This document shows, one piece after another, positions 1 through 64,000 of a stretch of DNA of 64,000 nucleotides. The translations under genes and the position numbers were made by a program. Source of the DNA: an uncultured Thermoleophilia bacterium (GTDB lineage: Bacteria > Actinomycetota > Thermoleophilia > UBA2241); the NCBI GenBank assembly GCA_963715985.1, contig CAVQSP010000014.1, forward strand, positions 192,001-256,000. The letters run 5' to 3'. The notes beneath the pieces were generated by a model. That model was not told the origin of the DNA, did not search any database, and worked only from the letters and a program-made list of their open reading frames with translations. The stretch's first letter is position 1, and each line of letters opens with the position of its first letter.

Positions 1-631
1 GAGTGGATGCGCTCACTCATCGCCACGGCCGCCGTGCTGCAGATCGAGGAGGCGCGGATGATCGCGCCGCCTCTGGCTGCGGCGCTCGGGGCCGAGGTGG
101 CGACCGGCGGGCATCCCGACCGCGGGCAGCGCTCCAGAGCCGGCGGCGGTCGTGGAGGCCATCCCCAAGCTCATCGGGCCGCCCGGCAGCGAGCCCTCCC
201 GCTGGACCCCGGAGGAGTTCAAGGACGCGTTCGATCAGGAGGTGAACCAGCCTCCCGCTCTCTCGGCGACGCTCCAGGACGGCGGCATCGTCGTGCAGGT
301 GCCCTGCGGCGAGTACCCCGTGATCTGCCGCCTGCTCGCCTCCGAGCCGCACCCCCGCTACGGCAACGGCCTCTTCGTCCTCCAGCAGTTCCCCGTGACC
401 CCGCCGTCGGACGGGGACGGGGTCGGGCTCGCCCTCGCGCTCAACGGCGTCGAGCTCGCGCAGCGGCCGTTCGGCTACGGGTTCGGCAGCTACGCCTACC
501 GGCAGGGCGGGTTCTACTTCGTGTCGTTCTACCCGAACGCGGTGTACACGCCCGGACTGCTGGTCAACATCTACTGGTCGTGCGTGCAGCGTGCGCAGGC
601 CGTGTACGCGGTGCTCACGGCGGAGGAGTAG
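1..631 (+). CDS. Hypothetical protein, 5' partial, apparent +1 frameshift near 135
   Basis: Frame 7.. (MRSLIATAAVLQIEEARMI...RGQR) reads on as PEPAAVVEAIPKLIG in the frame of ORF 152..631 if one base is removed; both parts look protein-like. Confidence 0.6.
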
Positions 632-674
632 CGCGCACGTGAACGCCGCGTCGCACGCGCAGTGGGGCATACTC

Positions 675-2187
675 GTGACATATGCCGTTCGACAACGTGG
701 GAGGGGTCACCATGGGGACCTCGGCACGAGGGCGCGTAGGCGTACGCTTCCGGCGCTCATCACGACGTTCACACTCGTTCTGCTCGCCGCACTTCTGATC
801 GCCGGCGCCGCGCTGGCCGCCGGTCCCGAGAGCAGCGCCAAGGTCGCAAAGCCGGGCAAGCCAAAGGCCACCGCGCCCAGCGGCATCGTCTCCAGTCTCT
901 CGCCGACCTTCACCTGGACCAAGGCGAAACGCGCCACCAAGTACGAGGTCCGCGTCTACGAGGGTAGGGAGCTGCTGCTCTCGAGGACGGGCATCCGCGC
1001 GCGCACCTGGACCAGCCGCGTGGCGCTGCCCACCAACGTCGATCTCAAGTGGAAGGTGAGAGGAAGCGCCGGCAGCAGGGTGGGTCCGTGGAGCACCGCC
1101 CTCGCCTTCTCGATCGTGCCGCTCAGCTCCGCGAAGGCCATCACCGCCTTCAGCTTCCAGGGCCTCACGCCGCCGGTGGTCGGGACCATCAATGAAGCTG
1201 CCCACACCGTGGCCGCGACGGTGCCCAGCGGCACCAGCGTCACCGCCTTGGTCGCGACGTACACCACGACCGGCGCCTCGGTGGCCATCGCAGGGACGCC
1301 GCAGGCGAGCGGCGTCACGGCCAACAACTTCAGCAACCCGGTCACGTACGTCGTCACGGCGGCCGACGGCACGACGCAGTCCTACGTCGTCACCGTGACC
1401 GTGGCCGCCAGCCCGGCGAAAGCCATCACGGCGTTCAGCTTCCAGGGGCTGGCGCCTCCAGTCGTGGGCACCATCAACGAGGCCGCCCACACCATCGCTG
1501 CGACGGTGCCCAGCGGCACCAACGTCACCGCTCTCGTGGCCACGTTCACCAGCACGGGTGCCTCCGTGGCCGTGGCCGGCACGCCACAGGTCAGCGGCGT
1601 CACCGCCAACAACTTCAGCAACCCGGTGACGTACACGGTCACGGCCGCGGACGCCACGACGCAGGCCTACGTGGTCACGGTCACTGTGGCCGCTCCCGTG
1701 GTCGCCATCGGCGATCCGTATCAGGGCGGCATCGTCGCCTACGTGTTCCAGCCCGGTGATCCGGGCTACGTTGCAGGACAGACGCACGGCTTGATCGCCG
1801 CCACGGCCGATGTGGGGACGGGTATCCGCTGGTTCAACGGGGTCTTCTCCGTCACAGGAGCGACGGGGACCGCGCTGGGCACGGGGTCTGTGAACACCGC
1901 CACGATCATCTTCGCACAAGGACCCGTGGCGATCAGCTACGCGGCGGGCGTCGCGCGAGCGTACACCGGCGGCGGCTTCGACGACTGGTACCTTCCCAGC
2001 AAGGACGAGCTGAACAAGCTGTACCTCAACCGGGCGGTGATCGGTGGCTTCGAGCGCCGCCGGCTACTGGAGCTCGTCCGAGGTCAACGCGACCAGCGTG
2101 TGGGCGCAGGGCTTCCCCGCCGGCAACCAGTTCCCCGATGCCGGCAAGGACGCATCGCGCAAGGTGCGTCCGGTCCGCTCTTTCTGA
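675..2187 (+). CDS. Secreted/surface protein: N-terminal beta-sandwich, two DUF5018-like Ig repeats, C-terminal DUF1566 (Lcl/C-type-lectin-like) domain; +1 frameshift near 2052; start uncertain
   Basis: Hydrophobic signal (LVLLAALLIAGAALA); AKAITAFSF...YxVTAADxTTQxYVVTV repeats; DWYLPSKDEL, then in the shifted frame YWSSSEVNATSVWAQGF...KVRPVRSF* ending TGA 2185-2187. Confidence 0.8.
1131..1700 (+). repeat. Intragenic tandem duplication, 2 x 285 bp (95-aa Ig-like domains)
   Basis: Units start gcgaaggccatcacc (1131) and gcgaaagccatcacg (1416); near-identical translations. Confidence 0.9.
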
Positions 2188-2227
2188 GCGGCACTTCTCT
2201 GGCCGCCGGTCTCGGGGATCGGCGACT

Positions 2228-2259
2228 AGCTGGGCCGGGGCTTCGGCCCCGGCCCAGCT
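2228..2259 (+). terminator. Perfect 14-bp hairpin with C(UUCG)G tetraloop; terminator-like, no U-tract
   Basis: AGCTGGGCCGGGGC-TTCG-GCCCCGGCCCAGCT, 40 nt after the corrected stop of the DUF1566 gene. Confidence 0.65.
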
Positions 2260-2390
2260 GGGTCTCGGCGCTTCCGTCCGACCCGACTGCTATCGTGCCT
2301 GCGTATCTCTAGACCGGAGCTCGAGGCGCCCTCGCGCTTCTCTCTCCGCGCGTGTGCAGATGCCGAGCTTCAAGGAAGGGGGGGTTGGTC

Positions 2391-2597
2391 ATGGGCGAAG
2401 TGAACTTCGTGGCGTTCGACAGCGAGACCGGCCGGCCGACGGCGTCCATCTCAGGTTCGCCGGTGGACGTCGCCGACTTCATCTCGATCTGGATGAAGAA
2501 CAACGAGGAAGGGGTCTCGCTGGCGCGTCAGCTGGGTGTGGACTTCGGGCGGCCGTTCGCCGGCACGGACGACGGCGGGGAAGAGGACGACGAGTGA
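2391..2597 (+). CDS. Small acidic hypothetical protein (68 aa)
   Basis: AAGGAAGGGGG RBS before ATG 2391; typical GC3 bias; lies just upstream of rmuC. Confidence 0.7.
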   Translation: MGEVNFVAFDSETGRPTASISGSPVDVADFISIWMKNNEEGVSLARQLGVDFGRPFAGTDDGGEEDDE

Positions 2598-2604
2598 GGC
2601 GCGC

Positions 2605-3993
2605 GTGAACGGCGCCATCCTGTGGGTCGTCCTCGTCCTCGTCGTGCTCGAGGGCGCGCTGCTGCTCGTCCTCCTCGCGCGCTCGGGCAGGGGCGCGCGC
2701 GGCGAGAGCGCCGTCCTGCGCGAGGAGCTCAGGCTCGCCCGCGAGGAGGCCGGCAGGGCCGCCGCGGCGCAGCGCGACGAGCTCGGCAGGGGGCTGGCGG
2801 CCTCGAACGAGATGCTGCGCGCCAGTCTCGCCGGCATGGCCGAGATGCAGCGCGTCCAGCTGGACGGCCTCAGCCGCAACGTCACTGCGCTCAGCGAGTC
2901 CAACCAGGCCTCGCTCACCACCATCCGCACCACCGTGGACGCCCGCGTCCGCGAACTGCAGGAGGGCAACGAGAAGAAGCTCGACGAGATGCGCCGCACC
3001 GTCGACGAGAAGCTGCAGACCACGCTGGAGAAGCGGCTGGGCGAGTCGTTCAAGATCGTCAACGACCAGCTGGAGTCGGTGCAGAAGGGCCTGGGGGAGA
3101 TGCAGAGCCTGGCCAACGGCGTCGGCGACCTCAAACGCGTGCTCACCAACGTCAAGGCGCGCGGCACGTGGGCCGAGGTCCAGCTGGGGGCGCTGCTCGG
3201 GGAGATCCTGGCGCCGGCGCAGTTCGAGAAGAACGTGCACGTGGAGCCCGGCTCGCGCGAGGTGGTGGAGTACGCCGTCAAGCTGCCGGGGCCTAAGGAC
3301 GATCCCGGCGCCTGCGTGTGGCTGCCCATCGACTCCAAGCTGCCGCAGGAGGACTACATCCGCATCCAGGACGCCGCCGACCTCGCGGACGCCGAGGCCA
3401 CGCAGCGCGCCAGCGACGCGCTGGCCCGCGCCATCCGCCTGGCCGCCCAGGACATCCACGACAAGTACGTGCGGCCGCCGCACACCACCGATTTCGGCAT
3501 CATGTTCCTGGCTACTGAGGGCCTCTACGCCGAGGTCGTGCGGCAGCCGGCGCTGGTCGACGATCTGCAGCGCACCTACCGCGTTGTGGTCGCCGGCCCC
3601 ACCACGCTGGCGGCGCTGCTCAGCAGCCTGCGCATGGGCTTCCAGACGCTGGCCATCGAGCAGCGCGCCGTTGAGGTCTGGAGGGTGCTGGGCGCGGTCA
3701 AGACCGAGTTCGGCAAGTTCGGCGAGGTGCTGGACAAGGTCAAGCGGCAGCTCGACACCGCCAGCCGCACCATCGACGAGACCGGAGTGCGGCGGCGCGC
3801 CATGGAGAAGAAGCTGCGCGCCGTCGAGCAGCTGCCCGAGGCCGAGTCAGAGCTGGTGCTGGACCTGACGGCGGGCGACGGGGCCGTGGAACCGGCCGCA
3901 GAGGATGGGGCGTGGCCGAACGCCGATCCCGAGTTGCGTCCGGCCGACGAGGCCGAAAGGGCCGACGAGGCCGAAGGGGACGCTACGGTCTAG
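2605..3993 (+). CDS. rmuC: DNA recombination protein RmuC
   Basis: N-terminal TM helix, coiled coil, motifs KARGTWAEVQL, LPIDSKLP, TTDFGIMFL, GPTTLAALLSSLRMGF. Confidence 0.95.
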   Translation: MNGAILWVVLVLVVLEGALLLVLLARSGRGARGESAVLREELRLAREEAGRAAAAQRDELGRGLAASNEMLRASLAGMAEMQRVQLDGLSRNVTALSESNQASLTTIRTTVDARVRELQEGNEKKLDEMRRTVDEKLQTTLEKRLGESFKIVNDQLESVQKGLGEMQSLANGVGDLKRVLTNVKARGTWAEVQLGALLGEILAPAQFEKNVHVEPGSREVVEYAVKLPGPKDDPGACVWLPIDSKLPQEDYIRIQDAADLADAEATQRASDALARAIRLAAQDIHDKYVRPPHTTDFGIMFLATEGLYAEVVRQPALVDDLQRTYRVVVAGPTTLAALLSSLRMGFQTLAIEQRAVEVWRVLGAVKTEFGKFGEVLDKVKRQLDTASRTIDETGVRRRAMEKKLRAVEQLPEAESELVLDLTAGDGAVEPAAEDGAWPNADPELRPADEAERADEAEGDATV

Positions 3994-4222
3994 GCGCTGG
4001 TCAAAGGGCTCGGCGTGGCGACCGCGACGCCGCAGCCGGCGCCCTACTGGAGCCCGGTGCCGCTGCCCGGGCCGCAGTCGAGCGGCACCCTCGGCGCCGG
4101 CCTCTGTGACGGTCCGGTAGCGGCGAGGCGCGGAGCGGCAGGGGGCGGAGGCCAACGCGCCCGGCCGGAACGCGTGTCCGTCTGGCGGCGCGCGCGTCCG
4201 TCTGGCCTCCTCGCAGCTCCGC

Positions 4223-7200
4223 CTACACGCGCCCCAGCGCCCGCAGCACCTTGTCCGGCGTGATGGGCAGGTCGGAGATGCGCACGCCGACGGCGTTGTG
4301 TATGGCGTTGGCGATGGCGCACGGGGTGGCGGTGGTCACCGACTCCCCGATGCCGCTCGCCGGGTACGTCCCGGCGCCCTTCCACACCTCGAGCAGAACC
4401 GGGTCCACGGGCGGGGCGTCGGCCAGGGTCGCCATGCGATAGTCGATCCAGTCGAAGTTCAGGGGCAGGCCGGTGCGCTCGTCGTAGACGATCTCCTCGA
4501 GGAGCGTCTCGCTCGCCGCCATGACCTGGCCGCCGATGAGCTGGCTCTCCGCGCCGGCCTGATACATCACCTTGCCGCAGTCGTTGACCTGCACCACCTT
4601 GAGGATCTCCACCTGCCCGGTCTCGGTGTCCACCTCGAGCTCCACGAAGGTCGCGAGGAAGGGGCAGCCGGTGGCCCGGTCCGGCGGCAGGTCTTCCACC
4701 TCGACCACGAGGGGGACGAGGTCGGTGCGCTCCATGAGGATGTCGCGCACGGGCCGGCCGCCGGCAGGTCCGCCCGGCCACCAGACGTCACCGTCGCGGA
4801 TCTCGATGCCGTCCTGCGGCACGTCCAGGATCCGCGCCAGCAGGTCCAGCAGCTTCGCCTTGAGCTCGGCGGCGGCCTTGGGCATCACCTCCGCGTGCAG
4901 GTACGAGACGGCGCTGTCGGTCTGCACCATATCCTTGAGGCCGCGCTCGGTGTCTGTCTGCGAGATGTAGGCGATGTCGGCAGGGGTCACGCCGAGGAAG
5001 CTGAGCGCGTCGGCGCACGCGAACACGGCGCAGCTGCTCGAGCCCGTGCCGGTCTCGGCCGTCGGCGCGTCCAGCACCACCGAGCCGTCGGGATTGAGCT
5101 TGATGCGCACCTGGACGAGGCCGCGCGGGATCTCCTGCCAGGCCGCGTGCCACGTGTTGTGGACCGACATCCCCAGGCCGCGCTTCTTCGGGGCGCCGCC
5201 GAGCGGGTCCTGCGGCGGCTCGCGCCGCCGCTCCCAGCCGATGTGCGCGGCGCCCTCGCGCAGCACGGCCTCCAGACTCGGGTCGGGGACGGGGCCCCAC
5301 TCGTGGCCGGAGTTCCTCAGGGCGACGTCGATGGGGTCCAGGCCCAGCCGGTCGGCGACCTCGTCGATCAGCTGCCCCCACATCAGGTTGACCTCGTTGT
5401 TGCCGATGCCACGCTTCACGCCGCCCGGGATGGTGTTGGTGTAGACGGCGTAGGCCTCCATCCGCAGGCTGGGGATGGGCGCCAGGGAGAGCTCCGCGAA
5501 CTCGCGCACCACCGGGTCGATGGCGCCCATGCTGTCGTCGGCGTAGGCGCCCGCACGGCTGTACGCCTTGGAGTCCAAGGCAAGGATCGTGCCGTCGGCG
5601 CGGGCGCCGGCCTTGACCCGATACACGACGGGCGTGCGCGTGTCGTGGAAGTCCTCGCGACGGTCCATGCGATAGAGCACGGGGCGCCCGCCGCAGCGCC
5701 TGGCGAGCAGTGCCGTGAACACGAGGAAGGGCTGGTCGGCCTGGTTGCCGCGACCGAAGCTGCCGCCGATGTACGGGTTGCGCACGCGCACCCGGTGCAA
5801 CGGCATGTCCAGCATGTTGGCCAGCGACATGCGCGGCTGGTCGGCGGCGTAGTAGCTCGTCCAGCAGGTGAGCGCGTCGCCATCCCACTGCATCAGGCAC
5901 CCGCGCGTGTCCAGGCACCCGTGGTCGGGGTTGTGGTAGGAGGTCTCGACGTCTACCACCACAGCGGAGGCGGCGAAGCCCTGCTCCACGTCGCCCCTCA
6001 CCAGGAACGTGGGGCTTGTGAGGGGCGGATGCGGGAGGAAGACGTTGCCGTCGGGGTTCATCTCCGGGTGCACGAGCGGCGCGTCCGGCTCCATCGCCTT
6101 CCACAGATCGAGGACGAACGGCAGCTGCTCCCACTCGATATCGAGGGCCGCCAGTGCCTCGATCTGCGGCCGCCCGCGTCTCGGCGGCGACCACCACGCC
6201 CACTTCCTCGCCGGCCCAGCGGGCGGTGTCTCCGAGGACCGTGCGGTCTCTGTAGGAAGGCCATGACATGCGCTCGTAGGAGGAGGTGAAGAACGGCGTC
6301 CAGCTGGCGTTGGTGGGCTTGAGGCGGGCGACCTCCTCGTCCTTGTAGGTGAGCACGGCGCGGACGCCGGGCATCGCCTCGGCGCGGCTCGCGTCCAGAT
6401 GGACGATGCGGGCGTGCGGGTAGGGGCTGCGCAGACAGCTGGCGTACAGCAGCCCCTGGGCACGCATGCCCGCCGCCACATCGGCAAGGTAGTCCGCGCG
6501 GCCGGCGGCCTTCTCGAGGCCATCCACGCGCGGCGAGCAGGAGCCGACGTACGCAGCCGGACGGGTGCCGTCGCGCTTCGACGCAGCGGCTCGCGCGCTC
6601 CCCTCGGGCGCGACGCCGGCGTGCCCCCCAGCCTCACCGAGCTCGCCGGCCCTGACCACGGCTTCCACGATCCCGGCGTAGCAGCCGCAGCGGCAGATGT
6701 TGCCGGCCATGCCGTCCACGACCTCCTCGCGGGTCGGCCGCGGCGTGCGCAACAGCAGCGCCTTTGCCGTCATCACCATGCCGGGCGTGCAGAAGCCGCA
6801 CTGCAGCGCGGTGCCGTGACCGGGCTGCGTCTGGGTCGCGAAGGCGACGATGAGCGGGTCGTCCTCGCCGAGGCCTTCTATCGTGGTCACCGCGGAGCCG
6901 TCGGTCTGGGCGGCCAGGGTCATGCACGAGAGCACCGCCCGCCCATCCATGATGACCGTGCAGGCGCCGCAGGCTCCCTGGCCGCAGGCGACCTTGACGC
7001 CGAGCAGACCCAGGCGGTCCCGGAGCAGCGTGGCGAGAGTGTCGCCGGGCAGGTAGTCCCGGCCGGCGACGAACTCGTGGCTGCGGCCGTTGACGCGCAG
7101 GCGGATGTGGCCCGCACGGGCCGCGCCGTTGTCGCCGGCCGCGGGCGCGGCCGTCTCGCCGCCCATCGCGCTGCCAGTCTCGCCGCCCATCGCGCCGCGG

Positions 7201-7229
7201 GTCGCGTTCGCCGTCCTCGGTGGCTGCAC
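4223..7229 (-). CDS. Xanthine oxidase family molybdo-hydroxylase with fused 2x[2Fe-2S] domain (aldehyde oxidoreductase type); +1 frameshift near 6165
   Basis: CGQGACGACTV and QCGFCTPG...NICRCGCY, then RVDGLEKAAG/RSPYPHA in frame 4788..7370; continues IEALAALDIEW, YIGGSFG, GIGES in frame 4223..6637; GGAGG RBS before GTG 7229. Confidence 0.9.
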
Positions 7230-7409
7230 CTGACCTCCAGGTCGTCCGTCCGGCGAGCATATCGCCCCGGGGGGCCGTCCGCGACAACCCGCGGCGTCTC
7301 GGGCTACACTCCGCGGTGGGAGCTCGCCGCCTCGCCGAGCACGAGGAGCCGTCCGCGTGAGCAAGCACACGGGTCAGTACTGAGGGGAGAGGCGCGGAGG
7401 CCGCGCGCG

Positions 7410-8051
7410 TCAGCGCGCGGCCAGGTCGTCGCGCAGGTCGCGCGCCTCCACGTGCAGCGTGTGCACGTACCGGTGGCCCGTGCGCACGCGTCCCTCCCGC
7501 TCCATGGGCAGCAGGTAGAAGCCGTCCATGAGCTCCTGGAAGCGGGCGCCCCACTCCTCCACGTCGCTCATCGGCATGGTGAGCAGCGAGGCGAAGGTCT
7601 GCGCCGGCGTGTGCAGCATACCGAGGACCTCGATGGGCGGCGGCACCTGGCCGAAGGCCACCTCCGCCGCCGGTATCGCGGAGAGCTGCAGCACGGGGAA
7701 GCCGCGCCAGTAGACGGCGGTGGCCTCCAGGGCCTCGACTCCGGTCTCCCAGAAGAAGGGGGCGACCACGCGCCGTGTGACTTCGTCCCAGTCCCACGTG
7801 GCCAGCACGCGCGGCGGCAGGGGAGTGTCGTCGGTGGTGATGAACTGGCTCGGCGCCCTGCCTGCAGCGATGTCCGCGGCGCTCGCGTCGCGCGTCGTGA
7901 ACAGCACCTTGCCGGAGATGGCAGTGGGGATGCGCGCCGACCACGCTGCCAGCAGGCGGGGGTCCGACGGGTCGTCGACGTGCGTGAGCCAGGCGCCGTC
8001 GTAGGTGACGCCGAAGCCGTGGGCAGCGCTGGTGTAGGTGAGGATGGCCAT
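7410..8051 (-). CDS. Hypothetical protein (~213 aa)
   Basis: Protein-like sequence from MAILTYTSAAHGFGV; upstream part of ORF 7410..8312 is low-complexity. Confidence 0.65.
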   Translation of the reverse strand: MAILTYTSAAHGFGVTYDGAWLTHVDDPSDPRLLAAWSARIPTAISGKVLFTTRDASAADIAAGRAPSQFITTDDTPLPPRVLATWDWDEVTRRVVAPFFWETGVEALEATAVYWRGFPVLQLSAIPAAEVAFGQVPPPIEVLGMLHTPAQTFASLLTMPMSDVEEWGARFQELMDGFYLLPMEREGRVRTGHRYVHTLHVEARDLRDDLAAR

Positions 8052-8284
8052 GAGCGAGTCAGAGTCTGACGGAGTGACGGTACGAGCGGGAGCCAGGTTC
8101 GGGCTCGGCCTCCGCATCTGCCAGAGCCGCTGCTCCGACGCCGGCCGACGCCGGCGCGCCGCCGCGGTCGACACCGGGAGGGCAGTCACGGCGGAGGCAC
8201 GCGCCGCCGCGACCGCCGCCTCGTCCTCGTCCTCGGGCAGGTAGCGCCTGGCGGGCGCGGCCGCACCTGCAGGCCGCGGTGACG

Positions 8285-8395
8285 CCGCTCTTGCGCGGCC
8301 CACCCGCTCCACCCACTTGCCGCCGAAGGCGGCCGAGAGGCCCAGAAAGACGATCGCGATCTGGAACAGGGTCGCGATCTGCGACCGGCTCCAGT
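8285..8395 (-). pseudogene. Fragment resembling an OFA-family MFS transporter
   Basis: DWSRSQIATLFQIAIVFLGLSAAFGGKWVERVG resembles TM2 plus motif A of oxalate/formate-antiporter-like MFS proteins; no start codon and no other TMs. Confidence 0.5.
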
Positions 8396-8572
8396 CGCCG
8401 GCCGCGGGCGACGGTCTGCCCCCGCCGTCCGTACCGTCACGTTGCCCTGCGCCGGCCCCTCCCCGGGCGACCCGCGCCTTGGTGCGAGACGTGCCGACGT
8501 GTCACTTCAGCACCTCGGCAACAGGCCGTCCGGTCTGAGGGGCGGAGGGCGTGGTGGTCGTGAGGGCGACGC

Positions 8573-8956
8573 CTACTTCACGACGACCTTGCCGTGCATC
8601 GAGGCCATGGAGGCGTGGATCGTGCACTCGTAGAAGTACGTCCCCTTCTTCTTGAACGTGTACGAGAAGGAAGCCCCCGGACTCAGGGTGGGGCTGGCGA
8701 ACAGGCCGGTGACGGTCGCCGACGTCGACATGTTGCTGGCGCTCGTCACGTCGTGCGGCACGCTGTCCGAGTTCTTCCACACTACCTTGGTGCCGTGTTT
8801 GATGGTGATGGTCTGCGGCGTGAAGCTGAAGTTGCTGATGGACACGCGCTTGGTCTTGGTCTTCGCCATCGTCGGCGCGGCGGACACGGCGACCAGCGCC
8901 ATGACGATGAGCGCGACCGCAAGGACGGTCGTCCCTCTGTAGAAGCGACGGTTCAT
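8573..8956 (-). CDS. Secreted plastocyanin/amicyanin-like type-1 blue copper protein
   Basis: Signal peptide; NFSFTP, PHDV (His), YECTIH...MHG (Cys/His/Met ligands). Confidence 0.9.
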   Translation of the reverse strand: MNRRFYRGTTVLAVALIVMALVAVSAAPTMAKTKTKRVSISNFSFTPQTITIKHGTKVVWKNSDSVPHDVTSASNMSTSATVTGLFASPTLSPGASFSYTFKKKGTYFYECTIHASMASMHGKVVVK

Positions 8957-9300
8957 CGCGTTCCCTTCCACGTGCGCTCGCGGTGCGGGCGGGATGCCCG
9001 CGCCGTGCATCTCCGGGCAGTGCGTCAAGAGCACCGTCCATGCCAGCGGTTGTACCCGCAACTACTCCTTTGAAGCCGCGGGCCGCCTGCAGGCCGGAGA
9101 TGGTGCGTCCGCGCAGGAGGCGAGTGTCACGGGGTGGGCACGGTGGCCCTCAAGCACTGCTGGCAGGAGGGCGTGGCGTGCCGTTCATACTGAACCTATC
9201 AGCAAGCGTCGCCTCTTCTGCAAGCGCCCACACGGTGTGAGACGTCGGGCACAGGGTAGGAGAACCATGAAGGTGGAGTCCGGCGGCAAGGGGAGGCGCC

Positions 9301-9459
9301 ATGGCTACCTACGAGTTCATCTGTGAGAAGTGCGGCACCGACTTCGAGGTCACCTGCCACATGGACGAGCGCGAGGCCCAGGCGGTGTGCCCCAAGTGCG
9401 GCAGCCACAAGGTGCGGCAGAAGATCACCGCCGAGTTCTCCTCGCCGCGCCCGGACTGA
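9301..9459 (+). CDS. FmdB-family zinc-ribbon protein (52 aa; absent from the ORF track)
   Basis: GGAGG RBS; MATYEFICEKCG...VCPKCGS. Confidence 0.9.
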   Translation: MATYEFICEKCGTDFEVTCHMDEREAQAVCPKCGSHKVRQKITAEFSSPRPD

Positions 9460-9490
9460 CAGGCAGATCGTCGCCTCCGGTGGCGGTCTC

Positions 9491-9520
9491 GCGGCCGCCG
9501 GCGCTTGCGCCGGCGGCCGC
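9491..9520 (+). terminator. 14-bp inverted repeat downstream of the zinc-ribbon gene
   Basis: GCGGCCGCCGGCGC-TT-GCGCCGGCGGCCGC. Confidence 0.55.
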
Positions 9521-9675
9521 CGGTCACGGCGGACTTCACCCATCCGGTTTGTGGGTGTGGCGCGCCGGGTACCCATCCGGCAGCGCGCGCCCTCCTCAGG
9601 CGCGGCGCGCTGGACACGGAAGCCTTGGAGCCGGGCTCCCATCCCTCTCCCGGCCCCCAGAACGACTGGAGTGAC

Positions 9676-10188
9676 ATGGTACAGGTAGGCCAGGAAGCCC
9701 CGGAATTCGCCCTCGAGGGCGTGCTGGGCAAGGACTTCGTCGACGTCAAGCTCAGCGACTACAGGGGCAAGTGGGTGGTGCTCTTCTTCTATCCTCTCGA
9801 CTTCACGTTCATCTGCCCGACGGAGATCACGGGGTTCGCGAAGCGCAGGGCGGAGTTCGAGGCGCTCGGCGCCCAGGTCCTCGGCGCCAGCGTCGACAGC
9901 AAGTGGAGCCATCTCGCCTGGGTCGAGCGCGACCTCGGCGACCTCGGCTACCCGCTGCTCAGCGACTTCAAGCGCGAGACCGCCGTAGAGTACGGCGTAC
10001 TCCTTCCTCAGGGCATGGCGCTTCGCGGGACGTTCATCATCGACCCCGACGGCGTGCTCAAGTACGCCGCCGTGCACGACAACAACGTGGGCCGAAACAC
10101 CGACGAGACCCTGCGCGTGCTGCAGGCGCTGCAGACGGGCGAGAAGTGCCCTGTGGACTGGAGCCCCGGCGAGGCGACGCTGGGATAG
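9676..10188 (+). CDS. ahpC: Typical 2-Cys peroxiredoxin (AhpC/Prx1)
   Basis: FFYPLDFTFICPTE peroxidatic motif; GEKCPVDW resolving Cys. Confidence 0.95.
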   Translation: MVQVGQEAPEFALEGVLGKDFVDVKLSDYRGKWVVLFFYPLDFTFICPTEITGFAKRRAEFEALGAQVLGASVDSKWSHLAWVERDLGDLGYPLLSDFKRETAVEYGVLLPQGMALRGTFIIDPDGVLKYAAVHDNNVGRNTDETLRVLQALQTGEKCPVDWSPGEATLG

Positions 10189-10204
10189 CGGGCGAAGGAG
10201 AGAA

Positions 10205-10504
10205 ATGGCGACCATCGACGACTGGTTCGACGAGCGCACGCTGCTCGATCTGGTGCCGCCGCCGGTGTTCCTGCAGGGCGCATCCGCGGTGGAGAACGGT
10301 GCGGTGCGGATCCTCGAGCGCGACGACGAGCACCTGCGCAGCACCGTGGAGGATCGCGAGATCTACGAGGCGGAGTTCCATCTGGAAGGTGGACAGCTGG
10401 CGTGGTCCTGCACCTGCGGTGAGGCCGACGGGCACCCGTGCGAGCACCTGCTCGCGACGGCGCTCGCGACGTGGCCGGGCGAGGCCCCGGACCTGGACGA
10501 GTAG
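10205..10504 (+). CDS. Stand-alone SWIM zinc-finger protein
   Basis: WSCTC-x7-CEH motif; AAGGAG RBS. Confidence 0.8.
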   Translation: MATIDDWFDERTLLDLVPPPVFLQGASAVENGAVRILERDDEHLRSTVEDREIYEAEFHLEGGQLAWSCTCGEADGHPCEHLLATALATWPGEAPDLDE

Positions 10505-10563
10505 GCGAACGTCCGGCGGGCGCCCGAACCTGAGCGCCCGCCGGGCCGTGCTAGGCTCTGACC

Positions 10564-10797
10564 ATGCCCCTGTACGACTTCAGATGTGACGACTGCGGCG
10601 AGGTCTTCGAAGTGAGCGCCCCCTTCGCGGAGCTCGAGCAGCGGTCCGTGTGCCCGACGTGCGGCGGGCGCCACACCTCGCGCGTGTACGGTGCCGTGCT
10701 GCTCGGCGGCAAGCGCACGAGCGTCAAGCCCGAGAACTTCGTGCGTCCGCGCGGGCCGGTGACGCCGCAGGGCCCGGCCAAGCCGCGCAAGCCTTAG
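10564..10797 (+). CDS. FmdB-family zinc-ribbon protein
   Basis: MPLYDFRCDDCG...CPTCGG; TAGGCT 6 nt before ATG. Confidence 0.9.
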   Translation: MPLYDFRCDDCGEVFEVSAPFAELEQRSVCPTCGGRHTSRVYGAVLLGGKRTSVKPENFVRPRGPVTPQGPAKPRKP

Positions 10798-13523
10798 GCC
10801 GGGGCGCCGGCGCCGGCGCCGCGTCGCCGGGCGCACGGGGCCCGGGCGCGCAGACGCTCGGGCGCGCCAGGCTCGGGCGCGTGCTCGGGGAAGAGGACCT
10901 CGATCTCGCGCAGCCGCGCCGCGATGCGCCGCCGCAGGTCCTCGTCCGCCTCCTCCGCCAGCCAGGCGGTGAGCGCCTCGTGCTCTTCGGGGTCCGGCGG
11001 CTGCACGAGCTCGCGGAGGAACGGGTGCACGTACGGCCGCGACGTATCGACGGTGAACAGCGCCGCGTCGCGGGCGCGCGTGACGCCCACGTACACCACG
11101 CGGCGCTCCTCTTCGATCTCGGCCGGCTCCCAGCGCGTGACGTCGCAGTCGTAGTCCGGGATGACGACCGAGTGGTACTCGCGGCCTTTGGCGGCGTGGA
11201 CGGTGCCGATGACCACGCGGTCCTCGCCGGACTCCTCGCGGGCCAGCGTGTCGTCGGCGGTGCCGGCGTGCGCCACCTCGTCGGCGAGCAGGCGGTCCCA
11301 GGCCGCGAGGAAGGAGTCCGGGTCCGGGCGCGCCTCGGCCAGCAACAGCAGGGCGTCGAACACCTGCAGGGGGCCGGCCCCGTCGCTGCCGCCGTCGGGG
11401 TCCGCTGCCGCGCTCCAGAAGGCCTCGAGGCCGAACTCGTCGACGATCGCCCACACCAGCACGCCGGCGGTGAGCGGCTCACCGGTACCTGATGCGGCGC
11501 GGCGGGCGGCGCGCAGGGCCGCGCCGAGCTCCTCGACCTGAGCCGCGAAGTCCGAGAGGGGTCGCGGGCTCACGGCCGGTTCGTGCGCGGCGCGTTCCTT
11601 GAGGGCGTGCCACGGGCGCGCCGACGCGCCGATCGCCTCCACGGCGGCGGCGCTGACGTAGCGGTTGGGCCGGTTGATGAGCGCTCCGAGCTCCGCGCCC
11701 GCCGCCGTGTCGGGCGCTTCGACCAGGGCCAGATAGGCGCGCAGCAGCCGCGCCGCCGGGTGCGTGAACAGGCGGCAGCCGAGCGTGGGCGTGCGTGGGA
11801 TGCCGGCGTCGTCGAGGGCCAGCGCCACGAGCAGCTGCTGCGAGCGGTACCGGCACAGCACGGCGAGGTCGCGCCACGCGCAGCCGAGGCGCGTCTTCTC
11901 TGCGCCCAGGAAGTCGCAGAGTGCGGCGGCGCGCTGCGGCCACGCGGGCGCGCCGGCAAAGAGCACCGCACCGTCGTGGGCGTCGCAGCGCGGGTGGATC
12001 TCCTTGGCCTCGCGCACGGCATTGTTGGCCACGAGGCGGGCGCCGGCCTCGACCACCGCCCGCGAGCAGCGGTAGTTGGTGCCCAGCGTGTAGGTCGCGG
12101 ACCAGGGCGGCGGCGGCTCGCGCCGGTGGAACTCCAGGATGCCCCGCGGGTCGGCGTGCCGCCAGCCGTAGATGAGCTGGTCGTCGTCGCCCACCACGAA
12201 GAGTTCGCGGCCGGGGCGCGACAGCACGTCCACGAGTGCCAGCTGGGCGCCGTTGAGGTCCTGGAACTCGTCCACGAGGACGTGTTCGAACTGCTCCTGC
12301 ACGAAGCGCCGGCGACCGGGGTGGGCGAGCAGGTCCACGACGGCGAAGTAGATCTGGTCGTCGAACGACTGACGCCCGGCCGCCCGCTGGGCGCGCAGGT
12401 AGCACTCGTGCGTGCTCGCGAACGGCAGGGTGAGCACCGGCTGGTCGCCCGTGGAGTCGACGGCGATCTCTACTCCGGCGGGATCCTCGAGCGCTGCCCG
12501 CACGCGCGTGAGGCCGTCCAGGAAGGCGCCCACAGGGTCACTCCCTCGGGCCGGCTTGATGGTGGCCGGCGAGACGCCCGATGACTCCATGGCGCCTCTC
12601 ATCAGGGCACGCAGCCCGCTGCCGTCCAGGTCCACCGTGACGTGCCCCCCCATCACCTGGCGCTGGTAGCGGTAGCCGAAGGCGTTGAAGGTGGCACAGT
12701 GCACGCCGGCGTGCGCGGCTGCGTCGCCCCGGCGCCGCACGCGCCCGTCGTCCCTCGGGTGCCCGAGGCGGCGCGTGGTGGGGACGCCGAGGGCTGCGAG
12801 CCGCTCCTCGAGCTGTTCGGCCGCCTTGCGGTTGAAGGCGAGCAGCAGGATGGAGGCCGGGTCGGCGCCGCGCCGGACGAGCTCGTCCACGCGGCTGACC
12901 AGGGTCTTGGTCTTGCCGGAGCCGGCGGGAGCGAGCACGCGTGCCGGCCCGCGGGGGTGCCGGACGGCAGTGCTCTGCGCCTCGTCCAGTCCGGCGGCGC
13001 CCGGGCCGCCGTGGCGCGGGCCCGCGGCGACCGAGGCGCCTCGCCGTCCGACCCCAGGCGGGCGCCGCAGGCCCGTATGGACCGGCAACGCCGGTGCCGT
13101 CCCTGCGCCGAGCAGCCTCCCGATGTCCTCGACGTCCAGTAGCGCCCGCTGTGAGAGCTCGAGCGGGCGCGGCGCCAGCACCTCCGGCCCGAACGGGAAC
13201 CCGATGCAGTACGGCAGGCCGCGGCGCACGAGCGGGTGTACGAAGCGCAGCAGGACGGTCTGCGCCTGGGCGGCGAGCTCGTCCGCCGTGCCCTCCCAGA
13301 ACCACAGCCCGACGGCCGGCTCGCGGTGCCCGCGCAGTCGCGGCGCCGCGGGCTCGCCGGGGTCCTCGGTCCACGATCGTCGCCAGGCGAGACGTCGCCC
13401 CGGAGCGGCCATCGCGCCGCGCCGCACAAGCTCGCGGCGGCCCGGCACGTTGAAGAGCACGAGCTTGGGCCCCGCGCACTGCGCGGCGCCGCCTGAGCCT
13501 TCTGCATCCCCGTGACCGTCCAC
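10794..13523 (-). CDS. UvrD/REP superfamily-1 helicase with extra N-terminal region
   Basis: APAGSGKT, LAFNRKAA, VDEFQD, VGDDDQLIYGWR, NYRCS, TVHAAKGRE, EERRVVYVGVTRA. Confidence 0.93.
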   Translation of the reverse strand: MDGHGDAEGSGGAAQCAGPKLVLFNVPGRRELVRRGAMAAPGRRLAWRRSWTEDPGEPAAPRLRGHREPAVGLWFWEGTADELAAQAQTVLLRFVHPLVRRGLPYCIGFPFGPEVLAPRPLELSQRALLDVEDIGRLLGAGTAPALPVHTGLRRPPGVGRRGASVAAGPRHGGPGAAGLDEAQSTAVRHPRGPARVLAPAGSGKTKTLVSRVDELVRRGADPASILLLAFNRKAAEQLEERLAALGVPTTRRLGHPRDDGRVRRRGDAAAHAGVHCATFNAFGYRYQRQVMGGHVTVDLDGSGLRALMRGAMESSGVSPATIKPARGSDPVGAFLDGLTRVRAALEDPAGVEIAVDSTGDQPVLTLPFASTHECYLRAQRAAGRQSFDDQIYFAVVDLLAHPGRRRFVQEQFEHVLVDEFQDLNGAQLALVDVLSRPGRELFVVGDDDQLIYGWRHADPRGILEFHRREPPPPWSATYTLGTNYRCSRAVVEAGARLVANNAVREAKEIHPRCDAHDGAVLFAGAPAWPQRAAALCDFLGAEKTRLGCAWRDLAVLCRYRSQQLLVALALDDAGIPRTPTLGCRLFTHPAARLLRAYLALVEAPDTAAGAELGALINRPNRYVSAAAVEAIGASARPWHALKERAAHEPAVSPRPLSDFAAQVEELGAALRAARRAASGTGEPLTAGVLVWAIVDEFGLEAFWSAAADPDGGSDGAGPLQVFDALLLLAEARPDPDSFLAAWDRLLADEVAHAGTADDTLAREESGEDRVVIGTVHAAKGREYHSVVIPDYDCDVTRWEPAEIEEERRVVYVGVTRARDAALFTVDTSRPYVHPFLRELVQPPDPEEHEALTAWLAEEADEDLRRRIAARLREIEVLFPEHAPEPGAPERLRARAPCARRRGAGAGAPA

Positions 13524-13704
13524 GACGACTCACGGTAGCGGCCGGACGTGCCGCGCACGAGGGTGACGAGGGTGGACGTTCACGTCGCCGGCGGCTCGCC
13601 CGTCTCCGGTGCTGGCAACGCGCGGGTCGGAGTGGGGACGGCGCACTGGTGGCTCCCCGATGCCTTGCGGGTACACTGAGGCGACGATGAAGGGGGGATG
13701 GACG

Positions 13705-14835
13705 ATGAACGAGGGAGCAGACGGGTCAGGAGGTGCCGGGCAGCCTCAGCGCGTGGATGGACCCACCGAGGAGGTCACGCTCGCGCGCGTCGTGGAGGAG
13801 TACAAGGTGCTGGTGGAGACGAGCGCCGCGTTCGCCGTCAGCACGGCGCTGGACGACACGCTCACGCTCATCACGCGGCTGGTCGCGGAGCGTCTCGACG
13901 TGGCCTGGTGCGACCTGTACGACTACGACGCGGAGGCCGACGAGTTCGTGGTCACGGCCTTCTCCCGGCAGCCAGACATGGACGCCGACACGTCCACGTG
14001 GCTCGGTATGCGCTACGACGCCGAGAACTGGCCGGACCTGTGGGAGTGCGTCGCCGAGCGGCGCGCCGCCATCCTCTACCGTGACGATCCCGACCTCCCG
14101 GCGGAGCAGCGCGCTCTCATGGACCAGTGGGGCGAGCTCGCCAACATCAGCGTGCCTCTCGTCTACAAGAACGAGGTCACCGGCCTCATCGACATCGGCG
14201 AGTGTCGCGCGATGCGTCGCTGGTCCGAGGACGACGTCCACGTAGTGCAGGCCATCGCCGACCAGGCCGCCATCGCCATCGCTAACGCGCGGGCGTACGC
14301 GCGGCTTGCCGAGCAGGCCGTCACCGACGAGCTCACCGGGCTCCTCAACTTCCGCCACTTCATGGAGCACCTGCGGCGCGAGGTCGCCAGGGCGCGCCGC
14401 TACGGCCAGGACGTCTCGGTGCTGGTCGTCGACCTGGACGGGTTCGGCCTGTTCAACCAGACGTTCGGCCGCGAGCAGGGCGACACCGTCCTCGTGGAGG
14501 TCGCCGACATCCTCCGCGAGGTGACGCGCGGCCAGGTGGACGTGGTCGCGCGCTACGCAGCCGACGAGTTCATCGTCATCCTGCCGCAGACGCGCGCCAA
14601 CGAGCCCTTGCCGCTGACCGCGCCGGTGGTCGCCGAGCGCATCCGTGAGGCCGTCGCGGCGCACCGCTTCAAGGGCGTGGGGGACGAGCGAGACGTAGCC
14701 ATGACCGCGAGTATCGGCGTCGCCGGCGTCGGGCTGGGCGGGTACTCGGCCGAGGAGCTGCTGAGCTGCGCGGACAAGGCCGCGTACCTCGCCAAGCACG
14801 ACGGCCGGGACCGCGTGGTGGTCTTCGGCGCGTAG
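13705..14835 (+). CDS. GAF + degenerate GGDEF domain protein
   Basis: GAF domain; TDELTGLLN; signature ARYAADEF; alternative start 13687. Confidence 0.9.
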   Translation: MNEGADGSGGAGQPQRVDGPTEEVTLARVVEEYKVLVETSAAFAVSTALDDTLTLITRLVAERLDVAWCDLYDYDAEADEFVVTAFSRQPDMDADTSTWLGMRYDAENWPDLWECVAERRAAILYRDDPDLPAEQRALMDQWGELANISVPLVYKNEVTGLIDIGECRAMRRWSEDDVHVVQAIADQAAIAIANARAYARLAEQAVTDELTGLLNFRHFMEHLRREVARARRYGQDVSVLVVDLDGFGLFNQTFGREQGDTVLVEVADILREVTRGQVDVVARYAADEFIVILPQTRANEPLPLTAPVVAERIREAVAAHRFKGVGDERDVAMTASIGVAGVGLGGYSAEELLSCADKAAYLAKHDGRDRVVVFGA

Positions 14836-14862
14836 GCCGGGCCGTCCTCGCGCACGCCCGGC

Positions 14863-15594
14863 TCAGCTCTCGGGCTCTTCCTCCCCCAGAGGGACGGTCG
14901 CCCGCGTGGGGATCGCGTAGTAGACGCTCACGAAGACGAACACGGCGATCGACGCCCAGGCGCTCACGAAGGACAGCCCGAAGGCGGCCAGGTACACGAC
15001 CGGGGCCACGGCGTACTGGCGCGTCACCGCCCTGATGGTCTCCGGGTGGACGTCCGGTTCCAGCAGGTGCCCCCCGCGACGCGCCCAGTACCAGAGCGCG
15101 TTGTAGCTGATCGCGATGTAGAGGGACACGACACAGTACACCTGTGCCGCCACGCGGCCTCCGGGATGGGTGAGGTGGCTGGCGAGGATCTCGGTGGTGA
15201 ACGGGATCACCACCACGCCCATCAGCACCAGGCCGTTGAGCAGCAGGAAGACGTGGTCCACGCGGCGGATGAGGCTGAAGATGTTGTGGTGGCTCGCCCA
15301 CATCACGAGGATCGTGAAGAAGGACATCAGGAAGGCCACGTAGACCGGCCACTGGGTGAGCAGCGCATGTCGCAGCCCTGCCGCGGTGGCCACCTTCTCA
15401 TAGGTGGGCACGGCGAGGGCGAACACCAGGAGCGTGACGGCGATGGCGAAGACCCCGTCGCTGAACGCCTCGACGCGGCTCGTCTCCCGCAGGAGACGCG
15501 TGGCCGTGCGCTGCGGGGAGGTGTCCTCGACCTCGAGCTCCTCGAGGTCACAGAAGGCGTCGTCCGCCGGGCGGTGGGGAGTGTCGGCGCTCAT
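14863..15594 (-). CDS. TMEM175-family potassium channel
   Basis: RVEAFSDGVFAIAVTLL, WASHH, IPFTT; about 6 TM helices. Confidence 0.9.
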   Translation of the reverse strand: MSADTPHRPADDAFCDLEELEVEDTSPQRTATRLLRETSRVEAFSDGVFAIAVTLLVFALAVPTYEKVATAAGLRHALLTQWPVYVAFLMSFFTILVMWASHHNIFSLIRRVDHVFLLLNGLVLMGVVVIPFTTEILASHLTHPGGRVAAQVYCVVSLYIAISYNALWYWARRGGHLLEPDVHPETIRAVTRQYAVAPVVYLAAFGLSFVSAWASIAVFVFVSVYYAIPTRATVPLGEEEPES

Positions 15595-15609
15595 GACGGG
15601 AGCGTACCA

Positions 15610-15649
15610 GATGGGGCGGCGGGCGCTCGCGAGCGCCCGCCGCCCCATC
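15610..15649. repeat. Perfect 40-bp palindrome with no spacer
   Basis: GATGGGGCGGCGGGCGCTCG|CGAGCGCCCGCCGCCCCATC. Confidence 0.95.
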
Positions 15650-15721
15650 CGTCCGCGGACCAAGCACCCCCCGCGCAGTGAAGAGGTCATCGAGCTGCTC
15701 GGTCTCGACTGGCCTGACCTC

Positions 15722-16660
15722 ATGCCGGGCTGGGAGCAACGCACGGCCGCGTGGGACGACGAAGACGAGCCGCGCACGCGCACGTTCGAGGACGACGTGC
15801 GTTTCCTCTCCGACCTCCAGGACACGGCGTACGCGCGAAGCAGCCCGATCGTGCGCGCCCGGACCTTCGCCGGGTATCCCGTACGCGCGGCCGGGGCGCC
15901 GCCGGCGTCGCTGTACGCCTTCTTCGGGGGCGACGTAGAGCTGCGCCCCGGGCAGACGGAGCTTCTGCGCGTGCTCGGGAGGGCGGCCGCCGTGGAGGGG
16001 TCGCGTCGGCTCGCCGACGAGCAGCGTGTCAAGGGTCTGGCTCAGCTGGAGTGCGCCATGGAGCGCACCGTGGCCACGCTCTCGAGCGCCTTGGGCGCGC
16101 GCGACCCGTACACCACCGGGCACGAGGCCCGTGTGGCCGCCCTGGCCACGGCCATCGGCCCGGAGACGGGCCTCTCCGGCGAGGAGCTGCGGCTGCTCGA
16201 TCTCGCCGCCACGGTGCACGACATCGGCAAGATCGTGGTGCCGCCCGAGTTCCTCAGCAAGCCCACGCGCCTCTCGCAGGCCGAGTTCGCCGTCATCAAG
16301 CAGCACTGCAGGGCCGGCGACGACCTTCTCCAGCCCGCGGCCCTGCCGGACAGGGTCATGGACGCGGTGTTGCAGCACCACGAACGGCTCGACGGCAGCG
16401 GGTACCCGCAGGGCCCCGGCGGTGACGAGATCGGCGTGTTCGGCCGCATCCTGGCCGTGGCCGACGTCACCGAGGCGATGTCGTCGGACCGGCCCTACCG
16501 GCCGGCGCTGGGTGTCGAACCGGCCCTGGCGGAGATCGAGCGCGGGCGCGGCACGCTCTTCGATCCCGCCGCCTGCGACGCCTGCCTGAGCCTGTTCCGC
16601 GAACAGGCCTTCGGCTTCCTGCAGGAGGCCGCGCTCAGCGGGCCGGCACGCGCACCCTGA
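15722..16660 (+). CDS. HD-GYP cyclic-dinucleotide phosphodiesterase, N-terminus possibly truncated; start uncertain
   Basis: RDPYTTGH, HDIGK, HHERLDGSGYP, AVADV, RPYRPA. Confidence 0.85.
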   Translation: MPGWEQRTAAWDDEDEPRTRTFEDDVRFLSDLQDTAYARSSPIVRARTFAGYPVRAAGAPPASLYAFFGGDVELRPGQTELLRVLGRAAAVEGSRRLADEQRVKGLAQLECAMERTVATLSSALGARDPYTTGHEARVAALATAIGPETGLSGEELRLLDLAATVHDIGKIVVPPEFLSKPTRLSQAEFAVIKQHCRAGDDLLQPAALPDRVMDAVLQHHERLDGSGYPQGPGGDEIGVFGRILAVADVTEAMSSDRPYRPALGVEPALAEIERGRGTLFDPAACDACLSLFREQAFGFLQEAALSGPARAP

Positions 16661-17657
16661 GGGCCCGCTCCACCAGCTCCACCGCCACCGGCACGTCGCC
16701 GAGTGCCTCCCCGTCCACGTCGAGCGGGAAGAGGCCCGCACGTGGCCGCCGGGCCGGCGGGTCGGCGGGCTCCATGGTGAGGGACCGGCACGAGAAGTGG
16801 CTCACGCCGGGCTCGTCGGTGTGCGTGCCTGCGTACACGGTGAGGAAGCGGCCCACGAGCCGCCAGCGCGTGCGCGTCTCGAACGCCACGACCTCCAGCA
16901 GGCCGTCGTCCGGCCGCGCCATGGGCGCGATGCGCATGCCGCCTCCGAACGTGGTGCCGTTGCACACGGCCACGGCGTGGCTGTCCAGGATGCGCTCCTC
17001 GTGGCCGCCGCCGGGGAGCCCGACCCGACAGCGGAGGCGGATGCGGCGGCACACGACGATGCCGCGAAGGGCGGCCTGGCCGTAGGCCACGCGGCCGCCC
17101 ACAAAGCGCGGGGCAGCGGCCGCGTACCGGTCCACGAGGCCGCCCACGCCGGCCGAGAGGACGTTGAGCCAGTAGCGCTCCACGGGGCGCCCGCCGGGGC
17201 CGGCGAAGCGGGCCACCCCGACGTCCACCGCGCGTTCGGCGCCGCCCGCGATGGCGGCGAGGCACGCCTCCACGCGCGGGGCGATGCCGAGCGTGTGGCC
17301 GAAGTCGGCGCCGGTCCCGGTGGCGATGAGGCCGAGGGTGGGGAGGAGGTCCGGGCCGGCGCCGGCGGCGCCGGACGGCGCGAGCCGCCGGCGCGCGCGC
17401 ATGACGCCGTCGGCGACATCGCTGAGCGTGCCGTCACCGCCGACGCTCACCAGCAGCGGGCGCCGCTCCAGGGCGGCGGTCTCGGCGAGGCCGGAGGCAG
17501 CGCCGGCGGATGCGGTCGCCGCCACGTCGACGGGGCCGACCGCCGCGCGCAACGCCTCGAGCACGTGCGGCAGGTCGCGGCCGGTGCGGCCGCGACCTGC
17601 GCTGGGATTCACGATGACGAGCGGGCGCCGCGCCTCTGTGCAGTCCGACGAAGGCAT
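16635..17657 (-). CDS. Diacylglycerol/lipid kinase family (YegS/BmrU-like)
   Basis: IVNPSAG, GGDGT, GTGADF, FGGGMRIAP, DGLLEV, LDVDGE. Confidence 0.92.
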   Translation of the reverse strand: MPSSDCTEARRPLVIVNPSAGRGRTGRDLPHVLEALRAAVGPVDVAATASAGAASGLAETAALERRPLLVSVGGDGTLSDVADGVMRARRRLAPSGAAGAGPDLLPTLGLIATGTGADFGHTLGIAPRVEACLAAIAGGAERAVDVGVARFAGPGGRPVERYWLNVLSAGVGGLVDRYAAAAPRFVGGRVAYGQAALRGIVVCRRIRLRCRVGLPGGGHEERILDSHAVAVCNGTTFGGGMRIAPMARPDDGLLEVVAFETRTRWRLVGRFLTVYAGTHTDEPGVSHFSCRSLTMEPADPPARRPRAGLFPLDVDGEALGDVPVAVELVERALRVRVPAR

Positions 17658-17838
17658 GTGACGGACGCTACCAGACGGCGCCCCTCGCGTCAGGGGACGG
17701 TCTGCGCCGGCTCACGCGCGGGCCGGCGCGGGCGTCCGCGGGGCCGTGGCGCTCTCTCCATTCCGGCCGCCTCGCGACTCCGGCCGTGCAGGGATTCCGT
17801 GCTGCGGCCCCAAATAGGCACGGGATGTCTGAGGCGAG

Positions 17839-18447
17839 TTGCAGAGCGAGGTGGAGCATCCGCACGCGGTGGCGCGCGTCGAAGCGATGAGCGATGGCGT
17901 GTTCGCCATCGCGATCACGCTGCTCAGTCTGCAGCTGGCGATCCCGCTCCGCAGCGACCTCGGCGCCGCCCTCGTCGAGCTGGTCCCCGACTTCTTCGCC
18001 TTCGCGCTGAGCTTCGCGGTCATCGGCTCGTACTGGGTGTCCCACCACAGGCTGTTCGCGGCCGTGGTCCGCTACGACCGGCGTCTCGTCTGGCTGAACC
18101 TCCTGATGCTCTTCTTCATCGTCCTGGTGCCGTTCACGACCTCGGTCGTCTCCGAGCACGGTAACGAGCCTCTGGGCGTGCTCGTGTACGCGGGCTCTCT
18201 CATCGGCGCGGGGCTGGCGAGCGCCGCCCTCACCGCGTACATCTTCGTGGGCCATCGCATGTGCGCGGCGTCCGTGACGTCGCGCCGCGTGCGCTATGCC
18301 CTGGTGCGGAGCCTGGTGGTGCCGGCCTACTTCGCCGCCTCGCTACTGCTCCTGCTCATCCCCGGCGCCGCCGGGGACGTCACCATGACGTGGGTCGGCA
18401 TCCCGCTCGTGACGTTCTTCGTGGCGCGGCACTACCGCGAGGTCTGA
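17839..18447 (+). CDS. Second TMEM175-family channel
   Basis: RVEAMSDGVFAIAITLL, YWVSHH, VPFTT. Confidence 0.88.
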   Translation: MQSEVEHPHAVARVEAMSDGVFAIAITLLSLQLAIPLRSDLGAALVELVPDFFAFALSFAVIGSYWVSHHRLFAAVVRYDRRLVWLNLLMLFFIVLVPFTTSVVSEHGNEPLGVLVYAGSLIGAGLASAALTAYIFVGHRMCAASVTSRRVRYALVRSLVVPAYFAASLLLLLIPGAAGDVTMTWVGIPLVTFFVARHYREV

Positions 18448-18591
18448 CGGGCTCTTCGCGTCGTCTCGTCGCGGCGGCGCGAACTTCGCCCAAGCTGGGC
18501 CGCCCTGTTTGCCGAGATTCGCGCCTCTGGCGGGGGGCGGAGGCTGGTGCTAAGAATGACGTTCGACCCCCTCGATCTGGAGGCTGACTGC

Positions 18592-20046
18592 ATGACGGCC
18601 ATGGAACGACCGCCGCTCGAGCCGCTTGAGCCGGCGTTCACCTTTCGGTATCACTCGACCGAGCAGCTCGACCGCCTGAAGCAGGCGACCCTCGACATCC
18701 TTGAGACCACCGGCGTGCGCTTCCAGAGCGAGAAGGCTCTGGACATCCTCGCGGAGGCGGGCGCGGTAGTGGACCGCGAGAGGCAGGTCGCCAAGTTCCC
18801 GCCGGAGCTGGTGCTCGAGGCGATGGCGAAGGCGCCGCGGCGCTTCGGCCTCGGCGCCCGCGACGCCGGCTGCGACATCCCCGTCGGGGACGGCAAGACC
18901 TACTGCACGACCGACGGCTCCGGCACCGAGATCATCGACTTCGACACGCGTCAACGGCGCCTGTCGACGAAGGCCGATGTGGCCGACGTCACGCGCCTCC
19001 AGGACGCGCTCTCGAGCATCGCCTTCTGGTGGCCGACGGTCGGCGCCGGCGACTGCGGCGAGACGGCACAGCTGCATGAGCTGGACGCGGGCTGGAACAA
19101 CACGGTCAAGCACCTGCAGGGGTTCGTGCAGGGCGAGCGCGCCGCCCGCTACGCCGTCGAGATGGCGACCGTCGTCTCCGGCGGCGCCGAGGAGCTGCGC
19201 CGCCGGCCGGTGCTGAGCGACCTCATCGGCACCATCTCCCCGCTGGCGATCGACAAGGACGGGATCGAGGCGGCACTCGTCTTCGCCGAGGCCGGCGTGC
19301 CCGTCTGCTGGGTGACGGCGCCGACGCTCGGCACGACGGCGCCGGCGACGAAGGCCGGCGCCTACGCGCTCGGCTCCGCCGAGCTGGTCGCCGGCACCGT
19401 CGCGCTCCAGCTCGCCAGCCCCGGCGCCCCGGTGCTGCACTTCATGATGCAGAGCTGGGCCGATCCGCGCACCGGCGAGTTCGTGAGCTTCCCCCAGGAC
19501 GGCCGCGTGCGGGCCCTCGCCACGGAGCTGGCGCACCACTGGGGCGTCCCGGCCCAGTCCGCCGCCTGCGGCACCGACTCGCCGGTCCCCGGCACCTGGC
19601 AGGCCGGGGTCGAAGAGGCGATGGACTTCGTGCAGGCCGCCCAGGAGGGCTCCGACCTGCTGCCGAGCATCGGCCTGGTGAACGTGTACACGCTCTTCTA
19701 TCCGGAGCACCTCATCCTCGGCGACGACATCTACCGTCGCGCCCGCTACGCGGTCATGGACATCGGCTTCGACGACGAGTCGCTCGCGCTCGAGGCGATC
19801 GCCGACGTCGGGCCCGGAGGGCACTACCTCGGCCACAAGCACACGCGCCGGCACATGCGCCAGGCGGTGACACCGGCGATCACCCACCAGCCCGGCCCGG
19901 GGGGCGGGTTCCGCGACCCCGTCGAGGTCGCCCGCGAGCGCGCCGAGGAGCTGTGGCGCGACTACCGGCCGGAGCCTCTCGAGGCGGACAAGGCGGCGGA
20001 GCTCACGAGGATCCTCGCGGCCGCCGACGCCGAGCTGCTCGGCTGA
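18592..20046 (+). CDS. MttB-superfamily (trimethylamine:corrinoid methyltransferase-like), non-pyrrolysine
   Basis: ATLDILETTGVRF, ISPLAID, APATKAG, VGPGGHYLGHKHT; no internal TAG. Confidence 0.9.
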   Translation: MTAMERPPLEPLEPAFTFRYHSTEQLDRLKQATLDILETTGVRFQSEKALDILAEAGAVVDRERQVAKFPPELVLEAMAKAPRRFGLGARDAGCDIPVGDGKTYCTTDGSGTEIIDFDTRQRRLSTKADVADVTRLQDALSSIAFWWPTVGAGDCGETAQLHELDAGWNNTVKHLQGFVQGERAARYAVEMATVVSGGAEELRRRPVLSDLIGTISPLAIDKDGIEAALVFAEAGVPVCWVTAPTLGTTAPATKAGAYALGSAELVAGTVALQLASPGAPVLHFMMQSWADPRTGEFVSFPQDGRVRALATELAHHWGVPAQSAACGTDSPVPGTWQAGVEEAMDFVQAAQEGSDLLPSIGLVNVYTLFYPEHLILGDDIYRRARYAVMDIGFDDESLALEAIADVGPGGHYLGHKHTRRHMRQAVTPAITHQPGPGGGFRDPVEVARERAEELWRDYRPEPLEADKAAELTRILAAADAELLG

Positions 20047-20063
20047 GACGAGGGGGCCGTTCC

Positions 20064-20789
20064 GTGGACACCGGAGAGCAGCTGCAGGCCATCATGGACG
20101 AGCTGGCCGGCATGGCCAGCGAGGAGAACCGCGCGGGCATGGCGCGCTACGGCATCAAGACGGACGACGCGTTCGGCGTCTCACTGTACGTCCTCCGGCC
20201 CATGGCCAAGGGTCTCTTCCCGGATCACGAGCTGGCGCTGGCGCTGTGGGCGACCGGCAAGCACGAGGCGCGCCTTCTGGCCAGCATGGTCGACGACCCT
20301 GCCGCCGTCACGGAGGAGCAGATGGAGGCGTGGGCGGCGGCCTTCGACTCCTGGGACGTGTGCGACCAGGTGACCTCCAACCTGTTCGACAAGACGCCGT
20401 ACGCCTACGCCAAGGTGACAGAGTGGAGCGCCCGCGAGGCCGAGTGGGTCAAGCGCGCGGCCTTCGCCACGGCGGCGGCCCTGGCCGTGCACGACAAGAC
20501 GGCGCCCGACGAGCCGTTCCTGGCCATCCTCGAGCTGTGCCGCCGCGAGGCGGGCGACGACCGCAACTTCGTGAAGAAGGCCGTCAACTGGGCGCTGCGC
20601 AACATCGGCAAGCGCAACACGGCGCTGCATGCGGCGGCGCTGCAGACGGCCGGGGCCATCCTGGCCGAGGCCGACGCCCGCGCCGCGACCGACCGCCGCG
20701 ACCCGGCCGCGCGCAGCGGCAGGTGGGTGGCGCGCGACGCGCTGCGCGAGCTGCAGTCGGAGAAGGTGCTCCGCCGCCTGCACCCCTGA
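20064..20789 (+). CDS. DNA alkylation repair protein (AlkD-like HEAT-repeat glycosylase)
   Basis: ARYGI, FDSWDVCD, WVKRAAF, DDRNFVKKAVNWALRNIGKRN. Confidence 0.88.
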   Translation: MDTGEQLQAIMDELAGMASEENRAGMARYGIKTDDAFGVSLYVLRPMAKGLFPDHELALALWATGKHEARLLASMVDDPAAVTEEQMEAWAAAFDSWDVCDQVTSNLFDKTPYAYAKVTEWSAREAEWVKRAAFATAAALAVHDKTAPDEPFLAILELCRREAGDDRNFVKKAVNWALRNIGKRNTALHAAALQTAGAILAEADARAATDRRDPAARSGRWVARDALRELQSEKVLRRLHP

Positions 20790-20898
20790 GGCACTTCGCC
20801 GCCCCAGGCCCCGAGTCTCTGGCCGAGTCTCCGGCCGTGGTAGTAACATAAGCTGCGTCGCTCGTGCTCACTCCCCTCTCACGCGGGCAGGTGGTCAG

Positions 20899-23535
20899 GT
20901 GGCCGTCGCGGAGCGCCCCACAGGTTCCTACGACTCTGCCGAGCGCCGGCATCCGCGCCTGGTACGGCGGACCGCGTGGCTGCAGCGGCACTCCCTGGGC
21001 GTCGCCGTCGCCGCCGCCGCGCTCATCGCCGTCATCTTCGTGCTCGACGCCAGGGTGCACCCTGTCACCATGGCCGGGTTCTACCTGATCCCGCTCACCA
21101 TGCTCGCGCTCACGGCGCGCGCCACCCTCGTGGCCGCCGCCGGTATCATCTGCGGCCTGCTCACGGTGCTCGTGTTCGCCTGGCAGGACACGCTCACCGC
21201 GACCTACCTCTTCAACCTGCTCTACGGCGGGCTCGCCGGCCTCGGACTCATCATCCTCGCCTATCTCATCCGCCGCCTCTCCGCGATCAGCGACTACGCG
21301 ACCCTGCGTGCCCAGCTCGCCGAGGCAGGCGCCGACATCTTCACCGGCGGCACACCCGACGACCTCGACGAGCTGCTCGAGTACGCGCTGGAGCGCCTCG
21401 GCGAGCAGCTCGACGCCACCGGCGGGGCCGTGCTGCTGCTCGAGAACGGCGTGTGGGAGGGGCGCGCCGGATTCGGCCTCGGCGTGGACGCCCGCGAGAT
21501 CTCCGGGGAGTACACGCTGGCGCCGCTGGCCGCCGAGGTGCTGCGCGGGGACGTGGCGCTGGCCCGGGTGTTCTCGGAGAGCGACCGGTCCTCGCTGGGT
21601 CCGCTCTCCGGCCACCTGCGGCTGGAGCGCGTGCTCGTGGTCCCCATGCGCGCGCTGGAGCGCGAGGTCGGCGTCATGGTGTTCAATCGGCCGGAGGTCA
21701 GCCCGGACTACGCGGGGGACCAGGTGACGGCCGCGGAGGGCATCGCCCGCTACCTGGCCGTGGCCGTGGACAACGTGCGCCTCATGGTGGAGCTGAGCAC
21801 GCGGCGGCGCGACCTGGAGATGGTCCGCGACTCCAGCCTGGATTTCGCTCAGAGCCTGGACATGAACGAGGTGCTCGAGGCGGTGGTGTCGCGGCTCGTG
21901 GACGCGCTCGGCATGCATGCCTGCAACGTCTATGAGGTGGACTCGGAGGAGGGGCTGCTGCGCGTTCTGCTGAGCTTCAGTGACGGGACCTTCAAGACTG
22001 AAGAGGCGACCGGCCAGGTGTTCAAGCTGGACCAGTTCGCCGCCAGTTCGCTGGCCATCTCCACGCGGCGGCCGGCCATCATCACGTCGCGGGACGACCC
22101 ACGTCTGAGCCATGCGGAACGCGAGCTGCTCACGAGACTCGGGCACCAGACGCAGCTCAGCATCCCGCTGCGCATCCGGGACAGGGTCATCGCACTCGTC
22201 GAGCTGTCCGACCGGGAACCGCGCGACTTCACCCCGGAAGAGGTGGAGCTGGCCCGCACCATCTGCCGGTTCGCGGCGCTGGCCGTGGACAAGGCGCGGC
22301 TCTTCGACCGCCAGCGCGTCACCGCGGAGCGCAGCGACCGGCTCGCCCGGCGCCTGCAGCGCCTGCAGTCCTTCGCCGTGGACCTCAACCGTCGGCTGGA
22401 GCGCGCCGAGCTGCAGGACGTGCTCGACGAGGTGGCGCACGCGGCGCTGGACCTGCTGCACGTGCGCACGGCCGCCGTACTCAGCGGCAGCGGTGAGTAC
22501 CTGGCGGCGCGCAGCGTAGCCGTGGCCGGTGATCCGGACGCGGTGCCCGCGACGCTCGAGGCCGATCTGCTGCAGCGCTTCCGCGAGGCGCTGGCGTCGC
22601 CGGGGGACGAAGACATGGCCGGCGGCGAGCTCGTCACCGCCGGGGTCGAGCAGAGCGACGGCCTGCTGTTCACGCCGCTCGAGAGCGACCTGCCGCAGCA
22701 GGCCTCCACGCTGGTCGTCGCCGACAAGGATCGCGGCGACTTCGACGAGGAGGACCGCCTCCTCCTGGTCACGCTCGGTGCGCAGCTGGGCGCGAGCCTG
22801 CACAACACCACCGCGTACCAGCGCGAGCACGCCATCGCCGAGACCTTCCAGCAGGCGCTGCTCATGGAGCCGCCCGCCATCCCCGGCATCGACGTCGGCG
22901 TGCGGTATCGCGCCGCCACCGAGGCGGCGCGCGTGGGCGGCGACTTCTACGACCTCGTCACCCTGAGCCCCGGGCGCCTCATGGTCATCGTCGGCGACGT
23001 GTGCGGCAAGAGCCTCGGCGCCGCCGCCCAGTCGGCCGTGGTGCGGTACATGCTGCGCGCCTATGCCGCCGAGGGCTCGCCGGGGGAGGCGCTCTCCCGG
23101 CTCAACGCGGCGGTCATCGCACAGTCTCCCGAGCAGCCCTTCGTCACCCTCGTGGTCGCCTACATCGACGTGGCCCGCCACATGTTCGAGTACGCCGTGG
23201 CCGGGCACCCGCGGCCGCTCATCCTCGCCGGCCGCCGCGAGTTCCCCATGCCCGGTGACGGCAACGTGCCGGTGGGCATCTTCCGCGGCGCGGTGTACCC
23301 CACCAACCGTGCCATCCTGCCGGACGACACGTGTGTGGTGATGTACACGGACGGCATGACCGACGCCCGCATCCACGGCCAGCTGTTCGGGGAGGAGCGC
23401 CTGCGCAAAGCCGTGGCGGAGAACCTGCAGCTGCCGGCGCAAGGGCTGGCGGACTCGCTGCTGGAGACGGTGAAGGCCTACGCCGGCGGGGTGCTCGCCG
23501 ACGACTGCGCGGTGGTGACGATCAGGCTGCCCTAG
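20899..23535 (+). CDS. Membrane-anchored multi-GAF SpoIIE/PP2C phosphatase (RsbU-like)
   Basis: N-terminal TMs, GAF domains, VGGDFYD, GDVCGK, AGHP, YTDG, DDCAVV. Confidence 0.92.
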   Translation: MAVAERPTGSYDSAERRHPRLVRRTAWLQRHSLGVAVAAAALIAVIFVLDARVHPVTMAGFYLIPLTMLALTARATLVAAAGIICGLLTVLVFAWQDTLTATYLFNLLYGGLAGLGLIILAYLIRRLSAISDYATLRAQLAEAGADIFTGGTPDDLDELLEYALERLGEQLDATGGAVLLLENGVWEGRAGFGLGVDAREISGEYTLAPLAAEVLRGDVALARVFSESDRSSLGPLSGHLRLERVLVVPMRALEREVGVMVFNRPEVSPDYAGDQVTAAEGIARYLAVAVDNVRLMVELSTRRRDLEMVRDSSLDFAQSLDMNEVLEAVVSRLVDALGMHACNVYEVDSEEGLLRVLLSFSDGTFKTEEATGQVFKLDQFAASSLAISTRRPAIITSRDDPRLSHAERELLTRLGHQTQLSIPLRIRDRVIALVELSDREPRDFTPEEVELARTICRFAALAVDKARLFDRQRVTAERSDRLARRLQRLQSFAVDLNRRLERAELQDVLDEVAHAALDLLHVRTAAVLSGSGEYLAARSVAVAGDPDAVPATLEADLLQRFREALASPGDEDMAGGELVTAGVEQSDGLLFTPLESDLPQQASTLVVADKDRGDFDEEDRLLLVTLGAQLGASLHNTTAYQREHAIAETFQQALLMEPPAIPGIDVGVRYRAATEAARVGGDFYDLVTLSPGRLMVIVGDVCGKSLGAAAQSAVVRYMLRAYAAEGSPGEALSRLNAAVIAQSPEQPFVTLVVAYIDVARHMFEYAVAGHPRPLILAGRREFPMPGDGNVPVGIFRGAVYPTNRAILPDDTCVVMYTDGMTDARIHGQLFGEERLRKAVAENLQLPAQGLADSLLETVKAYAGGVLADDCAVVTIRLP

Positions 23536-24934
23536 TGCGGCGGTGTGACAGCCAGATGCCCACGAGCAGCGTCACCACGGCGCCGCCGGCGGTGATGGCC
23601 GTGTAGACGACCCGCGAGCCGCCGGTCGGGATCACCACGAGGAAGACGCCGATACCGAAGAGCACGAACGCCTCCGCCAGAAGGACGGCCAGCCAGGCGC
23701 CGGCGCGCCCGCCCGGCACGCGATACGGGCGCGGCACGTCCGGGTGGCGCCGCCGCAGCACCAGCAGGGCCGGGAACATGAGCAGGTACGGCGCCATGAA
23801 CACGATCGAGGAGAGCGAGAAGATCGTCCAGAAGATCTGCTCGTTGCCGCCGAAGAGCGCGTAGTTGACCGCGGTGAGCGCCGTGGCCACCGCGGCCATC
23901 AACACGAAGGCGTAGTCCGGGGTGCCGAAGCGCCGGTTGAGGTGGCCGAAGACCTTCGGCGCCGACCGGTCCAGCCCGGTGACGTTGATGCTGTGGTTGG
24001 CACCTGTGGACCAGGTCACCATGGTCCCCACGAAGGTGAACAGCAGCAGCACGATGACGACGTCGTAGGCCGCCGTAGCGCCGCCGCCGAGCACGCGCTC
24101 GAACGAGAGCTGCATGGCGTCGGCGATGCCGCTGACGATGGAGAGCTGCTTGAGCGGCAGCGCGGCCAGCACGCCGGCCATGCCCACGATCTGCGTGCCC
24201 ACGATGGCCAGGCCGGCGATGAGGATCATGCGCGGGATGTCGCGGCGCGGGTCCTTGAGGGAGCCGCCCACGGAGCTCATCACCTCGAAGCCGCAGAAGT
24301 TGGAGAGGATCACGGCGACCGCGGCGAGACGCAGGCCGCCGGCCGGCAGAAGCTCGCCCGCCGAGACGGGGTTGGCGATGCCGTGGCGCAGGGCGAAGAC
24401 GAGGCCGACGAGGGCGGCGGCCAGCAGAACGGCGATCTTGGCCGCCGCGCTGGCGTTGTTCACCCACGTCGTGAGCCGCAGGGGCAGGATGCCGATGGCC
24501 ACCACCAGCCACAGCAGGCCGATGACGATGAGCTCCTCCCAGGTGCGGCTCATCTCCGGCCAGAACGCCGAGCGCACCGTGCCGGCGAAGATGACGAACA
24601 CGGCCGGCGCCCAGTAGGCCAGGTTCACCCAGTAGAACCAGGCGCAGACGCCGCCCACACGCTCTCCGTAGGCCTCGCGGATCCACACGTAGATGCCGCC
24701 CTCCTGCGGCCAGGCGCTGCCCAGCTCGGCGGTGATGAAGCCGTAGGGCGCGTAGAAGACGATGGCGAGCACGGTGAACACGGTGATACCGCGCCACCCG
24801 CTGGCGGCCACGGTGGCCACCGAGTCCAGGGTGATCATCGCCGACACCGAGAACAGCACCATGGGGACCAGGCCCAGGATGCGGGTGCGGGCGTCGGCGG
24901 ATGGGAGGGTGACCAGCTCGGAGCGGGCGTTCAT
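23522..24934 (-). CDS. APC-family amino acid/polyamine permease (GadC/PotE-like)
   Basis: AELGSAWPQEGGIYVW, FCGFE, KDPRRDIP, RPYRVPG; about 12 TM helices. Confidence 0.92.
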   Translation of the reverse strand: MNARSELVTLPSADARTRILGLVPMVLFSVSAMITLDSVATVAASGWRGITVFTVLAIVFYAPYGFITAELGSAWPQEGGIYVWIREAYGERVGGVCAWFYWVNLAYWAPAVFVIFAGTVRSAFWPEMSRTWEELIVIGLLWLVVAIGILPLRLTTWVNNASAAAKIAVLLAAALVGLVFALRHGIANPVSAGELLPAGGLRLAAVAVILSNFCGFEVMSSVGGSLKDPRRDIPRMILIAGLAIVGTQIVGMAGVLAALPLKQLSIVSGIADAMQLSFERVLGGGATAAYDVVIVLLLFTFVGTMVTWSTGANHSINVTGLDRSAPKVFGHLNRRFGTPDYAFVLMAAVATALTAVNYALFGGNEQIFWTIFSLSSIVFMAPYLLMFPALLVLRRRHPDVPRPYRVPGGRAGAWLAVLLAEAFVLFGIGVFLVVIPTGGSRVVYTAITAGGAVVTLLVGIWLSHRRTRAA

Positions 24935-24954
24935 CGCAGGGATGGTAGCAGGAA

Positions 24955-26229
24955 TCAGGCGGCGCGCACGACGGTGGCCATCGCGTCGGCCACGGCGAGG
25001 ACGCGGGCGCGGCGCCCGAGGCGCTGCTCGGCGGCGGCCACGGCCGCGTCGACGGAGTCGAACGCGGCCATGCCCAGCGGTTCGAGGAAGGCGGCGTCCG
25101 CCGCGCCGACGACGCAAACGCGGAAGCGCTCGAGGACGCGCGCCATCACGAACGAGCGCTGGCCGCCGGGGCCCAGCGGTTCGCGCAGCCCTCGCGCGAC
25201 GAGCTCGGCCGGGGAGGAGGCGCCGGCCAGCACGGCCGCGAAGTTGCGCTCGCCGGGGCCGGTGCCGGCGCCGTGCGGCAGATCGGCGCAGAGCACGAGC
25301 AGGCCGCCGTCGGCGAGGGCGGGGCGAGCGACGAGGGCCACGTAGGTCGCCGCCCGGCTCGCCTGGTAGAGGTTGTCGCTCTTGGGCGCGTGCACGCCGG
25401 CGACCACGACATCGAAGGTGCCGTCCACCGGGCGCAGACACGTGCCGGCGCCCGCACGCACCAGCTCCTCCTGTACCTGCACGGGATCGCCGGCCGCGAG
25501 CGCCGTCACCTCGCCGTCCGCCGACAACACTGCGTTCACCGCCCAGCCGAGCGGCGTGCGCGCGGCGATCTCACGCAGCGTCTCCTGGAAGGGGTTGCCG
25601 TCGAGTCGGCCGACCGCCACGCCGGGGGCGCCGATGAACGCCGGCCGGTGCGTCCAGGCGATGGTCTCCTGACCGGCGCAGCCGATGGCCACGCCCTTGA
25701 CGCCGCCCGAGAAGCCGGCGTACAGGTGCGGCTCGACGACGCCGACCGTGACGGCGAGGTCGGCCTCGACGACGCGGCGGGCGATGCGCACCGGCGTGCC
25801 GCGCGAGGTCGTGCCGAGGTCGGCGCACGGGGTCTCGATGCCCTGAGCGTCTTCGATGCGGATGCGGGCCGAGACTGCGGACCCGGCCAGCGCCTCGCGC
25901 TCTGCGGCGGAGGTGGTGGCGTGCAGGCCGCAGCCGATGACCGCCGTGACCGCGTCGTCTGCGACGCCGGCCGCGTTCAGCTCGGCCAGCAGGTGCCCCA
26001 GGATCGGCGGGCTGGGGCAGGGCCGCGAGGCGTCGGGGATGGTGACAACCACAGAGGCGGCGCCGCGCGCCAGCTCGCGCAGGCGCGGCGCCCCGAGCGG
26101 CGTCGCCAGCGCGGCCGCCAGCGCGGCGCCGGCGTCGGGCGCGGCTGCGAGCTCGGCCGGGGGCACGAAGACGTCGGCGCGCGGTACGGGCAGGCGCCGC
26201 GCGCCGCAGAAGACCCAGGCGTCGCTCAC
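24955..26229 (-). CDS. larA: LarA-family nickel-pincer-dependent racemase/epimerase
   Basis: IPDASRP, GCGLH, EPHLYAGFSGGVK, WTH, NLYQA. Confidence 0.88.
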   Translation of the reverse strand: MSDAWVFCGARRLPVPRADVFVPPAELAAAPDAGAALAAALATPLGAPRLRELARGAASVVVTIPDASRPCPSPPILGHLLAELNAAGVADDAVTAVIGCGLHATTSAAEREALAGSAVSARIRIEDAQGIETPCADLGTTSRGTPVRIARRVVEADLAVTVGVVEPHLYAGFSGGVKGVAIGCAGQETIAWTHRPAFIGAPGVAVGRLDGNPFQETLREIAARTPLGWAVNAVLSADGEVTALAAGDPVQVQEELVRAGAGTCLRPVDGTFDVVVAGVHAPKSDNLYQASRAATYVALVARPALADGGLLVLCADLPHGAGTGPGERNFAAVLAGASSPAELVARGLREPLGPGGQRSFVMARVLERFRVCVVGAADAAFLEPLGMAAFDSVDAAVAAAEQRLGRRARVLAVADAMATVVRAA

Positions 26230-26555
26230 GAGGCGTCGCCGGGGGGCTGGGCGGTGGCCGCGGGTCCCGGCGAGGTCGTGGTGGCGGGCGCCTCTCCGGC
26301 TCGCCCGCCGGCCGGCCCGCCGTCGTGGTGATGCCCCGGCCGTGTGGTGCCGGTGCGCCACCACACGGCGAACATGATGAGCACGCCGGCCAGCGGCACC
26401 AGCGACGCCACGAAGGCGGCGACCAGCCAGTCCAGCACGTCGCCGCCGGTCTTGCGCGCGCAGAGGTAGCCGAGGTACAGGCAGATGAGCATCTGCGGTC
26501 CCCAGGCGAAGAAGTACCACCCGGCCTTGCCCGTCGTCCAGAGGATCCAGCCCAT
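26226..26555 (-). CDS. Small membrane protein
   Basis: MGWILWTTGK..., 2-3 hydrophobic segments; GTGA overlap with larA start. Confidence 0.7.
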   Translation of the reverse strand: MGWILWTTGKAGWYFFAWGPQMLICLYLGYLCARKTGGDVLDWLVAAFVASLVPLAGVLIMFAVWWRTGTTRPGHHHDGGPAGGRAGEAPATTTSPGPAATAQPPGDAS

Positions 26556-26560
26556 CGCGG

Positions 26561-28631
26561 TCAGTCGTACAGGGCGAGCAGGCGTCCGACCGCGCCGCGG
26601 AGGTGCTCGACCGCCTCCGGCGGGGCCAGCAGGCGCGCCTGATCGGCGAAGCGCAGGAGGTACGAGGTGAGCCAGCCCTCGTCCACGTACGGCTGTTCGG
26701 CGAGGCACGACCCGTCCCCCAGCCTGCGCACGGGCTGGCGTTCCTCGACCCAGCGGGTCACGAGGGGGCTGTACCACACCGAGGCCCGTTTGGGGGCGTA
26801 GACGCGCGAGGTGGGGATGCCCTCGCGGCGGTACAGCTCCAGCTGGACGTCGTCTCGCGGCACGAACGTCTCGTCCAGCAGCTCGGCGCTCTTGGTGGTC
26901 GAGACCCGGAACACCCGTCGCCCGTCCGCGCGGCGGCACCAGCACACGTAGTACCTGTCGCCGCGCTCACGGCTCATGAAGTACGGCTCGACGGTACGTA
27001 CTGTGAGCTCGGGGGTTCCTTCCTTCCAGTATTCGATGCGGAGCAGCCGGTTGTGAGCGATGGCGGCGTTGATGGCATCGAGCACGACGTCGTCGGGACG
27101 CACCGGGTCACTGGCCTGGATGGTGGGGGGCGCGCCTCTGCGCACCGCGTGGATCTTCTGCCCGAGCGCTCTCCAGGGCGGTGCCGGTGGTGGAGGGCAG
27201 CTGGCCACCCACCAGGTCGATGGCGAGCAGGATGGCGTCCGCCTGCAAGGGTGAGAGACGCGCCGGCCGCGAGAGCGTGGGCCCTTCCAGGTCGCACGTC
27301 ACGTGGAGCTTGCCGCGGCCCTTGAACTCCGCGTACAGCACGGTCCCGCCGCCCACGTAGCCCACGTCGTTCAGCACGCGGACGTCTTCTCTGAGCTGGT
27401 CCCGCGTCATGCCCAGCGCGGCCCTGATCTCGCTCACGTCCAGGTCCGCCTCGTTCTGCCCGCAGCTCGTGAGCAGGTAGGTGGCGAGCGTACTGAGGCG
27501 GGTGAAGCGATCGACCTCCACGTGACCTTCATCGGCGTGCCTGCGTCTGCGCCGTGCCGGTGCCTCGTCCTCGGCCGGCGCGGCCGCCGTGTCGCCGGCG
27601 TCGGGTGCGGGGGCGCCGAAGGCCGCCTCGAGCGCGCCCAGCTGCTCGCGCAGACGCGCGCGCAGCTCGGCGGGCTCCAGCAGTTCGGCGGCATCGGCGA
27701 GATTCAGCACCCAGGACAGCAGCGGCCGGGGGTCGGCGTAGTCGGTGGTGTAGACGATGCCGCCGTCCGGCCGGCGCTCAACGCTGCCGCAGTGCGACCA
27801 GTGGGCCTCTACCCACCAGGCCATGGTGGGGCCGACGCGGACCCGCGCCGTGCCACGGACGGCGGCGAGGCGCCAGGCAGGGCGGTCGCGGTACGCCTCC
27901 AGGTCGAAGTCCTCGGGGCGCACGAAGTCGTGCAGCCGCTTGGTCGCGTGGACGACGCGTGAGTGGATGCGAGACAGGCGGAAGGTCCGCACGTCGTCGC
28001 GCAGGTGGCAACGGCCGATGAGGTACCACTCGCCGGCCACGAGTTGCAGCCCGTACGGGTCCACCATGCGCTCCATCTCCTCATCTCGGGCGATGGTGTA
28101 GTAGGTGAAACGCACCGACTTGCGATCGTCCACGGCGGCTTGCAGCTTGGGCAGCAGGCCGAGCGGCTCCGACGTCTCGCGGGCGACCGCGAGCGGGGGA
28201 GGTTCCGCCTCGGCCAGGAGCTCGGGACGGTCCTGGGCGAGGCTGAGCAGCGCGAGACGGAGCGGCTGTGAATAGGCGAACGCGCCGTCGAGCACGGCGA
28301 GGCAGGCGGCGAGCGCGGTGACCTCCTCGAGGTCGAGGTGCACCGAGGTGAGGTAGTAGGCGTCGCGCTGCAGGCGGTAGACGTCGCCGTCGTCGCCCGG
28401 CTCTGCGTCGACGGCGATGCCCAGCTCGCCGAGCTCGGCGCGATCCTCCTGGAAGCGCTTCTTGAACGCCTCGTCGGTCATGAGCGCGTAGCCCTCCACG
28501 CACATGCGGATCTCCGCGGCGCTCACGGGCCGCCCCGGGCGGGACAGCAGGAAGGTGACGAGCGAGAGCCGCCGGATGTTCTGGTCGGTGTCCTTGGGCT
28601 GGCGCTTCTCGGGCTCCTGCGGCGGGCTCAT
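26561..28631 (-). CDS. Fused PafB-PafC-like double HTH-WYL-WCX regulator; +1 frameshift near 27160
   Basis: EAFKKRFQEDRAEL (PafB HTH), RMVDPYGL..WYLIG..RTFRLSRI; then TRDQLREDV..RPARLSPLQA (PafC HTH) and RTVEPY..YYVCWC..RVFRVS. Confidence 0.88.
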
Positions 28632-28653
28632 GGGCGCGCTCCGGCGTCGGTGG

Positions 28654-28689
28654 TGAGGCACCGGCGCCGCGTACGGCGCCGGTGCCTCA
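28654..28689. promoter_or_regulatory. 16-bp inverted repeat overlapping the putative pafBC -10 (TAGCAT, 28689-28694, minus); may instead terminate the MttB operon
   Basis: TGAGGCACCGGCGCCG-CGTA-CGGCGCCGGTGCCTCA. Confidence 0.55.
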
Positions 28690-28836
28690 TGCTACCGCAC
28701 GCCGCGCCCCTGGTCAGCGGCGCACACCCAAGGCTCGGGGCGGCTTCGCTGCCCCGCTCGTCAGCGCGCCTGCGGCGGCCGACGCTACACGGCCGCCATG
28801 AGCGGTGCCTCTGCGGCGCACCCCTCGCTGAGCCCG

Positions 28837-30300
28837 CTACCGTAGCTCAGTCTCACGGGCGGCTGCGGCGATGATGGCGTCGAACTCGGCCCCCAGATCC
28901 GCCGGGAAGGGCACGGCGTCGGCGGCGAGGATCTCCGCCACCTTCTCCTGCGCCTTCTCCGTGGTGCTCTTGCCGCCGGCGTTCTGCCAGGCCTCGTACG
29001 TGCCGGTCTCGCCGAGCGTGGCCTGCCACAGCTCGCGCACGTGCCTGCGCGTGTGGTTGTCGAACAGGTAGTTGCCGTTGAAGCCCATCTTCTTGATCAG
29101 GTCCACGGCGAGGGTCTCTTCGTTGACCTCGATGCCGCGCAGGATGCGCTTCACCATGCCGAGGATCTCGTTGTCCACGACCATGTTCTCGAGGCAGAGG
29201 ATGCGGGAGCCGTCCAGCAGGCCGGTGCCGAAGGTCACGTCGGCGCCGTTGCTGTACGCCATGAACATCGCGAGCGCGTTCTCGTAGGCACTCTGGATGC
29301 CCGGTTCCTTGGCCGTGGTGGCCCCGGCGCCATACCACGCCGGTACGCCGTAGAAGTCGGCCATGTGGCCCTCACAGGCGCGCAGCAGCATGGCCTCCGG
29401 CGAGTTGCTGGCGTAGGCGCCCGAGTCCATGTACATCGCCGTCGGGCCGCCGCCGTGGATGACGGGGGCACCCGGGTGGGCCAGCTGCACGAGCGTTGCG
29501 CCGCTCACGAACTCGGCGTTGGTCATCACCGCGGAGCCGGCGATGGTGATGGGGCCGGTCGCCCCGAGGATGGGCATGGGGTAGAAGCTCACCGGGATGC
29601 CGGCCTCGGCCAGCACCAGGGCCAGGTCCATGCCGAAGCGCTCCTGGTGGAGCGGGCTCACAGTGCAGATGATGGTGGTGAACATGGGCCGGCGCCTGAG
29701 CTCCTCCGTGCCGCCGGCCATCGCCTCGGCCATCCTGATCAGGCTGCGCGCCTCCCAGTCCTCCTTGATCGAGACGACGATGCTGTGCTTCTCGCTGTTG
29801 CGCACGCAGGCGTCGAACTCGTGCAGCACGCGCGTCTCCGGCGGGCAGTCCTGCGCGCTCACGACGGCGCTCGTCGCACTCACGTTGTCGAGCGCCTGCA
29901 CCACCTTGGCGCAGTTCGCCAGATCTTCTTTGCGGGACACCCGCACCTCACCGGTGACCGGGTCGCGGTAGGAGACGCCGCAGCCGTCCGAACTGATGTA
30001 GACGTGCTCGCCGTCCAGCGGCAGGTCGTACTCGGGGTTGCGCGCGCCCAGGGTGAAGACGGGGGTCAGGGTGCCGAGCGCCTTCTCGACCACGGCGGCT
30101 GGGACCTTGGCCACCGTCGTCTCGCGGTCCACCGTGGCCCCGTTGGCCTCGAGGATGTCCAGCGCCTTCTGCGAGTGGTACTTGACGCCTACGCTCTCGA
30201 TGACGTCCAGCGTGGCCTCGTGGATCTGGCGCACGTCTTCGGGGGAGAGCAGGCCGAGCCTCACACGCTCGCCCACGTAGCACTTGTCCGCGTAGGTCAT
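28837..30300 (-). CDS. MttB-superfamily methyltransferase, non-pyrrolysine (paralogue 2)
   Basis: IHEATLDVIESVGV, VSPLHQE, GATGPITIAG, AKEPGIQSAYE; AAAGGAG RBS. Confidence 0.92.
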   Translation of the reverse strand: MTYADKCYVGERVRLGLLSPEDVRQIHEATLDVIESVGVKYHSQKALDILEANGATVDRETTVAKVPAAVVEKALGTLTPVFTLGARNPEYDLPLDGEHVYISSDGCGVSYRDPVTGEVRVSRKEDLANCAKVVQALDNVSATSAVVSAQDCPPETRVLHEFDACVRNSEKHSIVVSIKEDWEARSLIRMAEAMAGGTEELRRRPMFTTIICTVSPLHQERFGMDLALVLAEAGIPVSFYPMPILGATGPITIAGSAVMTNAEFVSGATLVQLAHPGAPVIHGGGPTAMYMDSGAYASNSPEAMLLRACEGHMADFYGVPAWYGAGATTAKEPGIQSAYENALAMFMAYSNGADVTFGTGLLDGSRILCLENMVVDNEILGMVKRILRGIEVNEETLAVDLIKKMGFNGNYLFDNHTRRHVRELWQATLGETGTYEAWQNAGGKSTTEKAQEKVAEILAADAVPFPADLGAEFDAIIAAAARETELR

Positions 30301-30372
30301 GGGACTCCTTTCGCTCGTGCAGGGTGCTCCGCCGTGCGCACCGCGCAACGCCGTGAGCTACGCCCGCTCGTT

Positions 30373-31830
30373 TCAGAAGCGGCCGGTCTCGACCGCGGCG
30401 ATGATGTCGTCGAACTCGCGACCCAGCTCCTCGGGGAGCTCGGGCGCGGGAGTGGCGAGCAGGCCGTCGGCGACGGCCCGCGCCTTGTCTTCCAGTCGCG
30501 GGCTGCCCGCGCCGGTCCACCCGTCGTAGGTGCCGGCCTCTCCGAGGCGCGCCTGCCAGAGCTCGCGCACGTGTGCGCGGGTGTGGCCGTCGAAGAGGTA
30601 GTCGCCCTTGAACCCCATCTTCTTGATGAGGTCCACGGCCAGCGTCTCGCGCTCCACGGTCACGCCGCGCAGAAGGCGCGTGACCACGCCGAACACCTCG
30701 TCGGCGATGACGAGCTCCTCGAGGCTCATCTGCTGGACGCTGTCCAGGAGCCCGGCGCCGAAGAGGAAGTCCGCGCCGGCGGAGAGCTCGAGCACCATGC
30801 CCAGCGTGTTCTCGTAGGCGCTCTGGGCCTCGGGCTGCTTGGCCTTGGTGCCGCCCCAGCCGAGGCCCGCGGGCAGGCCCCAGAAGCGCGCCATCTGCGC
30901 CTGCGCGGCGCGCAGGAGCAGCGCCTCGGGGACGTTGGCGAAGTAGGCGCCGGTGCGCATGTAGAGCGCCGTGGGGCCGCCGGCGTGGACGAGCTTGGCG
31001 CCGGGACAGGCGAGCTGCACGGCGGTGATGGCGGCGAGGATCTCCGCCGCCCCTACCACCGCCGTCCCCGCCGGCGTGACCGGCGCCGTGGCGCCGAGGA
31101 TGGGCATGGGGTAGAGCATCATGGGGATGCCGGCCTCGGCGAGCTCGAAGGCGAGCTCCATGCCGAAGCGCTCCTGGTGGAGCGGGCTCACCGTGCACAG
31201 GATGACGGAGAAGGTCGGGCGGGCGTGGAGCTCGGCGGTGCCGCCGGCCACGGCCTCCGCCATGCGGATGAGCGGCCGCGCCTCGGTGGCGTCCTTGATG
31301 CTCACCACGATGCTGTGCTTGCGCGACGCCCGCATGCAGGCGTCGAACTCGTGCAGCACGCGGCTCTCCTCCGGCGTGTCCTGGGCCGAGACGAGGGCCG
31401 AGGTGGCCGAGAGGTTGGGCAGGCCGTCCACGACGCGGGCCGCGGCGTACACGTCCTGCTTGACGCTCGGCCGCACCGAGCCGTCGGCCTCGCGCACGAA
31501 CGTCGCGCAGCCGTCGGAGGTGAGGTAGGCGTGCTCGCCGTCCACAGGAAGGTCGAACTCGGGCGTGCGCCCGCCCAGGGTGAAGCCACTTGGCAGCGTG
31601 GCGAGCGCCTCCTCCACGGCGCTCGCCGGGATGCGCGCCACCGTGGTGTCGCGGTCCACCGTGGCCCCGTGCTCCTCGAGCACGTCCAGGGCACGGTCGT
31701 TGTGGAACATGACGCCGGTCTCGGCGAGCACGTCCAGCGCCGCCTCGTGGATGCGCTCCACGTCGGCCTCGGCGAGGATGCGCAACGGGCGCCGCCGTCC
31801 GATGTACCGTCCGTCGGCGTGTGAGATCAT
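30373..31830 (-). CDS. MttB-superfamily methyltransferase, non-pyrrolysine (paralogue 3)
   Basis: IHEAALDVLAETGV, VSPLHQE, GATAPVTPAG, AKQPEAQSAYE; ATGA overlap with racemase stop. Confidence 0.92.
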   Translation of the reverse strand: MISHADGRYIGRRRPLRILAEADVERIHEAALDVLAETGVMFHNDRALDVLEEHGATVDRDTTVARIPASAVEEALATLPSGFTLGGRTPEFDLPVDGEHAYLTSDGCATFVREADGSVRPSVKQDVYAAARVVDGLPNLSATSALVSAQDTPEESRVLHEFDACMRASRKHSIVVSIKDATEARPLIRMAEAVAGGTAELHARPTFSVILCTVSPLHQERFGMELAFELAEAGIPMMLYPMPILGATAPVTPAGTAVVGAAEILAAITAVQLACPGAKLVHAGGPTALYMRTGAYFANVPEALLLRAAQAQMARFWGLPAGLGWGGTKAKQPEAQSAYENTLGMVLELSAGADFLFGAGLLDSVQQMSLEELVIADEVFGVVTRLLRGVTVERETLAVDLIKKMGFKGDYLFDGHTRAHVRELWQARLGEAGTYDGWTGAGSPRLEDKARAVADGLLATPAPELPEELGREFDDIIAAVETGRF

Positions 31831-32930
31831 GCGTCTCCTTTCGGGACGGCCGGCGCGGTGGCCGGCGCAGCTCCCCCGCGTGCACGTACTCGAGGTCGAC
31901 ATAGGGGGAGGTCACGGCGCGTACCAGCGCCTCGTAGTCGGCCGCGAAGGCGACCTCGTCGCCCATCGCAAGCCGGCTCGGGAGTGATCAGCACGCAGAC
32001 GTCGCTGGAGGCGCCGGCGAGGTACGCGCCGGGCAGGAGCGGCCGCAGGCCGCGAGGCTCCGTGTCCCTGCGTCCGACGGCCACGAGCGCGTACCAGGCG
32101 TCTTCGGCCGGCAGCTCCACGTCGGGTTCGTGGCCGAAAGCGTCCAGGCCGCCGGGACCCTCCGGCGCCGGCGGCCTGAGGTGACACTCCAGCACTTCGG
32201 CAGTGAGCACCGGGTCGACGCGCTCGATGCCGGCCAACGGCGCCGCGCTCACGAAGTCGTACCCGTACACAGGGCCGCCGCCCGCGCGCACCTCGGTGGA
32301 GAAGCGCGGCCTGTAACCCTCGAGGTGTTGCACCACACAGGTGCCGCCGAGGCTCAGCACCGGTTCGGCGGCACAGCTCCCGGCGCAGGCCGCGAGGACG
32401 TCCTCGGCCTGATGGAACAACGCCTGCGACGGCATCTGCCCGGAGAGGCAGGCGAAGTTGACGCTGAGGCCGGCGAGCTCCACGCCCGGCGTGGCGGCCA
32501 CTTCGGCCGCGAGCGCCTGGGCGGCGTCCGGCTGCACACCTTCGCGGCGGTCGCCGAGGTCCACGGTGAGCAGGATCCGGACGGGCGCGCCGCCGGCGTG
32601 CTCACCGAGACCGCGGGCGGTGCCGGCGTCGGCGAGCAGCACGCGGTCGGCCACATGCGCCGCCGTCTCGAGCTCGTGGCGTTGCGGCGCGCGGATGAGG
32701 GTGAGAGGGCCGAGGCCGGCCGCCGCGAGCTGCTCCAGTGCGGGCAGGCGGCTGTCGGCGAGGCCGGCGGCGCCGGCCTCGAGCATCACGCGCCCGACCT
32801 GGGGTTCGCCATCGACGCACTTGGTCACGGCGGCCAGAGAGAGGCCGTGGCCGAGCAGCCCGGCGGCGAGCCGCCGGGTGGCCTCGGCCACCGCGTCCAG
32901 GTCGACAGTCAGCCGCGGACCGGCCGCCAT
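31827..32930 (-). CDS. Fold-type III PLP racemase, ornithine-racemase (Orr)-like; two compensating indels near 31970 and 31875
   Basis: AVTKC (PLP Lys), LADSR, VDLGDRREG, NFACLSG, GASSD; family-like C-terminus GDEVAFAADYEALVRAVTSPYV lies in the shifted frame. Confidence 0.85.
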   Translation of the reverse strand: MAAGPRLTVDLDAVAEATRRLAAGLLGHGLSLAAVTKCVDGEPQVGRVMLEAGAAGLADSRLPALEQLAAAGLGPLTLIRAPQRHELETAAHVADRVLLADAGTARGLGEHAGGAPVRILLTVDLGDRREGVQPDAAQALAAEVAATPGVELAGLSVNFACLSGQMPSQALFHQAEDVLAACAGSCAAEPVLSLGGTCVVQHLEGYRPRFSTEVRAGGGPVYGYDFVSAAPLAGIERVDPVLTAEVLECHLRPPAPEGPGGLDAFGHEPDVELPAEDAWYALVAVGRRDTEPRGLRPLLPGAYLAGASSDVCVLITPEPACDGRRGRLRGRLRGAGTRRDLPLCRPRVRARGGAAPATAPAVPKGDA

Positions 32931-32934
32931 CGGC

Positions 32935-33157
32935 CTAACCTGCGACGGGCCGGTCGCACCGCGCCCGAGAGTCGTGCTGGGTACCAGGCATCAACGCCCT
33001 CCACCTCGTGTGGTCGTGCTGCAGGGCGGCCCTCCGGGTGCGGCAGTACGACGTGTGAGGTGTCGTGGCCGGTGCCCGGAGGCCGCAGCGTGGTCCGGCC
33101 GTCGCAAGCGGCGTCCCGGCGGGGACGGCGGCGACGGTGCGGGACGAGGAGGAGGGC
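32935..33157 (-). promoter_or_regulatory. Candidate structured cis-regulatory leader with SD sequestration and an 18-aa uORF (32935..32991)
   Basis: 33144-33157 pairs with 32996-33009 (13/14); inner helices 33026-33038/33075-33086 and 33048-33052/33062-33066. Confidence 0.45.
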
Positions 33158-33301
33158 TTCTAAAAGTCGTGGAACTTGCCGCCCGTGAAGGCGGAGCGGC
33201 GACGATCGTGGGGCCTGACGTCAACTACGCGGGACACGCGTCTCCCGGTGCCGGTGGGTCAAAGCACGGGCAGTATACTTCGGCGGTCCGCACGCACACA
33301 A

Positions 33302-34786
33302 ATGGGGGAGACGGTGGCCTTCTGCGACGTCTACCTGACCGTCTGCGACGGCCGCCTGTGTCTGGACGGCGCCGACCTCGCGGACCTGGCGGCCGGCGTG
33401 GAGACCCCGTTCTTCGTATTCAGCGAGCGTCGCCTGCGCGACAACGTGGCCGCCGTGCGCGGCGCCTTCGCGGCGAGGCATCCGCGCAGCGAGGTGTTCT
33501 TCGCCAGCAAGGCGTGCTCCAATCTCTGGTTGCTGGACGTCGTGCGCGACGCCGGCGCGAGCGTGGAGGTCAACTCGGGCGGAGAGCTCGACAAGGCGCT
33601 GCGCGCCGGCTTCGCCCCGTCGCAGATCGTGTTCAACGGCGTCGCCAAGACGCGCACCGAGATCGCCGCTGCCGTGCGCCTGGGCGTGCGCGCCCTGCTC
33701 GTGGACTCGCTCTGCGAGCTGGACCGCATCGCCGCGGTGGCGGCCGAGCTCGGTACGATTGCCGAAGTGGCCCCGCGCATCGACGTCCACGTGCCGGCGC
33801 TCACGCATCCCGGCCTGGAGACGGCCTTCGGCGGCAAGGCCGGCATCGACCGTGACGACGCGGCGGAGGCGTTCCGGCGCGCCGCCGCCGATCCGTGGCT
33901 GGACCCGGCGGGCCTGCACCTGCATGTGGGCTCGCAGATCGCGAGCGCCGCCCCGTACCGGCAGGCCGTGGGGACGGCCCTCGACCTCGTGGCCGAGGTC
34001 GAGGCCGCGGCCGGCCTGCGCTTGCGCTTCCTCGACGCCGGCGGCGGGTTCGCCGTGCCGTATGCGGAGGCCGGCATCCCGTCGGCGGCCGGCGCGTTCA
34101 CGGCGGCGCCCGACTCCTTTGCTCCCGAGGTCGCCGCTCCCGGGGCCGGCGCTGCAGCCACCGTGCCGGGGCCGGCCACGCCGCCGGCCGGGCACTACTT
34201 CGCCAGTGAGGTGACGCTGGACGAATATGCGGCCGCCGTCTGCGCCCCGCTGCTGGCCCGGCGCCCGGACCTGGCGCTGTTCCTCGAGCCCGGCCGCTCC
34301 ATCGCCGCGACGACGGGCGTGCTGGTGACGCGAGTGGAGAGCGAGAAGACCAAGCGCGTGCGCGACGGGGCCGGCCGGGTGGTGGGGGAGCAGCGCTGGC
34401 TCACCATCGACGCCGGCTTCAACACGCTGCTCGAGCACACCAACTATGCGTGGTACTTCCGTGCCGCTGTGGCCGGCCGGGCCGGCGAGCGCTCGGACAC
34501 TCCGTTCCGGCTCGCCGGCCCGCTCTGCGACGGCGGCGACGTGTACGCCGGCGACGGCGCCTCACCGTTTCGCCTGTTCCCGGCCGGCACGGGGCCGGGC
34601 GACCTCGTGGTGTTCCGGGACGTGGGCGGCTACACGCTCGAGATGATGAACGACTACAACGCCCGTCCCCGCGCCGCCGCGTACGCCGTGACCTCTGCGG
34701 GCGAGGTCGTGGAGGTCCGGCGGCGAGAGACGAGCGATGACCTCATGCGTCTGGACCGCGTCCCGCGGCGCGACGGCGCACAGTGA
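33302..34786 (+). CDS. Fold-type III PLP decarboxylase (LysA/ODC family), most like D-ornithine/D-lysine decarboxylase
   Basis: TPFFVFSE, FFASKACS, QIVFNGVAK, HLHVGSQ, GGG, EPGR, LAGPLCDGGD, YNARPR; TATACT at 33274-33279 upstream. Confidence 0.85.
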   Translation: MGETVAFCDVYLTVCDGRLCLDGADLADLAAGVETPFFVFSERRLRDNVAAVRGAFAARHPRSEVFFASKACSNLWLLDVVRDAGASVEVNSGGELDKALRAGFAPSQIVFNGVAKTRTEIAAAVRLGVRALLVDSLCELDRIAAVAAELGTIAEVAPRIDVHVPALTHPGLETAFGGKAGIDRDDAAEAFRRAAADPWLDPAGLHLHVGSQIASAAPYRQAVGTALDLVAEVEAAAGLRLRFLDAGGGFAVPYAEAGIPSAAGAFTAAPDSFAPEVAAPGAGAAATVPGPATPPAGHYFASEVTLDEYAAAVCAPLLARRPDLALFLEPGRSIAATTGVLVTRVESEKTKRVRDGAGRVVGEQRWLTIDAGFNTLLEHTNYAWYFRAAVAGRAGERSDTPFRLAGPLCDGGDVYAGDGASPFRLFPAGTGPGDLVVFRDVGGYTLEMMNDYNARPRAAAYAVTSAGEVVEVRRRETSDDLMRLDRVPRRDGAQ

Positions 34787-34825
34787 GGCGCCGCCGCGGC
34801 CCCCGCAGCGGGCCGCGGCGGCGCC
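34787..34825. terminator. 16-bp GC hairpin between convergent genes
   Basis: GGCGCCGCCGCGGCCC-N7-GGGCCGCGGCGGCGCC. Confidence 0.7.
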
Positions 34826-34831
34826 CTCAGG

Positions 34832-35969
34832 TCAGCCGATCACCCAGTACGGACGCACCCGCGCGAACCGGTACTGTGTGGACGAGTACCCCATCTTCCA
34901 GAACGTGTGGTAGTAGTCGGTGGTGTGGGCGTCGACCACCTTCTGGTTGGCGCTGTTGGTGCCCACCACCATGGCAACGTGATCCCACACCCCGTCTCCA
35001 CTCCAGTCGTAGTAGACCATGTCGCCCGTGCCGATGCTGTTGATGCTGGACCTCCAGTCGGTGCGGAGCCCGTTCCAGAAGCCGAACTGCTTGGCCACGT
35101 TGATCCAGCTCCAGCTGTAGCTGTCGTCCGACGGCGACGACGTGTTCTTGTTCTGGTACCACCAGCCGGTGTCCCAGGCGCCGAGGTTGACCGGCATGCT
35201 GCCTGCCCGCGCGCCCTGCGACACGAAGTTGGCGCAGTCGGCGCCGAAGCGCACGTAGGTCGGGTTGTACGAGAGACAGTAGCGGTCCGCGTAGGCGGCG
35301 GCGCTGTCGCGCTGGTAGTAGATGCGGTCGTTGTACGTACGGCCGGGCGAGCTGACGTCCGTCCGGCGGATGCGCGACCTGTGGGGCCGCCGGCTTCGAC
35401 GTCTTCTCGAGACGGCGCGCCGCGCGCTGCGCCTCGTCCTGGGCGCCGGCGTCCTCCAGGTAGGCCGGGACCATCACGTCCGAGTAGGAGTCGTCGGTCA
35501 CGCGCCACCCGCGGGTGCTCCGGGCCAGCGTGACGACGTGGTCTACCCCCGAGGCCTCGGTGTCGGGCTGCAGGGCCGCGGTGTGCCAGATCAGGGTGGT
35601 GATGACGTGGGCGCTCACGGTCGCGGTGTCGCCGGCGATCGCGACATCGCCCACGGTCACGGCCGTGTCGACGGAGTCGACGAGGTGCCCGAGACGCGCC
35701 GCGTGCAGCACGGTGCCGCGGGCCACCGCCCGCTCCCTGCCGAGCAGGCGAGAGCCGGGCGCGACCAGGGCGGCCATGGCCGAGGCGGGATCGCCCGCGG
35801 TGACGGCGGCGGCGCGGGCCCGGAGGTAGGCCGTGGCCACGGTCGCCGGATCGGCGTCGGGTGCAGCTGCCGTGCGTCCGGCGCTCGCTGCGGCCGGGCC
35901 TGCCGCCACCGCTCCGGCGATGACGGCGAGCGCCACCGCGACGAGGAAGGACCGGTGTCGTCGGTTCAT
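34832..35969 (-). CDS. Secreted putative amidase (Amidase_6 / NlpC-P60-like); +1 frameshift near 35340
   Basis: Signal peptide; shifted frame gives AAAYADRY...DCANFVSQ...GDMVYYDW...DHVAMV...DAHT. Confidence 0.85.
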
Positions 35970-36496
35970 TGGGACCCCTTTCGATGAGGTTGCGGGCTCG
36001 TGGTGACGGCTGTGATCAGCCAGCCCCCCGCAGTGGTCCCGACCCTCCCCAGGGTGAAGAACAGCGTGCTCGTGCCGGGCGGCACGGGGCTGCCGCTACG
36101 CACTGTGGCGCGCACCCTGGCGGCCACGGCGACGCTGGCGGCGTCGGGCGCGGTGAAGACCCGGCCCGAGCGGAAGGAGATGCTGCGCACGGAGCGCAGC
36201 TCGCCGCGCGTCCACACGCGCGGCGCGGCGAACAGCCCTGCGGCGTCCCACAGGCGTCCGCCGTCGACGAGGTCGCAGAACGACTTGACCGTGCGGACGG
36301 CGTCCAGCGCCGCCGGTCCGTCAAAGACGGCGGCCTGTTCGTCCGTCGTCGTCTGCGGGACCCCCACGGACCCAGCCTCCGCGGCGATGGGTGCGGCGGC
36401 CTCGGGTCCGCCGCCCCCGGCGGTGCGCGCGACGCCGAGCAGAGCTGCGGCGGAGACGGCGACGAGCGCGAGTGCGATGAGGCGGCGGCGGTCCAT
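35966..36496 (-). CDS. Secreted/membrane-anchored hypothetical protein
   Basis: Signal peptide; ATGA overlap with the amidase; C-terminal GGWLITAV. Confidence 0.7.
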   Translation of the reverse strand: MDRRRLIALALVAVSAAALLGVARTAGGGGPEAAAPIAAEAGSVGVPQTTTDEQAAVFDGPAALDAVRTVKSFCDLVDGGRLWDAAGLFAAPRVWTRGELRSVRSISFRSGRVFTAPDAASVAVAARVRATVRSGSPVPPGTSTLFFTLGRVGTTAGGWLITAVTTSPQPHRKGSQ

Positions 36497-36551
36497 GCGA
36501 CGATGCTCGCGCCGCCGCCGGGTACGCGGAAGGATGACGACGCCATGGCGC

Positions 36552-36591
36552 CGGTGACGTTGCCGTCCCGCAGCGGTGACGTTGCCGTCCC
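36552..36591. repeat. Perfect 18-bp direct repeat with 22-bp period in a divergent intergenic region
   Basis: CGGTGACGTTGCCGTCCC at 36552 and 36574. Confidence 0.85.
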
Positions 36592-36636
36592 CTCACTCCT
36601 GACGCGGCTCCGGCGACGTGCGAGAATCGCGGGCGC

Positions 36637-37134
36637 ATGTCCGAGCCCCCAGCCAGCCCAGCGCCCCCGGCTTCGCCCGAGGCCGCGGAGCACGTCCCGC
36701 TGCGCGCGACCGTGCGGCGCGACCTCGCGGTCGGCTTGCGCACCGGCGTACGCACGTTCTGGGACCTCGCCAAGGTGATGGTGCCGGCCTACGGCGTCAC
36801 GCTCGTCCTCGAGCGCCTCGGGGTCATCGACTGGCTGGCACAGGCGGCCCGCCCGCTGATGTCGCTCCTGGGTCTGCCGGGCGACGCGGCCGTCCCGCTG
36901 GTCGTGGGCTACGTGCTCAACATCTACGCGGCGGTGGGCTCGATGCAGGCTCTGCACATGAGTCCCGCGCAGATCACCATCCTCGCCATCGCCATCCTCA
37001 TCGGTCACAACCTGCTGGTGGAGGGCGTCGTGCTGCACAAGGCGGGCATGAACGGCTTCGCCTTCGGTGCGCTGCGCGTTCTCGCCGGCCTCGCGGCCGC
37101 CGCCGTGGCCAACCTCCTGATGGGGCTGTTCTGA
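36637..37134 (+). CDS. Nucleoside-recognition (Gate) domain membrane protein
   Basis: PLMSLLGLPGDAA, NIYAA, GHNLLVE. Confidence 0.8.
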   Translation: MSEPPASPAPPASPEAAEHVPLRATVRRDLAVGLRTGVRTFWDLAKVMVPAYGVTLVLERLGVIDWLAQAARPLMSLLGLPGDAAVPLVVGYVLNIYAAVGSMQALHMSPAQITILAIAILIGHNLLVEGVVLHKAGMNGFAFGALRVLAGLAAAAVANLLMGLF

Positions 37135-37136
37135 CG

Positions 37137-37589
37137 ATGTGGGACCTGCTGCGCACCTTCCTCGCCGGCTCCTTCGAGCTGCTCTGGCGCATGTTCGTCA
37201 TCGTGGTGCCGATCATGGTGGTGCTCGAGCTGTTCGAGGGCACAAAGCCCTTCCGGACGGTGGTGCGAGGCTGGGCGCGGATCGTGCGCCACGTGGGTCT
37301 CGACGAGCGCTCGGCGGCGCCCACGCTCGTCGGGTTCCTGTTCGGCCTTGCCTACGGCGGCGGTGTGATCGTGCGCGACGTGCGCCGTCACGACCTCGGG
37401 CGGCGGCAGGTGTTCATCATGAGCGTCTTCCTGAGCATGGTGCACGCCATCGCCGAAGACTCCCTCATCTTCATCGCCCTCGGCGCCAGCTTCTTCTGGG
37501 TGGTCGTGTACCGCATCGCCTGGGCGGCGGCGGTGACGCTCGCGCTCACGCTGGTCGCGGGAGCGCTGGTCCGGCGCATGCGCACGTGA
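37137..37589 (+). CDS. Nucleoside-recognition (Gate) domain membrane protein, partner subunit
   Basis: GFLFGLAYGGGVI, FLSMVHAIAEDSLIF. Confidence 0.8.
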   Translation: MWDLLRTFLAGSFELLWRMFVIVVPIMVVLELFEGTKPFRTVVRGWARIVRHVGLDERSAAPTLVGFLFGLAYGGGVIVRDVRRHDLGRRQVFIMSVFLSMVHAIAEDSLIFIALGASFFWVVVYRIAWAAAVTLALTLVAGALVRRMRT

Positions 37590-37598
37590 GGGGCCGCG

Positions 37599-37647
37599 TT
37601 GACTGTGAGCTCGCGGGTCCGTAATCTTGACTGGAATTATCGAGAAT
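37599..37647 (+). promoter_or_regulatory. Sigma-70 promoter with overlapping Rrf2/IscR-like operator
   Basis: TTGACT-N17-TAATCT; imperfect palindrome TCTTGA-CTGGAATTA-TCGAGA over the -10/TSS. Confidence 0.7.
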
Positions 37648-37672
37648 CCCCTCTGCGGAGGAGCTGGTCGGC

Positions 37673-38116
37673 GTGAACATCTCCATGAAGAGCAGGTATG
37701 CGGTGCGCGCCCTCACCGAGCTCGCGCGGCGCGAGGAGTCCCAGCCGGGCAAGCCGGTGCGCCTGGCCGAGATCGCTGACAGCCGCGGCATGCCGCTCCA
37801 GTTCCTCGAGCAGGTGTTCGCGGCGCTGCGCCGGGCCGGCGTGGTGCGCAGCAGGCGGGGCGCGGCGGGCGGGTATGCGCTGGCGAAGCCGGCCGCCGAG
37901 ATCACCGTGCTCGACGTCGTGGCCGCGCTCGACGGCGTGCCCTCGCCGGCCGAGTGCACGCAGGGCCTCTGCGACCGGGTCGACGCGTGTGGGGCCGCCT
38001 CGGTGTGGATCGAGGCACAGGCGGCCCTCGAGCAGGTGCTTGGTGGCACGACGATAGGGGCCCTTCTGGCGCGCGAAGACGCACTGCGCGAACGCGCGCC
38101 GATGTACCACATCTAG
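37673..38116 (+). CDS. Rrf2-family regulator (IscR/CymR-like) with three Cys
   Basis: KSRYAVRAL, FLEQVF, SRRGAAGGYAL, ECTQGLCDRVDAC. Confidence 0.92.
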   Translation: MNISMKSRYAVRALTELARREESQPGKPVRLAEIADSRGMPLQFLEQVFAALRRAGVVRSRRGAAGGYALAKPAAEITVLDVVAALDGVPSPAECTQGLCDRVDACGAASVWIEAQAALEQVLGGTTIGALLAREDALRERAPMYHI

Positions 38117-38155
38117 AGGGACGCCTCAGGGGTGTGCCCTGCGCAAGGAGATCGT

Positions 38156-39098
38156 ATGGAACGGGCGGGCAGCATCACGGAACTCATCGGGCGCACCCCC
38201 TTGGTGCGCCTCAACCGCATCTCCGACGAGACCGGCGGCGAGGTGCTCGGCAAGCTCGAGTCGATGAACCCCGGCGGCAGCGTCAAGGACCGCATCGGCG
38301 TCGCGATGATCGCGGCCGCCGAGCGGGACGGGCGCATCGCTCCGGGCCGGACGACCCTCATCGAGCCGACCAGCGGCAACACCGGCATCGCCCTCGCCAT
38401 GGTGGCGGCCGCGCGCGGGTACGACATGGTGCTCACCATGCCCGACACCATGAGCGCGGAGCGGCGCACCATCCTCCAGGCGTACGGCGCGCGCCTCGTG
38501 CTCACCCCGGGCGCGGACGGCATGGCCGGAGCCGTGCAGAAGGCGCTGGCCCTGGCCGCCGAGACTGAGGACTCGTTCGTGCCGCAGCAGTTCGAGAACC
38601 CGGCCAACCCCGAGATCCACCGGCTCACCACGGCCGAGGAGATCTGGGCCGACACCGGTGGCGAGGTGGACGCGTTCGTGGCCGGCGTCGGGACCGGCGG
38701 CACCCTGACGGGGGTCGGCGACGGTGCTCCGCGAGCGCCGCCCCGGCGTGCTCATCGTCGCCGTGGAGCCGTCTGACTCCGCCGTGCTCTCCGGCGGACG
38801 GCCGGGGGCGCATCGCATCCAGGGCATCGGCGCCGGCTTCGTACCCAAGGTCCTGGACACCGGCATCTACGACAAGGTGATGCGGGTGAGCGGTGACGAC
38901 GCCTCCGCCACGGCGCGCGACCTCGCGCGCCACGAAGGCATTCTCGTGGGCATCTCGGCCGGCGCCAACGTGTGGGCCGCCGGCCAGGTCGCGCGCCGTC
39001 CCGAGATGCAGGGCAAGGTCATCGTCACCGTGCTCTGCGACACCGGTGAGCGCTATCTGTCCACGCCGCTCTTCGGCGACCTGGGCGGAGGGGAGTGA
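38156..39098 (+). CDS. cysK: Cysteine synthase A; +1 frameshift near 38720
   Basis: [37 protein letters not shown]; shifted frame [10 protein letters not shown]...DTGERYLST. Confidence 0.95.
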
Positions 39099-39105
39099 CC
39101 GCGCC

Positions 39106-39891
39106 GTGCTGATCAGCGGCGGCGATCGTCTGCGCTACGACTGCCAGCTCGTCCTCAAGGACGTGGGCGAGCGCGGCCAGGAGAAGCTGCGGCACGCCTC
39201 TGTGCTGGTGGTGGGCGCCGGCGGACTGGGGGCGCCGGCGCTCTACTACCTCGCGGCCGCCGGCATCGGCAGGCTGGGCGTGGCGGACGACGACGTGGTG
39301 GAGCTCAGCAACCTCCAGCGGCAGATCCTGTACACCACGGACGACATCGGCAAGGGCAAGGCCGAGACGGCGGCCGCGCGCCTGCGGGCGCTCAACCCCG
39401 AGGTCGAGGTCGAGCCGTTCAGCCGCAGGCTCGTCGCGAGCAACACGCTCGACCTCGTGCGCGGCTACGACGTGGTGGTCACGGCGGTGGACAACTTCCC
39501 CACGCGCTACCTCCTCAACGACGCCTGCGTGCTCGAGCGCAAGACGCTGGTGGACGGTGCGGTGCTCCGCATGGTCGGTCTCGCCATGACCGTCAAAGGC
39601 GGTGAGACCGCCTGCTACCGCTGCCTGTTCCCGGAGCCGCCGCCCCCGGCCGCGGTCGTGAGCTGTTCCGAGGCCGGCGTGCTGGGGCCGATCCCGGGGA
39701 CCATCGGCGCGCTTCAGGCGCTCGAGGTGCTCAAGGTCATCACCGGCGCCGGGCGCCCGCTCTACGACAGGCTCATCCAGTTCGACGGCGCCGCCATGAG
39801 CTTCACCGAGGTGGAGGTGACGCGCGTCCCCACGTGCCCGGTGTGCGGCGAGCACCCGACCATCACGGAGCTGGTCGACTATGCGGAATGA
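39106..39891 (+). CDS. HesA/MoeB/ThiF adenylyltransferase
   Basis: VGAGGLG, SNLQRQ, DNFPTRY, CYRCLF, CSEAGVLG, CPVCG. Confidence 0.93.
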   Translation: MLISGGDRLRYDCQLVLKDVGERGQEKLRHASVLVVGAGGLGAPALYYLAAAGIGRLGVADDDVVELSNLQRQILYTTDDIGKGKAETAAARLRALNPEVEVEPFSRRLVASNTLDLVRGYDVVVTAVDNFPTRYLLNDACVLERKTLVDGAVLRMVGLAMTVKGGETACYRCLFPEPPPPAAVVSCSEAGVLGPIPGTIGALQALEVLKVITGAGRPLYDRLIQFDGAAMSFTEVEVTRVPTCPVCGEHPTITELVDYAE

Positions 39892-39984
39892 ACGACGTAG
39901 TCGATTCATCGTGGGGGGCGCCGCAGGCGCACCACACACTGAACGACGCAGTCCATTCATCGTGGGGGGCGCCGCAGGCGCACC
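39889..39984. repeat. Two 45-bp direct repeats (2 mismatches, 6-bp spacer)
   Basis: TGAACGACGYAGTCSATTCATCGTGGGGGGCGCCGCAGGCGCACC at 39889 and 39940. Confidence 0.92.
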
Positions 39985-39996
39985 TCGCTCCGACCC

Positions 39997-40836
39997 ATGA
40001 GCGGGACCGCCACACGCGACGACGCGACCCTGCTTCGCCTGGAGGCCGAGCTGGCGCAGCTGGGCTCGGCCTGCGTGGCCTTCTCAGGCGGCGTGGACTC
40101 GAGCCTCGTGCTGGCCGCCGCCGTGCGCGCTCTGGGCGCGGACAACGTGCTCGCGTACACGGCCGTGTCGGCGACGTACCTGCCGGAGGAACTGGACGTC
40201 GCACGGGGCCTCGCCGCGGAGCTCGGGGTGCGCCACGTCGTGGTGGAGACCCACGAGTTCGACGAGCCGTCGTTCACCGGCAACCCGCGCGAGCGCTGCT
40301 ACTTCTGCAAGCGTGAGCTGGTCGCCGGGATGAGGCGCGTCGCCGCCGAGCACGGATGCGCCGCGCTCGTGGACGGCGCCAACCTCGACGACCTCGGCGA
40401 CCACCGGCCCGGCATGCGCGCCAGTGCGGAGGGCGGCGTCGCCCACCCGCTGCTCGAGGCGGGCATCGGCAAGGCCGAGGTCAGGCGCCTGGCGCGGGCC
40501 CTCGGCCTGTCCACCTGGGACGCTCCGCAGCAGGCCTGCCTGGCCTCGCGCATCCCCTACGGCGAGCCCATCACCGTGGAGAAGCTCACGGCGGTGGCCG
40601 AGGCCGAGCGCGTGCTGCGTGAGCTCGGCTTCCGCCAGTGCCGCGTGCGCCACCACGGCGCCGTGGCTCGCGTCGAGGTGGAAGCGGACGACATCGCGCG
40701 CGCCGCGGGCCCGGCGCGCGAAGAGATCGCGCGCCGTCTGCGCGCCCTCGGCTTCACATGGGTCACGCTCGATCTCGACGGATTCCGCTCAGGCAGCATG
40801 AACGAGGTGCCGGCCGGCGCCTTCACGGGGAGGTGA
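39997..40836 (+). CDS. larE: LarE-family ATP-dependent sulfur transferase
   Basis: PP-loop AFSGGVDS, RCYFCK, DHRPG, ACLASRIPYG, GFRSGSMN. Confidence 0.93.
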   Translation: MSGTATRDDATLLRLEAELAQLGSACVAFSGGVDSSLVLAAAVRALGADNVLAYTAVSATYLPEELDVARGLAAELGVRHVVVETHEFDEPSFTGNPRERCYFCKRELVAGMRRVAAEHGCAALVDGANLDDLGDHRPGMRASAEGGVAHPLLEAGIGKAEVRRLARALGLSTWDAPQQACLASRIPYGEPITVEKLTAVAEAERVLRELGFRQCRVRHHGAVARVEVEADDIARAAGPAREEIARRLRALGFTWVTLDLDGFRSGSMNEVPAGAFTGR

Positions 40837-41612
40837 CGGCGGTGCTCGGCAAGCTCATCGGTGGCCTGCGTCGCGATCTGCACACGGCAGTCAGCGAGGT
40901 CGCCAGCGACGTGCGCGCCGTGCAGGAGCGCGACCCGGCCGCCACGTCCAAGCTGGAGATCGTCACTTCCTACGCCGGCCTGCACGCGCTGTGGCTCCAC
41001 CGCCTCGCCCACCGTCTGAACACCGCCGGCGTGCCGGTGCTGCCGCGCTGGGTGAGCCAGTTCAACCGCTTCGTCACCGGCATCGAGATCCACCCCGGCG
41101 CCAGGATCGGCAAGGGCCTCTTCATCGACCACGGCTCCGGCGTGGTCATCGGCGAGACCACCGAGATCGGCGACGACGTCACGGTCTACCAGGGCGTCAC
41201 GCTCGGCGGCACCGGCAAGCAGAGCGGCAAGCGTCACCCCACCGTGGGCGACAACGTCGTCCTCGGCGCCGGCGCCAAGGTGCTCGGGGCGGTCACCGTC
41301 GGCGACAACGCCAAGATCGGCGCCGGCAGCGTGGTGGTCACCGATGTGCCGCGCAACTCCACCGTGGTCGGCAACCCGGGCCGCCCCGTGCTGCTCGAGG
41401 GTCAGAAGGTCGGCATCCCCGACATCGACTACCGGCACCTCCCGGACCCCGTGGCCGAGGCCATCAAGTGCCTCGTGGCGCGCATCGTGGAGATGGAGAA
41501 GGAGCTCGACGAGATCCACCCGGAGAGGAGCGGCAAGCGTCAGGAGGCAGTGCGCCAGACGCAGGCCATTCTGGCCGAGTTCCTGCAGTTCGATTCCGGA
41601 GCCGGCATCTGA
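40833..41612 (+). CDS. cysE: Serine O-acetyltransferase
   Basis: RDPAA, TGIEIHPGA, FIDHGSGVVIGET, KRHPT, LPDPV. Confidence 0.95.
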   Translation: MTAVLGKLIGGLRRDLHTAVSEVASDVRAVQERDPAATSKLEIVTSYAGLHALWLHRLAHRLNTAGVPVLPRWVSQFNRFVTGIEIHPGARIGKGLFIDHGSGVVIGETTEIGDDVTVYQGVTLGGTGKQSGKRHPTVGDNVVLGAGAKVLGAVTVGDNAKIGAGSVVVTDVPRNSTVVGNPGRPVLLEGQKVGIPDIDYRHLPDPVAEAIKCLVARIVEMEKELDEIHPERSGKRQEAVRQTQAILAEFLQFDSGAGI

Positions 41613-41624
41613 CTGAAGAGGAGT

Positions 41625-41649
41625 GCGGCGCCGGGTACTCCGGCGCCGC
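41625..41649. terminator. 10-bp hairpin after cysE
   Basis: GCGGCGCCGG-GTACT-CCGGCGCCGC. Confidence 0.6.
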
Positions 41650-41651
41650 GT

Positions 41652-42047
41652 TCACATCATCGTCGGGGTGAGCAGGCGGGGCAGCACGTCCTCGACCACC
41701 AGGCCCACGGCGGACCCGTCGAGGAGCCCGAGGTCGTCCAGCACCTCCTCCGGGTCCACGAGTCCGAGGCAGCGCCAAACGGCGCCGTCGTCGCCGGCCA
41801 CGGAGAGCACGCCCTCGTCGCTGAGAAGGAGGTCGCCGGCGGGCTGCCGGATGTCGCCGCCGGCGCCGCGGATGAGCGTGTGCCCACTCTCCTTGCGGGC
41901 GACCGTGAGACCGCGCCTCTCGACCCTCCTCCGCTCGCTCGAGGTGCCTTCTCGCGCCGTTCGTTGCTGGCATCGGCGCGCCGCACGAGCGGGAACATGA
42001 GGCAGAATACCCGACCTCAACGGGAGCGCGCCCGAGCCGTCGTCCAC
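41652..42047 (-). CDS. Hypothetical protein; start uncertain
   Basis: C-terminal ~80 aa look protein-like; N-terminus does not. Confidence 0.4.
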   Translation of the reverse strand: MDDGSGALPLRSGILPHVPARAARRCQQRTAREGTSSERRRVERRGLTVARKESGHTLIRGAGGDIRQPAGDLLLSDEGVLSVAGDDGAVWRCLGLVDPEEVLDDLGLLDGSAVGLVVEDVLPRLLTPTMM

Positions 42048-42130
42048 CCTGTGGATGACCGAGGCGGAGAGGCGGGTATGCTACGATTGCAGCCTTCTCC
42101 AGCGACCCGTGAACGGAGCGTGATCTCGTC

Positions 42131-42439
42131 ATGAGCCAGGTCTTGCGTCTCGTGCTCGACGTGCTCAAACCCCACCAGCCCACCATGCTCGTGCTCGCCG
42201 ACAAGCTCGGCGACCTGGAGGGCATCCACGGGGTGGACATCACGCTCATCGAGATCGACAACAAGGTCGAGAACATCAAGATCACGCTGGAGGGCGACGA
42301 CATCGACTTCCAGGACGTCGCCGAGGTCGTACAGGAGTCCGGCGGCAGCATCCACTCCATCGACAAGGTGTCCACCGGCAAGCGGCTCATCGACGAGGTC
42401 GAGACCCCGCAGGACGCCGGCGCCAGCTGGCTGCGCTGA
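42131..42439 (+). CDS. DUF211-family protein
   Basis: LRLVLDVLKPHQP...GGSIHSIDKV. Confidence 0.85.
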   Translation: MSQVLRLVLDVLKPHQPTMLVLADKLGDLEGIHGVDITLIEIDNKVENIKITLEGDDIDFQDVAEVVQESGGSIHSIDKVSTGKRLIDEVETPQDAGASWLR

Positions 42440-42473
42440 CCGCCGCCGCGCCTGAACGCCCGGTGACGTTGCG

Positions 42474-43093
42474 GTGAGCTTCACCACCAGACCCAGTCTC
42501 AGCGCGCGCCTGCGTGAGCGTGCGGCGACCCTGCGTCACTACCACGAGATCGCGGAGGTCGGCGAGATCGCCCGCCGCTACTTCGCGATGAACGCCTTCG
42601 ACGGCGTCCTCACGGCGCTCGGCGTGCTTGTGGGCGGGTACCTCGGCGGCGTGGACAGCCCGCGCGCCATCTTCACCGTCGTGCTCACCACCGCCGTCGG
42701 CATGGGGGTCTCCGGGTTCTACGGCTCGTACCTCGTGGAGCGCGCGGAGCGTGGGCGCGCCATGCGCGAGCTCGAGGAGTCGACGCTCTCGAGCCTCCAG
42801 GACACGACCATCGCCTCCGCCTCGCGCTACGCCACCATCGTCATCGCCTTCGTCGACGGCGCCTCGCCGTTCCTGGCGGCGCTCATCGTGATGATCCCCT
42901 TCCTGTTCACCGGGGTCGTCTCGATGCACACCGCCTACTTCGCCGCCGTCGTGGTCGGTCTCGTCGAGCTGTTCTTCCTGGGCATGTTCCTGGGTGCCAT
43001 CTCGCGCGACCGTCTCTGGTTGTCGGGCCTGCGCCTCGCGGCGGCCGGCGTCATCGCGCTGGTCATCAGCCTCCTGCTCGGCGGGGGCGTGGG

Positions 43094-43097
<4 letters not shown>
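42474..43097 (+). CDS. VIT1/CCC1-like membrane protein
   Basis: ARRYFAMNAFDGVLT, YLVERAER; about 5 TM helices. Confidence 0.82.
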
Positions 43098-45442
<2,345 letters not shown>

Positions 45443-45476
45443 GGCGGCGCCGGGAGAGCCGGCCCCCCGGTGCGGC

Positions 45477-45953
45477 TCAGGGGCCGGTGCCCCACTCTCT
45501 GAGGAGCCAGCCGCCCGACGGCGCCTTCTGCAGGTACATGAACAGCGTGTGCTCTCCGGCGGGCCCCCAAGGGGTCGCGCCGGCCGCAGGCTCCACGTAC
45601 ACCGTGACCTCGAGCTGGACCGAGCCGTCGGCCTGCGCGAGTGGGGCCCGCGCCGACACGAGACGGACGTGCTCGATGTCGTCCTGAACGGCCGCCATGT
45701 CCGTGGGCGTGCCGGGGACGGAGGCGGCGAGCGTGCCGGCGAAGTCGTTCGCGTCCACGAGGCGCCAGTACTCGGCCGCCGCCTGGCGCGGTGTGCCGGC
45801 GAGCGGGCGCGAGCCGGCGGACGCAGAGGGGGACGGCGGAGGGGACGGAGCGGCGGTCGTGCCGCAGGCGGCCGCCGCCACCGCGAGAAGGATCACACTG
45901 AGCGCGGCGTAGAGCCGCCGGCGGCGTGCCGAGGTGCTGTGGCGGACTGGCAT
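45477..45953 (-). CDS. Putative lipoprotein
   Basis: Basic N-terminus, hydrophobic core, AAAC lipobox; C-terminal GWLLREWGTGP. Confidence 0.7.
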   Translation of the reverse strand: MPVRHSTSARRRRLYAALSVILLAVAAAACGTTAAPSPPPSPSASAGSRPLAGTPRQAAAEYWRLVDANDFAGTLAASVPGTPTDMAAVQDDIEHVRLVSARAPLAQADGSVQLEVTVYVEPAAGATPWGPAGEHTLFMYLQKAPSGGWLLREWGTGP

Positions 45954-46141
45954 GGCGTTCCTCTCCCCGGGCCGCGGTCGCCGGCGCCGGCTGCTTCCAG
46001 CTGACCACAGTCGTGCGCGCGTGTACAGGGTGACGATGCCGGACTCGGGGTGACGTCTCGACGCGCCCGGCGGGCGTCGCCGGCGGCGACTGCGGTAGAG
46101 TTCCCGGCGGAGCATCCACCCACCGGCAAGGAAGGTCCATC

Positions 46142-46910
<769 letters not shown>

Positions 46911-46912
<2 letters not shown>

Positions 46913-46932
46913 GCCGCGCCGCGGCGCGGCCT
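46911..46932. terminator. 22-bp perfect palindrome between convergent genes
   Basis: AGGCCGCGCCG|CGGCGCGGCCT. Confidence 0.55.
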
Positions 46933-47771
46933 CAGCCGCCCACGCTTCCGAGCAGGCGTCGCAGCACTTCCGTGACGCCCGGCGTGGCGCGCACCAGCAC
47001 GTCGGCACCCTCGGTCACCGGCTGCGGCGTCTCCTCCGTGATCGCGGCCACGGCACACGCCGCGCGGCGGGCGTCCCGCTCGGCCCAGAGGCGCAGGGTC
47101 TGAAAAGCGGTGACGTCGGTGAGGTCGTCCCCGCAGGCCATCGCCGAGAGGTAAGCGCTGTCAGACAGCAGCCGCCTCACGGCCGAGCCCTTGGAGAAAG
47201 GCAGCGGCGGCCTGATCTCGTAGGCGAAGTGCCCGGTGCCGATGGCCAGGCCGCGTGCCCGCGCCGGCTCCACGACCATGGTCAGGATGGCGTGCCGCGT
47301 GGCGGCCGGGTCCTCGGCGAGGCGGTAGTGGACGGCCAGCACCGTGCGCTTGTTCTCGAGGATGATGCCGAGCGCCTCGCAGTCGAGGTCGCGGGCGGCC
47401 TCGGCGGCCACATCCTGGACGTCGGCCACGTAGCGCTCCGCCTGCGGGTCGCTCTGCAGTGAGCCGTCCGCGGCCTGGATCTCGAGCCCGTGCGTGCCCA
47501 CGTAGGCCGCGCCGGGCACGTCGATCATCCGCCGCCCGTCATCCAGTGCGCGACCGGTGACGAATGCCACGAGGCCGAGGCGCGCCGCGAGGCGCGTGAG
47601 CAGCTCGCGGGTGGCGTCCGGCACGACCGCGTCCACGGGACGGGGGGCGATGGGGGAGACGGTGCCGTCGATGTCACAGAACAGGGCGCCCGCGCGCGGT
47701 GCCGCCGCGAACGCGCGCAGGCACGCGTCGAGCTGGTCGTCCCCCTTCAGGATCAGTGCCTCGGTGCCCAC
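46932..47771 (-). CDS. otsB: Trehalose-6-phosphate phosphatase
   Basis: HAD motifs DIDGT, TGR, GTHGLE, VHYR, KG, GDDLTD; GGAGGAGG RBS. Confidence 0.92.
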   Translation of the reverse strand: MGTEALILKGDDQLDACLRAFAAAPRAGALFCDIDGTVSPIAPRPVDAVVPDATRELLTRLAARLGLVAFVTGRALDDGRRMIDVPGAAYVGTHGLEIQAADGSLQSDPQAERYVADVQDVAAEAARDLDCEALGIILENKRTVLAVHYRLAEDPAATRHAILTMVVEPARARGLAIGTGHFAYEIRPPLPFSKGSAVRRLLSDSAYLSAMACGDDLTDVTAFQTLRLWAERDARRAACAVAAITEETPQPVTEGADVLVRATPGVTEVLRRLLGSVGG

Positions 47772-47898
47772 CGGCCTCCTCCGCGCGCGGACTGTCGCCG
47801 ACAGCGTATCGGAAGCGGCCGGGGCTACCAATGAGCGGCGACCCCGTCGGCGCCCGCCGTCAAGTTCCCCGAGGCGGTGCCGATAGGGGGGTGGAGAG

Positions 47899-48540
47899 AT
47901 GACCGACCCGTCCGACACGCCGCTCAAGACCTCCCGGGCCCGACCGCCGCGCGACACGCGCGGCGACCCCTACCTGAAGTCGATGCTGCTCGGGCTCATC
48001 GAGGACAGCTACCTGCACACCGGCACGTTCACGCAGTTCGCGGCGGAGGTGTTGCAGGTGCTGGCGTACGCCGTCACGGTGCCGGTCGCGTTCACCGAGG
48101 GGTTCCTGCGCGCTTACCTCTCCATCGACAGGGTGGTCGAGGAGGACGACGGCCGCATCACGATCGTGCCCAAGACGAACGCCAGCCTCGAGGACATCAT
48201 GCGCGATGTGGACGAGATCACCGCCCAGGTCGAGCCGGGGGCCGTGTTCAACCCGGTCGTGCGGGCGCGCCTCGACGCCGTGCACCAGGTCTCGAGCAAG
48301 GCGATGAAGTGGGACATCGACACGCTGTCGCGCATGTCCGACGACCAGCTCATGGACGTGCTGCGCCAGATGCAGGCGGACTCCGAACGCATCAGCGACG
48401 GCGAGCAGTCGGGTGCCGACGAGGCCACAGACTACGTCCGCACCAAGCTGGCCACCATCCGCCGCAACGTGCGCAGCGTCCAGGCACAGCAGGCGGCGTC
48501 CGAGGGTGCCGGTCCGGCGGCGCCCGACGCCGCCGGCTGA
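47899..48540 (+). CDS. Hypothetical protein (213 aa)
   Basis: GGAG RBS; strong GC3 bias; no family recognised. Confidence 0.8.
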   Translation: MTDPSDTPLKTSRARPPRDTRGDPYLKSMLLGLIEDSYLHTGTFTQFAAEVLQVLAYAVTVPVAFTEGFLRAYLSIDRVVEEDDGRITIVPKTNASLEDIMRDVDEITAQVEPGAVFNPVVRARLDAVHQVSSKAMKWDIDTLSRMSDDQLMDVLRQMQADSERISDGEQSGADEATDYVRTKLATIRRNVRSVQAQQAASEGAGPAAPDAAG

Positions 48541-48586
48541 GCCGCGGCAGCACCGCCCGACGCCGCCGGCTGAGCCGCGGCAGCAC
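48521..48586. repeat. Exact 33-bp tandem duplication spanning a stop codon
   Basis: CGCCCGACGCCGCCGGCTGAGCCGCGGCAGCAC x2. Confidence 0.9.
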
Positions 48587-48702
48587 CTCCCGTCCCGCGT
48601 CCGTCAGCCTGTGTCGAGCGCCGGCGTCCCTGCGCCGAGCGCACGTGCTCCCAGCCTCGCGGCGTGTCGGGTAGGATAGGCCGGCTTCTCGGAAGGGCAT
48701 GC

Positions 48703-49617
48703 ATGTCTCACTTCTCTGACAGACTCGCGACGACGATCCGCGCGCACCGCAGCGTGGTGTGTGTCGGGCTCGACCCGGTGCTCGAACGCATGCCGCCGGG
48801 CCTTGTGGAGCAGTACCGGGCGCAGGCGGCCGACCTCGGCGACGAAGCCGCCGTGGCGGCCTGCTTCGAGGAGTTCTGCGGCGGCATCATCGAGGCGGTC
48901 GCCGGCAGCGCCGCCTGCGTCAAGCCCCAGGCCGCCTTCTTCGAGCAGTACGGCGCCCCCGGCTGGGCCGCGCTCCGCGCCGTGGTGCGCCGCGCCCACG
49001 AGTACGAGCTGCCGGTCATCCTGGACGTCAAGCGCGGGGACATCGCCTCGACCGGCGCGGCCTACGGGCGCGCCGCCTTCGGCGGCGCCCCCGGCTTCTC
49101 CGCGCCGGTGCCCGGCCTGGATGCCGACGCCCTCACCGCCAGTCCCTACCTCGGGGACGACTCCCTGGAGCCGCTGGTGCGGCACTGCGCGGACGGCAGG
49201 GGGGTCTTCGTGCTCACGCGTACCAGCAACCCCGGCGCCGCGCTCCTTCAGGAGCGCGAGGTGGACGGCCGCCCGCTGTACCTCGCGGTGGCCGACCTGG
49301 TCGCACGCCTCGGCCGGGAGCACATGGGCGAGTACGGCTACAGCGATGTGGGGGCGGTGGCGGGCGCCACCGCCCCCACATCGCTGCGCCTCGTGCGCGA
49401 CGCCCTGCCGCACGCCTTCCTGCTCGTGCCCGGGTATGGGGCGCAGGGGGCCGGTGCCGACGCCCTGTGCGGAATCGCCGCCGGCGCTGCCGCCGGCTTC
49501 GTCGTCAACGCCTCGCGCTCCATCATCTTCGCCTGGCAGGAGGACGGCGTGGACTACAAGAGGGCTGCCGCCCGCGCCGCCGAATCTATGCGCAGCGACC
49601 TCGCCGCCATCATATGA
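48703..49617 (+). CDS. pyrF: Orotidine-5'-phosphate decarboxylase
   Basis: CVGLDP, KPQAAFFE, DVKRGDIAST, TSNPG, PGYGAQG, NASRSI. Confidence 0.95.
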   Translation: MSHFSDRLATTIRAHRSVVCVGLDPVLERMPPGLVEQYRAQAADLGDEAAVAACFEEFCGGIIEAVAGSAACVKPQAAFFEQYGAPGWAALRAVVRRAHEYELPVILDVKRGDIASTGAAYGRAAFGGAPGFSAPVPGLDADALTASPYLGDDSLEPLVRHCADGRGVFVLTRTSNPGAALLQEREVDGRPLYLAVADLVARLGREHMGEYGYSDVGAVAGATAPTSLRLVRDALPHAFLLVPGYGAQGAGADALCGIAAGAAAGFVVNASRSIIFAWQEDGVDYKRAAARAAESMRSDLAAII

Positions 49618-50228
49618 GCGATCAAGGACAGTACGACTCACCGCGCCGCAGGCGCCCAGCGGGCGACACGCCCGCGCCGCCGCCTGCCGGCGACGATCCC
49701 ATGGCGGTGCTCGAGGAGCGCCTCCAGGCCATGTCGCCGGGCGGAGCGCCGGCGCCCGCAACGCCCGCGTCACCGCCCGAGCCGCGGAGCCAGGCCGCGC
49801 CGCCCTCCGCGCTTCCTGCGGCACCTCGGGCGTCGCGCGGACGCCGCAAGCCGGCGGCGAGACGGCGCTCGACCTTCAGTCTCGCGCGCATCGCCGCCCC
49901 CGTCGTCTTCCTCGTGGCCGTCGTGGTCCTCGTCGCCTTGGTCTTCCAGTCCGGCATCGTCGGCAGCAGCAGCGAGACGCCCACCCCGACGCCCACGCCC
50001 AAAGCGACCAAGACCAAGGGTGGCGGCAGCGGAAACAACAAGGCCGGCACCACCGTGGCGTTCAAGAAGTACACCGTCAAGGACGGCGACACGCTCTCCG
50101 GCATCGCCGTCAAGTACGACACCACCGTCAACGAGATCCTCGCGCTCAACCCCAACATGAGCACCAGCACGCTGGTCGTGGGCACGGTCGTCCGCGTGCC
50201 CAAGCCGTCGCCGTCGCCTTCCCCGTGA
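49614..50228 (+). CDS. Membrane-anchored LysM protein
   Basis: TM helix; YTVKDGDTLSGIA...ILALNP; ATGA overlap with pyrF. Confidence 0.88.
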   Translation: MSDQGQYDSPRRRRPAGDTPAPPPAGDDPMAVLEERLQAMSPGGAPAPATPASPPEPRSQAAPPSALPAAPRASRGRRKPAARRRSTFSLARIAAPVVFLVAVVVLVALVFQSGIVGSSSETPTPTPTPKATKTKGGGSGNNKAGTTVAFKKYTVKDGDTLSGIAVKYDTTVNEILALNPNMSTSTLVVGTVVRVPKPSPSPSP

Positions 50229-50367
50229 GCGTGCGGCCGCTCTCGGCCGCCTCGCCACTCCGCTCGCTTCGCACCTTCTGACGACCCCTGCGCGGCACCG
50301 CCGCGAGTGCCGCCGGATGCTCTCTGCTCATCCCTCCGTTGGTCCCGTCAGGTGACCGTGCACCCTC

Positions 50368-50446
50368 GTGGGGGAGGCGAGTGCCGCACGGTGGGGTAAA
50401 GGCACTGGGAATTGTTGCATTGTGGGGAGAAGTGGGGTAAAGTGGC
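50368..50446 (+). promoter_or_regulatory. MraZ operator (repeated GTGGG boxes) with -10 TAAAGT
   Basis: Repeated (G)TGGG boxes, several about 10 bp apart, directly upstream of mraZ. Confidence 0.75.
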
Positions 50447-50450
50447 GCCC

Positions 50451-50888
50451 ATGCAGCGGCCGGTCCTCGTGGGGGAGTACGAACTGACGCTCGACGCGAA
50501 GAATCGCGTCGCCGTCCCCGCCCGGCTGCGGTCGGCGTTCGTGGACGGCATCTACCTCACCAAGGAACCGGAGCCGTGCCTCGGCGGATGGAACCCCGAG
50601 GAGTTCGGCAACCGCCTGGAAGAGGACACCGCAGCCACGGATCCGGGGAGCGCGGCGCGCCGCGACGTCAAGCGCGCGCTGGCCGCCAATGCGATCTTCC
50701 TGGAGCTCGACCGGCAGGGGCGCGTGACGCTCCCCATGAAGCATCTGAAGTACGCGGGCGTGACGCATGACGTGACCGTCATCGGCGCCCAGGACCATCT
50801 CGAGATATGGGACCGCGCCGTCTGGGCGCGGTACCTGGCCCGCCTGGAGGAGGAGGCCGATGTTACCGCAGCTGAGCACGCTACTTGA
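50451..50888 (+). CDS. mraZ: Transcriptional regulator MraZ
   Basis: LDAKNRVAVP and LDRQGRVTLP repeats; HLEIW. Confidence 0.95.
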   Translation: MQRPVLVGEYELTLDAKNRVAVPARLRSAFVDGIYLTKEPEPCLGGWNPEEFGNRLEEDTAATDPGSAARRDVKRALAANAIFLELDRQGRVTLPMKHLKYAGVTHDVTVIGAQDHLEIWDRAVWARYLARLEEEADVTAAEHAT

Positions 50889-51825
50889 TGAGTACGAGAT
50901 GGCCCTCGCCCACACCCCGGTCCTTCTCGACGAGCTGCTCGAGCTGCTGCGACCGGCTCGGGGCGAAGTGGCCGTCGACTGCACGTTCGGGGCCGGTGGG
51001 CACGCGGAGGCCGTGGCCGCGAAACTCGGTGCCAGGGGCCGCCTGATCTGCGTGGACCGCGATCCCAGCGTGGCGGAGTACTTCCGCGACGTGGCCCGCG
51101 ACGCGCCCTGCCCGTGCGAGCTGTATCACGGCAACTTCGCCGAGATGCTCATGGGCCTGGACGACGCCTCGGCGGACATCGTCTACATGGACCTCGGCGT
51201 CTCGTCCATGCAGCTCGACCGCCGCGAGCGCGGTTTCTCCTACGCCTACGACGCGCCGCTCGACATGCGCATGGACCCGGAGCTGGACGTCACCGCCGCC
51301 GACCTCGTCAACACGCTGTCCGAGGACGAGCTGGCCGACATCTTCCGCCGGTACGGCGAGGAGCGGTACGCCAAGAGCATCGCGCACGGCATCGTCCTGA
51401 CACGCAAGAAGACCCCGTTCACATCCACCTGCGAGCTCGTGGATGTCATCAAGCGCAACATCCCGACGCCCGCCCGCTTCGGTGCGGGCAACCCCGCGCG
51501 CCGTGTGTTCCAGGCGCTGCGCATCGTCGTCAACGACGAGCTGCAGTCGCTGGCCCGCGGTCTCGACGAGGCGTACCGCGTGCTGCGCCCCGGCGGGCGT
51601 CTCGCGGCCATGAGCTTCCACTCGCTCGAGGACCGCATGGTCAAGGAGTTCTTCAAAGGACACGCCGCCGGCTGCATCTGCCCGCCCGGTCTGCCGCAGT
51701 GTGTCTGCGGCCACGAGCCCACGTTGCGCGTGCTCACCCGCCGCCCGGTCACCCCGCGTACGCGGGAGATCGAGGTCAATCCGCGCAGCAAGTCCGCCAA
51801 GCTGCGCGTCGCCGTCAAGCTCTAG
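50860..51825 (+). CDS. rsmH: 16S rRNA m4C1402 methyltransferase
   Basis: HTPVLL, DCTFGAGGHA, DLGVSSMQLD, FHSLEDR; alternative start 50899. Confidence 0.96.
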   Translation: MLPQLSTLLDEYEMALAHTPVLLDELLELLRPARGEVAVDCTFGAGGHAEAVAAKLGARGRLICVDRDPSVAEYFRDVARDAPCPCELYHGNFAEMLMGLDDASADIVYMDLGVSSMQLDRRERGFSYAYDAPLDMRMDPELDVTAADLVNTLSEDELADIFRRYGEERYAKSIAHGIVLTRKKTPFTSTCELVDVIKRNIPTPARFGAGNPARRVFQALRIVVNDELQSLARGLDEAYRVLRPGGRLAAMSFHSLEDRMVKEFFKGHAAGCICPPGLPQCVCGHEPTLRVLTRRPVTPRTREIEVNPRSKSAKLRVAVKL

Positions 51826-51833
51826 GAGTGCAG

Positions 51834-52259
51834 GTGGCGGCAGCCGCACACGCGCGGCGCGCGACGGTCGCGCCGCGGCGAGACGAAGACACCGAGCGCT
51901 ACGCACCGCGCCCGGCGACGCGGCGGATGCCGCGCACGCGCCGCCGCGCCATCCAGCGCGCCCGCTTCACGCGCGCCTTCGTCATCTTCGTCGTCTGCCT
52001 CACGGTGCTCGCCGTCGGGCGCGTCGCGCTGAGCTTCGCCGTCGTGCAGAAGACCATCGAGACCGACGCCGTGGTGCGCGAACAGCGCGCCCTCACGGCT
52101 GAGAACGCCCAGCTCGAAGAGGACCTCGCCCAGCTCGGCTCGACCGTGCGCATCCGCCACATCGCCGAGAACCAGCTGGGCCTTGTGGACGCGGACCACG
52201 TGCAGTACCTGCGCGTCTCCTGGCAGGCGCGACCCGCCAAGGTGGCCGAGAGGCCCTGA
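51834..52259 (+). CDS. ftsL: Cell division protein FtsL-like
   Basis: Single TM plus coiled coil, IAENQLGL; lies between rsmH and ftsI. Confidence 0.8.
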   Translation: MAAAAHARRATVAPRRDEDTERYAPRPATRRMPRTRRRAIQRARFTRAFVIFVVCLTVLAVGRVALSFAVVQKTIETDAVVREQRALTAENAQLEEDLAQLGSTVRIRHIAENQLGLVDADHVQYLRVSWQARPAKVAERP

Positions 52260-54022
52260 TGGCCGCAGCTGAGCCAGGTCGGCGTCGCGCGGCCCGCCGG
52301 CGCGGCGGGGGCCTGCGTTCGCTCACCAGGGCCGCCGCGCGCGGCGGTGGTGTGGCCGGCGGGCGCGGCGTGGACGGCCGCATCCGGCTCCTCCGCTTCC
52401 TGTTCATCGTCTTCCTGGTGCTGGCCGGCGGCAAGGCCGTGGCGCTGGCGTCCTCCTCCGCCAACCTCACGCAGATCGCCCTGCAGCAGCAGACCGCCAC
52501 GGTCGTGCTGCCCGCTCACCGCGGCGCCATCCTGGACCGCAACGGCCGCGAGCTCGCGGTGGGCAAGCCCGCCAAGACGGTGTTCGCCACCCCGTACTTG
52601 CTCAAGGATCCGCGCAGCGCCGCACGGCAGTTGTGGCGCGTCCTGCACATCCGCCGCCACGCCGAGCGCAAGGCTCTGGTCCAGAAGCTCTCGCAGTCCA
52701 AGAGGGGGTTCGCCTACGTGGCGCGCAAGATCGACCCCGATCTGGCCGAGGCGGCTTTGGCGCTGGACCTGCCCGGCGTGGGCGCGTACGACGAAGAGGA
52801 GCGCGCTTACCCCATGAAGGGGTCCGCGGGCCAGGTGCTCGGCTTCGTCGGCGTGGACGGCAACGGCCTGGAAGGTCTCGAGAGCACCTACGAGAAGGAT
52901 CTCGCCGGGGTGGCGGGCAGCGAGGTGATCGTCCGCGATCCCGCCGGGCGCACGCTCAGGACGATCCATGAGACGCAGCCCACGTCGGGCGCCGACGTTC
53001 AGCTCACGCTGGACGAGACCATCCAGTACGCGGCCGAGGACGTGCTCAAGACGACGCTGCGCACGAGCGGCGCCAAGGCCGCCACGGCCATCGTGATGGA
53101 CCCGCGCACCGGCGAGGTCCTGGCGATGGCGAACGTGCCCACCCTGAAAGGCGACGTCTTCAACGCCGACAAGGACGTCAAGCGCAACCGCTGCGTCACA
53201 GACGTCTACGAGCCGGGCTCCATCTTCAAGCTCGTGACGATCTCCGGCGCTCTCGCCGACGGCCTCGTCACGCCGAAGACGAAGTTCACGCTGCCGCCGT
53301 CGCTCACCCTGTACGACAGGACGATCAACGAGTCTCACCCACGCGGCACCGTCACCTACTCGGTCCGCGAGATCCTCCAGTGGTCCAGCAACGTCGGCGC
53401 CGTGAAGATCGGCATGATGATGGGCAAGGACCGCCTGCTCAAGTGGATGAAGGCGTTCGGGTTCGGGGCAACGACAGGGATCGGCCTGTCGGGAGACGCC
53501 GAGGGCATCGTGCCTCCGGCGGAGCTGTGGTCGGGAACCTCGATCGCCAACATCCCCATGGGGCAGGGCATCGCCGTCACCCCCATGCAGATGGCCGTGG
53601 CGTTCTCCACGGTGGCCAACAAGGGGATCCGCATGACGCCGCGTCTCGTCGACCGGGTGGGCGGCAAGGCGACCGAGACGCCCGCCGGGCGCCGCATCAT
53701 ACCCGCCAGTGTCGCCGCAGACGTGCGTTCCATGCTGGCCACCGCCGTTGCCAAGGGCACCGGCACCAAGGCGCAGATCCCCGGCTACAAGGTGGCGGGC
53801 AAGACCGGCACCGCGGAGAAGCCACTCCCCAACGGCGGCGGCTACTCCAAGACCGACTTCGTGGCGTCCTTCATCGGGATGGTCCCCGCCGACCACCCCC
53901 GCCTCGTCGTTCTCGTGGCCGTCGACTCGCCGCGCTCGTCCATCTACGGCGGCGACATCGCGGCCCCGGCGGTGCAGAAGATCATGCGCTTCGCCCTGCA
54001 GCACCTGGAGATCGCCCCGTGA
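52259..54022 (+). CDS. ftsI: Class B penicillin-binding protein
   Basis: RGAILDRNG, EPGSIFK, SSN, KTGT. Confidence 0.95.
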   Translation: MAAAEPGRRRAARRRGGGLRSLTRAAARGGGVAGGRGVDGRIRLLRFLFIVFLVLAGGKAVALASSSANLTQIALQQQTATVVLPAHRGAILDRNGRELAVGKPAKTVFATPYLLKDPRSAARQLWRVLHIRRHAERKALVQKLSQSKRGFAYVARKIDPDLAEAALALDLPGVGAYDEEERAYPMKGSAGQVLGFVGVDGNGLEGLESTYEKDLAGVAGSEVIVRDPAGRTLRTIHETQPTSGADVQLTLDETIQYAAEDVLKTTLRTSGAKAATAIVMDPRTGEVLAMANVPTLKGDVFNADKDVKRNRCVTDVYEPGSIFKLVTISGALADGLVTPKTKFTLPPSLTLYDRTINESHPRGTVTYSVREILQWSSNVGAVKIGMMMGKDRLLKWMKAFGFGATTGIGLSGDAEGIVPPAELWSGTSIANIPMGQGIAVTPMQMAVAFSTVANKGIRMTPRLVDRVGGKATETPAGRRIIPASVAADVRSMLATAVAKGTGTKAQIPGYKVAGKTGTAEKPLPNGGGYSKTDFVASFIGMVPADHPRLVVLVAVDSPRSSIYGGDIAAPAVQKIMRFALQHLEIAP

Positions 54023-54103
54023 GCACCGCTGCCGCGCGGCGCTCGCGCGGAGGGCTGTCCGCCGCGGGAACGCGGCGAGGACCTTTTGATAGAATCCGCC
54101 GCG

Positions 54104-55621
54104 ATGAAGCTTGCCGAGCTGGTCAAGGGGGTCGAAGGCGCCACCGTGCGTGGCGATCCGGCCACCGACATCCGTGGCCTCGCCTACCACACGCGTGACG
54201 TCGCCGACGGCACGCTTTTCTTTTGTGTGCCCGGGCTCTCCTTCGACGGGCACGACTTCGCGGCCGGCGCTGTGGCCGCGGGCGCGGCCGCCGTGGTCTG
54301 CGAGCGGCCCACCAGCGTCGCGGTGCCCGAGGTGGTCGTGCCGTCCGTGCGCCTCGCCATGGCCCTCATGGGGTCGCGCTGGTACGGCGAGCCGTCTCGC
54401 GAGCTGCGCGTGGTGGGCGTCACCGGGACCAACGGCAAGACCACCACCGCACACCTCGTGGCCGGCATCATGACCGCGGCGGGCGAGCAGAGCGCGCTGC
54501 TGGGCACGGTGGTGAACCGCATCGGCGGCGTCGATCACGCCGTCATGCTCACCACCGCGGAGTCTCTGGACCTGCAGCGCATGTTCCGGGAGATGCTGGA
54601 TGCCGGCGACCGCGCCTGCGCCCTCGAGGTCAGCTCGCACGCGCTCTCCCAGGACCGCGCCGCCGGCATCGAGTTCGACGCCGTGGTCTTCAGCAACCTC
54701 ACGCGCGACCACCTCGACTACCACAAGGACCTTGAGGACTACTACGGAGCCAAGCGTCGCCTCTTCCTGCCTGGAGAGGGGCGCAACGGCTCCGCCAAGG
54801 CCATCGTCAACGTCGGCGACGAGTTCGGCCGGCGCCTCGCCGCTGAGTGCCGGCCGCTGTACGGCGACGACCTGTGGACGTGCCGCGTCGCCGCCGGGGC
54901 GGACGCCGACTCGCCCGGCGCGCCGGCGGACGCCGAGGCCCGCGACGTGCGCTTGCGCGCCGACGGCTCGGACTTCGTGCTCGCCGTCCCGCGCCTCGGC
55001 CTCGAGGAGCGGGTCACCCTGCGTCTGGCGGCGCGATTCAACGTCGAGAACGCCCTCGCGGCCGGCGCCACGGCGCTCGCCATGGGGTTGCCGGCCGCAG
55101 CCGTGCTCGAGGGTCTCGCGGTCACGGAGGGCGTCCCCGGCCGCTTCCAGGCGGTACGCGCAGGGCAGCCCTTCGCCGTCATCGTCGACTACTCGCACAC
55201 GCCGGACTCGCTGGAGAACGCGCTGCGCGCCGCGCGCAGCGTGACGCGCGGGCGCGTGCTGGTGGTGTTCGGCTGCGGCGGCGACCGCGACCGCGGCAAG
55301 CGCCCGCTCATGGGTGAGATCGGGGCGCGCCTCGCCGACCGGGCCTTCATCACCTCGGACAACCCGCGCAGCGAGGCGCCGCTGGCCATCATCGACGAGA
55401 TCGCCGCCGGTGTGCCTGCTGAGCGCGCGGAACACGTCACCCTGGAGCCGGACCGGAGGGTCGCGATCCGTCTGGCCCTGGACGAGGCCCGGGACGACGA
55501 CTGCGTGGTCATCGCCGGCAAGGGCCACGAGCAGGGCCAGATCATCGGCGACCGCCGCATCCCGTTCGACGACCGGGCCGTGGCCGAGGAGCTGCTGGCC
55601 GAGCTGGGCGGGGACTGGTGA
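54104..55621 (+). CDS. murE: UDP-MurNAc-tripeptide synthetase (meso-DAP type)
   Basis: GTNGKTT, DHLDYH, DYSHTPD, DNPR, GKGHE. Confidence 0.96.
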   Translation: MKLAELVKGVEGATVRGDPATDIRGLAYHTRDVADGTLFFCVPGLSFDGHDFAAGAVAAGAAAVVCERPTSVAVPEVVVPSVRLAMALMGSRWYGEPSRELRVVGVTGTNGKTTTAHLVAGIMTAAGEQSALLGTVVNRIGGVDHAVMLTTAESLDLQRMFREMLDAGDRACALEVSSHALSQDRAAGIEFDAVVFSNLTRDHLDYHKDLEDYYGAKRRLFLPGEGRNGSAKAIVNVGDEFGRRLAAECRPLYGDDLWTCRVAAGADADSPGAPADAEARDVRLRADGSDFVLAVPRLGLEERVTLRLAARFNVENALAAGATALAMGLPAAAVLEGLAVTEGVPGRFQAVRAGQPFAVIVDYSHTPDSLENALRAARSVTRGRVLVVFGCGGDRDRGKRPLMGEIGARLADRAFITSDNPRSEAPLAIIDEIAAGVPAERAEHVTLEPDRRVAIRLALDEARDDDCVVIAGKGHEQGQIIGDRRIPFDDRAVAEELLAELGGDW

Positions 55622-55625
55622 CGCC

Positions 55626-56991
55626 GTGCTGCCGCTGACGCTCGCCGAGGTCGCGGCCGCCTGCGGCGGCCACCTGCACGGCGAGGATCTCGAGGCCACC
55701 GTGAACGCGGTCAGCACAGATTCCCGGCGCGTGGCCCCCGGCGACCTGTTCGTCGGCCTGCGCGGCGAGTCGTTCGACGGCGACGCGTACGCCGCCGCCG
55801 CGCTGGCCGCGGGTGCGGCCGCCGTGGTCGTACGCGCCGAGACGGCAGCACTGCTGCCGCCGGGCTCCAGGGCAGTCGTGGTCGAGGACGGTCTGGCGGC
55901 GCTGCAGCTGCTGGCGACGCACGTGCGGCGCCGTTCCGGCGCCAAGGTGGTCGCCATCACGGGCAGCGCCGGCAAGACGTCGACCAAGGACGTGCTCGCC
56001 GCCCTGCTGCGCCCCGTGGCGCGCACGGTGGCCACCACCGCCAACTACAACAACGAGATCGGCGTGCCGCTCACGCTGCTGCAGATCGAGCCGGACACCG
56101 AGGTCGTGGTGGTGGAGATGGCCATGCGCGGCATGGGGCAGATCCGCGACGCTGGCACGCGTCGCCCTGCCCGACGTTGGCGTGATCACGACGATCGCCC
56201 CGGTCCACCTCGAGCTGGTCGGCACGGTGGAAGATGTGGCGGCGGCCAAGGCCGAGCTCATCGAGGAGTTGGACGGGGGCACCGCCGTGGTCCCCGCGGG
56301 CGAGGCGCTGTTGGAGCTTCACCTGGACCGCTTTCACGGCCGCGTCGTCACCTTCGGCGAGCCGGACGCCGACGTGCACCTCGTGGACGAGGAGCGCCGC
56401 GGCGAGAGCACGCATGCCCTGGTGGACGCGTTCGGCCATCGCGCCACCCTGGAGTTCAGCTTCACCGGCGGCCACTATCTGCAGGACGCACTGGCGGCAG
56501 TGGCTGCCTTCATCGAGCTCGGCTACCGTCTCGAGGAGGCGCGTCCCGGCGCCACCCAGGTCGCCTTCAGCGACCTCCGCGGCGCCGTCTCGCCGCTGAC
56601 CGGCGGCGGCCTGCTGCTCAACGACGCCTACAACGCCAACCCGGTGGCCATGAAGGCGGCGCTGGACCACCTCGTGAGCATCGCCGACGGTCGCCCGCTG
56701 GTGGCCGTGCTCGGCGACATGTACGAGCTGGGCGCCGCCGCCGCCGCGTACCACCGCGAGGTGGGCGAGTACTGCGCCGCGACCGGCGCGCGTCTCGTCG
56801 CCGTCGGCGACCTCGGCCGCGGCTATCTCACCGGCGCCCCCAGGGAGCGCTGGTTCGCCACCGTGGACGACTGTGTGGCGGCGCTGCCGGATGCCATACC
56901 CGCGGGCAGCGCCGTGCTCGTCAAGGCGTCGCGTGGCCTGCGCCTCGAACGCGTTGCCGAGGCGCTGGCCGCGGGCGGAGGGGGGACGTGA
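55626..56991 (+). CDS. murF: UDP-MurNAc-tripeptide--D-Ala-D-Ala ligase; +1 frameshift near 56148
   Basis: TDSR, GSAGKTSTK, NNEIGVPLT; shifted frame HLE, NDAYNANP, LGDMYELG, KASRG. Confidence 0.93.
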
Positions 56992-57977
56992 TGCTCAGGG
57001 CCATGGGCGCCGGCGTGGTGGCCATGATCCTCATGCTCGTCATCGGGCCGGCCTTCATCCGCTGGCTGCGCCACAACGAGTTCGGTCAGAACATCCGGGA
57101 AGACGGCCCTGAGGGTCACAAGGTCAAGGAAGGAACGCCCACCATGGGCGGCATGCTCATCTGGCTGGCCGTCATCGTGCCGTTCCTGATCTTCAGCCGC
57201 TTCTCCGTGGCGTCGCTCACGGTGATGATCGCGGCGCTGGGCAACGCCGCCATCGGCTTCGCCGACGACTGGATCAAGATCGTGCGCCGCCGCTCGCTGG
57301 GTCTCTCCGCCCGGTACAAGCTGCTGCTGCAGCTGGCGCTGGCGCTGTTCGTGGGCTTCGTGGCCCTGCACTTCGTCGGCCTGGACACGCGTGTCGACGT
57401 GCCCTTCACGTCCTGGAAGCTCGAGCTGGGCGGCATCGGCTTCTACGCCCTCATCTTCCTCGTGATCGCAGGGTTCTCCAACGCCGTGAACCTCACCGAC
57501 GGGCTGGACGGTCTGGCAGCCGGAGCCTCGGCCATCGTCCTCGTCGCGATGGCCGGCATCGCCTTCATCATCGGCCGCAACGCCAACGACCCGGGCATCT
57601 CCGACCTCATGGTGGTGGCCGGCTGCATCGGCGGCGCCTGTCTGGGCTTTCTCTGGTACAACACCTTCCCGGCGGACGTCTTCATGGGCGACACCGGCTC
57701 TCTGGGCCTGGGCGGCGCCATCGCCGGCCTGGCCGTGATGACGCGCACCGAGTTCGTGCTCGTCATCATCGGCGGCCTCTTCGTCCTGGAGGCCGCCTCG
57801 GTGGCGGCGCAGGTCATCGCCTTCAAGCTCTTCCACCGGCGCGTGCTGCTCATGGCGCCGCTGCACCACCACTTCGAGCTCAAGGCCTGGTCGGAGACCA
57901 AGATCATCGTGCGCTTCTGGATCGTGGCGGCGCTGTTCGCCGGCGCGGGGTTCGCGATCTACTACGCCACCTTCTAG
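56991..57977 (+). CDS. mraY: Phospho-MurNAc-pentapeptide transferase
   Basis: KEGTPTMGG, NAVNLTDGLDG, FMGDTGS, APLHHHFE. Confidence 0.96.
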   Translation: MLRAMGAGVVAMILMLVIGPAFIRWLRHNEFGQNIREDGPEGHKVKEGTPTMGGMLIWLAVIVPFLIFSRFSVASLTVMIAALGNAAIGFADDWIKIVRRRSLGLSARYKLLLQLALALFVGFVALHFVGLDTRVDVPFTSWKLELGGIGFYALIFLVIAGFSNAVNLTDGLDGLAAGASAIVLVAMAGIAFIIGRNANDPGISDLMVVAGCIGGACLGFLWYNTFPADVFMGDTGSLGLGGAIAGLAVMTRTEFVLVIIGGLFVLEAASVAAQVIAFKLFHRRVLLMAPLHHHFELKAWSETKIIVRFWIVAALFAGAGFAIYYATF

Positions 57978-57988
57978 GAGCCGCCCCC

Positions 57989-59446
57989 GTGGATCTCAGC
58001 GACGTCCGTTGTCTCGCCGTGCTCGGCCTGCGCCGCAGCGGGCTGCCGGCGGCCCTGCTCGCGCGCCGGCGGTTGCCGACGGCGCGCGTCGTGGCGCTCG
58101 ACGAGGGCGCGGCACCCGACGACGCGGCGGCAGAGCTCCGCGCCGCCGGCGTGGAGGTGCTCACGGGCGCCGAGGCGGTGCTGCCGGAGGGGACCGACCT
58201 GCTCATCAAGAGCCCGGGCGTGCCCAACGAGAGCCCGGCGGTCCAGGATGCCTTGCGCCGCGGGGTGGCGCTCTGGAGCGAGGTGGAGTTCGCCGCCCGC
58301 TTCCTGCCCAACCGCGTGATCGGCATCACCGGCACCAACGGCAAGACGACCACCACGGAGCTGACGGGAGCGCTGTTCCGCGACGCCGGCCTGCCGGTGG
58401 CCGTGGGCGGCAACGTGGGCTTCGCGCTGGCCGGCATGCCGGAGGCGGTGCCGGCCGAGGCCGTGGTGGTGGCCGAGCTCTCCAGTTTTCAGCTCGAGCA
58501 CATCGAGCGCTTCCGCCCCGAGGTGGCCGTGCTCCTCAACCTCACCGAGGACCATCTCGACCGTCACGGCGACTACCGCGGCTACGTGGACGCCAAGCTG
58601 CGCATCTTCGAGAACCAGGAGGAGGGCGACCTCGCGCTGCTGAACGCGGACGACCCCGGCATCGCCGAGGAGGCCGGGGCCGGGCGGATCGGCGGCCGCG
58701 GCCGGCGTGCCTGGTTCTCCGCCGCGCCCGGGCGCGACACAGGGCCGGGGGGCCGGCCGCTGGTCGCCGGCGTGCGCCGCGACGGCACCCTGTGGCTGGC
58801 TCTGGAGGGGACGGGTGAGGCCGGAGGGCCTGCGGCCGCCGGCCCCGCCGTCGACCTGTGCCAAGCGCGCGAGCTGGCCCTGAAGGGCGAGCACAACCTG
58901 CAGAACTCCCTGGCCGCCGCCGCCGCGGCCTGCGCTCTCGGCGTCTCCGCCGGCTCGGCCGCGAGGACGTTGCGCACCTTCGAGGGGGTCCCGCACCGCC
59001 TCCAGGTGGCGGGCGTCGCCGGCGGCGTCACGTACATCAACGACTCCAAGGCGACCAACGTGGACGCCACCCTCAAAGCGCTGACCGCGTACACGACGCG
59101 CGTCCACCTGATCCTGGGCGGCTACGACAAGGGTGCGGAGTGGGACGAGCTGGTGCAGGCGACCGAGGGTCACGTGACGCGGGCCCTGCTCATCGGCGCC
59201 ACGGCGCTGCAGCTGGAGGCGGCCTTCGCGGCCCGCGCGGCCGCGGTAGGGCCGCAGGCGACACCGGCCGTGGTGTGCGGTGACCTGGAGACGGCGGTGC
59301 GGCTGGCGGGCTGCGACGCGCAGCCGGGCGACGTGGTGCTTCTGAGTCCGGCCTGTGCGAGCTGGGACCAGTATAGGGATTACGTGGAGCGGGGCGAACA
59401 CTTCCTCAGGCTCGTGCATGACCTGACAGCGACCGGCACACCGTGA
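57989..59446 (+). CDS. murD: UDP-MurNAc-L-Ala--D-Glu ligase
   Basis: KSPG, GTNGKTT, ELSSFQL, DHLDRH, NDSKATN, SPACAS. Confidence 0.96.
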   Translation: MDLSDVRCLAVLGLRRSGLPAALLARRRLPTARVVALDEGAAPDDAAAELRAAGVEVLTGAEAVLPEGTDLLIKSPGVPNESPAVQDALRRGVALWSEVEFAARFLPNRVIGITGTNGKTTTTELTGALFRDAGLPVAVGGNVGFALAGMPEAVPAEAVVVAELSSFQLEHIERFRPEVAVLLNLTEDHLDRHGDYRGYVDAKLRIFENQEEGDLALLNADDPGIAEEAGAGRIGGRGRRAWFSAAPGRDTGPGGRPLVAGVRRDGTLWLALEGTGEAGGPAAAGPAVDLCQARELALKGEHNLQNSLAAAAAACALGVSAGSAARTLRTFEGVPHRLQVAGVAGGVTYINDSKATNVDATLKALTAYTTRVHLILGGYDKGAEWDELVQATEGHVTRALLIGATALQLEAAFAARAAAVGPQATPAVVCGDLETAVRLAGCDAQPGDVVLLSPACASWDQYRDYVERGEHFLRLVHDLTATGTP

Positions 59447-59462
59447 GCCCGCGGAGGCGCCG

Positions 59463-60884
59463 ATGACGAGATCGCCTCTCGACCACTCAGATTGGGTCGA
59501 CGATCGGCGGCCGCGGGGGCGCCGCGTGAGCGGCGCCCCCGCGGCCGCCGCGCGCACCGGCAGCGGTTTCCCCGCGCGGGCCTCCGCCTCCACTCGCCGC
59601 GACGCGGACGACGCCCGGCGCCGCGCCACCCAGCCGGCGCCCCGGCGCACCGCCTCGCGGCGCCGCACCGGCGCTCACGCGCTGCCGGGCCCGGGGGTCA
59701 CCGAGCGGCGCACCCTGCTGCTCGTCACGTTCATGCTCGTCCTGTACGGCTTGGTGATGGCGTACAGCGCCTCTACGGCCCAGGCGTACTTCGAGTACTC
59801 GTCGAGCTTCTACTTCGTCAAACGGCAGCTCGTCTGGGCGCTGCTCGGCGCGGGGACCATGTGGGTGCTCTCGCGCGTGGACTACGCCTGGTGGCGCCGC
59901 GCCGCGGTGCCCCTGGCCGCTGTGGTCGGCCTGGCTCTCGTCGCGGTGCTGGTGCCGGGCGTGGGCAGCGTGGTCAACGGTGCGCGCCGCTGGATCATCG
60001 TCGGCGGCCAGGGCATCCAGCCCAGCGAGCTCGCCAAGCTCGTCGCCGTCGTGCTCCTGGCGACGCTGATCGTGCGGCGCCCCAAGGAGCTGCAGACGCC
60101 CGTCGGCTTCGTCAAGCTCGCCGGCCTCGCCATCGTGCCCCCGGCGGCGCTCATCATGCTCGAGCCCGACCTCGGCACGACGCTGGTGCTCGTGGTCGCC
60201 GTCGTGGCCGTGCTCATCGCCGCGGGAGCGCGGCTGCGCCACCTGTTCGTGGCGGCCGTGGTCGGCCTCCTCGGCGTCCTCGTGATGATCGTGATCGAGC
60301 CGTACCGCCTGCAGCGCCTGGTCACCTTCATCGACCCGTGGAAGGACCCTCAGGGCAGTGGCTTCCAGGCCACCCAATCGCTCATCTCCATCGCCTCCGG
60401 GCACATCTTCGGCGTCGGTCTCGGCAACTCGGTGCAGAAGTTCGGCTTTCTGCCCGAGCAGGGCACCGACATGATCACCGGCATCATCGGGGAGGAGCTC
60501 GGGCTGGCCGGCATCGTGGTCCTGCTCGCGCTGTACGTGGCGCTCGCGTGGGCGTGCTTTCGCATCGCCCTCAGCTGCCGCGACCTGTTCGGCAAGCTGC
60601 TTGCCACCGGCATCACCGGCATCATCATCGGACAGGCCTGCATCAACGTGGGCGCGGCCCTGGGGCTGCTGCCGCTGACCGGCGTGCCGCTTCCGCTGGT
60701 CTCGCTGGGAGGTACCAGTCTCGTGGTGGTCTTCGCCGGCCTCGGCATCCTCCTCAACATCGCCACCAACCGGAGGAGCTACATCGTGGTGAGCAGCCCT
60801 CGCCGCGACGAGAGCAGGAGCACGAGACGTCCCAGCACGTCCCGAGGTACGGGATCTTCCCGGCGCAGCCGCCCGGCTGGATGA
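59463..60884 (+). CDS. ftsW: Peptidoglycan polymerase FtsW
   Basis: GARRWI, QPSELAK, EPDLGT, GEELG, TGVPLPLVS. Confidence 0.95.
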   Translation: MTRSPLDHSDWVDDRRPRGRRVSGAPAAAARTGSGFPARASASTRRDADDARRRATQPAPRRTASRRRTGAHALPGPGVTERRTLLLVTFMLVLYGLVMAYSASTAQAYFEYSSSFYFVKRQLVWALLGAGTMWVLSRVDYAWWRRAAVPLAAVVGLALVAVLVPGVGSVVNGARRWIIVGGQGIQPSELAKLVAVVLLATLIVRRPKELQTPVGFVKLAGLAIVPPAALIMLEPDLGTTLVLVVAVVAVLIAAGARLRHLFVAAVVGLLGVLVMIVIEPYRLQRLVTFIDPWKDPQGSGFQATQSLISIASGHIFGVGLGNSVQKFGFLPEQGTDMITGIIGEELGLAGIVVLLALYVALAWACFRIALSCRDLFGKLLATGITGIIIGQACINVGAALGLLPLTGVPLPLVSLGGTSLVVVFAGLGILLNIATNRRSYIVVSSPRRDESRSTRRPSTSRGTGSSRRSRPAG

Positions 60885-60932
60885 CCATCTGTTGAGGACC
60901 GCGGCTGGGCGACGTCACCGCTCCGCTCGCCA

Positions 60933-60971
60933 GCCGGAGCCCGCCGGAGCCCGCCGGCGCCCGCCGGCGCC
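60933..60971. repeat. Four tandem 10-bp units GCCGG(A/C)GCCC in the ftsW-murG gap
   Basis: Read directly from sequence; last unit is 9 bp. Confidence 0.7.
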
Positions 60972-61121
60972 GGGGAGGCGCGTCCGCGGATGCGTCGTCC
61001 CTCGCGGAGGATCGGACCCCGGAAGCAGGCGCGCCGTCCATGGTACAGAATGGTGGTCGCCTGCTCGGCACGGTCTGAGCAAGACCCCTGCACACCCGAT
61101 CCACCCGATGAAGGAGCCGCA

Positions 61122-62216
61122 GTGTCGTCACAACTCAGCGGAGTGACCGCTCTTCTCGCGGCGGGCGGGACCGGCGGGCACCTGCAGCCGGCGCTTGCCG
61201 TCGCGGAAGAGGCGCAGGCGCGCGGCGCGCGCGTCGTGGTCGTCACCACGCCGGCGCAGGTGGAGCGGGTGGCCGAGCGGTACACCGCGTATGCACTCGA
61301 GCTGAAGGGGTTCGCGCGCAGCATCGCGCCGCGGGAGTACGTTCGCACCGCGAAGCTGCTGGCCGCCGCCGTGCCGCGCGTACAGCGCATCCTCAAGGAG
61401 GTGCGGCCGGACGTGGCCGTGGGCGGCGGCGGTTTCGCCAGCGGGCCCGTGGTGGCGCTGGCGGCGGTGCAGGGGATCCCCGCTCTCGCCACCGAGGCCG
61501 ACGCCCACCTGGGCGTCGCCAACCGCATGCTCCGCCCGTTCGTCAGGCGCGTGTGTCTCAGCTTCCCCATCGAGGGTCTGGGGCCGCCCAAGTTCGTGGT
61601 GACGGGGCGGCCTCTGTCGCCTGGGCAGCTGACGGCCACGGCGCCCGAGGGCCGCGAGGCGTTCGGCCTGCGTCCCGACCTGCCGGTGGTGCTGGTGTTC
61701 GGCGGCAGCCAGGGCGCCCAGAGCATCAATCGCGCCTGCGTCGACGCCTTCGGGGGCCGTGACACCGGGCTGCAGCTCATCCACGTCTGCGGGCCACGCA
61801 ACCACGACGAGGTCCGCGCCGCCCTCGAGACGCGCGGCGAGCGGTTTGAGCACTACCGGCTGGTGGCCTACACTGACCGCCTGGCCGCCGCCATGGCGGC
61901 GGCCGACCTCGTCGTGGCGCGCTCCGGTGGGTCGGTGGCCGAGCTGGCGGCGCTGGGACGCCCGGCGATCCTGGTCCCCTATCCGTACGCCACGGCCGAC
62001 CACCAGCGCAAGAACGCGCGCTGGATGGTGGACGGCGGGGCCGCCCTGATGGTGGACGACGCCGGGCTGGACGGCGAGGTGCTGGGCGAGCTGGTCGCTG
62101 AGCTGCTCGCGCACACGGACCGCCTCGCGGCCATGGCCGCCGCCAGCGCGGCGCTGGGCCGCCCGGACGCCGCGCAGCGCGTGGTGGACGAACTGGTCGG
62201 ACTACTCGGGAGATGA
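61122..62216 (+). CDS. murG: Lipid I GlcNAc transferase
   Basis: GGTGGH, GGGFAS, GGSQGA, DHQRKNA; AAGGAG RBS. Confidence 0.96.
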   Translation: MSSQLSGVTALLAAGGTGGHLQPALAVAEEAQARGARVVVVTTPAQVERVAERYTAYALELKGFARSIAPREYVRTAKLLAAAVPRVQRILKEVRPDVAVGGGGFASGPVVALAAVQGIPALATEADAHLGVANRMLRPFVRRVCLSFPIEGLGPPKFVVTGRPLSPGQLTATAPEGREAFGLRPDLPVVLVFGGSQGAQSINRACVDAFGGRDTGLQLIHVCGPRNHDEVRAALETRGERFEHYRLVAYTDRLAAAMAAADLVVARSGGSVAELAALGRPAILVPYPYATADHQRKNARWMVDGGAALMVDDAGLDGEVLGELVAELLAHTDRLAAMAAASAALGRPDAAQRVVDELVGLLGR

Positions 62217-62223
62217 GACAACG

Positions 62224-63633
62224 ATGACTGACGAGGCCGTGAGGGACTTCCCGCAGCCGGTGCACTTCGTGGGTATCGGGGGCGCCGGCATGAGCGGCAT
62301 CGCCATGGTCCTGCACACACTGGGCGTGCGCGTCTCCGGCTCCGACCTGAAGTCGTCGCGCTATACGCGCCGCCTCGAGGAGGCCGGCATCGCCGTCGCC
62401 ATCGGCCACGAGGCCGGCAACCTGGGCGACGCCGCCCTCGTCGTCACCTCGTCGGCCATCCCCGAGACCAACCCCGAGGTCCAGGCCGCCCGCGGCGCCG
62501 GTCTGCCCGTACTGCGGCGCGCGGAGATGCTGGCCCGCGTGATGCGCCTGCGTCGCGGTATCGCCGTCGCCGGCACGCACGGCAAGACCACGACCTCGTC
62601 CATGATCTCGCACGTGCTGCACCAGTGCGGCAAGGAGCCCACCTTCCTGGTCGGCGGCGAGCTCAACGACATCGGCTCGAACGCCGCCGTGGGGCAGGGC
62701 GAGTGGCTGGTGGCCGAGGCCGACGAGAGCGACGGCAGCCTCCTGTTCCTGCGGCCTGAAGTGGCCGTGGTCGCCAACGTGGAGCTGGACCACCACGCCA
62801 ACTACGGCTGTCTCGACGACGTGGTGGACGTGTTCCGCCGGTTCGTCGCTCTGCTGCCGCCGGAAGGACTGCTCGTGCTCGTGGCGGGGAGCGGCGGAGA
62901 GGATCTGGCAGGGTACACGCAGGCCGCAGTCGTACGTGTTGGCATCGGCGCCGGCGATCTGCGCGCCGAGGTCGCTCGGGTCGACGACCGCGGCAGCGAG
63001 TTCACGGTCACCGAGGCGGGCGAGGAGCTGGCCCGGGTGACGCTGCGCGTGCCGGGCGAGCACAACGTCCTCAACGCCATGGCCGCGCTTGCGGTGCTGC
63101 GCCACGCGGGCGTGACACCCGGGGAGGCGGCGCCGCACCTGGCAAGCTTCAGCGGCGCCGCCCGCCGCTATCAGGAGCTCGGCCGCCACGACGACGTGCT
63201 GGTGGTGGACGACTACGCCCATCACCCCACGGAGATAGCCGCCACGCTCACGGCCGCCGCCCAGGGCGGCCACGGCCGCGTGATCGCCGTCTTCCAGCCG
63301 CATCTGTTCTCGCGCACCCGCTACCTGCAGCGCGAGTTCGGCAAGGCACTCACCCTCGCCGACGAGGCCATCGTCACCGACGTGTTCCCGGCACGTGAGG
63401 AGCCGGAGCCCGGCGTCACCGGCAAGCTCATCGTGGACGCCTATCTGGCCGAGCGGCCCAGCGGCCCGGTGACCTACCTCCCGCGGCTCAGCGACGTGGT
63501 CCGTAACCTGTCCGGCAGGGTGCGTCCCGGCGACCTGGTGCTCACGCTCGGCGCCGGCGACGTCTTTCGCGCCGGCGAGCAGCTTCTCGCCACGCTCGCC
63601 GGGCAAGGGGAAGGGCGCTCCGGCGACGAATAG
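62224..63633 (+). CDS. murC: UDP-MurNAc--L-Ala ligase
   Basis: GIGGAGMSG, GTHGKTTT, EADESD, DDYAHHPTE, FQPH. Confidence 0.97.
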   Translation: MTDEAVRDFPQPVHFVGIGGAGMSGIAMVLHTLGVRVSGSDLKSSRYTRRLEEAGIAVAIGHEAGNLGDAALVVTSSAIPETNPEVQAARGAGLPVLRRAEMLARVMRLRRGIAVAGTHGKTTTSSMISHVLHQCGKEPTFLVGGELNDIGSNAAVGQGEWLVAEADESDGSLLFLRPEVAVVANVELDHHANYGCLDDVVDVFRRFVALLPPEGLLVLVAGSGGEDLAGYTQAAVVRVGIGAGDLRAEVARVDDRGSEFTVTEAGEELARVTLRVPGEHNVLNAMAALAVLRHAGVTPGEAAPHLASFSGAARRYQELGRHDDVLVVDDYAHHPTEIAATLTAAAQGGHGRVIAVFQPHLFSRTRYLQREFGKALTLADEAIVTDVFPAREEPEPGVTGKLIVDAYLAERPSGPVTYLPRLSDVVRNLSGRVRPGDLVLTLGAGDVFRAGEQLLATLAGQGEGRSGDE

Positions 63634-63670
63634 TCACCTGTAGTTGTCCTCTCCCGAAAAGGTGCGGCGC

Positions 63671-64000
63671 ATGGCCAAAGGAGGCGGGGCGAGCCGCCCG
63701 CGTTTTCGTCTGCTTCCTACCGTGCTGCTCACGGCGGCCATCCTCCTTCTGCCCACCGCGGTGTACGCCTGGGGCCGCACCTCGGACTCCTTCACCGTCA
63801 GGCGTGTGGAGGTCAGCGGCACCGACGTCGTGCCCCGCCGCCAGGTCCTGCGCCTCCTGCGCCACGACTACCTGAACCGCAACCTCTTCACGGTGACCAC
63901 GGCCGGTGTGCGACACACGTTGGCGCCGCTCGCCTACGTCGCCGGCGTGCAGATCGACAGAGCCTTCCCCCATGACCTGCGCGTGCGCGTCGTGGAGTAT
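63671..64000 (+). CDS. ftsQ: Cell division protein FtsQ/DivIB, 3' partial
   Basis: MAKGGGASRP, TM helix, POTRA-like FTVRRVEVSG...RAFPHDLRVRVVE; follows murC; runs off the window. Confidence 0.85.
   Translation, partial: MAKGGGASRPRFRLLPTVLLTAAILLLPTAVYAWGRTSDSFTVRRVEVSGTDVVPRRQVLRLLRHDYLNRNLFTVTTAGVRHTLAPLAYVAGVQIDRAFPHDLRVRVVEY

Follow-up and report, generated by a model that had tools for sequence, protein, structure and literature searches.

A DokD-like decarboxylase and an OrnR-like racemase linked to two non-pyrrolysine MttB genes in a family of uncultured Thermoleophilia

Related systems and layout of the locus

The characterised non-pyrrolysine members of the MttB superfamily remove one methyl group from a quaternary amine. 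To our knowledge such proteins number thousands, and the known substrates are few, all of them small betaines or choline derivatives. Known members (PMC13080624; see also PMC8604678) are MtgB (glycine betaine), MtcB (carnitine), MtpB (proline betaine), MtyB (gamma-butyrobetaine) and MthB (phosphocholine). A second related system is the operon of Salmonella enterica in which the gene for the racemase OrnR (STM2358) stands beside that for a D-ornithine/D-lysine decarboxylase, DOKDC (STM2360). In the account given in PMC13397332, this pair occurs in enterobacteria without MttB, the Thr of alanine racemase is replaced in OrnR by a conserved catalytic Cys, and the physiological role of the D-ornithine/D-lysine decarboxylase route in Salmonella is still unknown. 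A search of the literature found no paper joining trimethyllysine with MttB and none joining ornithine racemase with a corrinoid.

The locus described here lies at 28837-34786 of a 64 kb window (the whole stretch of DNA that was analysed, C14:192001-256000). Two non-pyrrolysine MttB genes lie there in tandem behind the gene for an OrnR-like PLP racemase, and a gene for a fold-III decarboxylase is divergent from them (Table 1); this is the four-gene arrangement that an earlier note on this DNA had described. The racemase stop codon (TGA, 31829-31827) and the MttB1 start codon (ATG, 31830-31828) form the ATGA overlap at 31827-31830 that was also reported there, and the spacer between MttB1 and MttB2 is short. 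The racemase, MttB1 and MttB2 genes are predicted to be a co-transcribed and translationally coupled unit, with the gene for the DOKDC-like decarboxylase divergent to it. The MttB2 reading frame is open upstream to a TTG at 30348 and that of the decarboxylase is open from 33176. No Rfam family was found at gathering thresholds in the 64 kb window, including the divergent intergenic region, and a search for sigma-70-like promoters gave no match, that region included. There are three terminator-like matches in 28500-35100 (1.3 expected), every one within coding sequence.

Table 1. Features of the racemase-MttB-decarboxylase locus, with positions in the window
Feature	Position	Strand	Description
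MttB2	28837-30300	-	Non-pyrrolysine MttB-superfamily corrinoid methyltransferase; 487 aa from ATG at 30300; PF06253, 299.7 bits
MttB1	30373-31830	-	Non-pyrrolysine MttB-superfamily corrinoid methyltransferase; 485 aa; PF06253, 283.7 bits
Racemase	31827-32930	-	OrnR-like PLP racemase, Cys/Lys type; 367 aa; first gene of operon; PF01168, 69.9 bits
Divergent intergenic region	32931-33301		371 bp, racemase/decarboxylase; presumed promoters
Decarboxylase	33302-34786	+	DokD-like fold-III PLP decarboxylase; 494 aa; PF02784, 139.1 bits, and PF00278, 51.4 bits

Conservation of the gene linkage

A contig scan with clade-specific patterns from the racemase alignment found 64 related loci, all from the same lineage. 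The racemase, MttB1 and MttB2 genes are contiguous in 51 of the 53 loci whose downstream sequence extends for 3.3 kb or more, and a divergent DokD-like gene lies at most 1.5 kb away in 51 of the 56 with at least 1.8 kb upstream. Across the loci identity falls to about 55-65% for the racemase and to about 50-60% for the DokD-like protein. The ATGA overlap is present in 12 of 13 relatives, the thirteenth being frameshifted, and the spacers to flanking genes are variable. Four loci (L123, L126, L128 and L132) have racemase-MttB-MttB without the DokD-like gene, and one (L105), which branches first in the racemase tree, has the DokD-like and racemase genes without the MttBs. Genes for PafB/PafC-like WYL regulators, a LarA-like protein, a GadC-like permease and an Amidase_6 protein were considered as parts of the unit and rejected, since their spacers are variable and the permease is found in few loci only.

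When 401 genomes of the class were searched, 76 of the 79 belonging to the family gave racemase matches at E <=1e-15, a count that takes in paralogues. Among the matches listed, all those of orthologue grade (>=55% identity) are inside the family, with weak matches in two other families, and 16 genomes of other families gave no DokD-like match at E <=1e-40. In these searches the racemase-MttB-MttB arrangement was found in no lineage outside one family of uncultured Thermoleophilia, and the MttB pair was not found beyond this arrangement among 1.84 billion representatives. The linkage that the earlier note had pointed to does recur in related loci, but within a single family and without independent recurrence; 20 kb of flanks are syntenic in that family as well, so the conservation may partly be inheritance. 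Racemase paralogues with 46-54% (L137-L140) and 34% (L141) identity have no MttB or DokD gene within about 10 kb. Two other DokD-like groups also have no MttB nearby, one (group 2, L063-L069) lying beside IscS, NifU, DsrE and sensor kinases and the other, a copy on contig C10, beside gyrBA, GntR and an aminotransferase-GcvT-SHMT frame. The pairing is thus specific to the present orthologue set.

Tentatively, and with somewhat less than even confidence, we infer that all four genes belong to a single catabolic unit, specific to this methylotrophic family of wetland Thermoleophilia, and that their products share a pathway for a basic amino acid methylated on its side chain or for its diamine. 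Alternatively, history may have placed two separate modules together: an OrnR-DOKDC module that converts ordinary L-ornithine or L-lysine through the D-isomer to putrescine or cadaverine, as has been proposed for Salmonella, and an MttB pair for an unrelated quaternary amine that came to lie behind the racemase by insertion and is simply co-transcribed with it. This is a substantial possibility, although well short of probable. The genome carries 44 or more MttB ORFs (89 PF06253 matches), so that an MttB gene beside any given gene is not rare. However, the four-base overlap in 12 of 13 relatives, the MttB pair that follows the racemase in 51 of 53 loci and was found nowhere else in the searches, and the lack of any MttB linkage for the remaining racemase and DokD-like paralogues in these genomes all argue for a connection. 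The very large expansion (about 44 further paralogues), the synteny of the whole region in the family and the loci without one module nevertheless keep the two-module explanation alive: L105 at the first branch has no MttB, the derived clade of L123, L126 and L128 lost the DokD-like gene and kept its MttBs, and the enterobacterial pair described in PMC13397332 exists without MttB.

Identity of the encoded proteins

MttB1 and MttB2 both match PF06253 over their full length (cut-off 25) and neither gene has an in-frame amber or other stop codon, the pyrrolysine position being Gly in MttB1 and Ala in MttB2. Both are below the 525-bit cut-off of the model for pyrrolysine-type MttB (TIGR02369; MttB2, 430.4 bits; MttB1, 384.3 bits), and nine other MttB ORFs of the genome have TAG at the pyrrolysine position. 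The two proteins are 58% identical and each is the other's closest paralogue among the 44 MttB ORFs of the genome; the next paralogue of the pair is at most 39% identical. They form an isolated subfamily, for which the next full-length cluster among 1.84 billion representatives is 42% identical and the nearest clusters outside the pair (P0242 and others) range from 36 to 42%. Both are equally far from MtgB (2qne and 9yce) and from pyrrolysine-type MttB (7xcl), at 193-226 bits each.

The glycine-betaine-binding residues of MtgB were mapped, in the numbering of PMC13080624, by counting by hand on phmmer alignments of distant sequences (E ~1e-56). On this mapping MtgB Y97, R312, H348 and F356 are replaced by G, G, F and V in MttB1, and R312, H348 and F356 by W, F and S in MttB2, where an invariant Arg adjoins the F356 position. 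The Trp (PAWYGAG) is present in 53 of 53 MttB2 orthologues and the Arg (LLDGSR) in 52 of 52. MtgB R312 is described in PMC13080624 as conserved among those members whose substrates are acidic quaternary amines; it is absent from both proteins here, which have conserved aromatic residues instead. The pocket of this subfamily is unlike every characterised MttB pocket, and those of MttB1 and MttB2 differ from each other at separately conserved positions. It is unlikely that the two are subunits of one heteromeric enzyme with a single substrate and not two enzymes for two compounds. The tandem paralogues do stay together in 51 of 53 loci with a short spacer, and one locus (L124) carries only one copy, which resembles the two to about the same extent (70% and 62%) and could represent the state before duplication; the differing pockets are compatible with either reading.

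Partners for methyl transfer are encoded elsewhere in the genome, which has 35 B12-binding matches (mainly within ORFs some 210-250 aa long), two RamA-type activases and four pterin-binding proteins; the window has no match to any of these three kinds. The cluster itself includes no corrinoid protein, methyl-corrinoid:tetrahydrofolate methyltransferase or conserved transporter, and it is not a complete corrinoid methyl-transfer locus (MtxB, corrinoid protein, tetrahydrofolate methyltransferase and activase).

The decarboxylase contains the motifs TPFFVFSE, FFASKACS, QIVFNGV, AWYF and LAGPLCDGGD. These align residue for residue with the D-ornithine/D-lysine decarboxylase of PDB entry 6n2h, except at WxF (AWYF here, DWFF there), so that the Cys-Asp and the motifs quoted in the earlier note are borne out. 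The closest solved relative is 6n2h (E 3.6e-85; best diaminopimelate (DAP) decarboxylase, 1e-54). This entry and five further DOKDC sequences score about 285-290 bits against the decarboxylase and the best DAP decarboxylase (DAPDC; 3n2b) 189.5 bits, and the protein is closer to solved DOKDC than to DAP, ornithine or arginine decarboxylases. The best NCBIfam model is DokD (NF052544), at 345.8 bits about half of its equivalog cut-off of 700 bits, and lysA (TIGR01048) scores 310.5 bits. Besides the Cys-Asp of CDGGD, the protein keeps YTLE and a Tyr aligned with DOKDC Y430, a residue whose role is taken from the title of a work cited in PMC13397332; it lacks the Arg for the DAP carboxylate, and one of its loops is enlarged by a low-complexity insertion some 36-45 residues long. 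The true LysA of the genome has HCESGD (Cys-Glu) and LRPMLY, with an Arg-Pro that the decarboxylase does not have, and its gene (471.9 bits) adjoins hom on contig C13. The note had allowed that its reading would fail if the decarboxylase grouped with true LysA and were the only lysA in the genome, and the true lysA on C13 removes that objection. Judged by these comparisons the decarboxylase is DOKDC-like, as the note's likening to STM2360 had it, and not LysA; D-stereospecific decarboxylation of ornithine or lysine is its predicted activity. It is highly improbable that it is a second DAP decarboxylase (a LysA paralogue) beside a housekeeping racemase, at a locus unrelated to D-ornithine or D-lysine: its lysA score does exceed the TIGR01048 cut-off (297.9) and public sources label many homologues 'diaminopimelate decarboxylase', but the DokD model scores higher, six solved DOKDC sequences reach about 285-290 bits against at most 189.5 for DAPDC, Cys-Asp stands in place of Cys-Glu, the Arg-Pro of the real LysA is missing, the real lysA is next to hom, and an alr-like gene lies elsewhere (C13:390054).

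In the racemase, K37 (GVTKCVDG, the PLP Lys) and C161 (NFACLSGQ) are invariant across eight orthologues. Alanine racemase 1xqk has the Thr of its HFAT motif at the position of this Cys, so the PLP Lys and catalytic Cys expected of OrnR are both present. The only NCBIfam match is racem_Orr (NF040742), to which the window copy scores 111.3 bits and an intact orthologue (P0121) 137.2 bits, below the OrnR/Orr equivalog cut-off of 480 bits; among solved structures only alanine racemases match, at E 3e-5 or worse. Ornithine racemisation is a predicted activity of this protein. The window copy has two compensating one-base differences, at 31872 and 31979, which put about 35 codons out of frame with respect to all orthologues while the ORF stays open. 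Public contigs have an extra C behind 31872 and one base fewer at 31979, with the racemase in frame in all three covering runs (X2, X3 and X4), and applying both changes in silico restores the orthologous C-terminus. The frame shift stems either from misassembly or from strain variation, and does not mean that the gene is dead in the population.

Possible pathway and comparison with known systems

If the four genes do form one catabolic unit, the substrate would be a basic amino acid whose side chain is N-methylated to the quaternary state and whose alpha-amino group is free, as both PLP enzymes require, or the methylated diamine left by decarboxylation. Candidates would be N-delta-trimethylornithine or N-epsilon-trimethyllysine, and/or the diamine formed from them. 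The racemase would give the D-isomer and the D-specific decarboxylase would convert this to the diamine, while the MttBs would methylate corrinoid proteins encoded elsewhere, from which the methyl groups would reach tetrahydrofolate. The 'stepwise' demethylation by two non-pyrrolysine MttBs put forward in the earlier note goes beyond the known chemistry of one methyl per quaternary amine. MttB1 and MttB2 would probably act on separate forms of the compound, such as those with and without the carboxylate, and not on a simple tri-to-di-to-mono series. That the substrate is specifically N-delta,N-delta,N-delta-trimethylornithine, with N-epsilon-trimethyllysine as the alternative, is a distinctly unlikely refinement. 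In that case the MttBs would also act on the decarboxylated trimethyl-diamine, their methyl groups would enter folate metabolism, and the OrnR-like racemase and the D-specific decarboxylase would deal with the carbon skeleton by turning it into a diamine.

Such trimethylornithine use, if true, would provide the first MttBs acting on a side-chain quaternary amino acid and its trimethyl-diamine, and would connect bacterial methylotrophy in peat with the turnover of aminolipids. The conserved, translationally coupled arrangement of these MttB genes with genes for basic-amino-acid PLP enzymes offers a concrete and cheap shortlist of substrates, namely methylated ornithine, methylated lysine and their diamines. 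The pathway would also give a physiological context to the D-ornithine/D-lysine decarboxylase route. PMC10805028 reports actinobacteria that are active methylotrophs in thawing permafrost peat, and the host lineage is one of these, so the substrate of these MttBs bears on the methyl groups diverted from, or supplied to, wetland methane production; the wetland assignment of the present loci is that of run labels ('wetland metagenome') and record titles only.

The decarboxylase shares its fold and overall architecture with LysA (TIGR01048) but is without the Cys-Glu and the Arg for the distal carboxylate. Like the known non-pyrrolysine MttBs, the two methyltransferases are full-length members of the same Pfam family without an amber codon, in a genome with corrinoid proteins, RamA-type activases and pterin-binding methyltransferases. 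In contrast with them, they have no adjacent corrinoid protein or MtgA-type gene and their genes are coupled to those of PLP enzymes for basic amino acids. The genes of the Salmonella pair are in one operon, whereas those here are divergent, with two MttB genes coupled to the racemase and no conserved transporter genes. The scores are also far below the equivalog cut-offs (345.8 of 700 bits and 111-137 of 480 bits), and HVGSQ and NSGGE in the decarboxylase resemble DAPDC where DOKDC has HVGDQ and NSQYE. The decarboxylase aligns with 6n2h over its full length, with LAGPLCDGGD, FFASK and QIVFNGV identical and the Tyr at Y430 kept, and the racemase retains the PLP Lys and catalytic Cys of OrnR. 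A fold-III Cys/Lys racemase beside a DOKDC-type decarboxylase matches the OrnR-DOKDC operon as published in PMC13397332, which is the Salmonella parallel that the earlier note had drawn.

Gene order and its conservation among relatives

The overlap (ATGA) of the racemase and MttB1 genes described in the earlier note is present: ATGA at 31830-31827 contains both the stop codon (TGA) of the racemase and the ATG of MttB1. Downstream of MttB2 lie two PafB/PafC-like WYL regulators, a LarA-like gene and a GadC-like permease, and past the decarboxylase a convergent Amidase_6 gene is followed by a cluster of Rrf2, cysteine synthase and ThiF genes. These flanking genes look unrelated to the racemase-MttB-decarboxylase set. 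Searches of the window (G+C ~72%) for a corrinoid protein, a RamA-type activase and a pterin-binding methyltransferase found none; the source genome (4.35 Mb, 22 contigs, completeness 88.8%, contamination 7.3%) has 35 B12-binding matches, 2 RamA-type activases, 4 pterin-binding proteins and 89 PF06253 matches. A third, distant MttB paralogue of the window is immediately preceded by a TMEM175-like potassium-channel gene. DNA that is nearly identical is present in runs with the label wetland metagenome, four of them containing at least half of the words.

Features of the window and of other regions of the source genome (G000; C3, C10 and C13 are its contigs). Positions are those of the window unless a contig or locus is named.
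Feature	Position	Strand	Remark
Racemase	32930-31827	minus	first of three in transcription order
MttB1	31830-30373	minus	second in transcription order
MttB2	30300-28837	minus	third in transcription order
Fold-III decarboxylase	33302-34786	plus	371 bp from racemase start
Decarboxylase loop, residues ~255-301	~34064-34213		Ala/Pro/Gly-rich insertion, ~36-45 residues
TMEM175-like gene	17833-18447	plus	
Third MttB paralogue	18448-20046	plus	PF06253, 209 bits
PafC-like gene	26561-28661	minus	split between frames
Cysteine synthase	38132-39098	plus	split between frames
Alanine racemase	G000:C13:390054-390691		split between frames
Indel differences, run X1	33080-33153		divergent intergenic region
Indel pair, run X3	29790-29796		inside MttB2
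TAG-bearing MttB ORFs (examples)	C3:52314-53561, C3:56551-57957, C13:306720-308123		
PylS	C13:559328-560053		C-terminal domain, 316.5 bits (cut-off 178)
L059	G000:C10:33700-53600		locus coordinates 8575-15789
L060	G000:C3:41000-60900		cluster at locus coordinates 7363-16982
Racemase remnant and neighbours, L134	9212-10933 of locus		

Retrieval around the decarboxylase orthologue gave 14 congeners with identical gene order as far as their contigs reach (both MttBs in 11; contig ending within MttB1 in two and within the racemase in one), and the ATGA junction is found in 12 of the 13 relatives read. A scan of species-representative genomes, which overlaps with these congeners, gave 64 loci, all from MAGs titled uncultured Thermoleophilia, Actinomycetes or Actinomycetota. 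Racemase, MttB1 and MttB2 occur together in 51 of the 53 loci with enough downstream sequence, the exceptions being L124, with one MttB, and L105, with none. The divergent decarboxylase is present in 51/56 loci with enough upstream sequence; it lies 5 kb away in L089 and is missing from L123, L126, L128 and L132. The linkage thus recurs in related loci. In one relative (L134) only a short remnant of the orthologous racemase is left; both MttBs remain there, and a different racemase-like gene (33-34% identical) sits in the place of the decarboxylase.

In a paralogue-rooted FastTree of the racemase, which lacks L132 and whose support values were not inspected, L105 is the first branch, and L123, L126 and L128 group together as a single derived clade. 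Such a topology would suit an older pair of racemase and decarboxylase with a later gain of the MttBs; loss of the MttBs in L105 is equally possible. A class-wide search of 401 genomes found racemase matches with E-values no higher than 1e-15 in 76 of the family's 79 genomes, paralogues at 32-38% identity being counted too. Among the matches listed, all those of orthologue grade (at least 55% identity) lie within this family of uncultured wetland Thermoleophilia.

The racemase and the decarboxylase

The sole NCBIfam match of the racemase is the ornithine racemase Orr, with which the window copy scores 111 bits and an intact orthologue 137 bits, both below the 480-bit cut-off. All eight of the orthologues compared have the PLP lysine as well as the cysteine that was shown to be catalytic in Salmonella OrnR. 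Alignment places this cysteine at the threonine position of alanine racemase, matching the description of OrnR (PMC13397332). In enterobacteria OrnR and DOKDC are encoded in a small operon with transporter homologues, whose physiological role is given as unknown in PMC13397332.

Between ~31979 and 31872 the racemase ORF is open, but its frame is shifted relative to every orthologue. Contigs from all three public runs that cover the spot (a fourth run has no cover there) have one more C behind 31872 and are a base short at 31979, and applying both differences in silico recovers the orthologous C-terminus. Because a cysteine synthase and an alanine racemase of the assembly are likewise split between frames, we read the discrepancy as an assembly error or strain variant. 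Together with split HSPs in related MAGs, this suggests that single-base indel errors are frequent in the source assembly and its relatives. The PafC-like gene is also split, and many MttB fragments of the genome occupy adjacent frames. In run X1 the divergent intergenic region differs by small indels, and one X3 contig has a compensating indel pair inside MttB2; both are either strain variation or more assembly noise.

The proposal of a Cys-Asp decarboxylase with DOKDC motifs is borne out. DokD is the best NCBIfam model (345.8 bits, far under the 700-bit cut-off), ahead of lysA (310.5 bits), and in a comparison with solved structures the best diaminopimelate decarboxylase match scores 189.5 bits, against about 285-290 bits for six DOKDC sequences, 6n2h among them. 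The DOKDC alignment spans the entire protein except one low-complexity loop, with LAGPLCDGGD, FFASK, QIVFNGV and the Tyr at DOKDC Y430 retained. By these likenesses the protein is a DOKDC-like enzyme, not an equivalog. The Ala/Pro/Gly-rich loop is absent from most homologues and partial in one (P0012). Two more DokD-like paralogue groups occur in the lineage, in unrelated contexts. A second DokD-like paralogue of the genome (L059; DokD 343.6 bits) has a GntR/FCD regulator on one side and an open frame of 1391 codons on the other, a context shared with the related genome G015. This frame, either a fusion or three genes read in the same frame, has domains of aminotransferase, GcvT and SHMT.

The MttB pair and other methyltransferase loci

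MttB1 and MttB2 both match PF06253 at full length and have no amber codon; at the pyrrolysine position stand Gly and Ala, respectively. They are 58% identical and mutual sisters among the 44 MttB ORFs of the genome, the next-nearest paralogue being at most 39% identical. A library of 1.84 billion representatives holds one full-length cluster at 61%, of the MttB2 type, whose named members carry Thermoleophilia or Actinomycetota labels and one Deltaproteobacteria label; the next full-length cluster is at 42%. Pyl-MttB (7xcl) and the glycine betaine methyltransferase MtgB (2qne, 9yce) are about equally distant from both.

According to PMC13080624, MtgB has cation-pi residues Y97 and F356 and carboxylate binders R312 and H348, and R312 is kept in the members of known function, whose substrates are all acidic quaternary amines. 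Mapped by hand from alignments, Y97/R312/H348/F356 become G/G/F/V in MttB1 and R312/H348/F356 become W/F/S in MttB2, the Phe at the H348 position being invariant among orthologues of each. The GLGWGG motif of MttB1 has W in 47/55 orthologues and Y in 7/55; MttB2 orthologues have W in PAWYGAG (53/53) and R in LLDGSR (52/52). Local motifs are conserved among orthologues yet distinct between the two proteins, each of which is therefore under separate constraint.

In nine other MttB ORFs the single in-frame TAG falls precisely on the canonical position of pyrrolysine (AG.X.DSK) and, since there is also a PylS match, the source genome probably decodes pyrrolysine. Actinobacteriota of a permafrost mire have previously been reported as versatile methylotrophs with active expression, including that of Pyl-encoding mttB (PMC10805028). 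The L060 cluster combines a LysA-like fold-III decarboxylase (lysA 296.9 bits, slightly under the cut-off) with a corrinoid protein, an MtmB homologue that has no amber codon, an acetyl-CoA-synthetase-like gene and two TAG-containing MttBs. It is the second place in this genome where such a decarboxylase stands with methylamine methyltransferases, and it is unrelated to the first.

A candidate shared substrate

Because the racemase and the MttB pair are coupled in a specific way that goes far back within the family, we tentatively take a substrate common to the racemase, the MttBs and the decarboxylase as the best single explanation. A free alpha-amino group is required by both PLP enzymes and, to our knowledge, the only known activity of non-Pyl MttBs is the demethylation of quaternary amines. 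Together these point to a basic amino acid with a quaternary side chain, or its decarboxylated diamine, as the putative substrate. R312 is missing and an Arg is invariant in MttB2, as would fit one MttB for a form that has no carboxylate nearby and the other for a form that has one.

It is almost as likely that history has merged two separate modules, a reading supported by the separations of the modules seen among loci, the abundance of MttBs in the genome and the family-wide synteny. A heteromer of MttB1 and MttB2, an idea orthogonal to the other readings, seems unlikely. That the decarboxylase is a LysA is highly improbable: its HVGSQ and NSGGE are nearer LysA than DOKDC, but it has LCDGGD and LLEHTNY where the true LysA of the genome (471.9 bits, adjoining homoserine dehydrogenase) has HCESGD and LRPMLY; the genome thus has a separate lysA.

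Our literature search found no paper tying MttB to OrnR, DOKDC or methylated Orn/Lys, in agreement with the earlier note, which knew of no MttB linked to this enzyme pair. The idea of a shared substrate is directly testable with a short substrate list.
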